This document shows positions 1 to 64,000 of a DNA stretch of 64,000 nucleotides, piece after piece; positions within the stretch are counted from its first letter, which is position 1; each line of letters opens with the position of its first letter. Below the pieces are notes generated by a model, which saw only the letters and a program-made list of their open reading frames with translations, had not been told where the DNA came from and did no database searches. Both the position numbers and the translations under genes were made by a program. The stretch comes from an uncultured Solirubrobacterales bacterium (lineage in GTDB: Bacteria > Actinomycetota > Thermoleophilia > Solirubrobacterales > Thermoleophilaceae): contig CAVRSX010000002.1 of the NCBI GenBank assembly GCA_963724115.1, positions 578,746 through 642,745 of the forward strand, given 5' to 3'.

Positions 1-1485
1 GACCTGGCGCCCGGCACCACGTACGAGTACGAGGTCGAGCTCGACGGCACGAAGGTGTGGCCGTCGACGAAGTCCAAGCTGCCGCCCAGCAGCATCCGCA
101 CCTACAGCGACGACGAGCAGCCGCGGATCGCGTTCGGCTCCTGCCGTGTGGCGGTGCCGCACGAGCCGCCGTACTCGCTGACCAAGGACGAGGACGATCG
201 CGGGCGCGAGGTGGACGCCCTGCGCACCGCGGCGCTGCGCATGCGCCACGAGGACCCGGACACCTGGCCCGACCTGCTGCTGTGGGTGGGCGACCAGATC
301 TACGCCGACGAGGTCTCGCCCGAGACGCGCGAGTTCATCGAGGAGCGGCGCGACACCAGCCAGGAGCCGGGCGAGATCGCGCTGGACTTCGAGGAGTACT
401 GCAAGCTCTACTACGAGTCCTGGAACGAGCCGATCACGCGCTGGCTGCTGTCCACGGTGTCGTCGGCCATGATCTTCGACGACCACGACATCCACGACGA
501 CTGGAACACCTCGGCCGCGTGGGTGGAGGAGATCCGCAAGACCCACTGGTGGGACGAGCACATCAAGGCGGGCCTCATGTCGTACTGGATCTACCAGCAC
601 GTCGGGAACCTGAGCCCCGACGAGCAGGACCAGGACGGGCTATTGGATCGCCTCCAGCGACTCACCGACGGCACACAGGTCCTGCGTGAGTACGCGCGCG
701 GATCGGACCGCGAGGCCGGCTTCAGCCGCTGGAGCTTTCACCGCGACGTCGGCCGCACGCGCGTCGTGGTGGTGGACTCGCGCTGCGGGCGTCAGCTCGA
801 GGAGGGCAACCGCTCGCTGCTGGACGACGACGAGTGGCAGTGGGTCGAGGACCATGCCACCGGTGGCTTCGACCACCTGCTGATCGCCACCTCGCTGCCT
901 TGGCTGCTCGGGCCGGGCATGCACCACCTGGAGGCGTGGAACGAGGCAGTCTGTGCCGGCGCCTGGGGCGGCGCCGCCGCCAAGCTCGGCGAGAAGATCC
1001 GCCAGGACGTGGATCTGGAGCACTGGGCGGCTTTCAACGAGTCGTTCGAGCGCATGGCCGAGATCCAGCGTGCGGTGGGTGCCGGCGAACGCGGCGCGGC
1101 CCCGGCCAGCATCGTGACCCTGTCCGGCGACGTGCACCACGCGTACCTCAGCGAGGTGGCGTTCAAGGCGGACGCCGGAGTGCGCAGCGCCGTCTACCAG
1201 GCCGTGTGCTCGCCGATGCGCAACCCCCTGGACAGCCGCGAGCGGCGCGCGATCAAGTCCATGTTCACCCGGCCCGTGGCGGCGCTGACGCGCGCCCTGG
1301 CGCGGTCTGCCGGCGTGTCCGACCCGTCGATCCGCTGGCGCCTGGTCGGCGACGGGCCCTACTTCGACAACCAGCTGGCAACCCTGGACATCGACGGGCT
1401 GCACATCGACCTGAAGGTGGAGAAGGCGCTGCCCGCAGACGGCGACCCCATCCTGGAGTGCGTGCAGGAGACGCGGCTGGCCTGA
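1..1485 (+). CDS. PhoD-like alkaline phosphatase / metallophosphoesterase (5' end outside window)
   Basis: Frame 1 is open from base 1 (DLAPGTTYEYEVELDG...) and runs into the 55..1485 ORF. Metallophosphatase-style motifs GDQIYADE and FDDHDIHDDWN are present. Confidence 0.75.
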   Translation, partial: DLAPGTTYEYEVELDGTKVWPSTKSKLPPSSIRTYSDDEQPRIAFGSCRVAVPHEPPYSLTKDEDDRGREVDALRTAALRMRHEDPDTWPDLLLWVGDQIYADEVSPETREFIEERRDTSQEPGEIALDFEEYCKLYYESWNEPITRWLLSTVSSAMIFDDHDIHDDWNTSAAWVEEIRKTHWWDEHIKAGLMSYWIYQHVGNLSPDEQDQDGLLDRLQRLTDGTQVLREYARGSDREAGFSRWSFHRDVGRTRVVVVDSRCGRQLEEGNRSLLDDDEWQWVEDHATGGFDHLLIATSLPWLLGPGMHHLEAWNEAVCAGAWGGAAAKLGEKIRQDVDLEHWAAFNESFERMAEIQRAVGAGERGAAPASIVTLSGDVHHAYLSEVAFKADAGVRSAVYQAVCSPMRNPLDSRERRAIKSMFTRPVAALTRALARSAGVSDPSIRWRLVGDGPYFDNQLATLDIDGLHIDLKVEKALPADGDPILECVQETRLA

Positions 1486-1527
1486 CCGTTGGTTCGCCGG
1501 AGGCGGGTTTATGCTGGCCCACCCCGC

Positions 1528-3123
1528 ATGGACTACCCCGTCGAGAGCTTCAGCCCGTCCGAGCGCACCGCGCTGGCCCCTCATTTCACGAACCTCGACT
1601 CGCCCGTGTTCGGCCTGGTGGACCTGCCGGAAACGGTGAAGGGGGCGCTGTTCGCCCGTTACTCGCGCTACCAGGGCACGCTGCGGCGGCTTTACCTGGA
1701 CGAATTCGCAGCGGACGCGACCGGCGAGGCCAGGCCGTTCGACGGTGCCGAGGGCGAGCGCGCGGCCAAGCTGTACGAGCGCATCTTCCTGGGCTATGGG
1801 GACGATTCGGTGGCCCAGCTCGGCGGCGCCCACATCGCCTGCGAGTACGTGTCGAACGTGATGACCAAGGTGCTCCAGCGGGGCCGGCTGGCCTCGTACC
1901 TGGAGCAGTCCACGCGCTACATCCCGTACGACACCGAGATGGAGGGCACCGGCGGCTACCGCTACTGGCGCCATCAGGAGCTGGGGCCCGAGTACACGCG
2001 CACGATGGACCTGCTCTTCGACACGTATTCGCGCACGCTGCCGCGGGTCGAGGCGTGGGCGGCCGAGCGCTTCCCGCGCGCCGACGGTGAGAACGAAGCG
2101 GCGCACGCGCGTTCGATCCGGGCCAAGGCGCTGGACCTGCTGCGCGGCCTGCTGCCCGCCGCCTCGCTGTCGCACATGGGCATCTTCGCCAGCGGCCAGG
2201 CCTACGAGCAGATGATCCTGCGCCTGATGGCCTCGCCGCTGCCCGAAGCGCGCGACTACGGCCGGATGATCCTGAACGAGCTGAAGACGATGATGCCCAG
2301 CTTCGTCGCGCGTGTGGACCGGCCCGACCGCGGCGGCGAGTGGGTGGGCTACCTCGAGCAGCGCGGCCAGGCGGCCGACCGCTGGGCGGCACGGCTGGGC
2401 CTGGACCACACTCGCGGCGGCGAGCAGGAGGCCGGGCCGTCGGTACGGCTGCTGGACGTGCAGGGCTCCGAGGACGAGTTGCTGTCCGCTTTGCTGTTCG
2501 AGTCTGCCGCCTCGCCTGAGTCCGAGGCCCGCGCCGCGGTGCGGGCCCTTCCCCCGGACGAGCGCGCGCAGATGCTGGGCGAGCTGATCGGGGAGCGGCG
2601 CAACCGCCGCCACCGGCCCGGCCGGGGGTTCGAGTCGCTGCGCTACCGGTTCGAGGTCGTGTCCGACTACGGCGCCTTCCGCGACCTGCAGCGCCACCGG
2701 ATGCTCACCGTGCAGTGGCAGTCGCTGGGCCCCGATCTGGGCGCCGGCGTGCCCGGTGAGCTGGACGAAGCCGGCGTAGGCGACGACTACCGCCGCGCGC
2801 TCGATGCCTCACGCGCCGAGCACACCCGCCTGGTGGAAGCAGGGCTGCCCCGGCTTGCGCCGTACGCCCTCTGCCTGGGCTACCGCATCCGCTACGTGCT
2901 TGACATGAACGCGCGCGAGGCGATGCACCTGATCGAACTGCGCTCCGGGCGCGAGGGCCACCCCGGATACCGCGCGGTGGCGCACGAGTTGCACGCCCAG
3001 ATCGCCGCAGTACATCCGTCCGTTGCCGCCGCGATGGACTTCATCGACTCGGACACAGAGCCGCGGCTGGAGCGGATCCTGAGCGAAATTCGTACCCAGG
3101 CCCGCCAGACGGCGACTCAATAG
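1528..3123 (+). CDS. thyX: Long-form FAD-dependent thymidylate synthase (ThyX-like)
   Basis: The ThyX signature RHR-x7-S is present as RHRMLTVQWQS near the C-terminus. The N-terminal block ALFARYSRYQGTLRRLY is typical of long ThyX-like proteins. ATG 1528 (MDYPVESF) is preferred over TTG 1489; the start is uncertain. Confidence 0.7.
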   Translation: MDYPVESFSPSERTALAPHFTNLDSPVFGLVDLPETVKGALFARYSRYQGTLRRLYLDEFAADATGEARPFDGAEGERAAKLYERIFLGYGDDSVAQLGGAHIACEYVSNVMTKVLQRGRLASYLEQSTRYIPYDTEMEGTGGYRYWRHQELGPEYTRTMDLLFDTYSRTLPRVEAWAAERFPRADGENEAAHARSIRAKALDLLRGLLPAASLSHMGIFASGQAYEQMILRLMASPLPEARDYGRMILNELKTMMPSFVARVDRPDRGGEWVGYLEQRGQAADRWAARLGLDHTRGGEQEAGPSVRLLDVQGSEDELLSALLFESAASPESEARAAVRALPPDERAQMLGELIGERRNRRHRPGRGFESLRYRFEVVSDYGAFRDLQRHRMLTVQWQSLGPDLGAGVPGELDEAGVGDDYRRALDASRAEHTRLVEAGLPRLAPYALCLGYRIRYVLDMNAREAMHLIELRSGREGHPGYRAVAHELHAQIAAVHPSVAAAMDFIDSDTEPRLERILSEIRTQARQTATQ

Positions 3124-3142
3124 CGCCGCAACTTTGGCGCTA
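3121..3142 (+). terminator. Stem-loop overlapping the thyX stop codon (7-bp stem TAGCGCC/GGCGCTA, 8-nt loop), no U-tract
   Basis: Perfect inverted repeat read directly from the sequence. It lies at the end of the ThyX-like gene. No T-run follows, so a terminator function is tentative. Confidence 0.3.
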
Positions 3143-3191
3143 AGGGGAGTTGAAGGGGCAACCCCCAACCACCAAGTAGGAGGCAACCCCT

Positions 3192-4187
3192 GTGAAGCAG
3201 CGTAGCGGAAGGATCGGGCTCAGCCTGACCATTCTCGCCGCATTCTCATGCCTCTTCGCCGCCACTGCGCTGGCCGCGACGATCGTGGGAACCAACGGCA
3301 AGGACAGGCTCAACGGCTCGAACGACGCAGACACCATCGACGGCCGCGGCGGCAAGGACCGCATCAACGCCCGCGGCGGCGACGACAACGTCCGAGGCGG
3401 CGCCGGCTTCGACCGGATCTTCGCCGGCGACGGCAACGACAAGGCCAATGGAAACCGGGGCCGCGACGTGGTCCGCGGTGGCAACGGCGACGACAACCTC
3501 GGCGGCGGTGGTGGTGCCCCCGGGCGCCGTGCCGACCTGTTGTTCGGCAACGCCGGCAACGACACCGTCAACGGCGGTGCCGGCTGGGACTTCATCGCCG
3601 GCAACCTCGGCAACGACACCCTGAACGGCGGCGGCGGCAAGGACCGCATCTTCGGCGGCAAGGGTGACGACACCGTGAACGGCGGCCCCGGTGCCCCGTT
3701 CAGCCAGAGGCGTTTCGAGGACCGCCTGCACGGCGGCGACGGCAACGACAAGGTCAACGGCGGCAACGGCCGGGATCTCATCTCCGGCGGTGCCAACGAC
3801 GACATCTCGACCGGCGGCCCGGGTGCGGATCGCATCTTCGCCAACCTGGGTACCGACCAGTCGTTCGGCGGCGACGGTGCCGACGACCTGTGGGCCCTGG
3901 CCCGCGGTGACGTGGCCTTCCAGGGCGACCCGATCGGGGACGCGCTGACCGGCGGAAACGGCAACGACAGGTTCCACACCCGCGACGGCGAGGTCGACCG
4001 GATCGACTGCGGCGCCGGCCGTGACCGTGCCCTGCTCGACCAGTTCGACGTGATCGTGGATGCCACCCCGGCAAACTCGAACGGCTCGTGTGAGAACACC
4101 GTTCGCAGCTCGGTGCCGGAGTCGGATGCCGAGGAGAACAAGGCCAGCGACCCGGCCGAGGACAAGAAGGAGGACGGCAAGCCCTGA
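3192..4187 (+). CDS. Secreted calcium-binding protein with hemolysin-type (RTX) nonapeptide repeats
   Basis: GTG start 8 nt after an AGGAGG site. N-terminal signal peptide (LAAFSCLFAATALAATIVG). Many GGxGxDxUx-like repeats (GGKDRINARGGDDNVRGGAGFDRIFAGDGNDKANG...). Confidence 0.8.
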   Translation: MKQRSGRIGLSLTILAAFSCLFAATALAATIVGTNGKDRLNGSNDADTIDGRGGKDRINARGGDDNVRGGAGFDRIFAGDGNDKANGNRGRDVVRGGNGDDNLGGGGGAPGRRADLLFGNAGNDTVNGGAGWDFIAGNLGNDTLNGGGGKDRIFGGKGDDTVNGGPGAPFSQRRFEDRLHGGDGNDKVNGGNGRDLISGGANDDISTGGPGADRIFANLGTDQSFGGDGADDLWALARGDVAFQGDPIGDALTGGNGNDRFHTRDGEVDRIDCGAGRDRALLDQFDVIVDATPANSNGSCENTVRSSVPESDAEENKASDPAEDKKEDGKP

Positions 4188-4221
4188 AGCCCGGATGGCT
4201 TCGCAGTAGGACTGCTGTCCC

Positions 4222-4251
4222 AACGGGGCCCGGATTCGTCCGGGCCCCGTT
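4222..4251 (+). terminator. Intrinsic-terminator-like hairpin (13-bp perfect stem, TTCG loop) after the RTX-repeat gene
   Basis: AACGGGGCCCGGA-TTCG-TCCGGGCCCCGTT followed by GTGGTT. It sits 35 nt downstream of the stop at 4187. Confidence 0.55.
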
Positions 4252-4287
4252 GTGGTTCCGGGGCACGTAGCTGATTAGCTTCGCCGC

Positions 4288-4956
4288 GTGCTGCACGAGC
4301 GTCGCATCTGCCCCTCGATCCTGGCCGCCGACTTCGCCCGCCTGGGCGACCAGGTGGCCGCCGTGATGGACGCCGGGGCGAAGGTCATCCACGTGGACGT
4401 GATGGACGGGCACTTCGTCCCGCCGATCTCCATCGGTGCGGCGGTGACCAAGGCCCTGGACGCCCAGGTGCACGGCGCCGGCGGGTGGCTGGACGTGCAC
4501 CTGATGGTCGAACGCCCCGAGCGTCACGTGGCCGAGTTCGCCGACGCGGGTGCCGACTCGATCGCGGTGCACTTCGAGGCCACCCCGCACATCCACTTCG
4601 CGCTCAAGGCCGTCCGCGAGGCCGGCTGCCACGCGGGTCTGGCGCTCAATCCCGGTACCCCGGTCGGCGTGGTGGACGGGCTGCACGGCTCCTTTGACCA
4701 CCTGCTGTGCATGACGGTCAACCCCGGCTGGGGTGGCCAGAAGTGGATCCCCGAGTCGAACGCGCGCATCGACACTCTCCGTTCGCTGCTGCCGGGCGAC
4801 GTACCGATCCAGGTCGATGGCGGCGTGGACGCCGACACGGCCGCGCCGGCGGTCACGGCGGGCGCCACGCTGCTGGTAGCGGGATCGTCGGTGTTCGGCG
4901 CCGCGGATCCCGTGGCCGCCTACGAGGGTCTGGCACATGCCGCCGGCGCCGTGTAG
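4288..4956 (+). CDS. rpe: Ribulose-phosphate 3-epimerase
   Basis: The N-terminus ICPSILAADFARLGDQV...HVDVMDGHFVPPISIG and the C-terminal VDGGV...AGATLLVAGSSVF are canonical Rpe blocks. Confidence 0.9.
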   Translation: MLHERRICPSILAADFARLGDQVAAVMDAGAKVIHVDVMDGHFVPPISIGAAVTKALDAQVHGAGGWLDVHLMVERPERHVAEFADAGADSIAVHFEATPHIHFALKAVREAGCHAGLALNPGTPVGVVDGLHGSFDHLLCMTVNPGWGGQKWIPESNARIDTLRSLLPGDVPIQVDGGVDADTAAPAVTAGATLLVAGSSVFGAADPVAAYEGLAHAAGAV

Positions 4957-5010
4957 CCTCCGGCGCCAGCATTAGGGGAGCAAAGACACCGCCTGGGGAG
5001 GCGCCAACTG

Positions 5011-7362
5011 ATGAATCGCCGTCGTGTCGCCATACTCGTAGCCCTTGCCGCGCTGTTCGCTCTGCCGGCAACGGCCGTGGCCGGCCACAACCTGAAGATG
5101 ACGCTGGACCACGCCGGCCAGCCGATCCAGCTCGAGGCGCCCCCGTCCAACGCCTTCACCTCCGGCGGCCCCGGCGCCAAGTGGGAGCTGCTGAGGACCT
5201 TCCCGACCGGCAACCCCCACACCGACGTCGACTTCTTCACCCAGGGAGCCAACACGTTCGTCTCCGCCGGCACGCTGGGCATCGGGCCCAACCAGGGTGG
5301 CCAGGAGATCTTCCAGCTGACCGACGGCGGCAAGGTGGCGCCCAAGCCGGTGTCCAGCCACGGCTCCGCGTCCTGCCTGAGCAACGCCGCCGACGCGACC
5401 GGCCTCCAGCACGACGTGGAGGCCACGCCGAAGGGCAACGCGATCCTGAACGCGGATGTCACAAGCGCGTCACGCGAGGACACCCAGCTGCTCCTGGACG
5501 CGACCGACGCCCCCGGGCGCTGCCACGACCAGGGCGTGTTCGGCGCGGAGGGCGTGCCCCAGGGCGGGCTCGAGATCATCGACGTCACGGACATCAAGAA
5601 CCCGGTCGAGATCGGCTTCACCAGCCACATCGGCGAGGCGCACACTGTGAACGTGGACCCGCGCCGCCCGCACATCGCCTACGCGTCCACCTCTGACTCG
5701 ATCGGGGTGAACCCCGCCGGGGCGCGCAACAACGAGACGGGCAGCTCGCTGAACCTGGACGGCTTCGAGATGGTCGACCTGTCCAGCTGCATGAACTTCC
5801 CGGCCGGCACCACGGTCGCGGCCAAGCGCGCGCGCTGCCGGCCACAGGTCTACCGCTACCGCTATCCGTCGATCGACATGGCGCTCGGCCACACCAACAA
5901 GAACAGCGTCTACGGCTGCCATGAGCTGGAGGTCTACCCCGACGACAGGCTGATGTGCGCCGGCGGCAACGCGCTGATCGGCATGGACATGAGCGGTGCG
6001 TTCGACAACCGCGGCACGCCGGCCAACCCGCGCGACGACAAGCCGCGCGGCACCGCGCTGCCGTGCACGGTGCGCGACAGCTCGTCGGCGCCGCCGTTCG
6101 GCACCGGCGCGAAGATCGTGGACTGCGTGGACGGACCCGCAGCGACCACCACCGACCTGGGCGTGCCTGGCTGGAAGGCCCAGGGCTCGCCGTCGCTGAC
6201 CGGCGTGCGCTGGATCGGCAGCGCGTTCCACCAGGGCCGTGAGTCCGCCACGGGCGCGGCCAACCCCGCGTTCGACTCCACCAAGGACATCGACTTCAAC
6301 CACGAGGCGGAGCTGACGGCTTCCGGGCGCTACCTGCTGGCCACCGACGAGCGCGGCGGCGGCATCCTGCCTCCGGGCGCCACGTGCAGCACGACCGGTG
6401 ACGTCAGCGTGGGCAACGGCGGCGTGCACCTGTACGACGTGAACAAGCTGCTGCACCGGCGCCCCACCAGCGCCGACGACGCGTTCAGCTCATACGCCAA
6501 GAACTCCAAGGGCGCCAAGGCGATCTACCGCGCGCCCATCCGCACGCGCCCGCAGGAGAGCATCTGCACGGCGCACGTGTTCCAGCAGATCCCGGGACAG
6601 AACCGGATCTTCATGGGCTGGTACTCGCAGGGCACCCAGGTGGTGGACTTCACCGAGAACGCCGACGGCACCGTCGACTTCAAGGAGGCCGGCTACTTCA
6701 TCCCGGCCAGCGCGAACGAGTGGGTCTCGCACATCTTCAAGGTCGACCGCAACGCCGACGGCAGCTTCACCTACTACGGCACCACGGCGGACTTCGCGCT
6801 GGGCTCGGCCGGGCGCAACGCCGTCGAGGTGTACAAGGCGACGCTGCCGGCGCCGCCCACGCCGCGCGGGCGCCTGGCCGGCACCGGGGCGGGCTTCCAG
6901 CCCACCCCCTGCCTGGCCAGCAAGGTCAGGATCGGGCGCAAGAACATCGGCCGGCTGAAGCTGGGCCAGGGCAAGAAGGCAACCGCCCGCCGCGCCGGGC
7001 CGCCGCTGGGCAACATCTCGCGCAAGACCCGCACCTACCGCTACTGCGTGAAGAAGAGCAAGAAGGCACGCGGCGTAGCGGTGTTCGACACCAAGGGCCG
7101 GATCCGGATCGCCGCCACCAACCGCGGCAGCCACCGGTATGGCAAGACCACGCCCGGCACGCGCGTCAAGACGCTGCGCAAGCGCTATGGCAAGCGCCTG
7201 CGCAAGCTCAGCAAGACGACCCGGGTGGTGCGCTCCAAACGCGGCGCGGTGGTGTTCGGGCTGCGCAAGGGCAAGGTCAGCTACATCGCCGTGGCCGACC
7301 GGAGCGTGGCCCGCAAGGGCAAGACACTGCGCGGCTACGTGAAGCGCCTGGGCCTACGCTGA
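5011..7362 (+). CDS. Secreted beta-propeller-like protein (LVIVD-repeat-like) with an extremely Lys/Arg-rich C-terminal domain
   Basis: Signal peptide (VALAALFALPATAVAG). Repeated blocks resemble LVIVD-type propellers (HTVNVDPRRPHIAYAS, CHELEVYPDDRLMCAG, GGVHLYDV). The last ~160 aa are K/R-rich. Family assignment is from memory only. Confidence 0.6.
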   Translation: MNRRRVAILVALAALFALPATAVAGHNLKMTLDHAGQPIQLEAPPSNAFTSGGPGAKWELLRTFPTGNPHTDVDFFTQGANTFVSAGTLGIGPNQGGQEIFQLTDGGKVAPKPVSSHGSASCLSNAADATGLQHDVEATPKGNAILNADVTSASREDTQLLLDATDAPGRCHDQGVFGAEGVPQGGLEIIDVTDIKNPVEIGFTSHIGEAHTVNVDPRRPHIAYASTSDSIGVNPAGARNNETGSSLNLDGFEMVDLSSCMNFPAGTTVAAKRARCRPQVYRYRYPSIDMALGHTNKNSVYGCHELEVYPDDRLMCAGGNALIGMDMSGAFDNRGTPANPRDDKPRGTALPCTVRDSSSAPPFGTGAKIVDCVDGPAATTTDLGVPGWKAQGSPSLTGVRWIGSAFHQGRESATGAANPAFDSTKDIDFNHEAELTASGRYLLATDERGGGILPPGATCSTTGDVSVGNGGVHLYDVNKLLHRRPTSADDAFSSYAKNSKGAKAIYRAPIRTRPQESICTAHVFQQIPGQNRIFMGWYSQGTQVVDFTENADGTVDFKEAGYFIPASANEWVSHIFKVDRNADGSFTYYGTTADFALGSAGRNAVEVYKATLPAPPTPRGRLAGTGAGFQPTPCLASKVRIGRKNIGRLKLGQGKKATARRAGPPLGNISRKTRTYRYCVKKSKKARGVAVFDTKGRIRIAATNRGSHRYGKTTPGTRVKTLRKRYGKRLRKLSKTTRVVRSKRGAVVFGLRKGKVSYIAVADRSVARKGKTLRGYVKRLGLR

Positions 7363-7366
7363 GGGT

Positions 7367-7759
7367 GTGACAAGCGAGCTGAAGGCCGGCGCCGTCCTGG
7401 CGGCGTTGTTGGCCGTCGCGGGGATCGCCCTGGCGCTGGCCGCCGGCGGTGACGAGGACCCCAAGGGCGCGCGCATGACGCTGGAGAACAGCGTAAGCCC
7501 CACGGGCCTGGGTGAGGTGCTGGGCACGGTCACCGGTGACGCCGAGGTGGCCCCCGGCGCCACCAATGTGACGTTCCGCTGCCTGGACCGGCGCGGGCGC
7601 CCGGTGACCGCCGCGCGCCATCCGTGGCCGCTGCAGAAGGACGGCCCGGACCCGGCGCCGCATATCCATCAGCCCGCGTCGCCGCGCGAGCTGAAGCGGA
7701 TCGAGCGCTGCCGCCTGGGCACACAGCCGCCGCTCACGGCCATCATGCCGCTGCGCTGA
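7367..7759 (+). CDS. Hypothetical membrane-anchored protein
   Basis: N-terminal hydrophobic helix (AVLAALLAVAGIALALAAGG). It starts 5 nt after the preceding gene on the same strand. I recognise no family. Confidence 0.45.
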   Translation: MTSELKAGAVLAALLAVAGIALALAAGGDEDPKGARMTLENSVSPTGLGEVLGTVTGDAEVAPGATNVTFRCLDRRGRPVTAARHPWPLQKDGPDPAPHIHQPASPRELKRIERCRLGTQPPLTAIMPLR

Positions 7760-7768
7760 AATAGTGCC

Positions 7769-8572
7769 ATGGAAGAGCTGCTGGCCTGTCCCGTGTGCCG
7801 CGAGCACCTGGCGCGCTACGAGCGCGTGCTGCGCTGTCCCGCGGGCCACTCGTTCGACATCGCCCGCCAGGGCTACGTGAACCTGGCCGCCCAGGGAGCC
7901 GCCGCCGGCGACGACGCCGCCATGGTCGCGGCCCGCGCCGGCTTCCTGGACGGCGGCTGGTTCGGACCGCTGACCAGGGCGCTCCGGGAGGCGGTCGCGG
8001 ATGCGGCGCCCGGAGCGGTGGTCGAGATCGGCGCCGGTACCGGCCACCACCTGGCGGCGGCGGTTGGCGATCGGACCGGCGTGGCCATCGACGCCTCGCC
8101 CTACGCGGCCCGCCGCGCCGCGCGCGCCCATCCACGTGTGTCCTCGGTGGTGGCCGACGCCTGGCGCCGGCTGCCGCTTCGCGATGGCTGTGCGGCCGTG
8201 GTCATGGTGGTGTTCGCCCCGCGCGGGGGTGCCGAGATCGCCCGCGTGCTCGCCCCGGGCGGGACCGTGGTGGTGGCCACGGCGTCGAAGGCTCACCTGT
8301 CCGAACTGGCGGCGCCGCTGGGGCTCCTGGCGGTGGGCCCGCACAAGCAGGAGCGCCTGCGCGACACGCTGGGATCACAGCTGAAGCGCATAGACAGCCG
8401 CGAGCTGAAGTGGTCGATGCGGCTGGACCGCCCCGCGGCCCTGGCACTGGCGGCCATGGGGCCGTCTGCGCGGCACACCAACCCGTCGGACCTGGACCGG
8501 CGAGTGCGAGCGCTGCCCGAGCCGATCGACACGACCGGTGCCGTCACGCTCTCGCGCTGGCAGGCGGGCTGA
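7769..8572 (+). CDS. RlmA-like 23S rRNA (guanine-N1)-methyltransferase
   Basis: N-terminal Zn-finger-like CPVC...RCPAGHSFDIARQGYVNL followed by the SAM-binding motif VVEIGAGTG. This is the layout of RlmA/RrmA family proteins. Confidence 0.7.
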   Translation: MEELLACPVCREHLARYERVLRCPAGHSFDIARQGYVNLAAQGAAAGDDAAMVAARAGFLDGGWFGPLTRALREAVADAAPGAVVEIGAGTGHHLAAAVGDRTGVAIDASPYAARRAARAHPRVSSVVADAWRRLPLRDGCAAVVMVVFAPRGGAEIARVLAPGGTVVVATASKAHLSELAAPLGLLAVGPHKQERLRDTLGSQLKRIDSRELKWSMRLDRPAALALAAMGPSARHTNPSDLDRRVRALPEPIDTTGAVTLSRWQAG

Positions 8573-8574
8573 GC

Positions 8575-9429
8575 TCAGTGGCTGCCGCGGCGCTTCTTCT
8601 TGCGCGAGGCGGGCCGCTCACGCGGCTCCCCTGGCTCCGGCTCGGGCTCCGGCTCCGGCACGTCCACCTGCTCCTGCGGACCGTCGGCGGCGGCCTGCCG
8701 AGCGGCCTGGGCGTCGGCGGCGGTGGGCCACGGGATCGCCTCCACCACGCTCCAGGCGGGACCGCGTCCACCCGGCCAGCGACCCAGGAACAGCACGCCC
8801 AGCGCGACGATCCAGAACAGCTGCACCACCGGGGCGCCCCCGGGGATCAGCGGTAGCGCCAGCAGCGCCCCGACGATGACCCCGAGGATGCCCATGAAGC
8901 GGCTGAGCAGTCCGGCGCGCATGGCGTTGATGCTGACCAGCACGTAGGCAATGGCCATGAACAGCGTCCCCCCTGCCTGAACAGCGCCACTGACCACGGA
9001 CCGGTCGTCCAGCAGATCCTCGGCGCGAGCGTTGGTGGCCGGGCCGGAGCTCACGAAGTCCTCGGCGATCTGACCGAGATCGAGCTGGGTCAGCACCCCG
9101 CCGACGGTCAGCAGGACCGGCGCCAGGAGGATCAGCGGCCAGAGAAACCTCAGGCCCTCCTCGCGGCGCGCCATGGTGGCCCGAGCGAGGTAGAAGAGCA
9201 CGGCCGCCAGTGAGAAATAGGCCACGGCCTGCAGGCCCAGGCTGAGAAAGAACTCGCCGCGGTGGTCGTCGATCCGGATGAGCGCCTCGCGCTCGTTGCC
9301 CCCGCCACCACCGATGGCCAGCACCTGGACAAGAAAGGCGCCCAGGGAGAACAGCGCGCTTGCGAACGCCGCCGCGGCGAACCGCGGGGCGTTATCGGCC
9401 TCCCACTGAAGCTGCTGTTCGTCGCTCAC
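8575..9429 (-). CDS. Hypothetical multi-pass membrane protein with a PEPEPE/basic C-terminal tail
   Basis: Several hydrophobic helices. GTG start in a GTGA overlap with the upstream small ORF. No family recognised. Confidence 0.55.
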   Translation of the reverse strand: MSDEQQLQWEADNAPRFAAAAFASALFSLGAFLVQVLAIGGGGGNEREALIRIDDHRGEFFLSLGLQAVAYFSLAAVLFYLARATMARREEGLRFLWPLILLAPVLLTVGGVLTQLDLGQIAEDFVSSGPATNARAEDLLDDRSVVSGAVQAGGTLFMAIAYVLVSINAMRAGLLSRFMGILGVIVGALLALPLIPGGAPVVQLFWIVALGVLFLGRWPGGRGPAWSVVEAIPWPTAADAQAARQAAADGPQEQVDVPEPEPEPEPGEPRERPASRKKKRRGSH

Positions 9430-9614
9430 TTGGGCGGTGGGGGCGCGACCGGCGTCGACGTGCGCGGCGGGTAGTACTCGTGGTCCTCGGGCTCGACCAG
9501 CTTCGACAGCCGTTCGCCCGCCGCCAGCACCAGGTTCAGCGCAGGCGCGGCGATCCGGATCACGGTCTCGACCCGCTCGCGGGTGCGCACCTGGTCGGGC
9601 GTCAGGGGAGCCAC
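9426..9614 (-). CDS. Small hypothetical protein (62 aa)
   Basis: Its stop overlaps the start of the downstream membrane-protein gene (GTGA), suggesting translational coupling. No family recognised. Confidence 0.4.
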   Translation of the reverse strand: MAPLTPDQVRTRERVETVIRIAAPALNLVLAAGERLSKLVEPEDHEYYPPRTSTPVAPPPPK

Positions 9615-9658
9615 GCCGGGGACTCTAACTGCCGGCGACCGGCCCCTACACTGAGGTC

Positions 9659-9937
9659 ATGTCCCCAGAAGACCCATTCGGCGGCCTGTTCGGCGATCCC
9701 GATGAGCTCCGCAAGCGCATGGCCGAGCTCGCGGAGCAGATGCAGGGAGCGCAGAAAGTGGCGTGGGCCGACAACGCGATCAAGCTGGCCGCGGACATGA
9801 CCGTGGCGGGCATGTCGCGCCTGAACCTGCAGGGCAACGCCGAGCAGCAGACCCAGGAGCTGCGCACCGCTATGTCGCACCTGTTCCCCGAGGCAGTGGC
9901 CCTGGTGCGCGAGGCGCGCGAGGGCTTCGGCGCCTAG
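9659..9937 (+). CDS. Hypothetical protein (92 aa)
   Basis: ATG-initiated ORF with non-repetitive helical composition, immediately upstream of the hydrolase gene. No family recognised. Confidence 0.45.
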   Translation: MSPEDPFGGLFGDPDELRKRMAELAEQMQGAQKVAWADNAIKLAADMTVAGMSRLNLQGNAEQQTQELRTAMSHLFPEAVALVREAREGFGA

Positions 9938-9943
9938 GCCGCG

Positions 9944-10855
9944 GTGGCCGCCGGCCGCACCGACTCGCCGTTTGACTCCGGCGGGCTCGAGTGCGCTGCC
10001 TGGCTGTACATGCCCGAGGGCCAGGGCCCGCACGCCTGCGTGGTCATGGCGCACGGCTTCAGCGGCGTGCGCGAGCAGCGCCTGGACGCCTATGCCGAGC
10101 GCTTCGCTGCCGCGGGCATGGCGGTGCTGGTGTTCGACTACCGCCACTTCGGCGCCAGCCAGGGCCAGCCGCGCCAGCTGCTGAGCATCGCGCGGCAGCT
10201 GGCCGACTGGCGTGCCGCCGTGGCCCACGCGCGCAACCTGCCCGAGGTCGACCCCAAGCGCGTGGCGGTCTGGGGCACGTCGTTCAGCGGCGGTCACGTG
10301 GTGGAGGTGGCGGCGGCGGACCCGGCCATAGCGGCGGTGGTGTCGCAGGCGCCGTTCACCGACGGTCCTTCGGTGATCGCCGCCGGAGGCGTCAAGATGG
10401 CGCTGAACCTGACCGCGGCCGGGCTGCGCGACGGCGTGAACATATTGCTGCGGCGCGAGCCGTCTTACCTGCCCGCGGTGGGCCGGCCCGGATCGGTGGC
10501 CGTGATGACCGCGCCCGAGGCCGAACCGGGCTTCGCCTCGCTCGATCCCCCCGGGAGCACGTGGGAGAACCGCGTGGCCGGCCGGATCGCGCTCGCCGTG
10601 GGCGGCTACCGGCCGTACGCGAAGTTCCACAAGCTGCGCCAGCCGGTGTTCGTGGCCGTCTGCGACAAAGACGACACCACACCGGCCAAGCCGGCCGTGA
10701 AGGCGGCCGAGGGGTCGCCCAACGCGGACCTGGTGCGCTACCCGATCGGCCACTTCGAGATCTACGTGGACCCCCAGTTCGAGACCACTGTGGCCGACCA
10801 GACCGACTTCCTGGTGCGCAACCTGGTCGGCGGCCGGGTTCCGGTGCCGGCCTAG
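9944..10855 (+). CDS. Alpha/beta hydrolase
   Basis: ACVVMAHGFSGVREQRLDAYAERFAAAGMAVLVFDYRHFGASQG and the nucleophile elbow GTSFSGG are typical of alpha/beta-fold hydrolases. Confidence 0.75.
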   Translation: MAAGRTDSPFDSGGLECAAWLYMPEGQGPHACVVMAHGFSGVREQRLDAYAERFAAAGMAVLVFDYRHFGASQGQPRQLLSIARQLADWRAAVAHARNLPEVDPKRVAVWGTSFSGGHVVEVAAADPAIAAVVSQAPFTDGPSVIAAGGVKMALNLTAAGLRDGVNILLRREPSYLPAVGRPGSVAVMTAPEAEPGFASLDPPGSTWENRVAGRIALAVGGYRPYAKFHKLRQPVFVAVCDKDDTTPAKPAVKAAEGSPNADLVRYPIGHFEIYVDPQFETTVADQTDFLVRNLVGGRVPVPA

Positions 10856-11844
10856 GCAGGCTCGCCGGACACCTTCTCGGCCGCCCGGTCCTCCTTGCCG
10901 CGGGCGATGATCTCCTTGAAGCTGCGCATTCGGAAGATGAAGAACAGCGCCGCGAAGCCGACGGCGAACGCGAAGCCGCCGATGGCGATCTGCTGTCCCA
11001 CCGAGTACGCCGCCACGGTCGCGCCCGCCGCGGTGTCGGCGAACACCTTGGCCAGCAGCGCCTGCGTCACGCCCGCCCCCTGGGGCGTGAACGGCACGGC
11101 CGCGCCGACGGCGTTCACGCCCAGCACCAGCAGCACGTTCTGCACCGAGCCGCCGATGTTGAAGGCCTCCAGCAGGAACCAGAACGCGGCGAACCTGAAC
11201 AGCCAGCCCACGAACTGCACGGCGAACACCTCGCGCAGGTAGCGGTCGCGGTCGTACAGGATCGTCAGCCCCTGGCGCACGCGTGCCCAGAACGCCTTGA
11301 CCCGCATCGACAGCATGGCGAACGCCACCAACGAGCCCACCCCGATGGCGGTCAGCAGGAGCAGCGTGAATTGCGGATGTGAGGCCAGGTACGACAGGTC
11401 GAACGCGTTCAGGTCGGCGAAGTCGGGCGGCTTGGGGAACACGCCCTGGGTGAAGGCGAAGGTCAGGATCAGCACCCCCATGGCCAGGTCGAAACCCGCC
11501 TCCACCGCGAAGCTGGCCGCCACCGCCGGGTAGGAGGACCGCGGCACCGAAGTCTTGGTCAGGAACAGCCGCACCACGTCGCCGCCGCGGGCGGGCACCA
11601 CGGCGTTGAAGCCGTAGCCCGCGAAGTAGGCGCCCCAGATGTCCAGGAAGCGGAACGTCTCGGTGGGGTACGCGGCCCGCAGGATGTTGAACGACGCCCG
11701 CGCCCGGAAGGTCAGGTAGATGCCGAACAGCACCAGCGCCAGCAGCAGAGCGCCGAAGTGCACGTCCGCCAGGTTCGCGAAGAACGAGTCGACCGCATCG
11801 AAGAACGAGCGGAAGGACTCGCCGATGGCGGCAACCGGAGGCAC
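10852..11844 (-). CDS. Flippase-like / lysylphosphatidylglycerol-synthase TM-region family membrane protein
   Basis: Polytopic membrane protein with the characteristic block YFAGYGFNAVVPARGGDVVRLFL (UPF0104 / LPG_synthase_TM style). Confidence 0.65.
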   Translation of the reverse strand: MPPVAAIGESFRSFFDAVDSFFANLADVHFGALLLALVLFGIYLTFRARASFNILRAAYPTETFRFLDIWGAYFAGYGFNAVVPARGGDVVRLFLTKTSVPRSSYPAVAASFAVEAGFDLAMGVLILTFAFTQGVFPKPPDFADLNAFDLSYLASHPQFTLLLLTAIGVGSLVAFAMLSMRVKAFWARVRQGLTILYDRDRYLREVFAVQFVGWLFRFAAFWFLLEAFNIGGSVQNVLLVLGVNAVGAAVPFTPQGAGVTQALLAKVFADTAAGATVAAYSVGQQIAIGGFAFAVGFAALFFIFRMRSFKEIIARGKEDRAAEKVSGEPA

Positions 11845-11850
11845 GTTCGC

Positions 11851-12312
11851 CTACAGATCGGCGAGCGCGGCCAGCACCTGGTCGTCGTGCGTCTTGGGCG
11901 ACGCCTTGGGGATCACGTGGGCGACCGTGCCGTCGCCGTCGATGATGAAGGTCGCGCGCTGGATGCCCATGTACGTCTTGCCGTAGTTCTTCTTCTCCAC
12001 CCAGACGCCGTATGCCTCGAGCACGTCGTGGGAAGGGTCGCCCACCAGCGTGAACTCCAGCCCGTGCTTGCCGGCGAACTTGCGCAGCTTCTTCGGCTCG
12101 TCGGCGCTGACCCCGATCACCGTGGCGCCGGCCTGCTCGTACTCGTCGCTGCGGTCGCGGATGCCGCACGCCTGCGTGGTGCACCCCGGCGTGTCGGCCT
12201 TGGGGTAGAAGTAGAGGACGACCTTCTCCCCCTTGTGGTCGGCCAGGCTGACGGGCTCGTCGTCCTGGTCCTGGAGGGTGAAGTCAGGTGCCTTCTGGCC
12301 GGCTTCGATCAT
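11851..12312 (-). CDS. bcp: Thioredoxin-dependent thiol peroxidase (Bcp-type peroxiredoxin)
   Basis: KAPDFTLQDQDDEPVSLADHKGEKVVLYFYPKADTPGCTTQAC carries the peroxidatic Cys motif. ATG at 12312 forms an ATGA overlap with the fpg stop. Confidence 0.88.
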   Translation of the reverse strand: MIEAGQKAPDFTLQDQDDEPVSLADHKGEKVVLYFYPKADTPGCTTQACGIRDRSDEYEQAGATVIGVSADEPKKLRKFAGKHGLEFTLVGDPSHDVLEAYGVWVEKKNYGKTYMGIQRATFIIDGDGTVAHVIPKASPKTHDDQVLAALADL

Positions 12313-13157
12313 TTGAGCAACTTTGACAGCCGCCGGTCCTTGAGCACCCGGCCCCCCGTCTGCTCCTCGGGGCAATAACACATGACGTAGTCCTTGAAGT
12401 GGATCGCCTCGATCCGCGTGCCGCAGCGGGGGCAGTCCTCACCCGCCCGGCGGTGTACCTGGAGCGGCATCGGCAGCTTGTCCGGCACGGTCGCACCGAT
12501 GACCTGCTCATAGTGCTCCAGCGCGGCGCCCAGGCGCTCGGCGCAGGCCACGCGCAGGCGCTCGCGCTCGTCGTCCTCGAGGTCGGACGCCTTCTTGAAC
12601 GGCGACAGGCAGGCCGTCCACAGGATCTCGTCCACCCACGAGCGGCCGATGCCCGAGATGGTGCGCTGGTCGCGCAGCAGCGGGTGCAGGTGGTGGCTCT
12701 GGTCCATCAGGCCGGCGAAGGTCTCCGGCGCCAGCTCGGGCCACGCGTCCGGGCCGAGCTTGGCGACCGCCTCGTCGGACTCCACGGCGTCCGCGGGCAG
12801 CAGCTTGGCCCACGCGCGCTGCTGCGTGCCGAACTCGCGCAGGCGCAGCTCGCGGCCGTCGTCGAAGCGCAACAGCAGCCGCGACGCGCGGTCGCGCAGG
12901 GACGCGCGCTTCTCCCACACCTGCAACCGCCCCGCCGACATCAGGTGGATCAGCAACGCCAGGTCGCCCAACTCGACCACGAACATCTTCCCGCGCCTGC
13001 GTACGCCGGTGACCTCGCGCCCGGCGAGTACGTCCAGCGGTGGGTCGAACGTCTTCATGGTGACCATGCCCGGCGCCAGCGCCGACTCCACGCGCGCTCC
13101 CGCCACCGCGGCGCCGACACGGCGTGCGGCGATCTCGACCTCGGGCAACTCGGGCAT
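12309..13157 (-). CDS. mutM: Formamidopyrimidine-DNA glycosylase / Nei-family DNA glycosylase
   Basis: Begins MPELPEVE (catalytic Pro2/Glu3) and ends with the zinc finger CPRCGTRIEAIHFKDYVMCYCPEEQ. The longer 400-aa ORF upstream of this Met is non-protein-like. Confidence 0.88.
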   Translation of the reverse strand: MPELPEVEIAARRVGAAVAGARVESALAPGMVTMKTFDPPLDVLAGREVTGVRRRGKMFVVELGDLALLIHLMSAGRLQVWEKRASLRDRASRLLLRFDDGRELRLREFGTQQRAWAKLLPADAVESDEAVAKLGPDAWPELAPETFAGLMDQSHHLHPLLRDQRTISGIGRSWVDEILWTACLSPFKKASDLEDDERERLRVACAERLGAALEHYEQVIGATVPDKLPMPLQVHRRAGEDCPRCGTRIEAIHFKDYVMCYCPEEQTGGRVLKDRRLSKLLK

Positions 13158-13182
13158 GACCACCGAGGCTACCCTGGCCCCG

Positions 13183-13617
13183 ATGCGGATCAGCGTGTCA
13201 GCCGACGAGCGGACCGGGGTGGCCGACGCGGTTGTCGAGCGCCTGCGCGCCCTGGGCCACACGCCGCTGGCGCACGGCGCCCTGGCCGACGGCGAGCGCG
13301 ACGACTGGGCCTGGGCCAGCGAGGCCGCCGCCCGCGACGTGGCCGAGGGCCGGGCCGACCAGGGCATCGTGTGCTGCTGGACCGGCACCGGCGCCTCGAT
13401 CGCCGCGAACAAGGTCGAGGGCGTGCGCGCGGCGCTGTGTGTGGACGCCGAGACCGCGGCCGGCGCGCGCAGGTGGAACGACGCCAACGTGCTGGCGCTG
13501 TCGCTGCGCACGACGAGCCAGGCGCTGCTGGAGGAGATCCTGGACGCCTGGTTCGCGGGCGAGCCCAGCGCCGAGGAAGACGACGCGGCGAACGTCCGCC
13601 ACGTCGACGAGATCTAG
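13183..13617 (+). CDS. rpiB: Ribose-5-phosphate isomerase B (RpiB/LacA/LacB family)
   Basis: MRISVSADERTG...GIVCCWTGTGASIAANKVEGVRAALC...ARRWNDANVLAL matches RpiB blocks. The start is 25 nt from the divergent fpg start. Confidence 0.85.
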   Translation: MRISVSADERTGVADAVVERLRALGHTPLAHGALADGERDDWAWASEAAARDVAEGRADQGIVCCWTGTGASIAANKVEGVRAALCVDAETAAGARRWNDANVLALSLRTTSQALLEEILDAWFAGEPSAEEDDAANVRHVDEI

Positions 13618-13619
13618 AA

Positions 13620-14222
13620 CTAGCGGACGGTCACCGAGGTGCGGGCGGTGCGCGCGTTGCCCTCGAGATCCGTGGCCGTGACCACCACGCGGTAGCGGCC
13701 GGCGGCCGGCCGCTTGAGGCTCCGGGCCTGCGAGCCGGAGACCACTCGCCGGCTGCGCAAGCTCCGAACGGTCTTGCCCCGCCGCGTGAGCTTGACCGTT
13801 ACGCGGGAGTCCTCGGACAGCCGGAAGGCCACCCGGACCGCCTTGCCCGCCTTGGCCGACAGCCGGCTGACCACCGGCTTGACCCGGTCCGGCCCCACCT
13901 GCACCACGCCGTCCATCAGTCCCGGGTGCAGCGTGCACACGTACTTGTAGGTGCCCGCCTTGGGGAACGGGCGGGTGAAGGTCTGGCCTGAGTCCACGTC
14001 GCCCGAGTTGAAGCCCTCCGGCGCACCGCGACTGCTGGTCACCGTGTGCAGAACCCCACCGCGGTTGGTCCATGTGACCGAGTCACCCGGGTCGATCCGG
14101 GCGCGATCGGCGCGGTAGAAGAAGTCGCCGATGCTGACGCTCTGGCTGGCGGCGTGCGCGGGCGCAGCCACCACCAGGGACGCGAGCAGCGTGACAGCGA
14201 TCGTCGTGCGCATGGAACTCAC
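13620..14222 (-). CDS. Secreted cupredoxin (plastocyanin/azurin-like copper protein) with a basic Ig-like C-terminal domain
   Basis: Signal peptide (LLASLVVAAPAHAAS). Type-1 copper ligand pattern HTV...YVCTLHPGLM. C-terminal K/R-rich beta-type domain (GRYRVVVTATDLEGN). The start may be the Met at 14213. Confidence 0.75.
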   Translation of the reverse strand: MSSMRTTIAVTLLASLVVAAPAHAASQSVSIGDFFYRADRARIDPGDSVTWTNRGGVLHTVTSSRGAPEGFNSGDVDSGQTFTRPFPKAGTYKYVCTLHPGLMDGVVQVGPDRVKPVVSRLSAKAGKAVRVAFRLSEDSRVTVKLTRRGKTVRSLRSRRVVSGSQARSLKRPAAGRYRVVVTATDLEGNARTARTSVTVR

Positions 14223-14230
14223 CTTAGATC

Positions 14231-14713
14231 GTGGACAATGGCGGCGTGAAGGTTTCCGCCAAGGCGGACTACGCCGTGCGTGCCGCCGTGGAGTTGGCAG
14301 CGGCCGGCCAGGGCGACCCTGCGCGTCCCGTGAAGGGCGACCAGATCGCGAAAGCCCAGGGCATCCCGATCAAGTTCCTGGAGAACATCCTGCTCGACCT
14401 GCGCCAATCCGGTCTGGTGAACAGCCGCCGCGGGCCCGACGGGGGCTACTGGCTGTCGCAGCCGCCCGAGCAGATCACGGTGGCCGACGTGATCCGCGCC
14501 GCAGACGGCCCACTGGCCAGCGTGCGCGGCCAGAAGCCCGAGGACCTGCACTACACGGGCTCGGCCGAACCGCTGGCCTCCGTGTGGATCGCGTTGCGGT
14601 CGAGCCTGCGCGAAGTGCTGGAACAGGTGACCCTGGCCGACGTGGCCGGCGCCGGGCTGCCCGCGTCGATCACCGCCCGCACCGACGACCCAGACGCCTG
14701 GAGACGGCGCTGA
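14231..14713 (+). CDS. Rrf2-family transcriptional regulator (no cysteines, so not an Fe-S type)
   Basis: VSAKADYAVRAAVELA...IAKAQGIPIKFLENILLDLRQSGLVNSRRGPDGGYWL is the Rrf2 wHTH. An alternative GTG start exists at 14246. It is divergent from the cupredoxin gene. Confidence 0.85.
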   Translation: MDNGGVKVSAKADYAVRAAVELAAAGQGDPARPVKGDQIAKAQGIPIKFLENILLDLRQSGLVNSRRGPDGGYWLSQPPEQITVADVIRAADGPLASVRGQKPEDLHYTGSAEPLASVWIALRSSLREVLEQVTLADVAGAGLPASITARTDDPDAWRRR

Positions 14714-16349
14714 TCCTGCCCAGCCGCCCGTCGTACAGGCGGGCGCTGGCCTTGACCCGGTAGCGCCGGCCGGCCTTGAGCGCCTTGCGCCGGACGGTGA
14801 ACGTGAACGGCTCGGCGCCGTCGCGTCCCCGCCGTGCCCGGCGCTCGCCGCGTCCACGCGACGAGAAGCGGGCGCGCACCACCAGGTCGGCCTCGGCCCC
14901 CCGGATGCGCACCTTGAGCCCGCGCCGAGTGCAGGTCCGCGCCAGCCTCAACTTCGGCTTCGGACCGGAGGGCCGGGCCACGCGCGGCGGCGGGGTGGAG
15001 TCGCGCAGGGCCACCAACCCGCCAAGCACGCCCACGTAGGCAGTGCCGTCGGGGCCGATGCTTACGGGCGCGTAGTTGTTGTTGAAGCCCAGGCCCATCC
15101 CTGCCAGGCGCTTGAACGCCGTCTTGCCGGTGCGGAAGTCCAGCGCCGTCAGGTACCACGGGTCGTCCGCCGGCGTGCGCGTGTCCGGCTCCTTGGTGTA
15201 GGTGTAGACGAGGCCGTTCTGGAGCGAGAGCTTGGGCACCACCGACGGGGCGCGCTCCGTGCTGACCCAGGCGACGCGGCAACCTCGGCCGCCCGGGTTC
15301 AGGTCGACCCGGGCCAGGCCCGGCGTGGTTGATCCGCCGCTGGTGGCGGTCAGGCCGCCGTAGCCGAAGTTGTTCTCGACCACCACAGATCGGGCGGTGC
15401 CGATCAGCGAGTTGTCGGTGGCGCTCGCGCCGGCGCCGAACACGGGCTGGGTGCAGGCGGTGCGTGACCCGCGCACGCGCTTGGCGCGCTTGACGATCAC
15501 CACGTTCATGGGGTCCGCGTTGTCGGTGATCGCCACGTAGTGCTTGCCCATGACGGTGGGCGTGGTGCCCGACCCGACCTGGGTCTGGCCCGGCTTCTTG
15601 ATGCCGGAGTTGGCGTAGGTCTGGCGCCAGCTACGGCGCGGCGTGCCGTCGGCCGCGGCGTCCATCCTGTACAGCGCGTCGTCGGCCGCGATGTACACGC
15701 CGCCGGTCTCGTCGACCGCGAACGAGTTGCTGATCGGCGACTTCAGGTCGGTGCTCCGCGTGCGGCCGCTGGCGGGATCGACCGTGATCACCACGCCGCG
15801 GGTGGACACCACCCAGATCCGCCCCGACCAGTCGGGCATGGCGGCGATGAGCTTGTCGTCGCCCGCCACCAGCGCTGACAGGTCGAAGTCGCGCTGCACC
15901 TGGAACCCGCCCGCGTCCTGGCCCACGATCCGGAGGTGGCGGTCGCTGGTGGGGATGACCGCGCGGTCGCGGTTGTCCAGGTAGAAGTAGCCGCCGCCGC
16001 TGAAGTCGTTGAACGTGTTGGCCGGGCTGGTCTGGCGCGGTGGCAGGTCCATCGTGGCCAGCTCGGCCAGGGTCCCCGCGTCCAACAGCTTGAGCTGCGG
16101 CCGGTCCACGCCCACGCAGATGGTCACGATCCGCCCGCGCGAGTCGAAGGTGACCGACGCACACTCCTTCGAGTAGAAGGTGGACACCCGGCTCATGGCC
16201 CGCCCGAGCGGACCGGGCAGGTCTGCCGTATCGGTCTGGTAGGCGTCGTCGTGGATGTTGCTGCGGTCGTTCGGCGCCATGAACGGGTGACGCGGCGGCC
16301 GCGGGGCCTCGGCCAAGCGACAACGGGTTGGGGGTGGCCGGGCCGCCAA
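14670..16349 (-). CDS. Large secreted-type beta-propeller-like hypothetical protein (body frame; apparent frameshift separates it from its signal peptide)
   Basis: 559-aa ORF with protein-like composition and a basic C-terminal Ig-like tail (RRYRVKASARLYDG). This frame has TGA stops just upstream, so it cannot encode its own signal peptide. See the next feature. Confidence 0.65.
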   Translation of the reverse strand: MAARPPPTRCRLAEAPRPPRHPFMAPNDRSNIHDDAYQTDTADLPGPLGRAMSRVSTFYSKECASVTFDSRGRIVTICVGVDRPQLKLLDAGTLAELATMDLPPRQTSPANTFNDFSGGGYFYLDNRDRAVIPTSDRHLRIVGQDAGGFQVQRDFDLSALVAGDDKLIAAMPDWSGRIWVVSTRGVVITVDPASGRTRSTDLKSPISNSFAVDETGGVYIAADDALYRMDAAADGTPRRSWRQTYANSGIKKPGQTQVGSGTTPTVMGKHYVAITDNADPMNVVIVKRAKRVRGSRTACTQPVFGAGASATDNSLIGTARSVVVENNFGYGGLTATSGGSTTPGLARVDLNPGGRGCRVAWVSTERAPSVVPKLSLQNGLVYTYTKEPDTRTPADDPWYLTALDFRTGKTAFKRLAGMGLGFNNNYAPVSIGPDGTAYVGVLGGLVALRDSTPPPRVARPSGPKPKLRLARTCTRRGLKVRIRGAEADLVVRARFSSRGRGERRARRGRDGAEPFTFTVRRKALKAGRRYRVKASARLYDGRLGRISAVSRRLGRRCGR

Positions 16350-16464
16350 GCTGCTCGGCGTTGCCGGTCAGCGATGTGCGTTCGGGGATGGGCGCCGCCG
16401 CTGCGGCGGCAGGGGCCATCAACGCCGACAGCGCCGCCACCCCGATGGCCCGCACCCACCCCAT
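16300..16464 (-). other. Signal-peptide-encoding segment in a different frame from the downstream 559-aa body (candidate frameshift or pseudogene junction)
   Basis: ATG at 16464 encodes MGWVRAIGVAALSALMAPAAAAAAPIPERTSLTGNAEQLGGPATPNPL. That frame then becomes Arg/Pro-rich junk. The body frame only opens after a TGA near 16368, and a G5 run lies at 16330-16334. Confidence 0.5.
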
Positions 16465-16581
16465 GGGGGCAGCCTACGCTGCCGTGGGCTCGAAGCGCCG
16501 CACCGCGTCCTTGGTGGTGCGAAACCCTAGTAAGCCCGTAGACAAAGGTGGCATTCGGCCATCTGGAAGGATGCGCGCCGG

Positions 16582-17655
16582 ATGGAGATCGTGGACACGG
16601 TCGAGCAGGCCGCCGAGCAGGAGCGCCCGCCGCTGCTGGTTCGCGAGCCGCTGGCCGCCTTCCTGGACCAGCACGGCCTGGGGTCGGGCCCCCTCGAGGC
16701 CGAGCGGATCGGCGAGGGCCACTCCAACGTGACCTACCTGATCCGCCGCGGCGACCAGCGCATGGTCCTCCGGCGCCCGCCGCGGCCGCCGCTGCCGCCG
16801 TCGGCCCACGACGTGTTGCGCGAGGCGCGGCTGCTCAGCGCACTGCAGAGCACCACCGCGCGCACGCCGCGGGTGCTGGCCACCTGCGACGACGAATCCG
16901 TCCTGAGCGGGGTGCCCTTCTACGTGATGGAGGAGGCACACGGCTCGGTGATCACCTCCGCGGTGCCCGAGGCGCTCGACGTGCCCGACCACCGCCGGGC
17001 CCTGGGCCTGGAACTGGTCGACGCGCTGGCCGAGATCCACGCCGTGGACTGGCAGGCAGCCGGGCTGGAGGGCTTCGGCAAGCCGACCGGTTACCTGGAG
17101 CGCCAGCTGCGCCGCTTCAACGGGCTGTGGGAGCACAACAAGACGCGTGAGTTGCCGGCGGTCAGCGAGGTCGGCCAGTGGCTGGCCGACAACCTGCCCG
17201 AATCGGGCCCCTCGACCATCGTGCACGGCGACTACCGGCTGGGCAACGTGATGGTGGGCGATCAGCCCCCCGCGCGCGTGGTGGCGGTGTTCGACTGGGA
17301 GTTGGCCACCATCGGCGACCCGCTGGCGGACGTGGGCTACATGACCATCACCTGGGCCCAGGCGGACGACCCGGAGGATCTGGCCTTCGGCGCGCTGTCG
17401 GCCGCGACCCGGCGCGAGGGCTTTCCCACCCGCGACGAGCTTGTGGCCCGTTACGAGCAGCGCAGCGGGCGCTCGGTGGAGTCGCTGGCGTGGTACCAGG
17501 CGCTGGCCATCTGGAAGGCCGCGGTGTTCATGGAGGGCAACTACAAGGCCTACGCCGAGGGCCGCAGCGACGACGAGTACCTGGCCCTGTTCGACGAGGG
17601 CGTGCCGGCGCTGGCCGAGCAGGCGAAGCAGATCGCGGAGACGGGGTCGCGTTGA
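16582..17655 (+). CDS. Phosphotransferase-family protein (APH / acyl-CoA-dehydrogenase-associated kinase type)
   Basis: GEGHSNVTYLI...VLRRPP N-lobe, catalytic HGDYRLGNVM and DWELATIGDPLADV motifs. Confidence 0.8.
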   Translation: MEIVDTVEQAAEQERPPLLVREPLAAFLDQHGLGSGPLEAERIGEGHSNVTYLIRRGDQRMVLRRPPRPPLPPSAHDVLREARLLSALQSTTARTPRVLATCDDESVLSGVPFYVMEEAHGSVITSAVPEALDVPDHRRALGLELVDALAEIHAVDWQAAGLEGFGKPTGYLERQLRRFNGLWEHNKTRELPAVSEVGQWLADNLPESGPSTIVHGDYRLGNVMVGDQPPARVVAVFDWELATIGDPLADVGYMTITWAQADDPEDLAFGALSAATRREGFPTRDELVARYEQRSGRSVESLAWYQALAIWKAAVFMEGNYKAYAEGRSDDEYLALFDEGVPALAEQAKQIAETGSR

Positions 17656-18269
17656 CCGCTTCGTTGCGCGGCCTCCTCGTCGACTTCGGCGGCGTCCTGA
17701 CCACCAACGTGTTCGACTCCTTCCGCGCCTTCTGCCAGTCCGAGGGCCTGGAAGCCGACGCGTTCCTGAAGCTGATGTCCGAGGACTCCGAGGCGCGGCG
17801 CCAGCTGCGGCGCGTCGAGACCGGGGCGATCAGCGAGGACGAATTCGGCGTGATCCTGGCCGAGAAGCTGGGTGTGTCCGACAGCGAGAACCTGATCGAC
17901 CGGCTGTTTGCCGGAATGCACGCCGACCACGCCATGATCGCCGCGGTCAAGGCGGCCAGAGCCGCGGGCATCCGCACCGGGCTGGTCTCGAACTCGATCG
18001 GCGCCGGCCGCTACGACCGTTCCACGTTCCCCGAGCTGTACGACGGGGTGGTCATCTCCGCCGAGGTGGGCCTGCACAAGCCCCAGCCCGAGATCTTCCT
18101 GCTGGGCGCCGAGCGCGCCGGCGTGCCCGCCGAGCAGTGCGTGTTCGTGGACGACCTGCGCGAGAACTGCGAGGGCGCCGAGGCGGTGGGCATGACCGCG
18201 GTGCTGCATCGCGGTGCCGAGACCACGCTGCCCGAGCTGGAGCGGCTGCTGGGCGTTGGTCTGGCCTAG
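17652..18269 (+). CDS. HAD-family hydrolase
   Basis: TTG start in a TTGA overlap with the upstream stop. Motif I LLVDFGGVLT, motif III K (GLHKPQPEIF) and motif IV VFVDD are present. Confidence 0.75.
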   Translation: MTASLRGLLVDFGGVLTTNVFDSFRAFCQSEGLEADAFLKLMSEDSEARRQLRRVETGAISEDEFGVILAEKLGVSDSENLIDRLFAGMHADHAMIAAVKAARAAGIRTGLVSNSIGAGRYDRSTFPELYDGVVISAEVGLHKPQPEIFLLGAERAGVPAEQCVFVDDLRENCEGAEAVGMTAVLHRGAETTLPELERLLGVGLA

Positions 18270-18271
18270 GC

Positions 18272-18961
18272 GTGCGCCTGGTCCTGTGGGACATCGACGG
18301 CACCCTCGTGGACACGTCCGGCCACGGCCGCGATGCGTTCGAGGATGCGTTCGCCCAGGTGCTCGGCCGGCCGGCCACGCTCGGCGACATCGCCATGTCG
18401 GGCCGCACCGACCACTCGATCGCGCTCGAGCTGCTGGAGATCAACGGCGAGCCCGTGGCCGACGAGCGGCTGCCGGAGATCTTCACCGCGCTGAACGGGG
18501 CGCTCGACGCGCGCCGCGACGGGATAGCACGCGACGGCCGCGTGCTCCCGGGCGTACCGGAGGTGATCGCCGCCCTGGCCGCCCGCGATGACGTTGCCCA
18601 GTCGCTGCTGACCGGCAATATCGAGGCCAACGCGCACGTGAAGCTGGCGGCCCTCGGACTGGACGGGCTGCTGGACATGGAGATCGGCGGCTACGGCTCG
18701 GACAGCGGCATCCGTCCCGAGTTGGTGGACGTCGCGCGGCGCAAGGCCCGCGAGGTCCGCGGGCTGGACGTGGAGCGGACCGACACCGTGCTCATCGGCG
18801 ACACGCCGCTGGACGTGCACGCGGCGCACCAGAACGGCGCCCGCGCGGTGGCCGTGGCCACCGGCAAGTTCAGCGTCCAGGAGCTGCTGGACACCGGCGC
18901 CGACGCCGTGCTGCCCGACGTCTCGGATCTGAACGCCGCCGTCGCGGCGATCCTCGGGTAG
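18272..18961 (+). CDS. HAD-family hydrolase (phosphoglycolate-phosphatase-like)
   Basis: GTG start 2 nt after the previous stop. Motif I LWDIDGTLVD and motif IV VLIGDTPLDV are present. Confidence 0.75.
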   Translation: MRLVLWDIDGTLVDTSGHGRDAFEDAFAQVLGRPATLGDIAMSGRTDHSIALELLEINGEPVADERLPEIFTALNGALDARRDGIARDGRVLPGVPEVIAALAARDDVAQSLLTGNIEANAHVKLAALGLDGLLDMEIGGYGSDSGIRPELVDVARRKAREVRGLDVERTDTVLIGDTPLDVHAAHQNGARAVAVATGKFSVQELLDTGADAVLPDVSDLNAAVAAILG

Positions 18962-19000
18962 GGGACAGAACCTGGCCTAAACCCTGCGTACGGTCGAGCC

Positions 19001-19834
19001 ATGACCAAGCGCGAGGAATATCCGGCGGGCGTGCCCTGCTTCGTCGACTCGGGACGAGTCGACTCGGCGGCGGCGCGCGAGTTCTACGGCGGCCTGTTCG
19101 GCTGGGAGTTCGAGGATGTCTCCCCCGGCGGCGACGCGCCGCCGTACCACATGGCCAGGCTGGGCGGCTTGACCGTGGCCGGGATCGGCACCCAGCCGTG
19201 GCAGGAGTGGGAGCCGGCCTGGAACACGTATGTGTGCGTGGACAGCGCGAACGACACCGTGCAGCGGGTGACCGACGCGGGGGGCAAGACCGCGATGGAG
19301 CCTTTCGACATCGGCGAGGCCGGCCGCATGGCCGTGTTCTCCGACCCCCAGGGCGCGGAGTTCTGCGTCTGGGAGGCGGGCCGGAGCCAGGGCTCGGAGC
19401 TGGTCAACGAGGTGGGCGCCGTGGTGTTCACCACTCTGCACACGCCGGATCTCCCGGCAGCCGTGGACTTCTACGCCGCGGTGTTCGGCTGGGAGATGGA
19501 GGCCGAGGGCGAGCAGTCCTGGATGATCCGCCTGCCCGGCTACGCGGAGAACCAGGACAAGATCGCTCCCGGGTTCATCGCGCAGCAGAAGGAGATGGGC
19601 GCGCCGGAGGGCTTCGCCGATCTGGTAGCTGCGGTCGTCACCGGCGAGCCGGCACGCTGGGAGGTCACGTTCGCGGTCGAGAGCGCGGACGCCGCGGCCG
19701 AACACGCCCCTGAGCTGGGCGGCCAGGTGGTCAGCCCGCCGCAGGATATGCCGTGGGTGCGCGAGACGACCCTGCGCGATCCCGAGGGCACGCAGTTCGT
19801 GGTCAGCCAGTTCGTGCCGCCCGAGGCGGCCTAG
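19001..19834 (+). CDS. VOC-family (glyoxalase/bleomycin-resistance fold) protein, two-domain
   Basis: Two repeats of the FYGGLFGWEF / FYAAVFGWEME type, and MAVFSDPQGAEFCVWE, are typical of VOC proteins. Confidence 0.75.
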   Translation: MTKREEYPAGVPCFVDSGRVDSAAAREFYGGLFGWEFEDVSPGGDAPPYHMARLGGLTVAGIGTQPWQEWEPAWNTYVCVDSANDTVQRVTDAGGKTAMEPFDIGEAGRMAVFSDPQGAEFCVWEAGRSQGSELVNEVGAVVFTTLHTPDLPAAVDFYAAVFGWEMEAEGEQSWMIRLPGYAENQDKIAPGFIAQQKEMGAPEGFADLVAAVVTGEPARWEVTFAVESADAAAEHAPELGGQVVSPPQDMPWVRETTLRDPEGTQFVVSQFVPPEAA

Positions 19835-19835
19835 G

Positions 19836-20291
19836 TCAGGTCAGCTCGACGCGTTCGATCACGACCGGCTCGGTGGGCATGTCCCCCGGGCCGGTCTTGA
19901 CGCCCTCGATGGCATCGACCGCGTCCATGCCGGAGGACACTTCTCCGAAGACCGTGTGCTTGCCGTCGAGCCAGCCGGCCTCGCCGATGGTGACGATGAA
20001 GAACTGGCTGCCGTTGGTGTTGGGGCCGGCGTTGGCCATTGCGAGGGCGCCGCGAACGATCTTGTGGTCGTTGAACTCGTCCTCGAATTTGTAGCCGGGG
20101 CCACCGGTGCCGGTGCCCTCGGGGCAGCCGCCCTGGATCATGAAGTCCGGGATCACGCGGTGGAAGGTAAGGCCGTCGTAGAACCCGTCGCCCGCCAGCT
20201 TGCGGAAGTTCTCCACGGTCTTGGGGGCGTCCTCGTCGAAGAACGTGACCTCCACGGGGCCGTGAGTCGTGTGCAGCGTCGCCTGGCTCAT
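19836..20291 (-). CDS. Peptidyl-prolyl cis-trans isomerase (cyclophilin type)
   Basis: FHRVIPDFMIQGGCP...GYKFEDEF...GALAMANAGPNTNGSQFFI is the cyclophilin signature. Confidence 0.92.
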   Translation of the reverse strand: MSQATLHTTHGPVEVTFFDEDAPKTVENFRKLAGDGFYDGLTFHRVIPDFMIQGGCPEGTGTGGPGYKFEDEFNDHKIVRGALAMANAGPNTNGSQFFIVTIGEAGWLDGKHTVFGEVSSGMDAVDAIEGVKTGPGDMPTEPVVIERVELT

Positions 20292-21832
20292 CGCTTTGCC
20301 ACCTCCAACCGGAGCGTGATGCCCCGGACTTCGTTTCCACTGACCTTGTCCACCACTTCCCCGGCGCGGGCGGCGGGAACCTCCAGGAAGCTGAACCGTT
20401 CCAGCACGCGCACGTTGCGCACGTCCTCGCCGTCGAGGTGCGAGTGGTCGACGATGGCGCCCACTACGTCGGCGGGGCGGAAGCCCTGCTTGCGGCCGGC
20501 GCCCAGGAAGATCTTGGCCTGGTCGCCGTCCGTGTCCTCGCGGCGCGGCTTGGAGTGGCGCCGCCGGCGCGGCTCGCGGCGCGGCTCGTCCTCTGGCGGC
20601 TTCTCGGCCGCGGCCTCCTCAGCCGCCTCGGCCGCGGGCTCCTCGACGGCCACGGGCGCGGGCTCCTCGGTCTTCGGAGCCGCGTCGGGCTTGAGCTTGC
20701 CACTTGTGCCCCCACGGGTATCTTCCGCCGATCCCCACTCGGGGATGTTGGTGCCCGCGTGCTCCTCGATCGCGACCAGGTCGCCGCGCTGCTTGGGAGT
20801 GATGAAGGTGATGGCACGGCCCTTCTCGCCGGCGCGGCCCGTGCGGCCGATGCGGTGCACGTAGACGTCGGGTGAGTTGGGCACGTCGTAGTTGATGATG
20901 TGCGAGACCCCGGCGATGTCCAGCCCGCGGGCTGCCACGTCGGTCGCCACCAGCAAGCGCTCGCGGCCGTCCTTGAAGGCGATCATCACACCGTCGCGCG
21001 CGCCCTGGGACATGTCGCCGTGCAGCGTCTTTACGCGCATGCCGCTGTCGCCCAGACGGCGGGCAAGCCGGTCGACACCGATCTTCGTGCGCACGAAGAT
21101 GATCGCCTGCTTGGGGTTCTCGGCCTTGACCACCTCGGCCAGCTTGTCCTGCTTCTCCTTGTCACCGACCTCGATGAAGGACTGCGTGACCGTGTCGATG
21201 GTCAGCGTGGCGGCCTTGACCTTGATCGTCTCCGGCTCGTACATGCGCTTCTCGGCCAGCTTCTTGATCTCGGGCGGCATGGTGGCGCTGAACAGCGCCG
21301 TCTGGCGGCCCGAGGGACAGCGGCCGAGGATCTTCTCCACGTCCTCCAGAAAGCCCAGGTCCAGCATCTCGTCGGCCTCGTCCAAGACCACGTAGCGGGC
21401 CTGGTCGAGATACAGGTGGTGGCGGCCGATCATGTCCATCACGCGGCCGACGGTGCCGACCACCACATGGGCGTTGTCCTTGAGCCGGGCGGCCTGCTCG
21501 CGGATGGGGGCGCCACCGAAGATGGCCACCACGTTGATCCCCCGCTGCTCGCCGTAGGCGCGCAGCGCCTGGGTGACCTGGATGCACAGCTCGCGGGTGG
21601 GGGTCAGCACCAGCGCCTGGATCTCGTTGTCCGAGGGGTCCACGTACTCCAGCATCGGCAGCCCGAAGGCCGCGGTCTTACCAGTGCCCGTCTGGGCCTG
21701 GCCGATCACGTCGCGCCCCTGCAGGAGCAGCGGGATCGTCTCTTCTTGGATGGGTGTCGGCTGCTTGTAGCCGAGGTGCTCGAGGGCGTCCAGTACAGGC
21801 TTGGACAGCCCGAGCTCTTTAAAAGTCGTCAT
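20288..21832 (-). CDS. DEAD-box ATP-dependent RNA helicase with a DbpA-like C-terminal RNA-binding domain
   Basis: Q-motif, AQTGTGKT, DEAD (VVLDEADEML), SAT, HRIGRTGRAG, and a C-terminal DbpA-like segment. Its stop is in an ATGA overlap with the cyclophilin start. Confidence 0.92.
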   Translation of the reverse strand: MTTFKELGLSKPVLDALEHLGYKQPTPIQEETIPLLLQGRDVIGQAQTGTGKTAAFGLPMLEYVDPSDNEIQALVLTPTRELCIQVTQALRAYGEQRGINVVAIFGGAPIREQAARLKDNAHVVVGTVGRVMDMIGRHHLYLDQARYVVLDEADEMLDLGFLEDVEKILGRCPSGRQTALFSATMPPEIKKLAEKRMYEPETIKVKAATLTIDTVTQSFIEVGDKEKQDKLAEVVKAENPKQAIIFVRTKIGVDRLARRLGDSGMRVKTLHGDMSQGARDGVMIAFKDGRERLLVATDVAARGLDIAGVSHIINYDVPNSPDVYVHRIGRTGRAGEKGRAITFITPKQRGDLVAIEEHAGTNIPEWGSAEDTRGGTSGKLKPDAAPKTEEPAPVAVEEPAAEAAEEAAAEKPPEDEPRREPRRRRHSKPRREDTDGDQAKIFLGAGRKQGFRPADVVGAIVDHSHLDGEDVRNVRVLERFSFLEVPAARAGEVVDKVSGNEVRGITLRLEVAKR

Positions 21833-21846
21833 TCGTGCACGTCAGA

Positions 21847-22818
21847 CTACTCGCCCGGGTCCAGCAGGAGTTTGCCCTGGGTTCGCCGTCCGGCCAGGTC
21901 CTCGTGAGCGCGGCGGACGTCGCTCATGGCGTAGGTCGCGCCGAGTTGGGGCCGCACCTCGCCCGCGGCGGCGCGCGCGAACAGGTCCGCCAGCGGCCCC
22001 TCGGTCATGTCCCGCCGGGCCAGGCAGTGGTAGAGCCAGAAACCCACCACCGCCCTGCTGGTCCTGAGCAGTGCAGCGTTGGAGGTGCGCACCTTCTGGC
22101 GCGTGGAGTTGCCGTACGCCACCAGCCGGCCGAAAGGCGCCAGCGCCTGCAGGCTCTGCTCGAAAACCCGCCCGCCCGCGGTTTCCAGCACCACGTCGAC
22201 CTGGTCACCGCCGTTGGCATCCACCAGCGCGCCGGTCAGGTCGTCGACCGCGGGGTCCACGGCCGCGTCGGCCCCCAGCGCCAGCGCCTGCTCGCGGCGC
22301 TCTTCCGAGCCCGCCGTGGCGATCACCCGCCCGGCACCGAACGCCCGCGCCAGCTGCACCGCCAGCCCACCCACGCCACCGGCGGCCGAGTGCACCACCA
22401 CGCTCTCGCCCTGGGCCAGGTTCGCGCTCGTGCGCAGCAGGTGCCAGGCGGTCAGGCCCTGGATCAGCAGCGCCAACGCGGCGTCGGCGTCGAGGCCGTC
22501 GGGGATCGCATAGGCCTGGGCGGCCGGCACCGCGGCCAGCTCGGCGTAGCCGCCGGTCTCCAGCAGCCCCACCACCCGGTCGCCGGCGGCGAAGCCGTGC
22601 CCACCCTCGGCCACCTCGCCCGCCACCTCGCCACCCAGCACGAACGGCACCGCGCGCTCGGCCACGTACTCGTTCTGGCGCTGGTGGGTGTCGCCGAAGT
22701 TCACCCCCGCACGCGCCACGTGGACGAGCAGCTCTTCGTTTCCTGGGACCGGGTCCGGGACCTCGGAGACGCCGAGGACCTCGGGCCCGCCGAACTCGGT
22801 GATCTGGACCGCGCGCAT
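21847..22818 (-). CDS. NADPH:quinone oxidoreductase / zinc-type alcohol-dehydrogenase-like protein
   Basis: MRAVQITEFGGPEVL...AGVNFGDTH and the nucleotide-binding motif VHSAAGGVGGLAVQLA. The longer 411-aa ORF upstream is non-protein-like. Confidence 0.85.
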   Translation of the reverse strand: MRAVQITEFGGPEVLGVSEVPDPVPGNEELLVHVARAGVNFGDTHQRQNEYVAERAVPFVLGGEVAGEVAEGGHGFAAGDRVVGLLETGGYAELAAVPAAQAYAIPDGLDADAALALLIQGLTAWHLLRTSANLAQGESVVVHSAAGGVGGLAVQLARAFGAGRVIATAGSEERREQALALGADAAVDPAVDDLTGALVDANGGDQVDVVLETAGGRVFEQSLQALAPFGRLVAYGNSTRQKVRTSNAALLRTSRAVVGFWLYHCLARRDMTEGPLADLFARAAAGEVRPQLGATYAMSDVRRAHEDLAGRRTQGKLLLDPGE

Positions 22819-22855
22819 GGCCGGGGAGCCTAAAACCACTAGCCTGCCCCCGCCT

Positions 22856-23758
22856 ATGAGCCTTGTTGTAGTCGGATCCATCGCCTTCGATGCCGTCAAG
22901 AGCCCCTCCGGGGAGCGCGAGCGCATGCTCGGCGGATCGGCTGTCCACTTCTCGCTGGCCGCCAGCTTCTTCACCGACGTGCGCGTGGTCGGCCCGGTAG
23001 GCGAGGACTTCGGTGACGATGAGTACGCGGTGCTGCACGGACGCGGGGTGAACACCGACGACATCGAGCAGGTCGAGGGCAAGACGTTCTTCTGGCAGGG
23101 CCACTACGAGGACCTCAACCAGGCCGAGACCGACGACACCCAGCTGGGCGTGTTCGAGACCTTCGAGCCCAAGCTGTCCGATGCGTCGCTGGGCGCCGAC
23201 AGCCTGTTCCTGGCCAACATCCAGCCCGACCTCCAGCGCGGCGTGCGCGAGCAGATGCCGGACGCGAAGTTCGTGGGACTGGACTCCATGAACCTGTGGA
23301 TCGACATCGCCAAGGACTCGCTGCTGCAGACCCTCGCCGGCGTGGACCTGGTGTTCCTGAACGACCAGGAGATCCGTGACCTGACGGGCAAGCCGAACCT
23401 GCCGCTGGCGGCCAAGGCGGTGCTGGAGATGGGCCCCAAGGCCGTGATCGCCAAGCAGGGCGAGTACGGCGCCGCCCTGTTCACCCAGGACGGCTTCTTC
23501 GCCCTCCCGGCATTCCCGCTCGAGACGGTGCAGGACCCCACCGGCGCGGGCGACTCGTTCGCCGGTGGCTTCCTGGGCTACCTGTCATCGGAGGGCGGCG
23601 ACGCCTCCGATCACGCCACGCTTCGCAAGGCCATGACCTACGGCACGGTGCTGGCGTCGTTCAACGTCGAGGAGTTCGGCACCGAGCGCGTGGCGCGGCT
23701 CACGCGCGATGAGGTGGACGAGCGGTTCGAGGTCCTGAAGGGCTACACCACGCTTTAG
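22856..23758 (+). CDS. PfkB-family carbohydrate kinase
   Basis: MSLVVVGSIAFD start, and the PfkB signature DPTGAGDSFAGGFLGYL near the C-terminus. Confidence 0.85.
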   Translation: MSLVVVGSIAFDAVKSPSGERERMLGGSAVHFSLAASFFTDVRVVGPVGEDFGDDEYAVLHGRGVNTDDIEQVEGKTFFWQGHYEDLNQAETDDTQLGVFETFEPKLSDASLGADSLFLANIQPDLQRGVREQMPDAKFVGLDSMNLWIDIAKDSLLQTLAGVDLVFLNDQEIRDLTGKPNLPLAAKAVLEMGPKAVIAKQGEYGAALFTQDGFFALPAFPLETVQDPTGAGDSFAGGFLGYLSSEGGDASDHATLRKAMTYGTVLASFNVEEFGTERVARLTRDEVDERFEVLKGYTTL

Positions 23759-23997
23759 TCGGGGCCGGGGTGAATCACGAGTTCCTCCTGCTAGACGGGC
23801 ACAACTCGTGACGCGGCGCCCGGGACGCGCGGCCCAGCGTCACGGGAGCGTTACGACTGTGACGAAACGGCCCCGCCGCCCTACCCAGCCATCAGTTTCG
23901 CCTGGCCCGCCGCGGGCGCAGACGGCGCGCGCATCGCGCTCAGGAGATTGAGCGCGCCCACCTAGCACTCCGGTGCATACCCCGATACCCTCGGCCG

Positions 23998-24258
23998 ATG
24001 GACGTGCCCACGTTCGTGTGGATGATGTTCGTGCTGAAGGTTCCGATCGTGCTCGCGCTGTGGCTGATCTGGTACGCGATCCAGGAGCCGGAGCCTGCCA
24101 AGGCCGACGACCAGGACGAGGGCGGCTCGGATCGCCGCCACCGGTCGCTGCCGCGCAACCCGAGGCCGCCGCGGCGCGGCGGGCCGCACGCCGCGCCCCT
24201 ACCAGCGCCGCCCCGAGTGCGCACCTTGGCTCACAGCCGTGACACCAACCGCAAGTAG
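23998..24258 (+). CDS. Small hypothetical membrane protein (86 aa)
   Basis: One strong N-terminal TM helix (FVWMMFVLKVPIVLALWLIWYAI) followed by a Pro/Arg-rich tail. No family recognised. Confidence 0.45.
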   Translation: MDVPTFVWMMFVLKVPIVLALWLIWYAIQEPEPAKADDQDEGGSDRRHRSLPRNPRPPRRGGPHAAPLPAPPRVRTLAHSRDTNRK

Positions 24259-24273
24259 TAGGTTTCGACCCCG

Positions 24274-24504
24274 ATGACGGCGTTCTACGTATGCGGCGGC
24301 GTGCTGGCCCTGTGGGCCGTGCTGGTCAGCTTCCTGGGCATCACGCGCGAGGGCTTTCCCAGGACGGACGGCTCGGCGCGCATCGTGATGGCGCTGTCGG
24401 TGCTGCTGACGCTGGCGGCCATCCTGTCGGGCGTGATCGGCGGGGCCCTCGAGGAAGAGCACGAAGAGGGGTCCGAGACCGAAGCCGCCGGCCTGATCCG
24501 CTGA
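24274..24504 (+). CDS. Small hypothetical two-TM membrane protein (76 aa)
   Basis: Two hydrophobic helices (FYVCGGVLALWAVLVSFLGI; IVMALSVLLTLAAILSGVIGG) and an acidic tail. Confidence 0.5.
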   Translation: MTAFYVCGGVLALWAVLVSFLGITREGFPRTDGSARIVMALSVLLTLAAILSGVIGGALEEEHEEGSETEAAGLIR

Positions 24505-24508
24505 GCGG

Positions 24509-24800
24509 CGTGCCGATCGACGACGGCATCGCAGTCAGCTACACCGCGCTCCAGCCCGGGGTGCCCGTGTACGACTCGGGCGAAGCCGAGGTCGGAACCC
24601 TGCGCAAGGTCCTGGACAACGAACGCGAGCGCATCTTCGACGGCATCGAGGTCGACAGGCGCGACGGGGTGCGCGTGTTCGTGGACGCGCCCGAGGTGGC
24701 GCGCACCGCCGAGCGCGGCGTGACCCTGAACATCACGGGCGCCGAACTCGACGCCTACCCTCCGGTAAAGCGCGGATCCAAGCGGCTGTTCGGTCGCTGA
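24509..24800 (+). CDS. Hypothetical protein (PRC-barrel/DUF2171-like, tentative)
   Basis: GTG start 4 nt after the previous stop. VYDSGEAEVGTLRKVL...IFDGIEVD resembles small PRC-barrel-type proteins. Weak call. Confidence 0.4.
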
Positions 24801-24819
24801 TCAAGACAGAGGAGCAGAT

Positions 24820-26157
<1,338 letters not shown>

Positions 26158-26213
26158 ACGTCCACCTGGACACCTCGCAGGACTGGGCCGTCACGTGGAC
26201 GGTCGACGAGCCG

Positions 26214-26744
26214 ATGGCGCGCGCATGTCATGCGCTGGCCCACGAGGGGCGCGTGTGGCTGGTGGACCCGCTGACCGACGACCAGGCGCTGGAGGCCGCC
26301 GAGGCGCTGGGCGAGCTGGAGGGCGTGATCCAGCTTCTGGACCGCCATGACCGCGACTGCGAAACGCTGGCCCGCCGCTACGGCGTGCCCCACCTGCGGC
26401 TACCCGAGCAGCTCCCCGACACGCCGTTCGAGGTCAGCCGGATGGTGTGGCTGCCGGGGTGGCGCGAGCTGTCGCTGTGGCTGCCCGCCCAGTCGGCGCT
26501 CGTGGTTGCCGAGTCGGTGGGCACCGGCGCCTACTTCGCGCTGGCGGGCAAGCCGGCGGGCATCCATCCGATGCTGCGCCTGCGCCCGCCGGGTGAGCTG
26601 CGCAGGCACCGCCCCCGGCACCTGATGGTTGGCCACGGGCCGACGCTGCACGACGGCGCTGCCGCGGCACTGGACGAGGCGCTCCAGCGCAGCCTCAAGG
26701 ACATCCCGCGCGTACCTGCCGCAATGGTGAGTGCCTACAGGTAG
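26214..26744 (+). CDS. Hypothetical protein (degenerate MBL-fold-like)
   Basis: VWLVDPL...VIQLLDRHDRDC sits where an HxHxDH motif would be. The frame is open further upstream (VHLDTSQDWAVTW...) with no canonical start, so the start is uncertain. Confidence 0.45.
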   Translation: MARACHALAHEGRVWLVDPLTDDQALEAAEALGELEGVIQLLDRHDRDCETLARRYGVPHLRLPEQLPDTPFEVSRMVWLPGWRELSLWLPAQSALVVAESVGTGAYFALAGKPAGIHPMLRLRPPGELRRHRPRHLMVGHGPTLHDGAAAALDEALQRSLKDIPRVPAAMVSAYR

Positions 26745-26756
26745 CTTCCCTCTCGC

Positions 26757-27632
26757 GTGGAGGGGTCGGTGATCACCGAAGTACTGCTGCCCGTGTGCAT
26801 CGCGGGCATCATGATCGTGCTGGGCATGTCGCTGACGCCGGACGACTTCCGGCGCGTGGTGGCCATACCGCGCGGCGTTGGCATCGGCCTGGGCAACCTG
26901 CTGGTGATCTCGCCTCTGCTGGCCTTCGGCGTGGCCGAGCTGACCGGACTGGCGCCCGAGCTGGCGGTGGGCCTGGTGTTGCTGGGCGCCTCGCCCGGCG
27001 GCGCGATGGCCAACCTGTTGACCCACCTCGCCCGCGGCGAAGTTGCCCTCTCGGTGACCATGACGGCGATCAGCAGCCTCATGGCGCTGATCACCGTGCC
27101 GCTCTACCTGGGCCTCGCGATCGACTACTTCGGCGCCGACGTCAGCGACGACTTCGGCATGGCGGCCATCGTGGTGCGCGTGTTCCTGATCACCGTGGTC
27201 CCCCTGAGCGTCGGCATGACGGTGCGCCACCTGCGGACAGCCTGGGTCGAGGCCAACTACGAGACCGCCCGCAAACTGTCGCTGGCGTTGTTCGTGGTGG
27301 TGGTGATCGCGGCCGTGGCCAGCGAGGCGGACCTGATCTTCGAGAACATCGGCGCTGTGGCGGTGGCCGCGCTGCTGCTGAACGTGGCGGCCATGTCCAT
27401 CGGCTTCGGCATCTCGCGCGTGGCCCGGCTGAACACGCGACAGGCCACGGCGATCGCCATGGAGCTCGGCGTTCACAACTCCACGGTGGCGATCGCGGTG
27501 GCTGCGCTGATCGACACCGAGCTGGCCATCCCGGCGGCCGTCTACAGCATGTTCATGTTCGTTACCGCGGGCACGTTCGCCCGCTTCATCGCACAACGGA
27601 ACACGGCCGTGGCGGCGACGGTTGTCCATTGA
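26757..27632 (+). CDS. Bile acid:sodium symporter (BASS/SBF) family transporter
   Basis: LGASPGGAMANLLTHLARGEVALSVTMTAISSL and MELGVHNSTVAIAVA match the two conserved BASS core repeats. It ends 46 nt before the first mce gene. Confidence 0.8.
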   Translation: MEGSVITEVLLPVCIAGIMIVLGMSLTPDDFRRVVAIPRGVGIGLGNLLVISPLLAFGVAELTGLAPELAVGLVLLGASPGGAMANLLTHLARGEVALSVTMTAISSLMALITVPLYLGLAIDYFGADVSDDFGMAAIVVRVFLITVVPLSVGMTVRHLRTAWVEANYETARKLSLALFVVVVIAAVASEADLIFENIGAVAVAALLLNVAAMSIGFGISRVARLNTRQATAIAMELGVHNSTVAIAVAALIDTELAIPAAVYSMFMFVTAGTFARFIAQRNTAVAATVVH

Positions 27633-27677
27633 CACCACCCCGCCGGGTGAGCAGACTCGCGCCCTGATGGGAAGGCA

Positions 27678-29054
27678 GTGAGGGGAGGTACCTCGACCCT
27701 GGTGAGGGCGGTTGTGCTGGCCGCCGTCGTACTGGCGGTGGCCGCGACGGCCATTGTCCTGTTCGGCACGGGCGGAGGCGGCTACAAGGTCACCGGCACG
27801 TTCACCAACGCGGCCCAGATCGTGAAGGGCAACCCCGTGCAGAGCGGGGGCGTGACCATCGGGTCGGTGCAGGACGTGGCCTTGGCCGACGACGGCCGCG
27901 CCGTGGTGGAGATGTCTGTCGACGAGGACCACGCGCCGCTGCCCTCGGGCACGCGCGCGGCCATCCGCCAGTCGTCGTTGTCCGGGATCGCCAACCGCTA
28001 CGTGGGCCTCACGTTCCCGGCCGGCCGCGGCAGTGGCGACACGATCGATGACGGCGGCAAGATCGTCGCCGACCGCACGCTGACGCAGGTCGACCTCGAC
28101 GAGGTGTTCAACACCCTGGACGCGCCCACGCGGCGGAGCCTGGAGAACCTGCTGACCCGGGGCTCGGCGTCGATCCGCGGCCGTGGCGATGACGTTGGGC
28201 GCGCGCTGGAGTACCTGGACCCGGCGCTGTCCACCACCAGCCGGCTGTTCAACGAGGCCTCGCGCGACACCCCCACGCTGCGGGCCAGCCTGAAGAACAG
28301 CGCGCGGCTGGTGACGGCGCTGAGCGAGCGCGACACCGAGCTGGCGGCCCTGGTCGGCGACCTGAGCACCACCACCCGCGCGCTGGGCAGCCAGAAGGGC
28401 GCGCTGGCAGAGTCGGTGGGCCTGCTGCCGCCGGCACTGCGCCAGGCGAACACGTCGTTCGTGAACCTGCGCCTGGCGCTGGACGATGTGGACCCGCTGG
28501 TCAATGCGACGAAGCCGCTGCTGCCCAAGCTGCGCCCGGTGTTCGCCGCCACACGCCAGTTCGCGGCCGACTCGCGGCCCGCACTACGCGACCTGCGCAC
28601 CGCGTTGAGCCGACCCGGCCGCGGCAACGACCTGCTGGAGCTGCTGGCCGACGTGCCCCCGCTGGCCGATGTTGCGGTGACCACCAAGGAGCGGTCGATC
28701 GCGCCCGGCGGCCGCCGCGTGAACGTGGGCCGCACGCCCGGCGCGTTCCCGCAGACCAGCTCCGCGCTGAAGGCCGCCACGCCGGTGATCGGCTTCGCCC
28801 GCCCGTACACCACCGACTTCCTGGGCTGGCTGGACGACTTCTCCACCACCGGCGGCTTCTTCGACGCGCTGGGCGCCAGCACGCGCGTGTTCATCTCGCT
28901 GGCCGAGAACACCACCGGCGGCCCGCCCAAGCGCGAGCAGTTCCGTCGCTGCCCGGGCGGGGCCGAGGTGCCCGCCCGCGACGGGTCCAATGTGCTGAGC
29001 GCCGAGGAGCAGCAGGCGCTGAACTGCACCGAGTCCCACCGGGCCATCAGATGA
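27678..29054 (+). CDS. MCE-family (MlaD-domain) protein 1 of 6
   Basis: N-terminal TM helix, then the MlaD-type block YKVTGTFTNAAQIVKGNPVQSGGVTIGSVQDVAL, followed by a long helical region. Confidence 0.85.
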   Translation: MRGGTSTLVRAVVLAAVVLAVAATAIVLFGTGGGGYKVTGTFTNAAQIVKGNPVQSGGVTIGSVQDVALADDGRAVVEMSVDEDHAPLPSGTRAAIRQSSLSGIANRYVGLTFPAGRGSGDTIDDGGKIVADRTLTQVDLDEVFNTLDAPTRRSLENLLTRGSASIRGRGDDVGRALEYLDPALSTTSRLFNEASRDTPTLRASLKNSARLVTALSERDTELAALVGDLSTTTRALGSQKGALAESVGLLPPALRQANTSFVNLRLALDDVDPLVNATKPLLPKLRPVFAATRQFAADSRPALRDLRTALSRPGRGNDLLELLADVPPLADVAVTTKERSIAPGGRRVNVGRTPGAFPQTSSALKAATPVIGFARPYTTDFLGWLDDFSTTGGFFDALGASTRVFISLAENTTGGPPKREQFRRCPGGAEVPARDGSNVLSAEEQQALNCTESHRAIR

Positions 29055-30658
29055 GGCGGCTGATCGCAGCCGCCGCGGCTGTGGCGGCGCTGGTGCTGGG
29101 CGCGCTGGTGTTCGCCGGGGCCGACGACGGTGGCGCGGCAGACCAGCGCGAGGTGCGGATGGTGTTCGACAACGCCTTCGGCCTGGTTGAGGGCGGCGAC
29201 TTCCGGATCGGCGGCGTGCGCGCAGGCCAGACCTCGAGCTTTGACGTGCTGGAGTCGGAGTCGGGCCCGCCGAAGGCAATCGTCAAGGCCACGATCGAGC
29301 GCACCGGGGGCACGTCCGAGTTGCGCCGGGACGCCACCTGCACGATCCGGCCGCAGTCGCTGGTCGGCGAGTACTACGTGGACTGCCAGCCCGGCTCGTC
29401 GCGCGAGCGGCTACGCGAGGACCAGGTGGTCCCGCTGCGGCGCACAGAGGGCACGATCCCGCAGGATCTGGTCAACGACGTGCTGCGCCGGCCCACGCGT
29501 GAGCGGCTCCGGCTGTTCGTTGCGTCGCTCGGCACCGGGCTCGCCGGGCGGCCGGCGGACATCCAGGCGGTGCTGCGGCGCTCGTTCCCGGGGCTGCGCG
29601 AGACGCGCAAGACGCTGCGCATCCTCGGCGACCAGAACCGCACGATCAAGCAGTTCATCGCCGACGCGGACACCGTGGTCACGCGCCTGGAGTCGCGCCG
29701 TGCGGACGTGACCGACTTCATCCGCGAGTCCCGCGGCGCCGCCGAGACCGGCGCCTCGCGCCGGGCCGAGTTGCGCGAGGGCGTGCGGCTGCTGCCCGGG
29801 TTCCTGACAGAGCTGCGGCCCACCATGGCGGAGCTGTCGAACCTGGCTCGCGAGGGCACCCCGCTGGCCGGCGAGCTGCAGCGTTCGGCTCCGGACGCCA
29901 CCACGCTGCTGCAACGGTTGGGGCCGTTCTCCGAGGCCGCCCTCCCGGCCCTGCGTGGCCTGGGCGACGCCGCGGTGCCTGCCACCCAGGCGCTGCGCGA
30001 GAGCGGCAAGGAGGTGGCCACGCTGCGCGCGCTGGCGCGTGACGCGCCGGCCACCGTAAAGCCGCTGCGCCAGACCCTGCAGACCCTGGACGATCGCCGT
30101 CGCGCGGTGGACAACGACTCGCGCGCGGCACTGACCGCGCCGCCAGCGCCCGACCCGACCTCAGCAGTTGGCGGCCGCGGCTTCACCGGCTTCGAATCGC
30201 TCGTGAACTACTTCTTCTGGCAGACCATGACCACCAACGGCTTCGACGCCATCGGCCACCAGCTGCGGGTGGGCGCCACGGTCTCGAAGTGCAGCCCGTA
30301 TCGCAACGCGCCACCCACCGACGCCGACAGCGAGCAGCTGTTCAAGGACTGCAACTCGTGGCTGGGCCCGAGGCAGCCGGGCATCAACGCCCCCGACCCG
30401 TCGGTGCCCGGGTCGGCCGCGTCCAAGGCGCGCGCGGCGAAGGGCAGCGCACCGTCCACGCCCAAGGTGGAGCTGCCGCCGGGCGTCAAGAAGCTGATCG
30501 AGCGCAGCGGCGGCGACACCAAGCCAGTCGACCCGACCGCACCGGCGCCGGGTGCCGGCTTGCCTCAGCCCCCGACCAGCCAAGGACCGACGGGGGGCGC
30601 GGGGGGCGGGAGCCCCCCGCAGGACATCGATTTCCTCGACTACCTGCTCAAGCCATGA
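29051..30658 (+). CDS. MCE-family protein 2 of 6 (Pro-rich C-terminus)
   Basis: ATGA overlap with the previous gene. TM helix plus VRMVFDNAFGLVEGGDFRIGGVRAGQ MlaD block. Confidence 0.85.
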   Translation: MRRLIAAAAAVAALVLGALVFAGADDGGAADQREVRMVFDNAFGLVEGGDFRIGGVRAGQTSSFDVLESESGPPKAIVKATIERTGGTSELRRDATCTIRPQSLVGEYYVDCQPGSSRERLREDQVVPLRRTEGTIPQDLVNDVLRRPTRERLRLFVASLGTGLAGRPADIQAVLRRSFPGLRETRKTLRILGDQNRTIKQFIADADTVVTRLESRRADVTDFIRESRGAAETGASRRAELREGVRLLPGFLTELRPTMAELSNLAREGTPLAGELQRSAPDATTLLQRLGPFSEAALPALRGLGDAAVPATQALRESGKEVATLRALARDAPATVKPLRQTLQTLDDRRRAVDNDSRAALTAPPAPDPTSAVGGRGFTGFESLVNYFFWQTMTTNGFDAIGHQLRVGATVSKCSPYRNAPPTDADSEQLFKDCNSWLGPRQPGINAPDPSVPGSAASKARAAKGSAPSTPKVELPPGVKKLIERSGGDTKPVDPTAPAPGAGLPQPPTSQGPTGGAGGGSPPQDIDFLDYLLKP

Positions 30659-32244
30659 ACCGCAACCGCACATCCCCGGCCCTGGTGGCCAGCCCCGTGC
30701 TGGTGGGAGCGGTCACGCTGCTGGTGGTGATCGTGGGCGTGTTCCTGGCCTACAACGCCAACTCCGGGCTGCCGTTCGTGCCCACGTACACGCTCAAGGC
30801 AGAGCTGCCCACGGGGGCCAAGCTGGTGAAGGGCAACGAGGTGCGCCTAGGCGGCTTCCGCGTTGGCGCGGTGTCGCGCATCGACGGCGCCGTCCGCCGC
30901 CGGGGCGGACGCCGGCTGGGGATCGCCGTCATTGAGATGCAGCTGGACAAGACCGTCGAGCCGCTGAGCGCCGACACCCGGCTGCGGGTGCGCCCGCGCT
31001 CGGCCCTGGGCGTGAAGTACGTCGAGCTCACGCCCGGCACGTCCAAGCGCGAGCTGGCCGCGGGCGCCACGGTGCCGCTGGCCCAGGGCTCGCAGTCCAA
31101 CGACTTCGAGGACGCGTTCGCCACGTTCGACCGCGAGGCCCGTCCCAACCTGCGCAAGGCCACAGAGGGGTTCGGCACCGCGTTCACCGGCCGCGGGCCA
31201 TCGGTGAACCAGGCGCTGGCCGCGCTGCCGCCGCTGCTGGACGACCTGCGCCCGGTCATGGCCACCCTGAACGACCCCAGCACCGACCTCGCAGGCCTCG
31301 TCCGCAACCTGGGCGCGGTGACCGCACAGGTGGCCCCGGTGGCACCTCAGGCCGCGGAGCTCGCGCGCACCGGGGCCGACACGTTCGCGGCGCTGAATCG
31401 GTCGCCCCAGGCGCTGGCGGACACGATCGCCGCCACCCCGCCGACGCTGGCCGTGGGCGCGGTCGCACTGCGGCGCTCGCGTCCCGTGGTCGCCCAGACG
31501 GCGATCCTGTTCCGCAAGCTGCGACCGGTGACACGCGAGTTGCCGGCCACGCTGCCGCCGATCAGCGACGCCCTGCGCGTGGGCACGCCGGTGCTCAAGC
31601 GGTCGCTGGACCTGTCGGACCGGCTGCGGACGACGTCGGTGGCACTCCGCGACCTGGTCCGCGACCCCAACACCCAGCGATCGCTGGGCAACCTGCGCAC
31701 CGCCGTGGCGCTGCTGAAGCCCACGATCAATTTCGTGGCGCCGTACCAGACGGTCTGCAACTACGCCAACTACTTCTTCCACCCGCTGGGCGAGCACCAG
31801 TCCCAGCCCGGGCCGGGCGGCAACATCCAGCAGCAGCTGGTCCGCACGGTGAACCTGGCCCAGCCCAACACGCTGGGGATGACCTTCAGCTCCCGCCCGT
31901 GGGACCTGCAGCCGGGCCAGTCGGCTCACGGCGCAACGTTCGACGGCCAGCCGGCTGGACGGCCGATGGCGCCGCCCTACCAGCCGGCGATCGACGCGGC
32001 CGGCAACGCGGACTGCCAGAACGGCCAGGTCGGCTTCCCCGCGTTCCGCCTGATCGAGGACTTCGTGCGCAAGAACGGCGCGGAGGGCAAGGGCGACCCC
32101 AACGACATCGTGACCGGCAGGCTGTCGGATGGGACGGCCGCCGGTGCGAACTCCGTGGTGGGCAAGAGCAACTACCCGGGCCTCGCCGGTGGCACGTACA
32201 AGACGCGCGAGCTGGGCATCGACAACCTCAAGGACATCCCGTGA
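30655..32244 (+). CDS. MCE-family protein 3 of 6
   Basis: ATGA overlap. MNRNRTSPALVASPVLVGAVTLLVVIVGVFLAY TM helix, then YTLKAELPTGAKLVKGNEVRLGGFRVGAVSRI. Confidence 0.85.
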   Translation: MNRNRTSPALVASPVLVGAVTLLVVIVGVFLAYNANSGLPFVPTYTLKAELPTGAKLVKGNEVRLGGFRVGAVSRIDGAVRRRGGRRLGIAVIEMQLDKTVEPLSADTRLRVRPRSALGVKYVELTPGTSKRELAAGATVPLAQGSQSNDFEDAFATFDREARPNLRKATEGFGTAFTGRGPSVNQALAALPPLLDDLRPVMATLNDPSTDLAGLVRNLGAVTAQVAPVAPQAAELARTGADTFAALNRSPQALADTIAATPPTLAVGAVALRRSRPVVAQTAILFRKLRPVTRELPATLPPISDALRVGTPVLKRSLDLSDRLRTTSVALRDLVRDPNTQRSLGNLRTAVALLKPTINFVAPYQTVCNYANYFFHPLGEHQSQPGPGGNIQQQLVRTVNLAQPNTLGMTFSSRPWDLQPGQSAHGATFDGQPAGRPMAPPYQPAIDAAGNADCQNGQVGFPAFRLIEDFVRKNGAEGKGDPNDIVTGRLSDGTAAGANSVVGKSNYPGLAGGTYKTRELGIDNLKDIP

Positions 32245-33740
32245 GGCGCGGGCAGAAGCAGCGGCTCACGAACTTCGGCGCCGGCCTGCTGGCCATCGTC
32301 CTGGTCACGGTGGCCTGCACCGTGGGTTGGTTCCGGATCAACCCGTTCGAGCAGAAGCACACGGTACGGGCCGAGTTCGCCCAGGTGTCCAACCTGGCCG
32401 TCCGCTCCCCTGTCCGGATCGCCGGCGTGGAGGTGGGCAAGGTGAGCAAGGTCGAACCGCGCAAGGCCGGTGGCGCTCGCGTGACCATGGAGCTCAAGCC
32501 CTCGGCGCTGCCGCTGCACCAGGACGCGCGGCTGAAGGTGCGCTCGCGCATCTTCCTGGAGGGCAACTTCTTCGTGGACCTCCAGCCCGGCACGCCGGCG
32601 TCCCCCGAGCTGGGCGCTGACGACGTGATCCCCGCCCGCCAGACGTCGGCGCCGGTGCTGCTCGGCGACGTGCTGACCACCCTCCAGCGCGACACGCGGA
32701 CTGACCTGCAGACGCTGCTGCGCGAGGTGTCCACAGGCCTGGGCGGCGGCGCCGCGCAGTCGCTGAACCGCAACGCGCCCGACGCCGCCCCGGCGCTGCG
32801 CGACCTGGCGGTGGCCTCGGACGCCACGCTGGGCCAGCAACCCACCGAGGACATCCAGCGCGTCCTGCGCGGCACCGCCCGCTTCACCGGCGCGCTGTCC
32901 GAGGACGAAGAGGCGCTCAAGGGCGTGGTCACGAACCTGGGCGCCACGGCCGGCGCGCTGGCCTCGCAGGACCGCGCGCTGTCGGCGGCGATCCCCGCGC
33001 TACGGGACACGCTGCGCGCCACGCGCCCGGCGCTGATCGCCCTGGACGGCGCCCTGCCGCCGCTGCGGGCACTGGCCTCCGAAGCCACCCCGAGTGTGCG
33101 CCGGCTGGACCCGGTGCTGGACGCCGCGCTGCCCTTCACCCGCCAGCTGAGCGGACTGGCGGGCCGCGATGAGCTGCGCGCCACCGCGCGCGCACTGCGC
33201 GTGAACACCCCCGCGCTGGACCGGCTGCTGCGAGCGTCGGTACCGCTGTTCGGCGAGGGTCGTGCCGCCTCGGCCTGCACCCAGAAGGTGCTGGTGCCGT
33301 TCGTGAACACCGACTTCCCCGACCCCGACTTCCCCGGCAACAGCGGCACCGTGAACCAGAAGCTGATGCGGTCGTTCGTGGGCCTCAGCGGCGAGAGCCG
33401 GTCGGTGGACGCCAACCAGAGCTACTTCCACGCCTCGGCGGTGCCGCCTGGCCTGCAGGTGCGCCCAGCGCCGCCGGACTCGCCGACCAACCCGCCGCCG
33501 CACCGTCCCGACGTGCCGTGCGAGACCCAGGATGTGCCCAACCTGGAGGCGCCGGACGCGAACCTGGTCCAGAGCGGCGGCCTGAACCCGCGCAGCGCGG
33601 CCGACCCCAAGCGCGCGGGTGGGCCCTCGGCCGCCACCCGCGCCCGCCTGATCAAGCGCGCATCCGGCAAGGTGGACGACTGGTACGAGCGCATCCTGGA
33701 GCGCCGCGCCAAGGCGCTGAAGAAGGAGCGCACGAAGTGA
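32241..33740 (+). CDS. MCE-family protein 4 of 6
   Basis: GTGA overlap. TM helix (AGLLAIVLVTVACTVGWF), then VRAEFAQVSNLAVRSPVRIAGVEVGKVSKV. Confidence 0.85.
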   Translation: MRRGQKQRLTNFGAGLLAIVLVTVACTVGWFRINPFEQKHTVRAEFAQVSNLAVRSPVRIAGVEVGKVSKVEPRKAGGARVTMELKPSALPLHQDARLKVRSRIFLEGNFFVDLQPGTPASPELGADDVIPARQTSAPVLLGDVLTTLQRDTRTDLQTLLREVSTGLGGGAAQSLNRNAPDAAPALRDLAVASDATLGQQPTEDIQRVLRGTARFTGALSEDEEALKGVVTNLGATAGALASQDRALSAAIPALRDTLRATRPALIALDGALPPLRALASEATPSVRRLDPVLDAALPFTRQLSGLAGRDELRATARALRVNTPALDRLLRASVPLFGEGRAASACTQKVLVPFVNTDFPDPDFPGNSGTVNQKLMRSFVGLSGESRSVDANQSYFHASAVPPGLQVRPAPPDSPTNPPPHRPDVPCETQDVPNLEAPDANLVQSGGLNPRSAADPKRAGGPSAATRARLIKRASGKVDDWYERILERRAKALKKERTK

Positions 33741-35050
33741 AGCGCGCCATCAGGGCCTACCTGCCGTCGTTCCTGGCCGTGACCGCGGTGATGCTGCTGG
33801 GCCTGGCCGTGGGCGCCTACATCCTGTCCAACCAGCGGCTGCGGTTCCCGTTGATCGAGGAGTCGCCGAAGAGGATCGACGCGGTGCTGTCGAATGCGCA
33901 AGCCGTCCAGCCCGGCCAGGGTCAGTCGGTGCGGGTGGCCGGCGTGACGATCGGTGCGATCGGCCCAGTCGAGCTCAAGGACGGCCGCGCGGTGGTCACG
34001 CTCGAGATCGAGCCGAAGTACAAGGAGCTGGTCAAGGACGACGCGACGGCACTGCTGCGCTCGAAGACCGGCCTGAAGGACATGTTCGTGGAGGTCGATC
34101 CCGGTCACGGCAAGACCCTGGAGGAGGGTGGCCGGATCGGGCTAAGCGACACCCTGCCCGACGTGAACCTCGACGAGGTCCTGGCGGTGCTGGACTCCGA
34201 CACCCGGCCCTACCTCCAGTTGCTGGTCAACGGCGGCGGCAAGGGTCTCGAGGGCCGTGGCGGCGACCTGTCCAAGACACTGCGCCAGCTAGGGCCGCTG
34301 CAGCGCGACACGCGCCGGGTGTCCGGCGCCCTGGCTCAGCGCAAGGCCAACCTGCGGCGGCTGGTCAACCGCTACGGCCGCCTGACAGAGGAGGTGGGCG
34401 CCAGCGACCGCGACCTGGTGCGGTTGGTGCGGGCCAGCAACGTTGTGTTCTCGGCCTTCGCCGAGCAGCGCGACAGCCTGTCGAGCGCGGTTGCCCAGCT
34501 GCCCGGCACGTTGCGCCAGACACAGACCACGCTCAACGACGTACGCGGCTTCAGCACCCGGCTGGGGCCGGCACTGCAGGCGCTGCGGCCCACCGTTCGC
34601 CAGCTGGACCCTGCAACGCGGGCGCTTCTGCCGCTGGCGCGCGAGGGCACACCGATCGTGCGTGACCGGCTGCGCCCACTGGCGCGCGCCACGCCGGCGC
34701 AACTGAACACGCTGGGCGCCGCGGCCGCCGACCTCTCGCGCGCGGGCCCCGACCTGACCACCTCGCTGGGCAAGGTCAACCGGCTGCTCAACATGGCGGC
34801 CTTCAACCCCGGCGGCGCCGAGTCGCTGGCCGGCAAGACATTCGACCAACAGCGCAACCGCCAGGAGGGCTATCTGTACTGGGCGGGCTGGGTCGCCCAG
34901 ACCGGCGGCTCGCTGTTCGGCACCGCCGACGGCCAGGGCGTGTTCCGACGCTTCACGCTCGGCAACACCAACTGCGGCACCTTCACCGGCTTCGGCCTGC
35001 CCCCGGCCGTGACAACCATCCTCGGCAGCGCGGGGCTCTGTTCGCTGTGA
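33737..35050 (+). CDS. MCE-family protein 5 of 6
   Basis: GTGA overlap. TM helix (FLAVTAVMLLGLAVGAYIL), then IDAVLSNAQAVQPGQGQSVRVAGVTIGAIGPVEL. Confidence 0.85.
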   Translation: MKRAIRAYLPSFLAVTAVMLLGLAVGAYILSNQRLRFPLIEESPKRIDAVLSNAQAVQPGQGQSVRVAGVTIGAIGPVELKDGRAVVTLEIEPKYKELVKDDATALLRSKTGLKDMFVEVDPGHGKTLEEGGRIGLSDTLPDVNLDEVLAVLDSDTRPYLQLLVNGGGKGLEGRGGDLSKTLRQLGPLQRDTRRVSGALAQRKANLRRLVNRYGRLTEEVGASDRDLVRLVRASNVVFSAFAEQRDSLSSAVAQLPGTLRQTQTTLNDVRGFSTRLGPALQALRPTVRQLDPATRALLPLAREGTPIVRDRLRPLARATPAQLNTLGAAAADLSRAGPDLTTSLGKVNRLLNMAAFNPGGAESLAGKTFDQQRNRQEGYLYWAGWVAQTGGSLFGTADGQGVFRRFTLGNTNCGTFTGFGLPPAVTTILGSAGLCSL

Positions 35051-36552
35051 TCAAGGAGACGCCAAGCCCGGGCCGGATCGTGGCGATGGTGGCGTTCGCC
35101 TTCTCGTGCGTGGGCATCCTGCTCTTCCTCTGGTTGTCGTTCGGCGGACCGGTGCCGCTGCGCTCGGAGAGCTACCGGTTCAAGGTCGCCGTCCCCGAGG
35201 CCACGTCGCTGGCGGTGGAGAGCGATGTCCGCATCTCGGGCGTGAACGTGGGCAAGGTCAAGTCCAAGGAGCTGTACGCCGCGGGCAACAGGACCCTGCT
35301 GGAGGTGGAGATCAAGTCGCGCTACGCGCCGCTGCCCCGCGACGTGCGCGCCATCCTGCGTCAGAAAACGCTGCTCGGCGAGACCTACCTGGAGATCAGC
35401 CCCGGCCACCGCAGCGGCCCGACGCTTGCCGATGGTGGCCGCGTACCGGACGCCCAGGTGCAGCCGACGGTGGAGTTGGACGAGATCTTCGGCGTGTTCA
35501 CGCCGCGCACGCGCAAGGCCTTCCAGCAGTCCGGCGCCGAGCTCGCCAAGGCCTTCTCGGGCTCGCGCGGGCAGGCGCTGAACGACGCGCTGGGCAACCT
35601 CGAGGGCACCGCCACCGCCGGTGAACGGCTGCTGTCGGTGCTGAACGACCAGCGCACCGACCTGCGCCGGTTCGTGCGCAACGGCAGCGTGGTGCTTGGC
35701 GCCCTGAACGACCGCCGCGGTGCCCTGCGCGGCGTGATCGTGAACTCGAACGACACGTTCGGAGCGCTGGCCTCGCGCGATCGGGAGCTGAGCGAGACGA
35801 TCACCATCCTGCCCACCTTCCTGCGCGAGTCGCGCGCGACACTGCAGCGGCTGGAGCGCTTCACCAGCAACTCCGAGCCGGTGGTCCGCGGCCTGCAACC
35901 GGTGGCCGACGACCTGGCCCCGACCGTGCGCGACCTGCGCGCGCTGGCGCCCGACCTGAAGGCCACGTTCAGGTCGCTGGACCCGCTGATCAGGAGCTCG
36001 CGAACGGCGCTGCCGGCGCTGACCCGCACGGTCAAGGGCGCGCGGCCGCTGGTGACGGCGCTGAACCCCTTCCTGGGCGAACTGAACCCGATCTTGGCGA
36101 TGCTCCAGTACAACCAGGTCCGGCTGGCCGGCTTCATCACAAACGGCACGCCCGGAATCGACGGCGACTTCGGCGGCCAGCGCTACAACAACGTGGTCGG
36201 CATCGTGGACCCGCGCTCATTCACCACCCCCACCGAGCGCCCGGCGGACGACCGCGGGCAGGCCTATCTGCCGCCCAACTTCGCGAACCGGCTGATCGCG
36301 CTGGGCGGGTTCGAGACCACCGACTGCAGCAAGGCCGTGGGACCGCGCAACAGCTTCGGCGACGTGCCGCGCAACGACGCGCTGACCGCGCCGCCGGTGC
36401 TGAAGAACACCCAGCGCTCGCCGTCGTGCCTGGTGGCGGGGCCGTCGCTGTACGACGGCAAGATCGTGCCCGAGGCGACCAAGGGCCGCACCAGGCTGAA
36501 GCCGCCGGACTCGGGCACGGAGGGCTCCACGCCGCTGACCGGCCGGCCATAG
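35047..36552 (+). CDS. MCE-family protein 6 of 6
   Basis: GTGA overlap. TM helix (VAMVAFAFSCVGILLFLWL), then YRFKVAVPEATSLAVESDVRISGVNVGKVKS. Confidence 0.85.
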   Translation: MIKETPSPGRIVAMVAFAFSCVGILLFLWLSFGGPVPLRSESYRFKVAVPEATSLAVESDVRISGVNVGKVKSKELYAAGNRTLLEVEIKSRYAPLPRDVRAILRQKTLLGETYLEISPGHRSGPTLADGGRVPDAQVQPTVELDEIFGVFTPRTRKAFQQSGAELAKAFSGSRGQALNDALGNLEGTATAGERLLSVLNDQRTDLRRFVRNGSVVLGALNDRRGALRGVIVNSNDTFGALASRDRELSETITILPTFLRESRATLQRLERFTSNSEPVVRGLQPVADDLAPTVRDLRALAPDLKATFRSLDPLIRSSRTALPALTRTVKGARPLVTALNPFLGELNPILAMLQYNQVRLAGFITNGTPGIDGDFGGQRYNNVVGIVDPRSFTTPTERPADDRGQAYLPPNFANRLIALGGFETTDCSKAVGPRNSFGDVPRNDALTAPPVLKNTQRSPSCLVAGPSLYDGKIVPEATKGRTRLKPPDSGTEGSTPLTGRP

Positions 36553-36593
36553 CCGCTGGCGCGTGTCCGCACGTGGCGGTACGATGACGTTCC

Positions 36594-37445
36594 ATGGCTT
36601 ACGAGCGCGGTCTATTCGGTCCCGACAGCGTCTCCTGGCGTGTGATCGGCCACCCGGCGGCGCTGGTGGGCGGCCTGCGCGCGCTGCTGCTGCAGGCGCT
36701 GCACCCGCTGGCGATGGCCGGTGTGGCGCAGCACTCGAACTACCTGGACGACCCGATGCGCCGGCTGCGGCGCACGGCCGGCTACGTGTCGGCGGTCACC
36801 TTCGGTACCCATGCCGAGGCCGAGGCCGCCGCCGCGGTCGTCCGCGGGGTTCACAAGCACGTGCACGGCATCGATCCCGTGACCGGCCGGCGCTACTCGG
36901 CCTCCGACCCGGCGACGATGGTGTGGGTGCACTGCGTGGAGGTGCACTCGTTCCTGGCCGCCTACCGCGCCTACGCGCGCCCGATCAGCCGTGCCGACCA
37001 GGACCGCTACCTGGCCGAGCAGGTGGAGGCAGCCGTCCTCCTGGGCACTCCCCGCCACCGTGTGCCTGACTCGGTCGAGGCCTACCGCGACTACTTCGCC
37101 TCCGTGCGTGGCGAGCTGTGCACCTCGCCCGCGGCCGAGGCCGCCATCGGCTTCGTGCGCCGGCCCTCGCTGCCCGACCTGAACCCGGCCGAGCGGCTGC
37201 TGCTCCAACCGGCGTTCCGCGCCATGGGCGATGCCGCCACCTCGCTGGTGCCGTCCTCGCTGCGCGAGCTGGCCGGGCTGCCCAAGGCCGGACCGCGCGA
37301 GCTGCCCAGCCGCGTGGCGGTGACCACGGCTTCGAACGCGGTGGCCATCGGGCTGCGGATCCCGCTGCTGCGCCACGCGGTCGAGCAGCCCCTTACCCGC
37401 ACGCTGGGCACCAAGCGCCGCCCGCGCGTGCCCGCCGCGGCCTGA
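36594..37445 (+). CDS. MpaB-family oxygenase (DUF2236)
   Basis: LFGPDSVSWRVIGHPAALVGGLRALLLQALHPLAMAGV...RLRRTAGYV...VHKHVHG is the DUF2236 / ER-bound-oxygenase MpaB pattern. Confidence 0.7.
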   Translation: MAYERGLFGPDSVSWRVIGHPAALVGGLRALLLQALHPLAMAGVAQHSNYLDDPMRRLRRTAGYVSAVTFGTHAEAEAAAAVVRGVHKHVHGIDPVTGRRYSASDPATMVWVHCVEVHSFLAAYRAYARPISRADQDRYLAEQVEAAVLLGTPRHRVPDSVEAYRDYFASVRGELCTSPAAEAAIGFVRRPSLPDLNPAERLLLQPAFRAMGDAATSLVPSSLRELAGLPKAGPRELPSRVAVTTASNAVAIGLRIPLLRHAVEQPLTRTLGTKRRPRVPAAA

Positions 37446-37449
37446 CGCG

Positions 37450-37964
37450 CTACGCCTGCGTCGAGTACCAGACCACGTCGATGCCGCGCGCGTCCCAGTG
37501 GCGGGCGCCGGCGTAGCGTAGGCCGACCTTCTCCATCACCCGCCTCGAGGCGAGGTTGCCGGGGTGGGCGATCGAGATGACCTCCTCGGCGCCCACCTCC
37601 TCGAGACAGAAGCGCAGCGCGGCCTGCGCGCCCTCGCTGGCGTACCCATGGCCCCACACCTCCGGGTCGTACAGCCAGCCGATCTCGGTGTTGCCGGTGG
37701 GATCCGGCTCCCAGTCGTCGTGGCGCTTGGCGCCCGTGCGGCCCACGAACCGGCCGCTGTCCTTCTCGTGCACGGCCCAGTGGCCGAACCGCCAGCGCTG
37801 CCAGTGCTCACGCAACAGCTGCACGCCGTAGGCCGATTCGGCCGCCGTGGCCGGCCGCGCCGGCCACATGTAACGCATGACCTCGGGCATCGCGCAGATG
37901 CGTGCGTACTCGTCGACGTCGGTGGGGCTCCACTCGCTGAGCACCAGGCGCTCGGTCTCGATCG
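37450..37964 (-). CDS. GNAT-family N-acetyltransferase (RimJ/RimL-like)
   Basis: IETERLVLSEWSPTDVDEY...EIGWLYDPEVWGHGYASEGAQAAL...NLASRRVMEKVGL. The GTG at 37964 is chosen as start; the longer 404-aa ORF is Arg/Pro-rich junk. Confidence 0.75.
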
Positions 37965-37979
37965 TGGGGATCACCAGAA

Positions 37980-38789
37980 CTAGATGCGGAACACGGGGAG
38001 CAGGCGCTTCTCGTGCTCGGCGTCGATGCGGGCCACCACCTCCACGTGCTCCTCGAGGCCCGATCCGCGCAGCTTGGTGGCCAGCAACTCGTCGACCTGG
38101 AAGATCCCGGATGAGTTGTTCATGGCGATCTCGATGGTCACCGCCTTCTCCTCGCCGGCGCGGATCTCCACCGAGTCGATCGCCACCGCCGACAGCGAGT
38201 GGATGTTCGGCCGGCCCTGCTCGAACGGCACCCGCGACCGCCCCTGTGCCAGGTCCAGCGCGTCGGCCACCCGTACGATTCCCGCCTCGGGCGTCAGCGG
38301 GTCGCCGCGACGGCGATGGCCGATCACCGCGTGCAGCGACTCCGACGCCATCACCGTACGCTCGGGCTCCTCGTAGATCCCTCCCAGCAGGCCGGCCAGC
38401 CGCTCGTTGGCCAGGAACAGGCTGAACGCCTCGTGGTCGGTGCGGTGGATGGACATCCCGGTGTCGTGGAGCAGGCAGCCGGCGGCGATGACCACCTCGG
38501 CGTCGTGCTCGCGCATCAGGTGGTCGCGCACCATGGCCGGCTCGACGGCTCGCTTGAACAGCAGCCGTGACAGCCGCAGCGCGATGTTCAGCACGATCCG
38601 GATGTGCACCCACGAGTGGTCGGACATGCCCAGCCGGGTGGCGAACGTCTGCTGCATCAGCCACTGGGCCTTCAAGCGCTGGTCGGCGTTGGCGGCCGCC
38701 AGGAACGACTCCAGCTTGCGGTTGCCGCGCGTGGGCGCATCGACCTTGAAGCCGGCGATCGCGTCGGCGGGCCTGGCGGGGCCGGTCAG
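37980..38789 (-). CDS. HD-domain phosphohydrolase (start uncertain: conservative TTG at 38675, coding signal continues to a CTG at 38789)
   Basis: HD motif (CLLHDTGMSIHRTDHE) and RLGMSDHSWVHIRIVLNIAL. The 38 codons between 38789 and 38676 are 37/38 G/C at position 3 and contain no ATG, GTG or TTG. CTG 38789 overlaps the fdhA stop as CTGA. Confidence 0.6.
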   Translation of the reverse strand: MTGPARPADAIAGFKVDAPTRGNRKLESFLAAANADQRLKAQWLMQQTFATRLGMSDHSWVHIRIVLNIALRLSRLLFKRAVEPAMVRDHLMREHDAEVVIAAGCLLHDTGMSIHRTDHEAFSLFLANERLAGLLGGIYEEPERTVMASESLHAVIGHRRRGDPLTPEAGIVRVADALDLAQGRSRVPFEQGRPNIHSLSAVAIDSVEIRAGEEKAVTIEIAMNNSSGIFQVDELLATKLRGSGLEEHVEVVARIDAEHEKRLLPVFRI

Positions 38790-40870
38790 GTGGTCGTCGT
38801 CGCCAGCGATGGCGCTGACGGTACCGCGCTCACCGGCTCCACCGACACCGCCACGACCTTGTACTCCGGACAGCTGGTGTTCACGTCCGAGGACTGGCCG
38901 ATCAGCAGGTTGGTGCGCACCTCCGGGAAGTGGAAGGCCGTGAACACGTGGCCCTTCTCGATCCTGTCGGTCACGTCCACGCCGATCCGCACCTCACCGA
39001 CGCGAGAGCGCAGGCGGACCTCGTCGCCGGCGACCAGGCCGAGCGCGTCCGCGTCCTCGGGATGCATCTCCAGCGTGTCCTCCGACATCAGCGTCAGGTT
39101 CTCGGTGCGCCTGGTCATGGTCCCCGCGTTGTAGTGCTCCAGCCGCCTGCCGGTGACCAGGATCAGCGGGAACTCGTCATCGGCGGCGTCACCGGGCGGC
39201 TTGTAGGGGATCGCCGCGAAGTGGCCGAGGCCACTCTCGGTCTCGAAGCGCTCCTCGTACAGGATCGGCGTGTCGGTGCCGTCGGGGGCCACCGGCCACT
39301 GGAGCCCGTCGCGACCGATCCGCTCGTGCGAGATGCCCGCGTAGCGCGGCGTCATCGCGGCCACCTCGTCCATCACATCGGCCGGCGTCTCGTAGCCCAT
39401 GTCGTAGCCCATGGCCTTGGAGACCGACGTGATGATGTCGAAGTCCGTCCGGGCGCTGCCGGGGGGTGCGGCGCCGGGCTCGACCATCTGCAGCCGTCGC
39501 TCGGCGTTGGTGAACGTGCCCGTCTTCTCCAGAAAGGACGACGCGGGCAGGATCACGTCGGCGAACTTGCTGGTCTCGGTCTCGAAGATGTCCTGGCAGA
39601 CCAGGAAGTCGAGCGAGCTGAGCGCCTTCTCCACGTGCGCGGTGTCCGGGTCCGTCTGGGCCACGTCCTCACCGAAGATGTACATCGCCTTCAGCGAGCC
39701 CTCGATGGCGGCGTCGAACATCTCGGGGATCTTCATGCCGGGCTCGCGCTTCATCGTCACGCCCCAGCGTTGCTCGAACTTCGACGTGACCGCGTCGTCG
39801 GTGACCGGCCTGTAGTCGGTGTAGGTGTCCGGCAGCGCACCGTGGTCGGAGGAGCCCTGGACGTTGTTCTGCCCGCGCAGCGGCAGCAGCGCGGCGCCGG
39901 GCTGGCCGACGTTGCCGGTCAGCAGCGCCAGGTTGCAGATCAGCTGCACGGCCTCCGAGCCGTACAGGTGCTCGGTCACGCCCAGGCCCCAGGAGATGCA
40001 CGCGCGGTCGGCCTGCGCGTACATGTGCGCGGCGGCCACCAGGTGGTCCGCCGGGATGCCGGTGATCTCCCCGACCGACTCCGGCGTGTAGGCCTCGACC
40101 AGCTCGGCGAAGGCGTCGTAGCCCTCGGTGCGCTCGGTGATGAACGCCTCGTCGGCCAGCCCGTCGCGGATGACCACGTGGCACAGCCCGTTCAACAGCG
40201 CGGCGTTGGTGCCGGGGCGCATCGGCAGGTGGATCTGGCCGTAGTCGGAGAGCTCGATCCGCCGCGGGTCGGCGGTGATCAGCTTCAGACCCTTCAGCGT
40301 GGCCTGCTTGATCCGCGCGCCTACGACGGGGTGGCCCTGGGTGGGGTTCACGCCCACCAGCAGCGCCACATCGGCGCGCTCGAAGTCGTCGAACGAGCCG
40401 GTGGCGCCCGACAACCCGAACGCCTTGCGCAGCGCGAACGACGTGGGCGAGTGGCACACGCGCGAGCAGTTGTCGATGTTGTGCGTGCCGATAGCGGCGC
40501 GCATGAAGCGCTGCATCACGTAGCAGTCCTCGTTGGTCCCGCGCGAGGAGGCCAGGCCGGCCAGGGCGTCCGCGCCGTGCTCGGCCTTGATGCGCGTGAA
40601 CCCGTCCACGATCTTGCCGATCGCCTCGTCCCACGAGGCCAGCCGGAAGCCGTCGTTCTCGCGCACCAGCGGTGCGGTCAGGCGATCTCGCGAGCGCGCG
40701 AACTGGTGAGCGAAGCGGCCCTTGACACACGTGTGGCCCTTGTTGGCCGGGCCGTCCAGGGCGGGCGAGATGGAGCGCACGCTGCCATCGACCCGGTGCG
40801 CCTCCAGCCGGCAGCCGACGCCGCAGTAGCCGCACGTCGTGGTGGTGGTCTGCTCGAACCGCCCACTCAT
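38786..40870 (-). CDS. Formate dehydrogenase catalytic (molybdopterin bis-MGD) subunit, Cys type
   Basis: N-terminal 4Fe-4S motif TCGYCGVGC...HTCVKGRF. Active-site region NIDNCSRVCHSPT has Cys and no in-frame TGA. C-terminal MGD-binding domain. ATGA overlap with the upstream Fe-S gene. Confidence 0.85.
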   Translation of the reverse strand: MSGRFEQTTTTTCGYCGVGCRLEAHRVDGSVRSISPALDGPANKGHTCVKGRFAHQFARSRDRLTAPLVRENDGFRLASWDEAIGKIVDGFTRIKAEHGADALAGLASSRGTNEDCYVMQRFMRAAIGTHNIDNCSRVCHSPTSFALRKAFGLSGATGSFDDFERADVALLVGVNPTQGHPVVGARIKQATLKGLKLITADPRRIELSDYGQIHLPMRPGTNAALLNGLCHVVIRDGLADEAFITERTEGYDAFAELVEAYTPESVGEITGIPADHLVAAAHMYAQADRACISWGLGVTEHLYGSEAVQLICNLALLTGNVGQPGAALLPLRGQNNVQGSSDHGALPDTYTDYRPVTDDAVTSKFEQRWGVTMKREPGMKIPEMFDAAIEGSLKAMYIFGEDVAQTDPDTAHVEKALSSLDFLVCQDIFETETSKFADVILPASSFLEKTGTFTNAERRLQMVEPGAAPPGSARTDFDIITSVSKAMGYDMGYETPADVMDEVAAMTPRYAGISHERIGRDGLQWPVAPDGTDTPILYEERFETESGLGHFAAIPYKPPGDAADDEFPLILVTGRRLEHYNAGTMTRRTENLTLMSEDTLEMHPEDADALGLVAGDEVRLRSRVGEVRIGVDVTDRIEKGHVFTAFHFPEVRTNLLIGQSSDVNTSCPEYKVVAVSVEPVSAVPSAPSLATTTT

Positions 40871-41493
40871 GCCAGTAGGTCTAGCAGCGAATGCTCGCTA
40901 ATGGCGTCCGTCGGGCAGGTGTCGGCGCATGCGCCGCAGGACACGCAAGTGGAGTCGGTGAAGCCGGAGTCCAGCCCGGCGGCCACGTTGGTGTCGAAGC
41001 CGCGCCCGGTGGCGGTCAGCGCGAACGCGCCCTGGATCTCGTCGCACGCGCGCACGCAGCGCCCGCACGAGATGCACAGCTCGTGGTGAAAGGACAGGTA
41101 GGGGTGGCGCTCGTCGTGGCGCGGCTCGTGCACCGCGCCGGTCCAGCGCGGCTCGCCGACCTCGAGCCGCTCGGCGACCTCCATCAGCTCGGTGTGCCCG
41201 CCCGGGTGCTGGGGCAGCTCGCTCATCACCAGTTCCACCGTGGCGGTGGCCACTCGCCGCGCGGTGGCGTCGGTGGTGTGCACCTCCATTCCGTCGCTGC
41301 ACGGGGTGGTGCAGGCGGCGATCGGGCCGTCGCTGCCTGCCAGCCCCACCATGCACACGCGGCAGGCGCCGAACGGGACCATGCGCTCGTCGAAGCACAG
41401 CGTGGGCACCCAGCGGTCGGCCATTCGCGCGGCCTCCAACACGGTCGCCCCGTCGGGCACGTCCACGTCGATGCCGTCGACCGTGACCTTCAT
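40867..41493 (-). CDS. NuoG/FdsA-N-terminal-like 2Fe-2S and 4Fe-4S ferredoxin subunit of formate dehydrogenase
   Basis: MKVTVDGIDVDVPDGATVLEAA...CRVCMV (2Fe-2S), CISCGRCVRACDE and CVSCGACADTCPT (4Fe-4S). ATGA overlaps on both sides. Confidence 0.85.
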   Translation of the reverse strand: MKVTVDGIDVDVPDGATVLEAARMADRWVPTLCFDERMVPFGACRVCMVGLAGSDGPIAACTTPCSDGMEVHTTDATARRVATATVELVMSELPQHPGGHTELMEVAERLEVGEPRWTGAVHEPRHDERHPYLSFHHELCISCGRCVRACDEIQGAFALTATGRGFDTNVAAGLDSGFTDSTCVSCGACADTCPTDAISEHSLLDLLA

Positions 41494-43241
41494 GCCGGCT
41501 CCTCCGGGTGGTCGGTGACCGCCTCCTCCTCGGGGCGGCGGTCGCCCTCCGACTGGCGCTCCTGCTCGGGCTGGTCCGGCCCGTCGCCGGCGGTCAGGCC
41601 CAGCTCGCCGGGGAAGAACTCGATCAGCGTGCGGATCGGCGCCGGCATGCCCCCTCCGTGCGCGCACAGCGAGCCCAGCTCCAGCGTCTCCAGTAGCGCC
41701 TCGAGCTTTTCGCGGTCGATGTCGCCGGGCGCCTCGGACATCTCGACCGCCCGCTGGAGCCCGATCCGGCACGGGAAGCACTTGCCACAGCTCTCGTCCG
41801 CGCCGAACTCCAATAGGTGGGTGCACAGCTCGCGGATGTCGGTGGCCTCGTCGAAGGCCAGGATCGAGCCGTGGCCGACCATGCAGCCGTGCTCGGCCAG
41901 GTCGTCGAAGTCCAGCGGCGTGTCCAGCAGCCAGTGCGGCAGCACCCCGCCCAGCGGCCCGCCGATCTGCACCGCCTTGATCTGCTTGCCGTCCTTGAGC
42001 CCGCCGCCCAGCTCGTTGCAGATGTGGGAGACCGGCGTGCCGAACGGGACCTCGAAGATGCCGGGGTTGGCGAACCGCTCGTTCAGGCACACCAACTTCA
42101 CGCCCGGAGTGGCGCCCGGCGCCAGCGCCTTGTAGGCGTCGGCGCCGTTGGCGGCGATATAGGGGGCGTTGCACAGCGTCTCAACGTTGTTGACCACCGT
42201 CGGCTTGCCGTGCCAGCCGCGCTGGGCCGGGAACGGCGGCCTTGCGTTCACCGTGCCGCGCAGACCCTGCAGCGATCCCAGCAGCGCCGTCTCCTCGCCA
42301 ACCACGTAGGAGCCGGCACCTTCCTCCACGTCCACGTGGAAGGAGAAGCCGCTGCCATGGATATCGTCGCCTAGCTCGCCCTCGGCGTATGCGACCTCGA
42401 TCGCGCGGCGCAGGATCGGCGTCGAGTGCGGGTACTCAGAGCGCACCAGCACCAGCCCGTGCTCAGAGCCGACCGCGTACCCGGCCAGCGCCATGCCCTC
42501 CAGCAGCAACCGCGGGCATTGCTCCATCAGGTACTTGTCGATGTAGGAGCCGGGGTCGCCCTCGTCGCCGTTGACGACGATGAGCTTCTCGTCCTCCTCT
42601 GCGTCCTTGGCGAACGACCACTTCGTGCCCGCGGGGAAGCCTGCGCCGCCGCGGCCGCGCAGGTTGGCCTGCTTGACCTCCTCGAGCAGCTCCTCGGGCG
42701 AGTGCCCGGAGAGCGCCCGGCGCAGGCCGCCGAAGGAGCCCTCCGCGAGCAGTACGGGCTCGTCAAGCATCGTGCCGCCGTCGGGCTCGGGCGCCTGCTC
42801 GGCGGCGCCGGAGGCGACCCGCTCCAATGCGCCCGGCCCCGCATCGACCACACCGCCGTCGCGGTAGGCGGGCGAGCTGTGGCAGAAGCCCAGGCACACC
42901 GTGGCGCCGTAGGACAGCGAGCCGTCCTCGGACCTCCCGCCGACATCCACGCCCAGGCGCTCGCCGAGCTCCGCCACGTGGTCGCCGGGGTGGGACGCCC
43001 AGCATGCGGTGCCGGTGCACACCGCCACGTGGCGCTCGCCTCGCGGCTCCACCAGGTCGTCGTAGAAGGTGGAGATGCCGTACACGGCGGCCTCGGGCAG
43101 GCCCGACAGCTCGGCGGCGTGGCGGCGCGCGTCGTCGGTGATCTCCCCGTCGCGCTTCATGGCCTCCTTCAGCACGGCCAGCGCCGTGGGGTGGCCACCG
43201 CCCTCGCGGGCGCGAAGCATCTCGATCAGGTTCTGCGACAT
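41490..43241 (-). CDS. Fused NuoE-like/NuoF-like NAD(H)-binding flavoprotein subunit (FdsG-FdsB type)
   Basis: The N-terminal NuoE-like part (CTGTACW...CLGFC) is fused to a NuoF-like part (LRGRGGAGFPAGTKW, GDEGDPGSY, GEETALLGSL, ESCGKCFPCRIG). Start set at MSQNLIEML (43241). Confidence 0.85.
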   Translation of the reverse strand: MSQNLIEMLRAREGGGHPTALAVLKEAMKRDGEITDDARRHAAELSGLPEAAVYGISTFYDDLVEPRGERHVAVCTGTACWASHPGDHVAELGERLGVDVGGRSEDGSLSYGATVCLGFCHSSPAYRDGGVVDAGPGALERVASGAAEQAPEPDGGTMLDEPVLLAEGSFGGLRRALSGHSPEELLEEVKQANLRGRGGAGFPAGTKWSFAKDAEEDEKLIVVNGDEGDPGSYIDKYLMEQCPRLLLEGMALAGYAVGSEHGLVLVRSEYPHSTPILRRAIEVAYAEGELGDDIHGSGFSFHVDVEEGAGSYVVGEETALLGSLQGLRGTVNARPPFPAQRGWHGKPTVVNNVETLCNAPYIAANGADAYKALAPGATPGVKLVCLNERFANPGIFEVPFGTPVSHICNELGGGLKDGKQIKAVQIGGPLGGVLPHWLLDTPLDFDDLAEHGCMVGHGSILAFDEATDIRELCTHLLEFGADESCGKCFPCRIGLQRAVEMSEAPGDIDREKLEALLETLELGSLCAHGGGMPAPIRTLIEFFPGELGLTAGDGPDQPEQERQSEGDRRPEEEAVTDHPEEPA

Positions 43242-43261
43242 CGGCTCCTCGCGCGCACCGC

Positions 43262-43275
43262 TAGCGTTGACGCTA
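43262..43275. promoter_or_regulatory. Perfect 6-2-6 palindrome TAGCGT-TG-ACGCTA in the 35-bp divergent fdh/moaA intergenic region
   Basis: Read directly from the sequence. It ends 1 nt before the moaA ATG (43277) and lies 21 nt from the fdh-operon start (43241). Confidence 0.4.
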
Positions 43276-43276
43276 C

Positions 43277-44272
43277 ATGAGTCGTGAGCCACTGAGGGAC
43301 GGACACGGACGGCTGATCGAAGACCTCCGGGTCTCGGTCACCGACCGCTGCAACTTCCGCTGCCAGTACTGCATGCCCGCCGACGGCCTGCCGTGGCTGG
43401 ATCGCGACGCAGTCCTGAGCTTCGAGGAGATCGAGCGGCTGGTCTCGCTGCTGGCCCAGATGGGCATCAGCGATCTGCGCCTGACCGGTGGCGAGCCGCT
43501 GGTGCGGCGCGACTTCCCGCTGCTGGCAGGCATGCTCGCGCGCGTGCCCGGGATCGAGGACCTGTCGATCACCACCAACGGCTACCTGCTGGCACGTGAC
43601 GCCGAGGCGCTGGCCAAGGCGGGCGTCAAGCGGCTGAACATCTCGATCGACTCACTCCAGCGCGACCGCTTCTTCGAGATGACCCGGCGCGACGCGCTGC
43701 CCCAGGTGCTGGAGGGCCTGGAGGCCGCCGCCGCCCAGCCCTCGCTGCGCCCGATCAAGGTCAACGCCGTCGCGCTGCGCGGCTTCACCGAGCAGGAAGC
43801 GCTGCCGTTCGCCCGGTTCGCCCGCGAGCGCGACTTCCAGGTGCGCTTCATCGAGTTCATGCCGCTCGACGGCGACCAGGCGTGGACCGCCGACCAGGTG
43901 CTAACCGGCGACGAGCTACGCCAGATCATCCACGCGGTCCACCCCCTCGAGGAGGTCGAGCGCGAACCGTCGGCCACCGCACGCGTCTACCGCTTCACGG
44001 ATAGCGAAGGCGAGATTGGCTTCATCAACCCGGTGTCCGAGCCGTTCTGCTCGGACTGCAACCGCATCCGCCTGACCGCCGAGGGCAAGCTGCGCACCTG
44101 CCTGTTCTCGCTGCACGAGACCGACCTGCGCGAGCCGCTGCGCTCCGGTGCTTCCGACGACGCGCTGGAGCAGATCGTGCGCGACGCCGTGTGGCGCAAG
44201 GAGCTCAAGCACCACGTCGGGGAGAAGGGCTTTCGCCAGCCCGCGCGCAGCATGAGCGCCATCGGTGGCTGA
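43277..44272 (+). CDS. moaA: GTP 3',8-cyclase (molybdenum cofactor biosynthesis protein A)
   Basis: Radical-SAM motif CNFRCQYCMP, LRLTGGEPLVR, and the C-terminal cluster motif CSDCNRIRLTAEGKLRTCLF. Confidence 0.93.
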   Translation: MSREPLRDGHGRLIEDLRVSVTDRCNFRCQYCMPADGLPWLDRDAVLSFEEIERLVSLLAQMGISDLRLTGGEPLVRRDFPLLAGMLARVPGIEDLSITTNGYLLARDAEALAKAGVKRLNISIDSLQRDRFFEMTRRDALPQVLEGLEAAAAQPSLRPIKVNAVALRGFTEQEALPFARFARERDFQVRFIEFMPLDGDQAWTADQVLTGDELRQIIHAVHPLEEVEREPSATARVYRFTDSEGEIGFINPVSEPFCSDCNRIRLTAEGKLRTCLFSLHETDLREPLRSGASDDALEQIVRDAVWRKELKHHVGEKGFRQPARSMSAIGG

Positions 44273-44288
44273 TCGAGGGGCGACCCAG

Positions 44289-44705
44289 ATGACCCCGGAC
44301 GAGATCCGGGAGTTCCTCGGACACGGCACCCGTACCGGCAAGCTGGCCGTGCTCACGCCGTCGGGCCATCCGCACGTGATGCCGATCTGGTTCGTGCTGG
44401 ATGGTGACGACATCGTCTTCAACACCGGCGCGAACACCGTGAAGGGCAAGCACATCCTCCGCGACGGCCGCGTCTCGCTGAGCGTGGACGACCAGACGCC
44501 GCCGTTCTCGTTCGTGCACATCCGCGGCACGGCGGTGGCGCAGGAGGATGCGCCGGATCTGGTCGAGTGGGCCACGCGGATCGGCGCCCGCTACATGGGC
44601 CGGGACCGCGCCGAGGAATTCGGCCGCCGCAACGGCGTGCCGGGCGAGCTGCTGGTGCGCCTCACCCCCGAGCGGGTGATCTCCGAGAAGAACCTGGCGG
44701 ACTGA
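44289..44705 (+). CDS. PPOX-class (pyridoxamine 5'-phosphate oxidase family), probably F420-dependent, oxidoreductase
   Basis: MTPDEIREFLGHGTRTGKLAVLTPSGHPHVMPIWFVLDGDDIVFNT...RVSLSVDD is the PPOX split-barrel pattern. An alternative upstream start at 44265 overlaps moaA. Confidence 0.75.
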   Translation: MTPDEIREFLGHGTRTGKLAVLTPSGHPHVMPIWFVLDGDDIVFNTGANTVKGKHILRDGRVSLSVDDQTPPFSFVHIRGTAVAQEDAPDLVEWATRIGARYMGRDRAEEFGRRNGVPGELLVRLTPERVISEKNLAD

Positions 44706-44706
44706 C

Positions 44707-45294
44707 GTGGGTGCCATGTCCAGCGTCGAGGCCGCCTTCTGCCGCTCGGCGCCGTGGCGCGGCTTCGCCCGTCACGTGGTGCTGCCATGGGTGCTGGGCG
44801 AAAACGACGAGCTGGGTCGCGACGTGCTGGAGATCGGCGGCGGCAGCGGCGCGATGGCCTGCGAGCTGCTGGACCGGCATGCGGGCATCCGCCTGACGCT
44901 TGCCGACATCGACCCGGCAATGGCGGCGGCGGCGCGGCGGCGGCTCGCGCGCTTCGGAGACCGCGCGCGCGTGACCGTGGGAGACGGCACCCGGCTGAAC
45001 TTCCCCGACGACTCGTTCGACGCCGTGTGCTCGTGGCTCATGCTGCACCACACGATCCGCTGGGAAGGTGTTCTGGCCGAGGCGGTGCGCGTGACGCGGC
45101 CCGGCGGGCTGATCGTGGGTTACGACCTGACCGACACCGCCCTCGCGCGGACGGTGCACCGCCTAGACGGCTCCGACTACCGCCTCCTTGGCGCCGCCGA
45201 GCTGGAACGCGAGCTGGGGCGCCTGGGCACCACGGTGCGGGTCGAGCGCGCGCTGGCAGGCACCACGATGCGGTTCCAGGCCCGGGCCGCGTGA
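44707..45294 (+). CDS. Class I SAM-dependent methyltransferase
   Basis: Motif I VLEIGGGSGAM, post-I LADIDP, and FDAVCSWLMLHH. Confidence 0.75.
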   Translation: MGAMSSVEAAFCRSAPWRGFARHVVLPWVLGENDELGRDVLEIGGGSGAMACELLDRHAGIRLTLADIDPAMAAAARRRLARFGDRARVTVGDGTRLNFPDDSFDAVCSWLMLHHTIRWEGVLAEAVRVTRPGGLIVGYDLTDTALARTVHRLDGSDYRLLGAAELERELGRLGTTVRVERALAGTTMRFQARAA

Positions 45295-45629
45295 GCGGGT
45301 ACCGCCTGACGGTGCGCACCGGCGCCAAGGTCGCCAAGCACCGGCACGAGCGTATGGACGAAGCGTTGGCCGAGCTGCGGCGAATCGGCCAGGAGCTGGC
45401 GGACACCGCCGACTCGCGCGTCGTGGGCGGTCGGCTGATGCGCCGGTTCGAGCCGGTCCAGCAGGTGATCGGCCGGGTCGAGCTGCGCGGGCCCGGGGTG
45501 CGTTGCGGCGTCGACGTCCGCGGCGACGGCACGGCCGAGGCTTTCACCGGCCGGATTCAGCGCGCACTGGTACACCAGCAGCCGGGCGAGTCCCCGTACG
45601 ACGCGCTGGCGAGGGAGCTGGGGGTATAA
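45291..45629 (+). CDS. Hypothetical protein (112 aa)
   Basis: GTG start in a GTGA overlap with the methyltransferase stop. Balanced composition. No family recognised. Confidence 0.45.
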   Translation: MSGYRLTVRTGAKVAKHRHERMDEALAELRRIGQELADTADSRVVGGRLMRRFEPVQQVIGRVELRGPGVRCGVDVRGDGTAEAFTGRIQRALVHQQPGESPYDALARELGV

Positions 45630-45636
45630 CGCCGCC

Positions 45637-45963
45637 ATGACCCCGGACGCAGACGACGGCGGCTACCGCGGCAACCGCGTCCCGCTGCCCCGGGGCGCTC
45701 AGCCGCCCCTGCGCGTGTTCGTGAACGGCGTCCGCCAGCAGGACGGCACCGACTACACCGTCGAGGGCGGGGAGCTGGTGTTCACGCGCGAGCTGGCGAA
45801 GGAGCGCGTGGGCTTCTGGCGCTGGACGGCCATGTTCTTCGCCCTGTTCGGCAGCTACGGCCGCAACGACACGGTGGACGTGCACTACAAGATCGACGGC
45901 CGCGACCAGGTGGCCGCGGGGTTGCAGATCGTGCCGCCCGAGGAGCGCGATGGACACCAGTGA
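45637..45963 (+). CDS. Hypothetical protein (108 aa)
   Basis: ATG ORF with one hydrophobic segment ([15 protein letters not shown]). No family recognised. Confidence 0.45.
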
Positions 45964-47566
45964 CGCCGGCTGGGAGCACTTCGCCCGCGCCGAATGGTCC
46001 TCCGCACGAGACGCCTTCGAGGAAGCCCTGGCGGCCGAGCCCGGCGATCCCGAGGCGCTAGACGGGCTGGGCCAGGCACTGTGGTGGATGGGCGACCGCA
46101 GCGCCGGCATCGAGCGCCGGCGCGAGGCGTACGCCGCCTACCAGGAGCGCGGCGACCGCCGGCACGCCGGTGGGCTGGCCACCTACCTGGCCGGCGAGTC
46201 GCGGATAGACGGCCAGCACGCCACGGCCGCCGGATGGCTGGCGCGGGCGCGGCGCCTGCTTGCCGAGATCGGGCCGGTGCCCGAACACGGCTGGCTGGCG
46301 GTCGAAGAAGCCAAGCGCGCCGACGACCCGGCGACGGCCGAGCTCCACGCCCGCGAGGCGTTGCGGGTGGCGCACGAGCTCACTGACCCCGACGTGGAAT
46401 GCATGGCGCTGGCGCAGCTGGGCCGCGTGGTGGTGCGACAGGGGCGCGTCGACGAGGGTGTGGCGTTGCTGGACGAGGCGATGACCGTCGCGCTCGGGGG
46501 CGAGTCCCGCGACCCGCTGGCGTGCGGCGACGCCTGCTGCACCACGCTGGTGGTCTGCGATGGCCTGGCCGACCTGCACCGGGCGACGCAGTGGTGTGAG
46601 GCGGTGGTCGACTTCACCGAACGCCGCCACTTCGTTCCGCTGCAGTCGTGGTGCCGCGCGATCTACGCCGGCGTGCTGGTCCGGGCGGGGGACTGGGAAC
46701 GGGCCGAGGCGGTGCTGTCCGAAGCGCTTCAGGCCCGCCCGGCCCCGAGCAGAGGCGGGGGCCACGTCGTGCCGCTGGCGGTGCTGGCCGAGCTGCGCCT
46801 GCGTCAGGGACGGCTCGAGGAGGCCGAGGAGCTGCTGGACGGCCTGGAGGACGAGCCCGCCGCCCTGGGGCCGTTGGTCACGTTGCACGTCGAGCGGGGC
46901 AACCTGGCGCTGGCCCGCGCGCTACTGGAACGGAGCGACGACGCGGGGGCCGGCGGCGAGCGGCTCGTGCTCTGGGGCACCCTGTCGCTCACGGAGGGCG
47001 ATCTGGCCTCGGCGGCGGCGGTGGCCGAGCGGCTACGGCGGAACGCCGAAGGCCTCGCGCGCGAAGATCTGGTCGCCGAGGCCGCATCGCTGGAGGGACG
47101 GCTGGCCCGAGAGAGGGGTGACCACGCGACCGCTGCGGCCAGCCTCGAGGAGGCCGTCGGCCGGTTCGCCGCCCTGCGATACCCGCTGGAGGAAGGGCGT
47201 GCCCGGCTTGCCCTCGCGGGCATCGTCGCCGGCGACGGCTCGCCGCTTGCGGTCGCCGGCGCCCGTGGAGCGCGCGACACGTTCGAACGCCTCGGAGCGC
47301 GCCGGGACGCCGACCGCGCCGCCGCCCTCCTGCGCGAGCTCGGCGCCTCCGGGCGCACCGCGGTCCGCGGCGACCGCGACACGCTGACCGCGCGCGAACG
47401 CGAGGTGCTGAACCTGATCGCCGAGGGCTTGTCCAACGGCCAGATCGCCGAGCGTCTGGTGATCGCCCCGAAGACCGCCGAGCACCACGTAGGCCGCGTG
47501 CTGGCCAAGCTCGGGATGCCCAGCCGCACGGCGGCGGCCGCGTACGCCCTGCGCGAGGGCCGCTAG
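45950..47566 (+). CDS. LuxR-family transcriptional regulator with an N-terminal TPR-like helical-repeat region
   Basis: C-terminal Lux[48 protein letters not shown]. The upstream part is long, Ala/Leu/Arg-rich and helical-repeat in character. Confidence 0.85.
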
Positions 47567-48954
47567 CGGATGCCGTTCCCGGCGAACACGCCGTCGGGGT
47601 CGTAGCGGCGCTTGACCGCCACCAGCCGCCGCCACACGTCGTCGGCGTATGCGTCGCGCACCGACCGCCCGGCGTCGAGCGCGTTCACGTAGACGCCCCC
47701 GGTCGCGAACGGGCGCGTGTCGTCCCACAGCCGCCGCACCCACCCGGCCGCCGGCTCCACGGGTTGGTCGCCCGAGCAGCCGATGATCCACGTGAGGGCG
47801 TGCGCGCCGCGGTGGCCGAACGCGGTGGCGCCCGGCGCGACCCGGTCCACGGCCCCGCCCATCCAGGCGGTCATGACGTGCGAGTGCGGCCCCTCGGCGC
47901 GTTCGAAGCCCGCCAGCAGCGTGTCGACGAACTGGTCGGTGACCGCCGGGAGGTAGTGCATGCGGTCGTAGTACTCCCGGCCGTGTGGCGCGGTCTGGTC
48001 GAGCATCGACTGCAGCGCCACGTACGGCATCGGGCCGACCAGGTCGAGGGCCGGGGGCCGCCGCTCGCGCAACGGCGCCAGCACGCGCTCGCCCTCGGTC
48101 AGGTCCCCGCACCAGGCCACGGCGACCACCGCAACCGGGCCACCCTGCAGCTCCGGCGGGAACGGCTCCTCGGGGGGCGCCGTGATCAGCGCCACGAACA
48201 CGGTCAGCTCGTCGGGCGCGTCGGCCATCAGCTCGCGGGCGGACCGCAGGGCGTCGCCGGCCTGCTCCCACGGGTAGACGAGCATCCCGCCGAGGATCTC
48301 GGGGCCCACGCGGTGGGCGCAAAACTCGAAATCGGTGACCACGCCGAAGTCGCCGCCGCCGCCGCTGAGCGCCCAGAGCAGGTCGGAGTGCTCGTGGGCG
48401 CTGGCCCGCACCCTGCGCCCGTCGGCAAGCACCACTCCGGCCGACTGCAGCGAGTCCACCGTCAGACCGTGCCGGCGCATCAGCCAGCCGACACCGCCTC
48501 CGAGCGTGAGCCCGCCCACGCCCGTGTGGGAGATCTGCCCCGCGGGCACGGCGAGGCCGTGCTCCTGGGTGGCCGCGTCCAGCTCGCCGAGCAGCGCGCC
48601 GCCGCCCACGCGCACGAGGGCACGATCGGGATCGACCGACACGTGGTTCAGTGCGCGCAGGTCGATGCACAGCGCGTCATCGCGCACCGACCGGCCGGAC
48701 ACCGAGTGCGCCCCGGCGCGGATGGTGAACGGCAGCCCGCAAGCGCGCGCTGCCACGACGGCCGCCTGCACGTCGTCGGCGTCCGTGGCATATGCGACGG
48801 CCGTCGGGCGGCGGTCGATCGCGCCGTTCCAACCGGCGCGGGCGCCGTCGTAGTCGGGATCGTCCGGCTCGACGACGCGGCCGACGAAACCACGCGCGTG
48901 CAGGCCGGCGGCGATGACAGTGGTGGGGGTGGCGGTGGTGTCCATGACGACCAC
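47563..48954 (-). CDS. FAD-binding (PCMH-type) oxidoreductase with a BBE-like C-terminus
   Basis: [14 protein letters not shown] and [17 protein letters not shown]-binding blocks. C-terminal YVNALD...[18 protein letters not shown] is berberine-bridge-like. Confidence 0.8.
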
Positions 48955-49039
48955 CGTCCCGCGCCCGCGCCGATGGCGCGTCGGGGGTCTCCCCTATTCG
49001 CACCCCCATCCTGTGGGCGATGAAAGTACCCTTCCGCGG

Positions 49040-49939
49040 ATGCGCATCGACCAGATCCTGGAGCGGCTGGACCGGCCCGTGTTCTCGTTCGAGTTCTTTC
49101 CGCCCAAGACCGACAAGGGCTTCGCCAACCTGCGCACCACGATCGACGCCCTGCGCAATGACGCGCCAGATTTCGTCTCGGTGACCTACGGGGCGCTGGG
49201 CAGCACGCGCGACCGCACCCTGGACATCGTCAAGTGGATCAATCAGGACCTGGACATCGAGGCGATGGCGCACTTCACCTGCGTCGGCGCCACGCGCGAG
49301 GAGCTGTCGGAGACGCTGCGCGAGATGGAGTCCGCCGGCGTGGACAACGTGCTGGCCCTGCGCGGCGATCCGCCCCAGGGCGAGAGCGAGTGGAAGCCCA
49401 CCCCTGGCGGGCTGCTGTACTCGACCGAGCTGATCGAGCTGCTGCACCAGGACTTCGAGTTCTCCGTCGGCGCGGCCGCCTTCCCGGAGGTCCACCCCGA
49501 GGCCGAGAGCGCCAGGTCCGACCTGGAGTTCCTCAAGGCCAAGCAGGACGCCGGCGCCAGCTTCTTCATCACCCAGCTGTTCTTCGACAACGAGTTCTAC
49601 TTCGACTTCGTGGCAAAGGCGCGCGACATGGGCATCACGGTGCCGATCATCCCGGGCATCATGCCCGTGACATCGGTCCAGAACATCAAGCGCATCACCG
49701 AGCTGTGCAAGTCCGAGATCCCGCCCGCGTTCGAGCGTGAGCTGGACCGGCGCGAGGACGACACCGAGGCGGTCGAGGACCTGGGCGTGGCCTACTCAAC
49801 CCTCCAGTGCGTGGACCTGCTCTCACGCGGCGCCCCGGGGATCCACTTCTACACGCTGAACCGCTCGCCCGCCACGCGCGCCATCCTGGCCGCGCTGCGC
49901 GCCGCCCAGCCCTGGACCAGGGCCTGGCAGCCCGTCTGA
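49040..49939 (+). CDS. metF: Methylenetetrahydrofolate reductase
   Basis: FSFEFFPPKTDKG...FVSVTYGALGSTR...AHFTCVG...VLALRGDPP...FITQLFFD are canonical MetF blocks. Confidence 0.92.
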   Translation: MRIDQILERLDRPVFSFEFFPPKTDKGFANLRTTIDALRNDAPDFVSVTYGALGSTRDRTLDIVKWINQDLDIEAMAHFTCVGATREELSETLREMESAGVDNVLALRGDPPQGESEWKPTPGGLLYSTELIELLHQDFEFSVGAAAFPEVHPEAESARSDLEFLKAKQDAGASFFITQLFFDNEFYFDFVAKARDMGITVPIIPGIMPVTSVQNIKRITELCKSEIPPAFERELDRREDDTEAVEDLGVAYSTLQCVDLLSRGAPGIHFYTLNRSPATRAILAALRAAQPWTRAWQPV

Positions 49940-49942
49940 CCC

Positions 49943-50962
49943 CTAGGTCGCCCGCCAGCGCTCGGGGTCTGAGCCGTCCACCTTGGCGGCCTTGCCCTCG
50001 GCCTCCAGGTGGCGCAGGTAGGCCAGCGTCTCGGCCAAGCCCCAGTTGACCAGCATCGGGTTCAGGTCCTCTGTCTGCAGCAGCTTGGGCACGATCTCGA
50101 ACGGCGTCAGCTCGGCGGCATCGATGGCGTCGCGCACCCGGCCCATGCGCTCGTACACCGCCTCGCGATTGGCTCTGACGAGTCCCCGGAGATCGCGCAC
50201 CGGCTTGCCGTGCCCCGGCAGGATCAGGTCGGTCGGGAGGCGCTCGACCGTGTCCAGGCTGGCCAGGAACTCGCCCGCCGGATCGGGCGTCCAGCCGAAG
50301 TCGTAGTACAGCGACACGCGGCCGATGAGGTGGTCGCCCGAGACCATCAGCTTGCGGTCGGGCTGGTGCAGGACCACGTGCGACGGTGCGTGGCCGGGCG
50401 TCTCGTGCACCTGCCAGCGACCCAGGTCGGTCTGCACCTCGACCCCGGGCAGCAGGTGCCGGTCGGGCTCCACCAGCCGCGCCACGCCGCTTCCGGTGCC
50501 GGTGCGCGCCTCGCGCGCGGCCTCCACCGACTCCACCGGCACGCCGCTCTGCAGCGCCACCTCCAGCCGCCGGTTCATCTGCGCGTCGGGGTCCTCGACC
50601 AGCTTGCGCATGTGCTCGTCGTTGTGGTGCATCCACAGCTCGCATCCCGACGCGTCGATGATCGGCCCGGCCAGCCCGTAGTGGTCGGAGTGCGCGTGCG
50701 TGCACACCAGCAGCCGCACGTGCTCGAGCCGCAGGCCGGCCTGGCCCAGCGCCAGCTCCAGCTGGCCCAGCGCCCCCGGCTGGTCCATCCCGGTGTCGAA
50801 CATCACCACGCCGTCGCCCGCCGCGACCACCCAGGCGTTGCCGTGCGGAACGCCCGGCCACGGCAGCGGCAGACGCAGCCGCCACACGCCCGGCAACACC
50901 CGATCGGCGCGGGCCAGCTCCTTGCGCTTGCGGGGTCTGGCGCGGTAGCGATCGTCGGTCAT
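49943..50962 (-). CDS. MBL-fold metallo-hydrolase
   Basis: HxHxDH motif as CTHAHSDHYG, later HETPGHAPSHV, and GDHLIG. Confidence 0.85.
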   Translation of the reverse strand: MTDDRYRARPRKRKELARADRVLPGVWRLRLPLPWPGVPHGNAWVVAAGDGVVMFDTGMDQPGALGQLELALGQAGLRLEHVRLLVCTHAHSDHYGLAGPIIDASGCELWMHHNDEHMRKLVEDPDAQMNRRLEVALQSGVPVESVEAAREARTGTGSGVARLVEPDRHLLPGVEVQTDLGRWQVHETPGHAPSHVVLHQPDRKLMVSGDHLIGRVSLYYDFGWTPDPAGEFLASLDTVERLPTDLILPGHGKPVRDLRGLVRANREAVYERMGRVRDAIDAAELTPFEIVPKLLQTEDLNPMLVNWGLAETLAYLRHLEAEGKAAKVDGSDPERWRAT

Positions 50963-51039
50963 TGCGCAATCACTCTTTCACGCCCGCGAGCACGGTGTTC
51001 GCCCAGAACTCCGCATATGTAGAGTGGTTCAAGCAGTAA

Positions 51040-54000
51040 ATGGCCACCCAGGGAACCACTGTTCAGATCAAAATGCCGACCGTCGGGGAGTCGGTGAACG
51101 AAGGCATCGTCCTGGAATGGCTCGTGCAGGTTGGCGACACCGTCGCCGAGGGCCAGGACCTGGTGGAGATGTCCACCGACAAGGTCGACGCGCCCGTGCC
51201 GTCCACGGTGACCGGCGTGGTCACCAAGCTCCTGGTCGAAGTCGATCAGACCGTGACCGTGGGTGATCCGCTGTGCGAGATCGAGGCGGGCGACGCCCCG
51301 GCGGCCCCGGAGCCCTCCGGCAACGGCTCGGCGGCCGACGACGACGCCGCGCCCGAGGGCGGCGGCGAGATCGTGGACGTGACGCTCCCCGAGATGGGCG
51401 ACTCGGTGGTCGAGGGCACGCTGCTGGAGTGGGTAGTGAAGGTGGGCGACCAGGTCTCAGAAGGCGACGACCTGGCCGAGATGTCGACCGACAAGATCGA
51501 CGCCGCGCTGCCCGCACCGGTGTCCGGAACCGTCATCGAGCTGCTGGCCGAGCCGGACGAAACCGTGGCTGTGGGTGCGGTGCTGTGCCGGATCGAGGCT
51601 ACCCCATCCGGGGCACGCAGCGGCGCCGGGGCCGCCCCGAGCGACCCCGCCCCTGCAGCAAAGGACAAGCCCGCCGCGGCTTCCGCCGCGACCCCCACCC
51701 CGTCCGGCAACGGCGACGCCACCCCGGTGGCCGCGCGGTTCGCCGCCGACCAGGGCGTGGACACCTCGAAGCTGACCGGCACCGGCCCGCGCGGTCGGGT
51801 GACCAAGGCCGACGTCCAGAATGCCGCCACCGGCAACGGCGCCGGCGGCAAGGCCGCCTCTGCGCCGCCCGCCCCCGTGCCCGAGGGCGCCGAGACCACG
51901 GTGATCCGCGGCCCCGCCGCCACCCTGGCGCGGTTCATGGACCTGAGCCGCTCGATCCCCACCGCCACCAGCTTCCGCACCCTGTCCGTTGGCGAGCTGG
52001 CCGACCGCCGCGCACAACTCAAGGGCGCCGGCAAGAAGCTCTCGTTCACCCACCTGATCGCGTGGGCCATCGTGCGCGCCGCTGGCGACGACATGCCGGT
52101 CATGGCCAACTCGTTCACCGAGGTGGACGGCAAGCCCCACCGCGTCACGCCGTCGGCCGTGAGCCTGGGCCTGGCCGTGGACGCCGAGCGCAAGGACGGC
52201 AGCCGCACGTTGATCGTGCCCGTGATCAAGAACGCGTCCGCCATGAGCTTCGACGAGTTCGTCGCCGCCTACGACGAAGCCGTGTTCGGCGCCCGCGACA
52301 ACAAGCTGGGGCCGGACGCCTACACGGGCGCCAACATCACGCTCACCAACCCCGGCGGCATCGGCACCGTGGCGTCGGTGCCGCGGCTGATGCCGGGCCA
52401 GGGCACGATCGTGGCCACCGGCTCGATCGCCTTCCCGCCCGGCATGGGCGCGGTAGAACCCGAGACGCTGACCGAGCTGGGCGTGCAGAAGGTCATGACG
52501 ATGACCTCTACCTACGACCACCGCGTGATCCAGGGTGCCGAGTCCGGCGCGTTCCTCAAGCGCGTGGACGAGTTGCTGTCCGGCCAGGACGACTTCTACG
52601 GCAAGGTGTTCGCCGCGCTGGGCGTAGACGGCGCCCACGTCCAGAGCTCGGCCGACAGTGACGCCGCCGTGACCCCAACCGATCCGGTGCCCGCCGTGGC
52701 ACCGGCCCCGGGCGGCGCCGTGGACGAGGCGCTGCTGCAGGCCGTGCAGGCCGCCACCTCGGTGGTCAAGGCCCACCGCATGCAGGGGCACCTGGCCGCG
52801 CGGCTGGACCCGCTGGGCTCTGTGCCCCGTGGCGACCCCGCACTGCTGCCCGAGTCGGTGGACCTCACCCCCGAGCTGATGGAGCGCATCCCCGCCTCGG
52901 TGCTGCGCATGGCCGTCCCGGGCAAGACCTTCGCCGACGCGCTGCCGCACCTGAACGACACCTACTGCGGCACGATCGCCTACGAGATCGAGCACATCGC
53001 CGGCCCCAACCGGCGCGTGTGGCTGCGCAAGGCGATCGAGTCGGGCGAGTTTCGCGTAGAGCTCGATGCCGACGAGCGCAAGCGGCTGCTGCGCCGGCTG
53101 TCGCAGGTCGAGTCGCTGGAGAAGTACCTGCACAAGGCGTTCCTCGGCAAGAAGCAGTTCTCGATCGAGGGCCTGGACGCGATGGTGCCGATGCTGGACG
53201 AGGCGATCGAGCTGACCAGCCGCAGCGGCGCCCGCGAGGTGATCCTGGGCATGGCCCACCGCGGCCGCCTGAACGTGCTGGCCCACACCGTCGGCCGCCC
53301 GTACGAGTCGATCCTGGTGGAGTTCGAGGGCGAGCAGACGCTGTCGGCCGACACCGCGGCGCCCGAGGGCGGAACCGGCGACGTGAAGTACCACTACGGC
53401 GCCAAGGGCACCTACAAGACCCAAGAGGGCAAGGATGTGACGGTCACGCTGGCGCCCAACCCCAGCCACCTGGAGTACGTGAACCCGGTGATCGAGGGCA
53501 GCGCGCGCGCGGACCAGACGTCGCGCAACGGCCGCGAGCTCTCGCACGACCCCAGCGTGGTGGTGCCGCTCCTGATCCACGGTGACGCCTCGTTCCCGGG
53601 CCAGGGCATCGTGGCCGAGACGCTCAACCTCCAGGCGCTGTCCGGCTACAGCACCGGCGGCACGATCCACATCATCGCCAACAACCAGTTGGGCTTCACA
53701 ACCGACCCGAACGACTCGCGCTCCACCCGCCACGCGTCGGACCTGGCGAAGGGCTTCGACCTGCCGATCATCCACGTGAACGCCGACGACGTGGAGGCCT
53801 GCATCGCCGCCATGCGGCTGGCCGTGGCCTTCCGCAACGAGTTCGGGCGCGACGTGCTGATCGACCTGGTCGGCTACCGCCGCTTCGGGCACAACGAGAC
53901 AGACGAGCCGGCCTACACCCAGCCGCAGATGTACGAGGCAATCAAGGCCCACCCGCCGGTGCGCGAGGTGTACGCCAAGCAGCTGGAGGAGCAGAACGTG

Positions 54001-55356
54001 GTCTCGGCCGCCGACGCCGAGAGCCTGGCCGCCGAGTGCTACGAGAAGGTGGCGTCCGCCCACACCGAGCTCAAGGACACCATGGCCGGGCCGCCCGACA
54101 CCGGCCGCCACGAGATCGACACCACGATGAGCCGGGAGCCCAAGACCACGCTCCCGGAGGACACGCTGCGCTCGCTCAACGAGCAGCTGCTGCGTGTGCC
54201 CGACGGCTTCAACGTGCACCGCAAGCTCAAGCCTTTCCTGGACCGCCGCCGCGCCGCCGCGGCCGAAGATGGGCGCGTGGACTGGGCGCACGCCGAGTCG
54301 CTGGCCTTCGCCTCCCTGCTCGCCCTTGGCGTGCCGGTGCGCATGACCGGCCAGGACACCGAGCGCGGCACGTTCAGCCAGCGCCACCTGGTCTTCCACG
54401 ACTCCGAGAACGGCGACCGCTTCATCCCGCTGCAGAACATCAGCAGCGCCGTGGCCCCGTTCGAGCTTCACAACAGCCCGCTCTCCGAGCAGGCCTGCGT
54501 GGGGTTCGAGTACGGCTACTCGGCAGCCGACCCCGAGGCGCTGGTGCTGTGGGAGGCCCAGTTCGGCGACTTCGTGAACTCCGCCCAGGTGATCCTGGAC
54601 CAATTCCTGGTGTCCGGCCTGGCCAAGTGGGGCGCCACCTCACGCCTGACGCTGTTGCTGCCCCACGGCTACGAGGGCTCGGGCCCCGAGCACTCCTCCG
54701 GCCGCATCGAGCGCTTCCTCCAGGCCTGCGCCGAGGGCAACATGCGCGTGGCCAACACCACCACGCCGGCGCAGTACTTCCACCTGCTGCGCCGCCAGGC
54801 GCTGGTCTCCAAGGCCCGGCCGCTAGTGCTGATGACGCCCAAGAGCCTGCTGCGGCTGCCGGCCGCGACCTCGTCGCTCGAGGACCTCTACGGGGGCGGC
54901 TTCCAGCGCGTGCTCGACGACCCCGCGGCGCCGGAGGACCGCACCAAGGTCACAAAGCTGGTGCTGTGCTCGGGCAAGGTCTACTACGACATCGCCGCCA
55001 ACGACGATCGCGAGCAGCAGGACCACATAGCCGTGGCCCGCGTCGAGATGCTCTACCCGTTCCCCGAAGAGGAGTTGAGGGAGCTCATGAAGAGCTATCC
55101 CAACCTCGAGCGCGTGGTGTGGGTCCAGGAGGAGCCGCGCAACATGGGCCCGCGTGCCTACATGCGCCGGCGGATGGCGGCCATCCTCCCCGAGCACCTG
55201 CACTACTTCTACGTGGGGCGCCAGCTGCGCGCCGCGCAGAGCGAGGGCTACGCGGCCGCGCACCGCAAGGAGCAGGCGCGGATCGTGCGCGTGGCGCTGG
55301 ACCTGGAGGACGACGTGCTCGAGCGCGACGCCTCCGCCGAGCGGCCGCGGCTCTAG
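51040..55356 (+). CDS. Single-polypeptide 2-oxoglutarate dehydrogenase: two lipoyl domains, PSBD, E2o succinyltransferase catalytic domain and E1o (Kgd/OdhA-like but with lipoyl domains)
   Basis: Lipoyl motifs EMSTDKV (Lys codon 51181-51183) and EMSTDKI (51493-51495). PSBD ATPVAARFAADQGVDTSKLTGTGPRGRVTKADV. E2 catalytic motif TSTYDHRVIQGAESG. E1o blocks GMAHRGRLNVLAH, HGDASFPGQG, GYRRFGHNE. One uninterrupted 1438-codon ORF. Confidence 0.9.
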   Translation: MATQGTTVQIKMPTVGESVNEGIVLEWLVQVGDTVAEGQDLVEMSTDKVDAPVPSTVTGVVTKLLVEVDQTVTVGDPLCEIEAGDAPAAPEPSGNGSAADDDAAPEGGGEIVDVTLPEMGDSVVEGTLLEWVVKVGDQVSEGDDLAEMSTDKIDAALPAPVSGTVIELLAEPDETVAVGAVLCRIEATPSGARSGAGAAPSDPAPAAKDKPAAASAATPTPSGNGDATPVAARFAADQGVDTSKLTGTGPRGRVTKADVQNAATGNGAGGKAASAPPAPVPEGAETTVIRGPAATLARFMDLSRSIPTATSFRTLSVGELADRRAQLKGAGKKLSFTHLIAWAIVRAAGDDMPVMANSFTEVDGKPHRVTPSAVSLGLAVDAERKDGSRTLIVPVIKNASAMSFDEFVAAYDEAVFGARDNKLGPDAYTGANITLTNPGGIGTVASVPRLMPGQGTIVATGSIAFPPGMGAVEPETLTELGVQKVMTMTSTYDHRVIQGAESGAFLKRVDELLSGQDDFYGKVFAALGVDGAHVQSSADSDAAVTPTDPVPAVAPAPGGAVDEALLQAVQAATSVVKAHRMQGHLAARLDPLGSVPRGDPALLPESVDLTPELMERIPASVLRMAVPGKTFADALPHLNDTYCGTIAYEIEHIAGPNRRVWLRKAIESGEFRVELDADERKRLLRRLSQVESLEKYLHKAFLGKKQFSIEGLDAMVPMLDEAIELTSRSGAREVILGMAHRGRLNVLAHTVGRPYESILVEFEGEQTLSADTAAPEGGTGDVKYHYGAKGTYKTQEGKDVTVTLAPNPSHLEYVNPVIEGSARADQTSRNGRELSHDPSVVVPLLIHGDASFPGQGIVAETLNLQALSGYSTGGTIHIIANNQLGFTTDPNDSRSTRHASDLAKGFDLPIIHVNADDVEACIAAMRLAVAFRNEFGRDVLIDLVGYRRFGHNETDEPAYTQPQMYEAIKAHPPVREVYAKQLEEQNVVSAADAESLAAECYEKVASAHTELKDTMAGPPDTGRHEIDTTMSREPKTTLPEDTLRSLNEQLLRVPDGFNVHRKLKPFLDRRRAAAAEDGRVDWAHAESLAFASLLALGVPVRMTGQDTERGTFSQRHLVFHDSENGDRFIPLQNISSAVAPFELHNSPLSEQACVGFEYGYSAADPEALVLWEAQFGDFVNSAQVILDQFLVSGLAKWGATSRLTLLLPHGYEGSGPEHSSGRIERFLQACAEGNMRVANTTTPAQYFHLLRRQALVSKARPLVLMTPKSLLRLPAATSSLEDLYGGGFQRVLDDPAAPEDRTKVTKLVLCSGKVYYDIAANDDREQQDHIAVARVEMLYPFPEEELRELMKSYPNLERVVWVQEEPRNMGPRAYMRRRMAAILPEHLHYFYVGRQLRAAQSEGYAAAHRKEQARIVRVALDLEDDVLERDASAERPRL

Positions 55357-55988
55357 CCGGGCCAGCCCTCGACGCCGCGCAGGGGCTCCAGCAGGGCGTC
55401 GTCGTCCGCCTTCGCGCGCAGTCCGGGCGATAGCTCGAGCGCCCTGTGCAGTTCCTCCAGCGCAAGCTCGTACTCGCCCGTCTGGGCGTGGCAGCACGCC
55501 AGCCGGAACTGCACGATGCCGGTATCGATGTGCTCCCCGGCCTCGCGGTCCAGAGTCTCGGCCGCTTCCGCCCAGTCGCCTCGGCGCATCGCATCCTGGG
55601 CCAGGAAGATCGGCTCCCACGGCAGCGAGTGGTAGGCCTGGTCAGGCCAGCCGCCGACCGCGAGCACGACCGTGTCGTCCTCCAGCGCGACGCCGGCGCG
55701 GCGAACCGCCGGATCGGGGAGGAACACCACGTCGCCTTCCCGGGCCTCGGTGTACTCCCCACCGATCTCCATCCGGACCGAGCCACGGATGACGACGTAC
55801 ATCTCCTCCTGGCCGGGGGACTCCACGTGATCCTCAATCACGGCATCGCCGGCGTGGTCCGCTCGATAGGCGTTCGTGCCGAATGCGCCGGCACCCAGCC
55901 TTCGCCGCACTGGGATCCATCCCAGGGAACCGCCGAGAACCAGGACGGCCTCGTCGTCGAAGAGCGAGAGCGTTCGAAACGAGCCCAC
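55353..55988 (-). CDS. Cupin-domain protein with a C-terminal TPR-like segment
   Basis: Cupin beta-barrel block (EEMYVVIRGSVRMEIGGEYTEAREGDVVFLP), then a helical TPR-like end (RRGDWAEAAETL...HAQTGEYELALEELHRALEL). Confidence 0.65.
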   Translation of the reverse strand: MGSFRTLSLFDDEAVLVLGGSLGWIPVRRRLGAGAFGTNAYRADHAGDAVIEDHVESPGQEEMYVVIRGSVRMEIGGEYTEAREGDVVFLPDPAVRRAGVALEDDTVVLAVGGWPDQAYHSLPWEPIFLAQDAMRRGDWAEAAETLDREAGEHIDTGIVQFRLACCHAQTGEYELALEELHRALELSPGLRAKADDDALLEPLRGVEGWPG

Positions 55989-56014
55989 CCGGCAAGCGTA
56001 ACCGCGCGGCTAGA

Positions 56015-56584
56015 TCAGAAGTTCTTGGGGTGGCGCGCCACGAAAGCGGCCGAGCGGCGCAGCGTCTTGCTCCAGCGCGGGCCGGTGTTCGGTCCCGGAG
56101 CGTTGCTGTCACGCATCGAGGTGTCGAAGCGCAGGCCGGCCACCACCACGTAGGCGTGGCCGCCGTGCGCATAGACGGTGATCCAGCGCCCGGTGCCGCG
56201 CCGGCCCCAGTTCATCAGCGAGCCCGACGCCATCGGCGTCTTCAGGAAGCGCCCGCCACGCAACGCGTGGCTGACGGCGCCACTGCAGTCGTAGCCGGCG
56301 GCCAGGCCGGAGGAGGTGGCGCCGTGGCCGCCGCCCCAGCGATAGGGCTTTTTCACGATCTGGTTCGCGGCGGCGATCACGCGCTTGACCTTGGCGGGGG
56401 CGCCGGCAGGGGCCAGCACGCGGCCGCTCTTGAGCAGCTTCGCCTTCTTCGGCGGGGGCGGCGGCGGCACGAACTGGGCGCCACCGGTGTTGGCAGCGGA
56501 GGCGCTGCCCGCACCCAGGAGGGCCAAAACGGCGAACGCCGCAAGGGCGCACGCAAGCAAGTGTGGGCGGAAACGTTGAGTCAT
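56015..56584 (-). CDS. Secreted NlpC/P60 (C40)-like cell-wall hydrolase
   Basis: Signal peptide (LACALAAFAVLALLGAGSASA), Pro-rich linker, YRWGGGHG...GYDCSGAVSHAL catalytic-Cys motif and a later His. It lies directly downstream of the c-di-AMP riboswitch. Confidence 0.75.
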   Translation of the reverse strand: MTQRFRPHLLACALAAFAVLALLGAGSASAANTGGAQFVPPPPPPKKAKLLKSGRVLAPAGAPAKVKRVIAAANQIVKKPYRWGGGHGATSSGLAAGYDCSGAVSHALRGGRFLKTPMASGSLMNWGRRGTGRWITVYAHGGHAYVVVAGLRFDTSMRDSNAPGPNTGPRWSKTLRRSAAFVARHPKNF

Positions 56585-56593
56585 CTCTCTCGG

Positions 56594-56715
56594 ACGCCTG
56601 CGGGGTTAGCTGTCGGGCTCGCGCTGAAAGAGCTGCGCGCCGGAAACGATCTTCCGGTTGGCCCCGGGGACTGATGTGGGTCCCCCGCTCCGCGTGGGTA
56701 ACGCGGATTCGGCGT
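56594..56715 (-). promoter_or_regulatory. ydaO/yuaA-type cyclic-di-AMP riboswitch in the 5' leader of the NlpC/P60-like gene
   Basis: The minus-strand RNA reads ACGCCGAAUC-hairpin-GAGCGGGGGACCCA...GAGCCCGACAGCUAACCCCGCAGGCGU. This matches the conserved ydaO blocks as I remember them from B. subtilis (CGCUUAAUC..GAGCGGGGGACCCA ... CCCGUCAGCUAACCUCGUAAGCGU). P1 is ACGCC/GGCGU, and its 3' strand ends 9 nt before the ATG. Confidence 0.72.
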
Positions 56716-56785
56716 TGTTAGGGGCCAAGAACACCAGCGCCCGCTAAAGGTTGCGCGCCGCTATGTGAGGTGCATCACAGAGCGC

Positions 56786-57589
56786 TCAGCGCTTGTGGGC
56801 CTGGCCCTTGGCCAGATTGGCCGCCAAATCGCGGCTGCCCAGCTTGCGCTGCGCAGCGCCCACCATGCCCGGCGCGATGCCGGCGGCGATCGATCCCAGC
56901 CGCAGGCTGAGCGGCGCCACGTCGACCTCGGGCTTGTTGCGCTCGATGCCGCGGATCACGCCCTCAGCCACCTGCTCGGGTGTCCGCGTGCCCACGCCCT
57001 TCGGTAGCTCGGTGTTGCTCTCGTGGAACATGCCCGCGTCGCGGATGAAGCCGGGGAACACGGTGGTGACGCCGACCCCGGTTCCCACCAGATCCTCGCG
57101 CAGGCCGAGCGCGTAGCCGCGCATGCCGAACTTGGTTGCCGAGTACAGCGAGCTGCCGGGGCTGGCCGTCTTGCCCGACAGCGACGAGATGAACACCAGG
57201 TGGCCCGAGCCGCGCTGGACCATCGGCCCGGCCAGCTCGCGAGCCAGATGCAGCGGCGCGCGCAGGTTCACGTCCAGCGCGCGGTCGACCTCGTCGCCGC
57301 TGAACGAGTCGTAGCGACCGGAGGCGGGCAGGGCCGCGTTGGCCACCAGCACGTCGATCTGGCCCGCGCGCCCGGGCAGTGCCTGCACCTCGGCCGCGTC
57401 GGCCAGGTCCGCGGGCAACGCCTCCACCCGGTCGCCGAGGTCGGCGACGAGGCGGTCCAGCACCTCCTTGCGACGGGCGGTTGCCACGACGGTGGCGCCG
57501 CGGGCGTGCAGGGCGCGCACGATGGCTTCGCCGATGCCTCCGGATGCACCGGTTACAAGGGCACGACTTCCAGCCAGATTCACGCTCAT
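56786..57589 (-). CDS. SDR-family oxidoreductase
   Basis: Starts MSVNLAGSRALVTGASGGIG (TGxxxGxG), with catalytic YSATK. The 768-aa ORF extending upstream is antisense junk. Confidence 0.85.
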   Translation of the reverse strand: MSVNLAGSRALVTGASGGIGEAIVRALHARGATVVATARRKEVLDRLVADLGDRVEALPADLADAAEVQALPGRAGQIDVLVANAALPASGRYDSFSGDEVDRALDVNLRAPLHLARELAGPMVQRGSGHLVFISSLSGKTASPGSSLYSATKFGMRGYALGLREDLVGTGVGVTTVFPGFIRDAGMFHESNTELPKGVGTRTPEQVAEGVIRGIERNKPEVDVAPLSLRLGSIAAGIAPGMVGAAQRKLGSRDLAANLAKGQAHKR

Positions 57590-57703
57590 CGGCTGATTAT
57601 TACTCCCGGGCGCCGGTTGATGCCGGCGCAGCGACCCCATAGCCTCAACGCGAGGAGCGGCCTCGCCGTCCGGCCAGGCCGGATCGACCGAGGGAGAAGA
57701 GCC

Positions 57704-58849
57704 ATGCCGATTCCGACAGAGACCGTCGGGTCGCTTCCACGTCCGCGGAAGCTCCAGGACGCCTACGAGGATCTGGACCAGGGCAAGATCACATTCGAGG
57801 ATCTCCAGAAGCTGCAGGACGAGGCCGCCAAGGACTCGATCCAGCGCCTGGAACAGACCGGCGAGAAGTACGTGAACGACGGGGAACAGCGCGAGTCCAG
57901 CTTCGCCACCTACCCGATCACGGACACCCTGGCCGGCACCGGCCTGGCGGACAACCTGGCGGGCGATGGCCAGTTCTTCGCCATCTTCGACGACGGCCAC
58001 CACCGCCAGCTGCCGCGCCTGACCGGCGGCCCATTCCGGTACAAGACGTTCGCCAGCGAGTTCGTGGAGAAGAACAAGGCCGACGCCACCCACCCGGTCA
58101 AGCAGGCCGTGATCTCGCCGTCGATGATGATGCTGCTGTACCCGCTCGAGGACGAGCTCGAGGGCTATCCCCGCGAGCAGTTCCTCAACGACGTGATCGA
58201 CGAGTGCGAGAAGGACATCCGCCAGTGCTTCGCCGCCGGAGCCGAGCGCGTGTCGGTCGACTTCACCGAAGGCCGCCTGGCCAACAAGAACGACTCGCGC
58301 AACCCCTGGACCGGCAAGGACATGCTCCAGGACTTCATCGACCTGAACAACCGGCTGTTCGAGCGCTTCTCGGCCGAGGAGCGCAAGAACATCGGCATCC
58401 ACACCTGTCCCGGCGGCGACAACGACTCGGTGCACTCCAAGGAGGTGCCCTACGAGAAGCTGCTGAGCAAGATGTTCAACATGAATGCCGGCTACTTCCT
58501 GATCCAGTGCGCGTCCGAGGACGACAGGGAGACGGTCTACAAGCTCGTGGGCGAGTACTCCCGCGACGACGCCGACGGCGTCCCGCAGGTCTGCTTCATG
58601 GGCGTGATCAATCCGCTCAGCCCCGAGGTCGAGACCCCCGAGCACGTGCGCGACGAGCTGCTCGCCGCGGCCAAGCACATCCCGGTCGAGCGGCTCGGGG
58701 CCACCGACGACTGCGGCTTCTCGCCGTTCTCGCGCGACCTCAAGCCCGGCCACGGCAGCGACCCGGACTACGCCCGGGACGTGGCCATGCAGAAGATCAC
58801 CAACCGGATCAAGGGCGCCAGGATGGCCAGCGAGGAGTTGGGCGTCTGA
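57704..58849 (+). CDS. Cobalamin-independent methionine synthase II family protein (MetE C-terminal-domain-like)
   Basis: MPIPTETVGSLPRP start typical of this family. Zn-ligand-type motifs IHTCPGG and DDCGFSPF. Confidence 0.75.
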   Translation: MPIPTETVGSLPRPRKLQDAYEDLDQGKITFEDLQKLQDEAAKDSIQRLEQTGEKYVNDGEQRESSFATYPITDTLAGTGLADNLAGDGQFFAIFDDGHHRQLPRLTGGPFRYKTFASEFVEKNKADATHPVKQAVISPSMMMLLYPLEDELEGYPREQFLNDVIDECEKDIRQCFAAGAERVSVDFTEGRLANKNDSRNPWTGKDMLQDFIDLNNRLFERFSAEERKNIGIHTCPGGDNDSVHSKEVPYEKLLSKMFNMNAGYFLIQCASEDDRETVYKLVGEYSRDDADGVPQVCFMGVINPLSPEVETPEHVRDELLAAAKHIPVERLGATDDCGFSPFSRDLKPGHGSDPDYARDVAMQKITNRIKGARMASEELGV

Positions 58850-58885
58850 GGAGAGGGGCGCCAGCGACCTGCGACGATTCTCCCG

Positions 58886-59071
58886 GTGTCGGAATACCAC
58901 GCTCAGGCCCACCTCGATGCGCCGCTGGATGAGGTCTGGGGGCTCGTCGGGAACCCCGCCACCTACCCTCAGTGGTGGCCGGTCGCGGTCGAGGCCCTGG
59001 CCATTAGGGGCTGCGTCGGACACTGGCCTCGGCGTGACCGCCTGAGGTCCCGGCTCTGGGTGGGCGTCTAG
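58886..59071 (+). pseudogene. Probable truncated SRPBCC-family (polyketide cyclase/dehydrase-like) gene remnant
   Basis: VSEYHAQAHLDAPLDEVWGLVGNPATYPQWWP looks like the first ~35 aa of an SRPBCC protein. The ORF degenerates and stops at 61 aa, whereas family members as I recall them are about 140-150 aa. Confidence 0.4.
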
Positions 59072-59098
59072 GGCGCCCGCCTCGATCCGCAAAACCGT

Positions 59099-59140
59099 TC
59101 ACCTGTTTTCGGGGTCCTGACCCCGAAAATGAGTGAACCG
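59099..59140. repeat. 42-nt extended inverted repeat with a perfect 11-2-11 core (TTTTCGGGGTC-CT-GACCCCGAAAA)
   Basis: Core arms at 59108-59118 and 59121-59131. Outer arms GTTCAC/GTGAAC at 59099-59104 and 59135-59140. The linking triplets pair as U.G and G.U on the + strand only. It lies 47 nt upstream of tRNA-Asp. Confidence 0.7.
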
Positions 59141-59186
59141 CGGTTCGTTCCTCCCCGTCCCGCTCCGCTATCCTCGCCGGACGCCA

Positions 59187-59260
<74 letters not shown>

Positions 59261-59534
59261 TCCCGAGGAATCCCTGCACCTGCTGGGATTTCTGCATCTT
59301 GTGGGCCGTTTGAAAGTGCGTTGCGCCCGCGGAGTAGCGCCTTGGAGCGCTCGGGCCCACCGCCGCGCGGGCAGCTCGCCGCGCAACTCGCCGGCGGCGT
59401 CGTCAAGGCTTTTCGCCCGCCTGCATCAGTGGCAACGCGGGAGGCGTCGCTGACCACTACGAACTGGCGGTCATCGGCAGAGTCGCGCCGCAGTGCCACG
59501 TAGCGCCGCGGCGCGATGATCACGGAACGCCTGG

Positions 59535-60008
59535 CTATTGGGCGACGGTTCCGGTGAAGGTCTCCCGACCTTCCGCTTCGCTGCTGAACTTCACCTTCAT
59601 CCGACCGCGCCCGCGTAGCCCCTCAAAGCGGCCGCTGCCATCCAGGATCCTCCAAGAACCGCTTTGGCGCGTGCAGCTCTGTCCACCGACCGGACTGAAG
59701 GTGATCGTCAGGCGGCCGTCGTGGCAGCGGAACGTCTTGACCATCGACCCCTCGCCGGTGCCCCCCTTCCGGTCGCGGAAGCGTCCACCGGGGCAGAATG
59801 CCGAGTCGCCGATGGAGGACCCGCGGACGACCTCGCCCACGGGGATGTCAAGGCGCGTCTTGATGAGGATCGCCTCGCCGCCCTCTCCGCTGGCTGCGAA
59901 GCGATCGCGATCGGTCGTCCCGCCTCCGTCTCCGTCGTCGTCGCCGCAGGCCCCGAGGCCAATTGCCGTGACCGCCAGGGCCACCGCGAACCAGCGAACC
60001 CGGTGCAT
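59535..60008 (-). CDS. Hypothetical lipoprotein
   Basis: Start set at MHRVRWFAVALAVTAIGLGAC (signal peptide plus lipobox-like LGAC), followed by a Gly/Asp-rich linker. The longer 210-aa ORF start is less plausible. No family recognised. Confidence 0.55.
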   Translation of the reverse strand: MHRVRWFAVALAVTAIGLGACGDDDGDGGGTTDRDRFAASGEGGEAILIKTRLDIPVGEVVRGSSIGDSAFCPGGRFRDRKGGTGEGSMVKTFRCHDGRLTITFSPVGGQSCTRQSGSWRILDGSGRFEGLRGRGRMKVKFSSEAEGRETFTGTVAQ

Positions 60009-60116
60009 CTCGATATATGGAACTCGTAGATCGCTCATGTCCGAAGCATCCGCTCGGCGCAACGCGGGCGCCATGGGCGAGCAAGGGCCAAACCCGCCGA
60101 CCGAGAGACAGGCGAA

Positions 60117-60165
60117 CCTTGCCCGGGGGCAAGGGACCTTGCCGCGAGGTAAGCGCCGGCTTGCC
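60117..60165. promoter_or_regulatory. Array of five alternating-orientation heptamer half-sites (CCTTGCC / GGCAAGG / CCTTGCC / GGTAAGC / GCTTGCC) upstream of the giant signalling gene
   Basis: Half-site starts at 60117, 60128, 60137, 60148 and 60159, giving spacings of 11, 9, 11 and 11 nt. The first pair extends to a perfect 8-2-8 palindrome, CCTTGCCC-GG-GGGCAAGG. The array lies 68-116 nt upstream of ATG 60233. Confidence 0.45.
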
Positions 60166-60232
60166 AACAGCCCGGGACGGCAACCACCGGACTCCCGTTG
60201 CGTGAAGTGTCGCCCCGGCGGATGATGCCCTC

Positions 60233-63200
60233 ATGGGCCAGCGGCGGACCGTCGCGACATCAGCGCGACCGGTCATCAAGGAGCGCTATGAGGTGCTGAG
60301 TACGCTCGGCGCCGGCGGCGAGGGGCATGTCTTCAAGGCCCTGGACCTCCAGCACGACCGAGTCGTCGCGTTGAAGATCCGCGAGGTGCGCGACGACCGC
60401 TTGCGCGATGAGCTCCTGAACGAGGCTCGGATCCTGCTTGCCGTTTCCCCGCATCCGGCGCTGCCACTGGTTCGGGAGGACTTCTTCGACGGTGACAGGT
60501 ACGTCGTGGCCATGGACTGGGTGGAGGGCACCGACCTTGCGAGGCTGCTGAGCGAGCGGGGCCGGCCGGGTCTGGCGCCGTCGAGCGTGCTCGCCTACCT
60601 CGCCCAGGCGGCCGAGGCGCTGACCCACCTTCATTCTCAGGACTCGCCCGTCATCCACGGCGACGTCAAGCCGGCGAACTTGATCCTGACCAAGGGCGGG
60701 CGCGTGAAGCTTGTGGACTTCGGCATGTCCTCGGCCCCGGCGGCGCCGCACCGGCGCGCGGGTACACCCGGCTTTCGCGCGCCCGAGCTCGCCGGCGACG
60801 GGGTGCCGGCGCGCGCCAGCGACGTCTATTCGCTTGCTGCCACCGCGTTCGCGCTGCTGAGCGGATCGCCCCCTTCGGGCGTGCTGCCGTCCTGGGAAGG
60901 CATCGGGGCCGCTCAGGCCGATCAGCTGGAGGCCGCGCTCCGCTTGGGACTGGCGACCGATCCCGCGCGCCGCCCGGGGACGCCGGGCGAGCTTGTGGAG
61001 AGCCTCCGCAGCGGCTGGGCCGCGGCATTGCCGACCGGCGTGATGACGTTCTGCCTATCTGACATCTCGGGCTCGACGATGCTGTGGGAACGCGATCCTG
61101 CGGCGATGGCCGAGGCGCTCGTCCGCCACGACGCGATCATCGCTGCGCAGGTCGAGGCCCGCGGCGGCCGAGTTCTCAAGTCGATGGGCGAAGGCGACTC
61201 GACGGTCTCGGTGTTCGAGTCGGCGCCTCGGGCGCTCGACGCTGCGCTCGCTGCCACCCGCGCCCTGCAGGAAGAGGCGTGGCCCGGTGGGCTGGGGATT
61301 GCTGTCCGATTCGGGTTGCACACGGGCGAGGCTGAACGCCGCGGAGCCGACTACTTCGGGCCGACACTCAACCTGGCCGCCCGGCTACGCGGACAAGCGG
61401 ACGGCGGCCAGGTCTTCGTCTCGGCGGCGACGGTAGCGCTCGTCGCCCAACACCTCCCGGCCGGCTGCGAGCTCGTCGACCTCGGCCCGCACCGGCTGCG
61501 CGGAATCAGCGAACCGGAGAAGATCCACGCCCTCAAGGGCCCCGGGATCGGTGCGCCGCTGCCTGTAGGAGAGTCCCCCTACCGGGGTCTGCCGGCGTTC
61601 GAGCCGGACGACCGGCGGTTCTTCTTCGGACGCGAGCACGTCGTCGAGGAGATCCTCGCGCGGCTCGCGCCCGGTCGCTTGCTGGCTGTAATAGGCGCCT
61701 CAGGGAGCGGCAAGTCCTCGGTATTGCGCGCAGGCGTGGCCGGCGCCGCACTGGACGGGGAGGCCGAAGGGCTCGAGCACACGCGGATCCTGGTCCCCGG
61801 CACCGAACCCCGGCTCGAGGCGATGGGCGCGCCGAGCGAGCTGGTCGTCGTCGATCAGTTCGAGGAGCTCTACACGTTGTGTGAGGACCAGGCGCTCCGC
61901 GACGCCTTCATCGACGGACTGCTCGCGCTGCCCTCTCCGGTCGTGATCGGCGTGCGCGCCGACCTATACGGGAAGTTGAGCGACCACCCACAGTTGGCGC
62001 GGGCGGTCGCAGACAACCAAATCCTGCTCGGCGCCATGGGCGACGACGAGCTCGAGCGGGCCATCACCGAGCCGGCGCGCATCGCCGGCTTGAAACTCGA
62101 GCCGGGCCTCGTGGAGCTCATTCTGCGCGACGTGGCGCGCGAGCCCGGCGCCCTGCCGCTCCTATCGCATGCACTGCGCGTGACCTGGGAACAGCGCGAC
62201 GGGCGAACGCTCACGGTCGAGGGATACCGCGCCAGCGGCGGCGTCGGGGAGGCGATCGCACAGACGGCCGACTCCGTCTTGGAGGCAGTGCCGCCCGATC
62301 GCCAGGGCTTGATGCGCAACGTCTTCCTGCGCATGACGGAGCTTGGCGAGGGGATCGAGGACACGCGCCGCCGGGTCGCGGTCGATGAGCTGGTGCCGGA
62401 GGGGGCCTCCCCGGAGGAGGTCCAGACGCTGCTCGACCGGCTGGCGGATGCGAGGCTCGTGACGCTCGGCGAGGGGACGGCGGAGGTCGCCCACGAGGTG
62501 CTGATCCGCGAGTGGCCCACGCTGCGCGCCTGGCTCGAGGAGGACCGCGCGGGTATCCGTCTGCACCGCCAGCTGGGCGACGCGGCCCGTCTCTGGGACG
62601 CGGGGGGCCGGGAGCCCGGCGATCTCTACCGCGGCACGAGGCTCGTCGCGGCGATGGAATGGGCGCGATCGCACCCCGACGCACTGAATGCGGGCGAGCG
62701 AGCGTTTCTCGATACGAGCGTCGCGGAATCAGAGCGCGAACGCCGTGCGCAGCTCCGCGCCAACCGGCGCTTGCGCGGGCTGCTCGCGGGTGCCTCGCTC
62801 CTACTCGTCGCCGCCGCGATCGCGGGCGTTCTCGCGCTGCGCCAGGGCGGCCGCGCGAGCGACTCCGCTCGGACCGCGGATGCGCAGCGCCTCGGCGCCC
62901 AGGCCCTGGTCGACGACCAGCTGGACCGCAGCCTCCAGCTCGCACAGGCGGGGCGCGAACTCGATGACTCCGTCGCCACACGCGGCTACCTGCTGTCGGC
63001 GTTGGTGCGCCGGCCGGCTGCTATCGGCGTGATGCAGGGAGACGGGGATCCGTTCTTCGTGCTGGCGCTGAGCCCGGACGGTCGGATGCTCGCCGCCGGG
63101 GACGACAACGGGACGGTCGTCCTGCTCGACAGGCGCACGCGCGAGCGCATCGGCGGACCGCTGCAGGTCAACCTCCTGGAGGTCGGGGGCCTCGACTTCT

Positions 63201-64000
63201 CGCCGAACGGCAGGTTGCTTGCAGTCGCGGGTCGGGTGGGCGAGGCGCGCGACGCCCAGAGCGTGAAGCTCGTCGACCTCGCCACCAGGAAGGTGGTCCG
63301 CACGATCGATATCAAAGGCTTTCCGTTCGACCCCGAGGGGTTCGGGGTGGTCGCCGATGTCCGTTTCGCCGACGGCGGTCGGACCGTCCTTGTGAGCGTC
63401 ACGCCGGACGCGCCGGAGGGTCCTCCGCCGTACCTGCGACGGTATGAGACGCGCACCGGCAGGTCCTTGGGACCCGGTGTCCGGATCGGCCGGGGGGCCG
63501 CCGGTGTCGCCGCGACGGTTCCCTCCCGGCGCGACCGCCTGCTCGTCACCAGGCCTGACGGAACGTTCGTGGTCGACGCAGCAACGCTGCGCGTGCGGCG
63601 CCGGATCCCGGTGGGCTCCTCCGCCCCGGCCCTGTCTCCGGACGGGCGGAGGGCCGCGCTCGGCGGATTCGACGGCAGCGTCGCCATCCTCGATCTCCGT
63701 ACGGGCAAGCGGCGGACGCTCAGCGGTCGGCACGAGGATCGGGTGCGCGCACTGGCGTTCAGCGCCGATGGACGCACGCTTGTGACGACGGCCGGCGACG
63801 GCCGGGTGCTGGTCTGGGACCTGCGCTCGGGCGAGGTGCGCGAGACCCTGACCGGACACACCGGCGCCGTCAACACCCTCAAGGTCAGCGACGACGGCCA
63901 CACGCTCTACACCGCCGGGCTCGACGGCCGGATCATCGTCTGGGACCTCGCCGGTGACCGCCGCCTCGCGCGCCCATTCCCGGCGGGAGGCCAGAACGGG
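60233..64000 (+). CDS. Giant multidomain signalling protein: Ser/Thr protein kinase, class III adenylate/guanylate cyclase, nSTAND-like P-loop NTPase, TM helix and WD40 repeats (3' end outside window)
   Basis: Absent from the ORF track because it has no stop. I translated 1256 uninterrupted codons by hand from ATG 60233; the preceding in-frame stop is at 60203. Kinase: GAGGEGHVFKA, VVALKI, HGDVKPANL, DFG, GTPGFRAPE. Cyclase (~61037-61545): TFCLSDISGSTMLW, LKSMGEGDS, GLHTGEAE, GPTLNLAARL. NTPase (~61575-62700): PYRGLPAFEPDDRRFFFGRE, Walker A GASGSGKSS, VVVDQFEE. TM at 62771-62839. WD40-type repeats follow (LAFSADGRTLVTTAGDGRVLVWDL, GHTGAVNTLKVSDDGHTLYTAGLDGRIIVWDL). Confidence 0.88.
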   Translation, partial: MGQRRTVATSARPVIKERYEVLSTLGAGGEGHVFKALDLQHDRVVALKIREVRDDRLRDELLNEARILLAVSPHPALPLVREDFFDGDRYVVAMDWVEGTDLARLLSERGRPGLAPSSVLAYLAQAAEALTHLHSQDSPVIHGDVKPANLILTKGGRVKLVDFGMSSAPAAPHRRAGTPGFRAPELAGDGVPARASDVYSLAATAFALLSGSPPSGVLPSWEGIGAAQADQLEAALRLGLATDPARRPGTPGELVESLRSGWAAALPTGVMTFCLSDISGSTMLWERDPAAMAEALVRHDAIIAAQVEARGGRVLKSMGEGDSTVSVFESAPRALDAALAATRALQEEAWPGGLGIAVRFGLHTGEAERRGADYFGPTLNLAARLRGQADGGQVFVSAATVALVAQHLPAGCELVDLGPHRLRGISEPEKIHALKGPGIGAPLPVGESPYRGLPAFEPDDRRFFFGREHVVEEILARLAPGRLLAVIGASGSGKSSVLRAGVAGAALDGEAEGLEHTRILVPGTEPRLEAMGAPSELVVVDQFEELYTLCEDQALRDAFIDGLLALPSPVVIGVRADLYGKLSDHPQLARAVADNQILLGAMGDDELERAITEPARIAGLKLEPGLVELILRDVAREPGALPLLSHALRVTWEQRDGRTLTVEGYRASGGVGEAIAQTADSVLEAVPPDRQGLMRNVFLRMTELGEGIEDTRRRVAVDELVPEGASPEEVQTLLDRLADARLVTLGEGTAEVAHEVLIREWPTLRAWLEEDRAGIRLHRQLGDAARLWDAGGREPGDLYRGTRLVAAMEWARSHPDALNAGERAFLDTSVAESERERRAQLRANRRLRGLLAGASLLLVAAAIAGVLALRQGGRASDSARTADAQRLGAQALVDDQLDRSLQLAQAGRELDDSVATRGYLLSALVRRPAAIGVMQGDGDPFFVLALSPDGRMLAAGDDNGTVVLLDRRTRERIGGPLQVNLLEVGGLDFSPNGRLLAVAGRVGEARDAQSVKLVDLATRKVVRTIDIKGFPFDPEGFGVVADVRFADGGRTVLVSVTPDAPEGPPPYLRRYETRTGRSLGPGVRIGRGAAGVAATVPSRRDRLLVTRPDGTFVVDAATLRVRRRIPVGSSAPALSPDGRRAALGGFDGSVAILDLRTGKRRTLSGRHEDRVRALAFSADGRTLVTTAGDGRVLVWDLRSGEVRETLTGHTGAVNTLKVSDDGHTLYTAGLDGRIIVWDLAGDRRLARPFPAGGQNG

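What the first reader, a model, noticed from the sequence alone, without database searches (positions are those of the whole stretch)
60233..64000. Open-ended giant gene fusing kinase, nucleotide cyclase, STAND NTPase, TM helix and WD40 repeats
This gene is not in the supplied ORF track because it runs off the window. It combines four modules.

- A Ser/Thr kinase with intact VALK, HGD, DFG and APE motifs.
- A class III cyclase with the metal-binding Asp (FCLSDISGST), the K…GD block and the N…R pair (TLNLAARL).
- A P-loop NTPase. Its lead-in PYRGLxxFxxxDxxFFFGRE, Walker A GASGSGKSS and Walker B-like VVVDQFEE match what I recall of the nSTAND1-type STAND family.
- One predicted TM helix (62771-62839) followed by WD40 repeats.

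Kinase-STAND proteins (PknK-like) and cyclase-STAND proteins (Rv0386-like) are known. I do not know of a described protein that carries both enzymatic heads on one STAND-WD40 chassis. STAND NTPases with repeat sensors and N-terminal effector domains are the logic of Avs-type antiphage and NLR-like systems, and class III-like cyclases generate defence signals in Pycsar. The location beside a tRNA, after a gene remnant and with atypical codons, fits an accessory sensor. On ligand recognition by the propeller it might both phosphorylate targets and produce a cyclic nucleotide. If the TM helix is real, the WD40 sensor would be extracytoplasmic, which is unusual for STAND proteins.
Basis: partly seen in the sequence, partly recalled or inferred. 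Interest (0 to 1): 0.75.

Follow-up and report, generated by a model that had tools for sequence, protein, structure and literature searches.

The report
Transmembrane STAND receptor kinase–cyclase signalling module
This is a real 1,572-residue bacterial membrane protein that joins a protein kinase, a cAMP-forming cyclase and an ATP-driven switch inside the cell to a double-propeller sensor predicted to sit outside it; it almost always comes with a phosphate-reading gene regulator, which makes it a widespread but undescribed signalling module and probably not the antiviral weapon first suspected.

Summary
Window 60233-64000 (+) is open for all 1256 codons. Pfam supports Pkinase, Guanylate_cyc, nSTAND1 (5.9e-114) and WD40. 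An identical database protein shows the gene is 1572 aa and should end near 64951.

The hydrophobic segment (aa 849-869) behaves like a true membrane anchor across the whole nSTAND1-WD40 clade. Charge bias and paired cysteines place the tandem propellers outside the cell.

New findings:
- An FHA+LuxR/GerE regulator gene is adjacent in 44 of 45 kinase-bearing loci and in 0 of 36 kinase-less loci, in three different arrangements.
- A palindrome, GGYAAG-N6-CTTGCC (window 60148-60165), is about 115-fold enriched beside the module. It always precedes a small exported-protein gene (window 59535-60008, minus strand).
- Sister clades carry DNA-binding heads (XRE HTH; SARP-cyclase).
- In a near-identical relative the three genes lie between tRNA-Asp and a 51-nt repeat of its 3' end.

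The best reading is an outside-in receptor that controls transcription through phospho-signalling and cAMP. An Avs- or Pycsar-like defence role is not supported but is not excluded. The architecture is common in sequence databases, but I found no description of it in the literature. I rate it a new variant of a known kind.

The parts
59187..59260 (+). tRNA-Asp (GTC). Probable integration site (attL side) of the roughly 6.3-kb three-gene module.
   Evidence: ARAGORN and Rfam tRNA at 72 bits. In the syntenic relative L085, the 3' 51 nt of this tRNA recur as a direct repeat 6351 bp away, just past the FHA gene. The right-hand repeat would lie beyond the window.
59535..60008 (-). Small exported protein gene: a 157-aa predicted lipoprotein starting MHRVRWFAVALAVTAIGLGAC. 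It is the candidate regulated target and third component of the module. An alternative upstream start at 60074 would give 179 aa.
   Evidence: The ORF and its N-terminus are shown. It is 98% identical in L085, and the region is about 79% identical at DNA level in L001. It has no Pfam or PADLOC match. In at least 22 of 27 motif-bearing loci, the gene next to the palindrome starts with a signal peptide or lipobox. The signal peptide is inferred by eye and regex, not by a dedicated predictor.
60117..60165 (.). Operator-like array. It comprises an exact palindrome, GGTAAG-cgccgg-CTTGCC (60148-60165), plus half-sites CCTTGCC (60117-60123), GGCAAGG (60128-60134) and CCTTGCC (60137-60143). It lies between the divergent lipoprotein gene and the giant gene, with the palindrome starting 85 nt upstream of the giant gene's ATG.
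   Evidence: This is the only match in the 64-kb window. Sequence is shown. The motif (≤1 mismatch) occurs 46 times in 35,028 nt of module flanks against 10 times in 879,601 nt elsewhere, in 26 of 43 loci.
60233..64000 (+). Giant gene, first 1256 of 1572 codons. It runs off the window and is predicted to end near 64951.
   Evidence: P0001 is 100% identical and 1572 aa. L085 shows the complete gene and its downstream neighbour.
60287..61018 (+). Hanks-type Ser/Thr kinase head (aa 19-262). It is a non-RD kinase (HGD).
   Evidence: Pfam Pkinase 3.6e-33. K48, E64, H142, D144, K146, N149, DFG and APE are invariant in 25 of 25 homologs.
61043..61534 (+). Class III nucleotide cyclase domain (aa 271-434), predicted to be an adenylyl cyclase.
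   Evidence: Pfam Guanylate_cyc at 41 bits against a cut-off of 21.9. The closest solved relative is Ma1120, 6.1e-15. Conservation: D277 25/25, D322 24/25, K316 21/25, D373 22/25, N380 24/25, R384 23/25. A two-residue 'GE' insertion precedes the canonical GD.
61553..62632 (+). nSTAND1 STAND NTPase (aa about 441-800). Walker A is at 61694-61720 (GASGSGKSS) and Walker B at 61841-61867 (LVVVDQFEE).
   Evidence: Pfam PF20703 5.9e-114. Motifs are invariant. The AF2 model has pLDDT 84. Foldseek best matches are Cdc6/Orc1, Apaf-1, NB-ARC, NOD2 and Avs4, all at low TM of about 0.3. No solved structure is close by sequence.
62777..62839 (+). Single transmembrane helix (aa 849-869), predicted N-in/C-out.
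   Evidence: KD19 is 2.46. A hydrophobic stretch (KD19 2.1-2.95) occupies the same position in all 48 relatives tested, down to about 33% identity, with K+R of 3-8 before it and 1-4 after it. AF2 places it inside one continuous 74-residue helix, not packed into a domain.
62840..64000 (+). Start of the predicted extracytoplasmic sensor: a three-helix stalk followed by tandem WD40 β-propellers (aa 870-1572, continuing past the window).
   Evidence: The AF2 model has pLDDT 89.2 and pTM 0.81, with about 14 four-stranded blades. Foldseek matches 2YMU at 1.2e-39 and the Apaf-1 WD40 region at TMq 0.53. The number of cysteines after the TM helix is even in 45 of 48 proteins, in close pairs. This is the most divergent region, with mean pairwise identity of 0.40 against 0.72-0.79 for the cytoplasmic domains.

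Best explanation
The gene encodes a single-pass membrane receptor. It is the sensor of a three-gene signalling module.

**Shown**
- The architecture is kinase, class III cyclase, nSTAND1 NTPase, one hydrophobic helix, then a tandem WD40 double propeller.
- An FHA + LuxR/GerE-HTH gene is almost always adjacent.
- A module-specific palindrome, GGYAAG-N6-CTTGCC, lies in front of a small exported-protein gene. In this clade it also lies in front of the giant gene.

**Inferred mechanism**
1. The propellers lie outside the cytoplasmic membrane and bind an unknown extracellular or envelope ligand.
2. Because the sensor cannot fold back on the NTPase across the membrane, activation probably works through ligand-driven clustering, relayed by the rigid stalk-TM-juxtamembrane helix. 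This allows ATP-dependent oligomerisation of the nSTAND1 domains.
3. Oligomerisation brings the N-terminal heads together. The kinases trans-phosphorylate. The class III cyclase domains, which form active sites only as dimers (established for the family), make cAMP.
4. Phospho-threonine is read by the FHA domain of the partner, or the partner is itself phosphorylated. This changes its binding to the palindrome and hence transcription of the exported small protein and of the receptor gene.

In this lineage the module rides on a small integrase-less islet inserted at a tRNA gene.
For: **Architecture and catalytic motifs:**

**Topology**
- The position of the hydrophobic helix is conserved in 48 of 48 relatives, while its sequence is not.
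- The flanking charges follow the positive-inside rule.
- The ectodomain has an even number of cysteines, in pairs, in 45 of 48 proteins. The N-terminal part shows no such parity.
- AF2 models the segment as one long isolated helix.

**Partner**
- The FHA gene is adjacent in 44 of 45 kinase-bearing loci and in 0 of 36 kinase-less loci.
- It keeps its adjacency through three arrangements: convergent with a 4-bp overlap, divergent, and co-directional.
- Its domains are FHA (about 1e-18) plus GerE (about 1e-6).
- Kinase and FHA identities co-vary across 41 loci, rho 0.92.
- The partner follows the kinase-cyclase head onto a different, cytosolic NB-ARC-TPR chassis.

**Transcriptional output**
- Sister clades replace the kinase with DNA-binding heads: HTH_31-nSTAND1-TM-WD40 and BTAD-cyclase-nSTAND1-TM-WD40.

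**Operator**
- About 115-fold enrichment beside the module.
- Often two copies 42 or 53 bp apart.
- Always upstream of a gene with a signal peptide or lipobox.

**Mobility:**

**Precedents from established knowledge, not tested here:** PknH-EmbR (receptor kinase plus FHA-bearing regulator), PknD (kinase-TM-β-propeller), Rv0386 (active cyclase fused to a STAND ATPase and LuxR HTH). FHA+LuxR, PKc+LuxR and CHD+LuxR proteins are catalogued in Actinobacteria (PMC3466318).
Against: - No biochemical or genetic data exist for any member.
- Topology rests on hydropathy, charge and cysteine statistics, not on a dedicated predictor or an experiment. The sequences are phylogenetically related, so the counts are not independent.
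- The canonical Arg of the FHA 'GR' phosphate-binding motif is not conserved in the partner (K, T or A), although the Ser, His and Asn signature residues are invariant. Phospho-threonine binding could therefore be weakened or atypical.
- The cyclase has an unusual GEGD motif. phmmer aligns a Glu, not an Asp, to the second metal site, whereas the multiple alignment places D322 there.
- The palindrome is absent from the more distant clades at 39-47% identity, including every co-directional locus. It has not been shown to bind the partner.
- One kinase-bearing locus (L025) lacks the FHA gene within about 5.7 kb on either side.
- The ligand is unknown.
- nSTAND1 was originally defined within predicted conflict systems (PMC8195603).
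Confidence: 0.55

Rival explanations
1. It is an Avs/NLR-like antiphage or conflict system. The propeller recognises an invader-derived molecule, the STAND oligomerises, and the kinase and cyclase act as effectors through toxic phosphorylation or a defence nucleotide.
For: - nSTAND1 was defined in predicted counter-invader systems (PMC8195603).
- Kinases are listed as effectors in such systems (PMC7159879).
- The kinase domain matches the PADLOC mad6, PD-T4-6 and MkoA kinase models.
- The module sits on a tRNA-flanked islet and shows recent exchange between genomes.
- The sensor region evolves fastest.
- At least one MAG carries two paralogous modules (L007 and L034).
Against: - The PADLOC hits cover only the generic kinase fold. 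The STAND part gets P-loop-level hits at best. The partner and the small protein match nothing.
- Flanking genes in six sampled loci are metabolic or regulatory. The one exception is an Abi_alpha gene 10 kb away in L002.
- The sensor is predicted to be outside the cell, where the cytosolic phage proteins sensed by known Avs proteins are not available.
- The invariant partner is a transcription factor, not a toxin.
- Sister clades carry DNA-binding heads.
- The cyclase looks like an ordinary adenylyl cyclase, and no cNMP-activated effector is adjacent.
- A 2026 STAND survey classes only 198 of 589 clades as defence-associated and places MalT, GutR and AfsR among non-immune STANDs (PMC13581612).
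Confidence: 0.15
2. The architecture and partner are as in the best explanation, but the cyclase domain is a non-catalytic dimerisation or regulatory module. It would play the structural role that the kinase-homology domain plays in animal receptor guanylyl cyclases, with the roles of the two domains swapped. Only the kinase-FHA branch would carry the signal.
For: - The metal-site motif is atypical: GEGD with a two-residue insertion. phmmer aligns Glu to the second metal Asp.
- The Pfam score is modest (41 bits).
- Some family members have degenerate cyclase motifs, for example L023 and P0141.
- No cNMP-binding protein was seen in the neighbourhoods of the nSTAND1 family.
Against: - In the multiple alignment, D322 aligns with the canonical GD Asp.
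- D277, D322, K316, D373, N380 and R384 are conserved in 21-25 of 25 homologs.
- The domain is as conserved as the NTPase, with mean identity 0.72.
- A related kinase-cyclase-AAA_16 protein, P0218, has a cNMP-binding protein gene next door.
- The same GEGDS variant is shared by all kinase-linked cyclases examined, which indicates a conserved subfamily rather than decay.
Confidence: 0.15
3. The hydrophobic helix is not a membrane anchor. The protein is cytosolic, like classical STANDs, and the helix mediates oligomerisation or packs against the propellers.
For: - Known STAND NTPases are cytosolic.
- The segment is rich in Ala, Gly and Leu, which can also occur in buried soluble helices.
- No topology predictor or experiment was available.
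- Exporting a 700-residue double propeller without a cleavable signal peptide is demanding.
Against: - KD19 is 2.1-2.95 in 48 of 48 relatives, at a conserved position but with unconserved sequence.
- An Arg-rich cluster always lies on the N-terminal side.
- Cysteines are paired on the C-terminal side only.
- AF2 does not pack the segment against any domain.
- There is precedent for kinase-TM-β-propeller receptors such as PknD (own knowledge).
Confidence: 0.08

Closest known systems
HTH_31(XRE)-nSTAND1-TM-WD40 and BTAD(SARP)-cyclase-nSTAND1-TM-WD40 proteins of Streptomyces, Streptosporangium and Chloroflexota. These are uncharacterised sister clades found here.
   Same: - They share the same nSTAND1 NTPase at 32-44% identity over the chassis.
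- They share the hydrophobic helix at the same position, the tandem WD40 region and the C-terminal Cys pair.
- The Chloroflexota form also has the cyclase.
   Different: - Their N-terminal heads bind DNA directly (XRE HTH or SARP/BTAD) instead of carrying a kinase.
- They have no FHA-LuxR neighbour (0 of 36).
- The Chloroflexota cyclase has a canonical GD motif without the GE insertion.
Mycobacterium tuberculosis PknH-EmbR, and PknD (own knowledge; not tested here)
   Same: - A single-pass receptor Ser/Thr kinase with an extracytoplasmic sensor. In PknD the sensor is a β-propeller.
- It signals to a transcription regulator that carries an FHA domain (EmbR = SARP + FHA).
   Different: - No STAND NTPase or cyclase lies between the kinase and the membrane.
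- The kinase domain is membrane-proximal.
- The regulator's DNA-binding domain is SARP, not LuxR/GerE.
- The propeller is NHL-type, not WD40.
Rv0386/Rv1358/Rv2488c-type cyclase-STAND(AAA_16)-TPR-LuxR regulators, and PknK (kinase-AAA_16/MalT-like) of mycobacteria (own knowledge). CHD+LuxR and PKc+TPR+LuxR architectures are catalogued in PMC3466318.
   Same: - An enzymatic signalling head (class III cyclase or Ser/Thr kinase) is fused N-terminally to a STAND-type ATPase with a repeat sensor.
- The output is through a LuxR-type HTH.
   Different: - Each carries one head, not both.
- They are cytosolic with TPR sensors and belong to a different STAND clade (AAA_16/LAL).
- The LuxR HTH is on the same polypeptide instead of on a separate FHA-bearing partner.
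Kinase-cyclase-NB-ARC/TPR and kinase-cyclase-AAA_16/TPR proteins (for example P0172, P0188, P0218, P0194; uncharacterised database proteins)
   Same: - They have a homologous kinase-cyclase dual head at 45-56% identity, including the GEGDS cyclase variant.
- P0172 has the same 202-aa FHA-GerE partner 6 bp upstream.
   Different: - Different STAND clade, TPR sensor, and no WD40 propeller by Pfam.
- P0218 and P0247 have no FHA neighbour. P0218 is next to a cNMP-binding protein gene, and P0247 sits inside a heme-biosynthesis operon.
Avs (antiviral STAND) and bacterial NLR-like defence proteins (PMC13581612; own knowledge of Gao et al. 2022)
   Same: - Tripartite logic: N-terminal output, central STAND NTPase, C-terminal repeat sensor.
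- Oligomerisation on ligand binding is the expected activation mode.
- Avs4 appears among the Foldseek hits.
   Different: - The Foldseek similarity is generic (TM about 0.3).
- Avs effectors are cell-killing nucleases, proteases and the like.
- Avs sensors are cytosolic and mostly TPR-like.
- Here there is no defence context, no PADLOC match beyond the kinase fold, a predicted extracellular sensor and a transcription-factor partner.
Animal receptor guanylyl cyclases (own knowledge)
   Same: A single-pass receptor in which a kinase-like domain is followed by a class III cyclase domain that must dimerise. The ligand is sensed outside the cell.
   Different: - The polarity is opposite: there the sensor is N-terminal, here it is C-terminal.
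- The kinase-homology domain is inactive there, while all catalytic motifs are intact here.
- There is no STAND NTPase.
- The resemblance is an analogy, with no specific homology.

Membership tests
nSTAND1 STAND NTPase (Pfam PF20703) | Profile match above the curated cut-off | tested here: met
   382.1 bits against a cut-off of 27.1, E = 5.9e-114.
nSTAND1 STAND NTPase (Pfam PF20703) | Intact Walker A (GxxxxGK[ST]) and Walker B (hhhhD) motifs | tested here: met
   In GASGSGKSS, G488 and S490-S496 are 25/25 and A489 is 24/25; V540-DQFEE is invariant in 25 of 25 homologs.
nSTAND1 STAND NTPase (Pfam PF20703) | AAA+/STAND fold with helical and winged-helix modules after the P-loop domain, and a C-terminal repeat sensor | tested here: met
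   The AF2 model has pLDDT 84. Foldseek matches Cdc6/Orc1, Apaf-1, NB-ARC, NOD2 and Avs4 at E of about 1e-5 to 1e-7 but low TM of about 0.3. The WD40 double propeller follows.
Hanks-type Ser/Thr protein kinase (PF00069) | Profile match plus the catalytic Lys, αC Glu, HxD...N catalytic loop, DFG and APE | tested here: met
   115.5 bits against a cut-off of 31.7. K48, E64, H142, D144, K146, N149, D162-F-G and A183-P-E are 25/25. Residue 143 is Gly, so this is a non-RD kinase.
Class III nucleotide cyclase (PF00211) | Profile match above the cut-off | tested here: met
   41.0 bits against a cut-off of 21.9. The closest solved relative is the adenylyl cyclase Ma1120, 6.1e-15.
Class III nucleotide cyclase (PF00211) | Two metal-binding Asp residues | tested here: inconclusive
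   D277 is 25/25. For the second site, phmmer aligns E320 and MAFFT aligns D322 (24/25) after a two-residue GE insertion. An acidic residue is available under either alignment, but the geometry is untested.
Class III nucleotide cyclase (PF00211) | Substrate-specifying Lys/Asp pair (adenine) and the transition-state Asn/Arg pair | tested here: met
   K316 21/25, D373 22/25 (seven residues before the Asn, as in canonical adenylyl cyclases), N380 24/25, R384 23/25.
Class III nucleotide cyclase (PF00211) | Cyclase activity as a dimer | not testable with these tools
   Requires an enzyme assay.
Avs / antiviral STAND defence systems | Match to a defence-system model, or an N-terminal cell-killing effector domain | tested here: not met
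   PADLOC hits are limited to generic kinase models and weak P-loop matches at E ≥ 5e-5. The heads are signalling enzymes.
Avs / antiviral STAND defence systems | Location in defence islands or next to known defence genes | tested here: not met
   Neighbours in the window and in L001, L002, L083, L084 and L085 are metabolic, transport or regulatory. The only defence-like gene is one Abi_alpha gene 10 kb away in L002. This is a small sample.
Avs / antiviral STAND defence systems | Protection against phage | not testable with these tools
   Requires a phage challenge.
Pycsar (cyclase plus cNMP-activated effector) | An adjacent effector gene with a cNMP-binding domain fused to a TM or TIR toxic module | tested here: not met
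   No such gene appears in any sampled neighbourhood of the nSTAND1 family. No PADLOC Pycsar match was found.
Receptor Ser/Thr kinase plus FHA-domain transcription regulator pair (PknH-EmbR type) | A membrane-anchored kinase with an extracytoplasmic sensor domain | tested here: met
   Met by prediction only: hydropathy, the positive-inside rule, cysteine parity and the AF2 model.
Receptor Ser/Thr kinase plus FHA-domain transcription regulator pair (PknH-EmbR type) | A genetically linked regulator combining FHA and a DNA-binding domain | tested here: met
   FHA (about 1e-18) plus GerE/LuxR HTH (1e-6 to 2e-4). The gene is adjacent in 44 of 45 kinase-bearing loci and 0 of 36 kinase-less loci. In the window itself the gene lies beyond the end; this is inferred from L085, L001 and L008.
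Receptor Ser/Thr kinase plus FHA-domain transcription regulator pair (PknH-EmbR type) | Canonical FHA phospho-threonine-binding residues (GR Arg, SxxH, N) | tested here: inconclusive
   The Ser, His and Asn-Gly signature residues are invariant in 43 partners. The GR Arg is replaced by K, T or A.
Receptor Ser/Thr kinase plus FHA-domain transcription regulator pair (PknH-EmbR type) | Phosphorylation of, or phospho-dependent binding to, the regulator | not testable with these tools
   Requires biochemistry.
tRNA-integrated genomic island | A direct repeat of the tRNA 3' end bracketing the insert | tested here: met
   - L085: tRNA-Asp at 9022-9096, with a 51-nt repeat at 15396-15446 (90% identity, last 41 nt identical), 6351 bp apart.
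- L008: tRNA-Gln at 16867-16939, with a 48-nt repeat at 8514-8561 (94% identity), 8352 bp apart.
- In the window only the tRNA side is visible.
tRNA-integrated genomic island | An integrase gene inside the island | tested here: not met
   The ORFs between the repeats in L085 and L008 have no integrase or recombinase domains.
tRNA-integrated genomic island | An unoccupied site in a related genome | tested here: inconclusive
   An exact-pattern search for tRNA-Asp joined to L085's right flank found nothing in metagenome contigs. The pattern may have been too strict.

The most novel reading that the evidence does not exclude
This would be the first recognised class of transmembrane NLR-like receptors in bacteria. 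A STAND NTPase whose repeat sensor lies outside the cell cannot be autoinhibited by sensor-NOD contact. It would instead work as an outside-in 'signalosome'. Ligand-driven clustering would fire two second-messenger branches from one polypeptide, protein phosphorylation and cAMP, and reprogramme transcription through a dedicated FHA-LuxR factor and its palindromic operator. The fast-evolving exported small protein under that operator could itself be the ligand or a co-receptor. The module would then be a self-contained, horizontally mobile, autocrine or quorum-like (or kin/competitor-sensing) circuit.
Probability: 0.25. Interest if true: 0.8.

Novelty: new variant of a known kind. Interest (0 to 1): 0.6.

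Why it matters
STAND/NLR proteins are understood as cytosolic receptors in which the sensor folds back on the NTPase. A large, conserved clade with the sensor on the far side of a membrane would require a different activation logic. It would also link NLR-type switches to receptor-kinase and receptor-cyclase signalling.

The comparative data give an unusually complete and testable wiring diagram for an uncharacterised system. It includes a receptor, two enzymatic outputs, a dedicated phospho-reading transcription factor, a candidate 18-bp operator and a candidate target gene. A cultured carrier is available: Solirubrobacter soli DSM 22325.

The result also cautions against reading every STAND-plus-effector fusion as antiphage defence.

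Tried and rejected
- **Exact-sequence contig look-up for P0001.** Nothing on record. I used the cluster-mate P0121 instead.
- **Sequence search of the nSTAND1 region against the PDB.** Only P-loop-level ABC ATPase hits.
- **Foldseek of the nSTAND1 model.** Only generic AAA+/STAND folds, so no specific structural family could be assigned.
- **Rfam scan of 58800-60400.** Only the tRNA matched. The conserved intergenic block is therefore not a known RNA family, and I interpreted the GGCAAG/CTTGCC repeats as an operator instead.
- **Sigma-70 promoter and intrinsic terminator scan of 59250-60300.** Nothing found, as expected for a 71% GC actinobacterium.
- **Empty-site search in metagenome contigs.** No hits.
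- **tRNA-end direct repeats around the module in L002**, which has tRNA-Ser next to the FHA gene. None found.
- **Shared palindrome upstream of the FHA gene in the eight co-directional loci.** None found.
- **PADLOC on the partner, the small protein and the STAND part.** Nothing meaningful.
- **Pfam on the small exported proteins.** Nothing.
- **An OdhA-OdhI/GarA-type link to the neighbouring 2-oxoglutarate dehydrogenase gene.** Considered and rejected, because that adjacency is not conserved in other loci.
- **Literature searches** for nSTAND1, kinase-cyclase-STAND fusions and membrane-anchored STAND-WD40 proteins. No description of this architecture was found.

Full report

Yes. Translating window 60233-64000 (+) gives 1256 codons without a stop.

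Pfam places four families above their curated cut-offs:
- Pkinase, aa 19-215, 3.6e-33
- Guanylate_cyc, aa 271-434, 2e-10 (41 bits against a cut-off of 21.9)
- nSTAND1 PF20703, 5.9e-114
- WD40 repeats, 6.2e-25

NCBIfam adds only generic kinase and LipJ-type cyclase similarity.

A database protein that is 100% identical over the whole fragment (P0001) is 1572 aa long. The gene is therefore intact and should end near window position 64951.

The upstream 'gene remnant' is actually an intact minus-strand gene. Codon usage is unremarkable: GC3 is 0.86 against 0.81-0.97 for the window's other long ORFs.

**2. How common is it, and where does it occur?**

The word-indexed search returned more than 120 clusters at 90% identity. 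These are 58-88% identical and almost all about 1565-1600 aa long (a few partial or truncated entries), with the same domains. Most come from soil metagenomes and MAGs. Automatic names include 'WD40 repeat protein/class 3 adenylate cyclase...' and 'protein kinase [Solirubrobacteraceae bacterium]'.

The exhaustive search of 50%-identity representatives with aa 1-860 found about 30 representatives that match across the whole kinase-cyclase-nSTAND1-TM span.

The scan of species-representative genomes found 586 relatives.
- The full four-domain form occurs in Solirubrobacterales and other Thermoleophilia. This includes cultured Solirubrobacter soli DSM 22325, as well as Conexibacter, Paraconexibacteraceae and Thermoleophilaceae.
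- It also occurs in a few Acidimicrobiia.

The window's own genome is a close relative of Solirubrobacterales MAGs. The best species representative is 88% identical.

**3. Catalytic competence**

*Kinase.* The glycine loop, K48, E64, H142-G-D144, K146, N149, DFG and APE are all 25/25. The HGD triplet makes it a non-RD kinase.

*Cyclase.* The nearest solved relative is the active mycobacterial adenylyl cyclase Ma1120, at 6.1e-15.
- D277 (first metal Asp) is invariant.
- N380 and R384 (transition state) and K316 and D373 (adenine-specifying pair, with the canonical seven-residue spacing from Asp to Asn) are conserved in 21-24 of 25 homologs.
- The second metal site is unusual, reading K-S-M-G-E-G-D. 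phmmer aligns E320 to the canonical Asp.
- A multiple alignment with canonical cyclases shows a two-residue 'GE' insertion, with D322 (24/25) on the canonical GD Asp.
- This GEGDS variant is shared by all kinase-linked cyclases I examined. I read that as a conserved subfamily, not decay.

I infer an adenylyl cyclase. This is not proven.

*NTPase.* Walker A and Walker B are invariant. The AF2 model (pLDDT 84) resembles AAA+/STAND proteins only generically: Cdc6/Orc1, Apaf-1, NB-ARC, NOD2 and Avs4, all at TM of about 0.3.

**4. The transmembrane helix and topology**

Residues 849-869 have a 19-residue Kyte-Doolittle mean of 2.46.

A hydrophobic stretch of 2.1-2.95 lies at the equivalent position in every one of 48 relatives examined. 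This includes Streptomyces and Chloroflexota proteins only about 33-37% identical. The sequence of the stretch is not conserved.

It is always preceded by an Arg-rich cluster. There are 3-8 K+R in the 15 residues before it and 1-4 in the 15 residues after it.

AF2 models aa about 820-893 as one uninterrupted helix that packs against nothing.

The region after the helix contains an even number of cysteines in 45 of 48 proteins (2, 4 or 6). They occur in close pairs, including an invariant pair 25 residues apart at the extreme C-terminus. The N-terminal part shows no such parity. That is the pattern expected for disulfide-bonded extracytoplasmic domains.

The ectodomain model (pLDDT 89, pTM 0.81) is a three-helix stalk followed by about 14 blades. 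It is most similar to the 14-blade Nostoc protein 2YMU and to the Apaf-1 WD40 region.

I conclude, by inference, an N-in/C-out single-pass receptor with a tandem propeller outside the cell. The sensor is also the fastest-evolving part, with mean pairwise identity of 0.40 against 0.72-0.79 for the cytoplasmic domains.

**5. A conserved partner**

In the first two relatives I fetched, the only shared neighbour was a 202-aa gene overlapping the 3' end of the giant gene convergently by 4 bp. It encodes an FHA domain followed by a LuxR/GerE helix-turn-helix.

Across the fetched loci, it is adjacent in 44 of 45 loci that have the kinase head and in none of the 36 that lack it.

The adjacency survives three different arrangements:
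- downstream convergent
- upstream divergent, 12-60 bp apart
- upstream co-directional

Kinase-domain and FHA-protein identities co-vary across 41 loci, with Spearman rho of 0.92. This shows co-inheritance without partner swapping. Part of the correlation simply reflects shared phylogeny.

The window contains no copy. In the syntenic near-identical relative L085, whose protein differs at 17 of 1572 residues, the gene sits immediately past the point where the window ends.

One caveat applies. The Ser, His and Asn-Gly FHA signature residues are invariant in 43 partners, but the Arg of the 'GR' motif is K, T or A.

**6. What the sister clades say about output**

Relatives that share the nSTAND1-TM-WD40 chassis but lack the kinase carry DNA-binding heads:
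- an XRE-type HTH_31 in Streptomyces, Streptosporangium and Chloroflexia
- a SARP/BTAD domain followed by a cyclase in Anaerolineales and other Chloroflexota

Transcription therefore appears to be the usual output of this chassis. In the kinase form, DNA binding has been moved to a separate protein reached by phospho-signalling.

Conversely, the kinase-cyclase head is a portable cassette. It also sits on NB-ARC-TPR, AAA_16-TPR and triple-AAA_16 chassis. The NB-ARC-TPR example has the same FHA-GerE gene 6 bp upstream. Two more distant examples do not: one lies next to a small cNMP-binding protein gene and one lies inside a heme operon.

**7. A candidate operator and a third gene**

The intergenic region upstream of the giant gene is conserved among near relatives. 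It contains the palindrome GGTAAG-N6-CTTGCC at 60148-60165, plus further GGCAAGG/CCTTGCC half-sites at 60117-60143.

This is the only match in the window.

Allowing one mismatch, the motif occurs 46 times in 35,028 nt of module flanks and intergenic DNA, against 10 times in 879,601 nt of the remaining sequence of 43 loci. That is about 115-fold enrichment, and 26 of 43 loci have the motif. It often appears as two copies 42 or 53 bp apart.

- In the near clade it lies 63-108 nt upstream of the giant gene, in a divergent promoter region.
- In the divergent-arrangement clade it lies just past the FHA gene.

In both cases it directly precedes a small gene whose product begins with a lipoprotein or Sec/Tat-like signal sequence. 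This holds for the window (MHRVRWFAVALAVTAIGLGAC...) and for at least 22 of 27 motif-bearing loci.

These small proteins fall into several unrelated sequence families and match no Pfam or PADLOC model.

The motif is absent from the most distant clades.

I interpret the palindrome as the likely operator of the FHA-LuxR protein. I interpret the exported protein, and in this clade the receptor itself, as its regulon. Both are inferences.

**8. Genomic status**

Upstream neighbours in the window are core metabolism: a fused OdhA-like 2-oxoglutarate dehydrogenase, MTHFR and a MetE-like gene. Outside the module, the flanks differ between relatives.

Compared with L085, window 59528-64000 is 98.3% identical, while the syntenic housekeeping genes upstream are only 84-88% identical.

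In L085 the three genes lie between tRNA-Asp and a 51-nt direct repeat of its 3' end, 6351 bp apart.

In L008, another species, a 48-nt repeat of the tRNA-Gln 3' end brackets 8352 bp. That segment holds the module plus a LipJ-like hydrolase-cyclase gene.

Neither insert contains an integrase. An empty-site search found nothing.

The module therefore behaves as a small, integrase-less islet that has been exchanged recently. That alone does not make it a defence system.

**9. Defence or signalling?**

*Against defence:*
- PADLOC hits are generic only.
- The sampled neighbourhoods show no defence context.
- The sensor is predicted to be outside the cell.
- The partner is a transcription factor.
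- The sister clades have DNA-binding heads.
- The cyclase looks like an ordinary adenylyl cyclase with no cNMP-activated effector nearby.

*For defence:*
- nSTAND1 was defined in predicted conflict systems (PMC8195603).
- Kinases and FHA domains do occur in such systems (PMC7159879).
- The module is mobile and its sensor diverges quickly.

The 2026 survey of prokaryotic STANDs classes only 198 of 589 clades as defence-associated. It lists MalT, GutR and AfsR-type regulators among non-immune STANDs (PMC13581612).

I assign about 0.55 to the receptor/transcription model and about 0.15 to defence.

**10. Novelty**

Every component and each pairwise combination has precedent:
- cyclase-STAND-LuxR (Rv0386 type)
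- kinase-STAND (PknK)
- receptor kinase plus FHA regulator (PknH-EmbR)
- kinase-TM-propeller (PknD)
- FHA+LuxR proteins (PMC3466318)

I found no description of the following:
- both heads on one STAND
- a STAND with a membrane-spanning helix and an external WD40 sensor
- the dedicated FHA-LuxR partner
- the palindrome and the exported-protein target

The literature library is limited to open-access papers and preprints, so absence there is not proof.

I rate the finding as a new variant of a known kind, with interest 0.6.

Noticed in passing
window 51040-55356 (+): A 1438-aa fused 2-oxoglutarate dehydrogenase with two lipoyl domains, an E2 acyltransferase and E1o (OdhA/Kgd-like). In other Actinobacteria this enzyme is controlled by a small FHA protein (OdhI/GarA) phosphorylated by Ser/Thr kinases. 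Its position about 5 kb from a kinase/FHA module is probably coincidental, because the adjacency is not conserved in other loci.
   Followed up: partly
window about 59528 (boundary), compared with L085 9299: There is a sharp identity discontinuity between two syntenic genomes. Identity is 98.3% from 59528 to the window's end, against 84-88% for the housekeeping genes upstream (49954-58848). This implies recent recombination or transfer of the module.
   Followed up: partly
window 60020-60100; also L034 about 1690-1780 and about 6976-7070: A conserved block of about 80 nt, GATCGCTCATGTCCGAAGCATCCGCTCGG...GCGCCATGGGCG...GGGGCCA, lies next to the start of the small lipoprotein gene. It occurs twice in L034: once beside the giant gene and once beside the FHA gene, each time next to a divergent exported-protein gene. 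It contains short palindromes (CGCTC/GAGCG and GCGCCATGGGCGC) and has no Rfam match. It could be a 5' leader or a second operator.
   Followed up: partly
L008 15181-16806 (+): The tRNA-Gln-bracketed islet of this relative carries an extra gene encoding a LipJ-like α/β-hydrolase fused to a class III cyclase. That makes it a second cAMP-related cargo on the same islet.
   Followed up: no
L007 and L034 (both from MAG MFD00962.bin.2.17): One genome carries two paralogous receptor genes, each with its own adjacent FHA-LuxR gene (89% and 91% identical to the L001 partner). This suggests insulated parallel pathways, as with paralogous two-component systems.
   Followed up: no
L088 3395-3718 (-) next to P0218; L087 4001-8221 (P0247): More distant kinase-cyclase-AAA_16 proteins have different contexts. 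One is divergently paired with a 107-aa cNMP-binding protein, a possible cAMP receptor. One is inserted between hemC and hemD in a heme-biosynthesis operon.
   Followed up: no
L001 24384-24716 (-) and beyond: A 1273-aa Trans_reg_C-BTAD-cyclase-AAA_16-TPR protein (a SARP-cyclase-STAND regulator) lies 10 kb from the module in a close relative. These genomes therefore hold several cyclase-STAND regulators.
   Followed up: no
L002 15334-15423 (-): A tRNA-Ser gene lies 28 bp from the start of the FHA gene in this relative, making a third case of tRNA adjacency. No flanking direct repeat was detected.
   Followed up: partly
window 57023-58849 (+) compared with L085 6830-8910: The window has one 608-aa ORF with only a weak MetE-like match at its C-terminus. 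The syntenic relative has a 267-aa SDR gene on the minus strand plus a 381-aa Meth_synt_2 gene. This may reflect a difference in gene structure or in gene calling.
   Followed up: no
C-terminus of the giant protein (aa 1536-1572, beyond the window): The tail motif W-x3-AC-x-VAGR-x-LT-x-AEW-x-E-x-VPDQDYR-x-VC, with two invariant cysteines, is conserved from Solirubrobacterales to Streptomyces and Chloroflexota nSTAND1-WD40 proteins. AF2 models it as two short helices capping the second propeller.
   Followed up: partly
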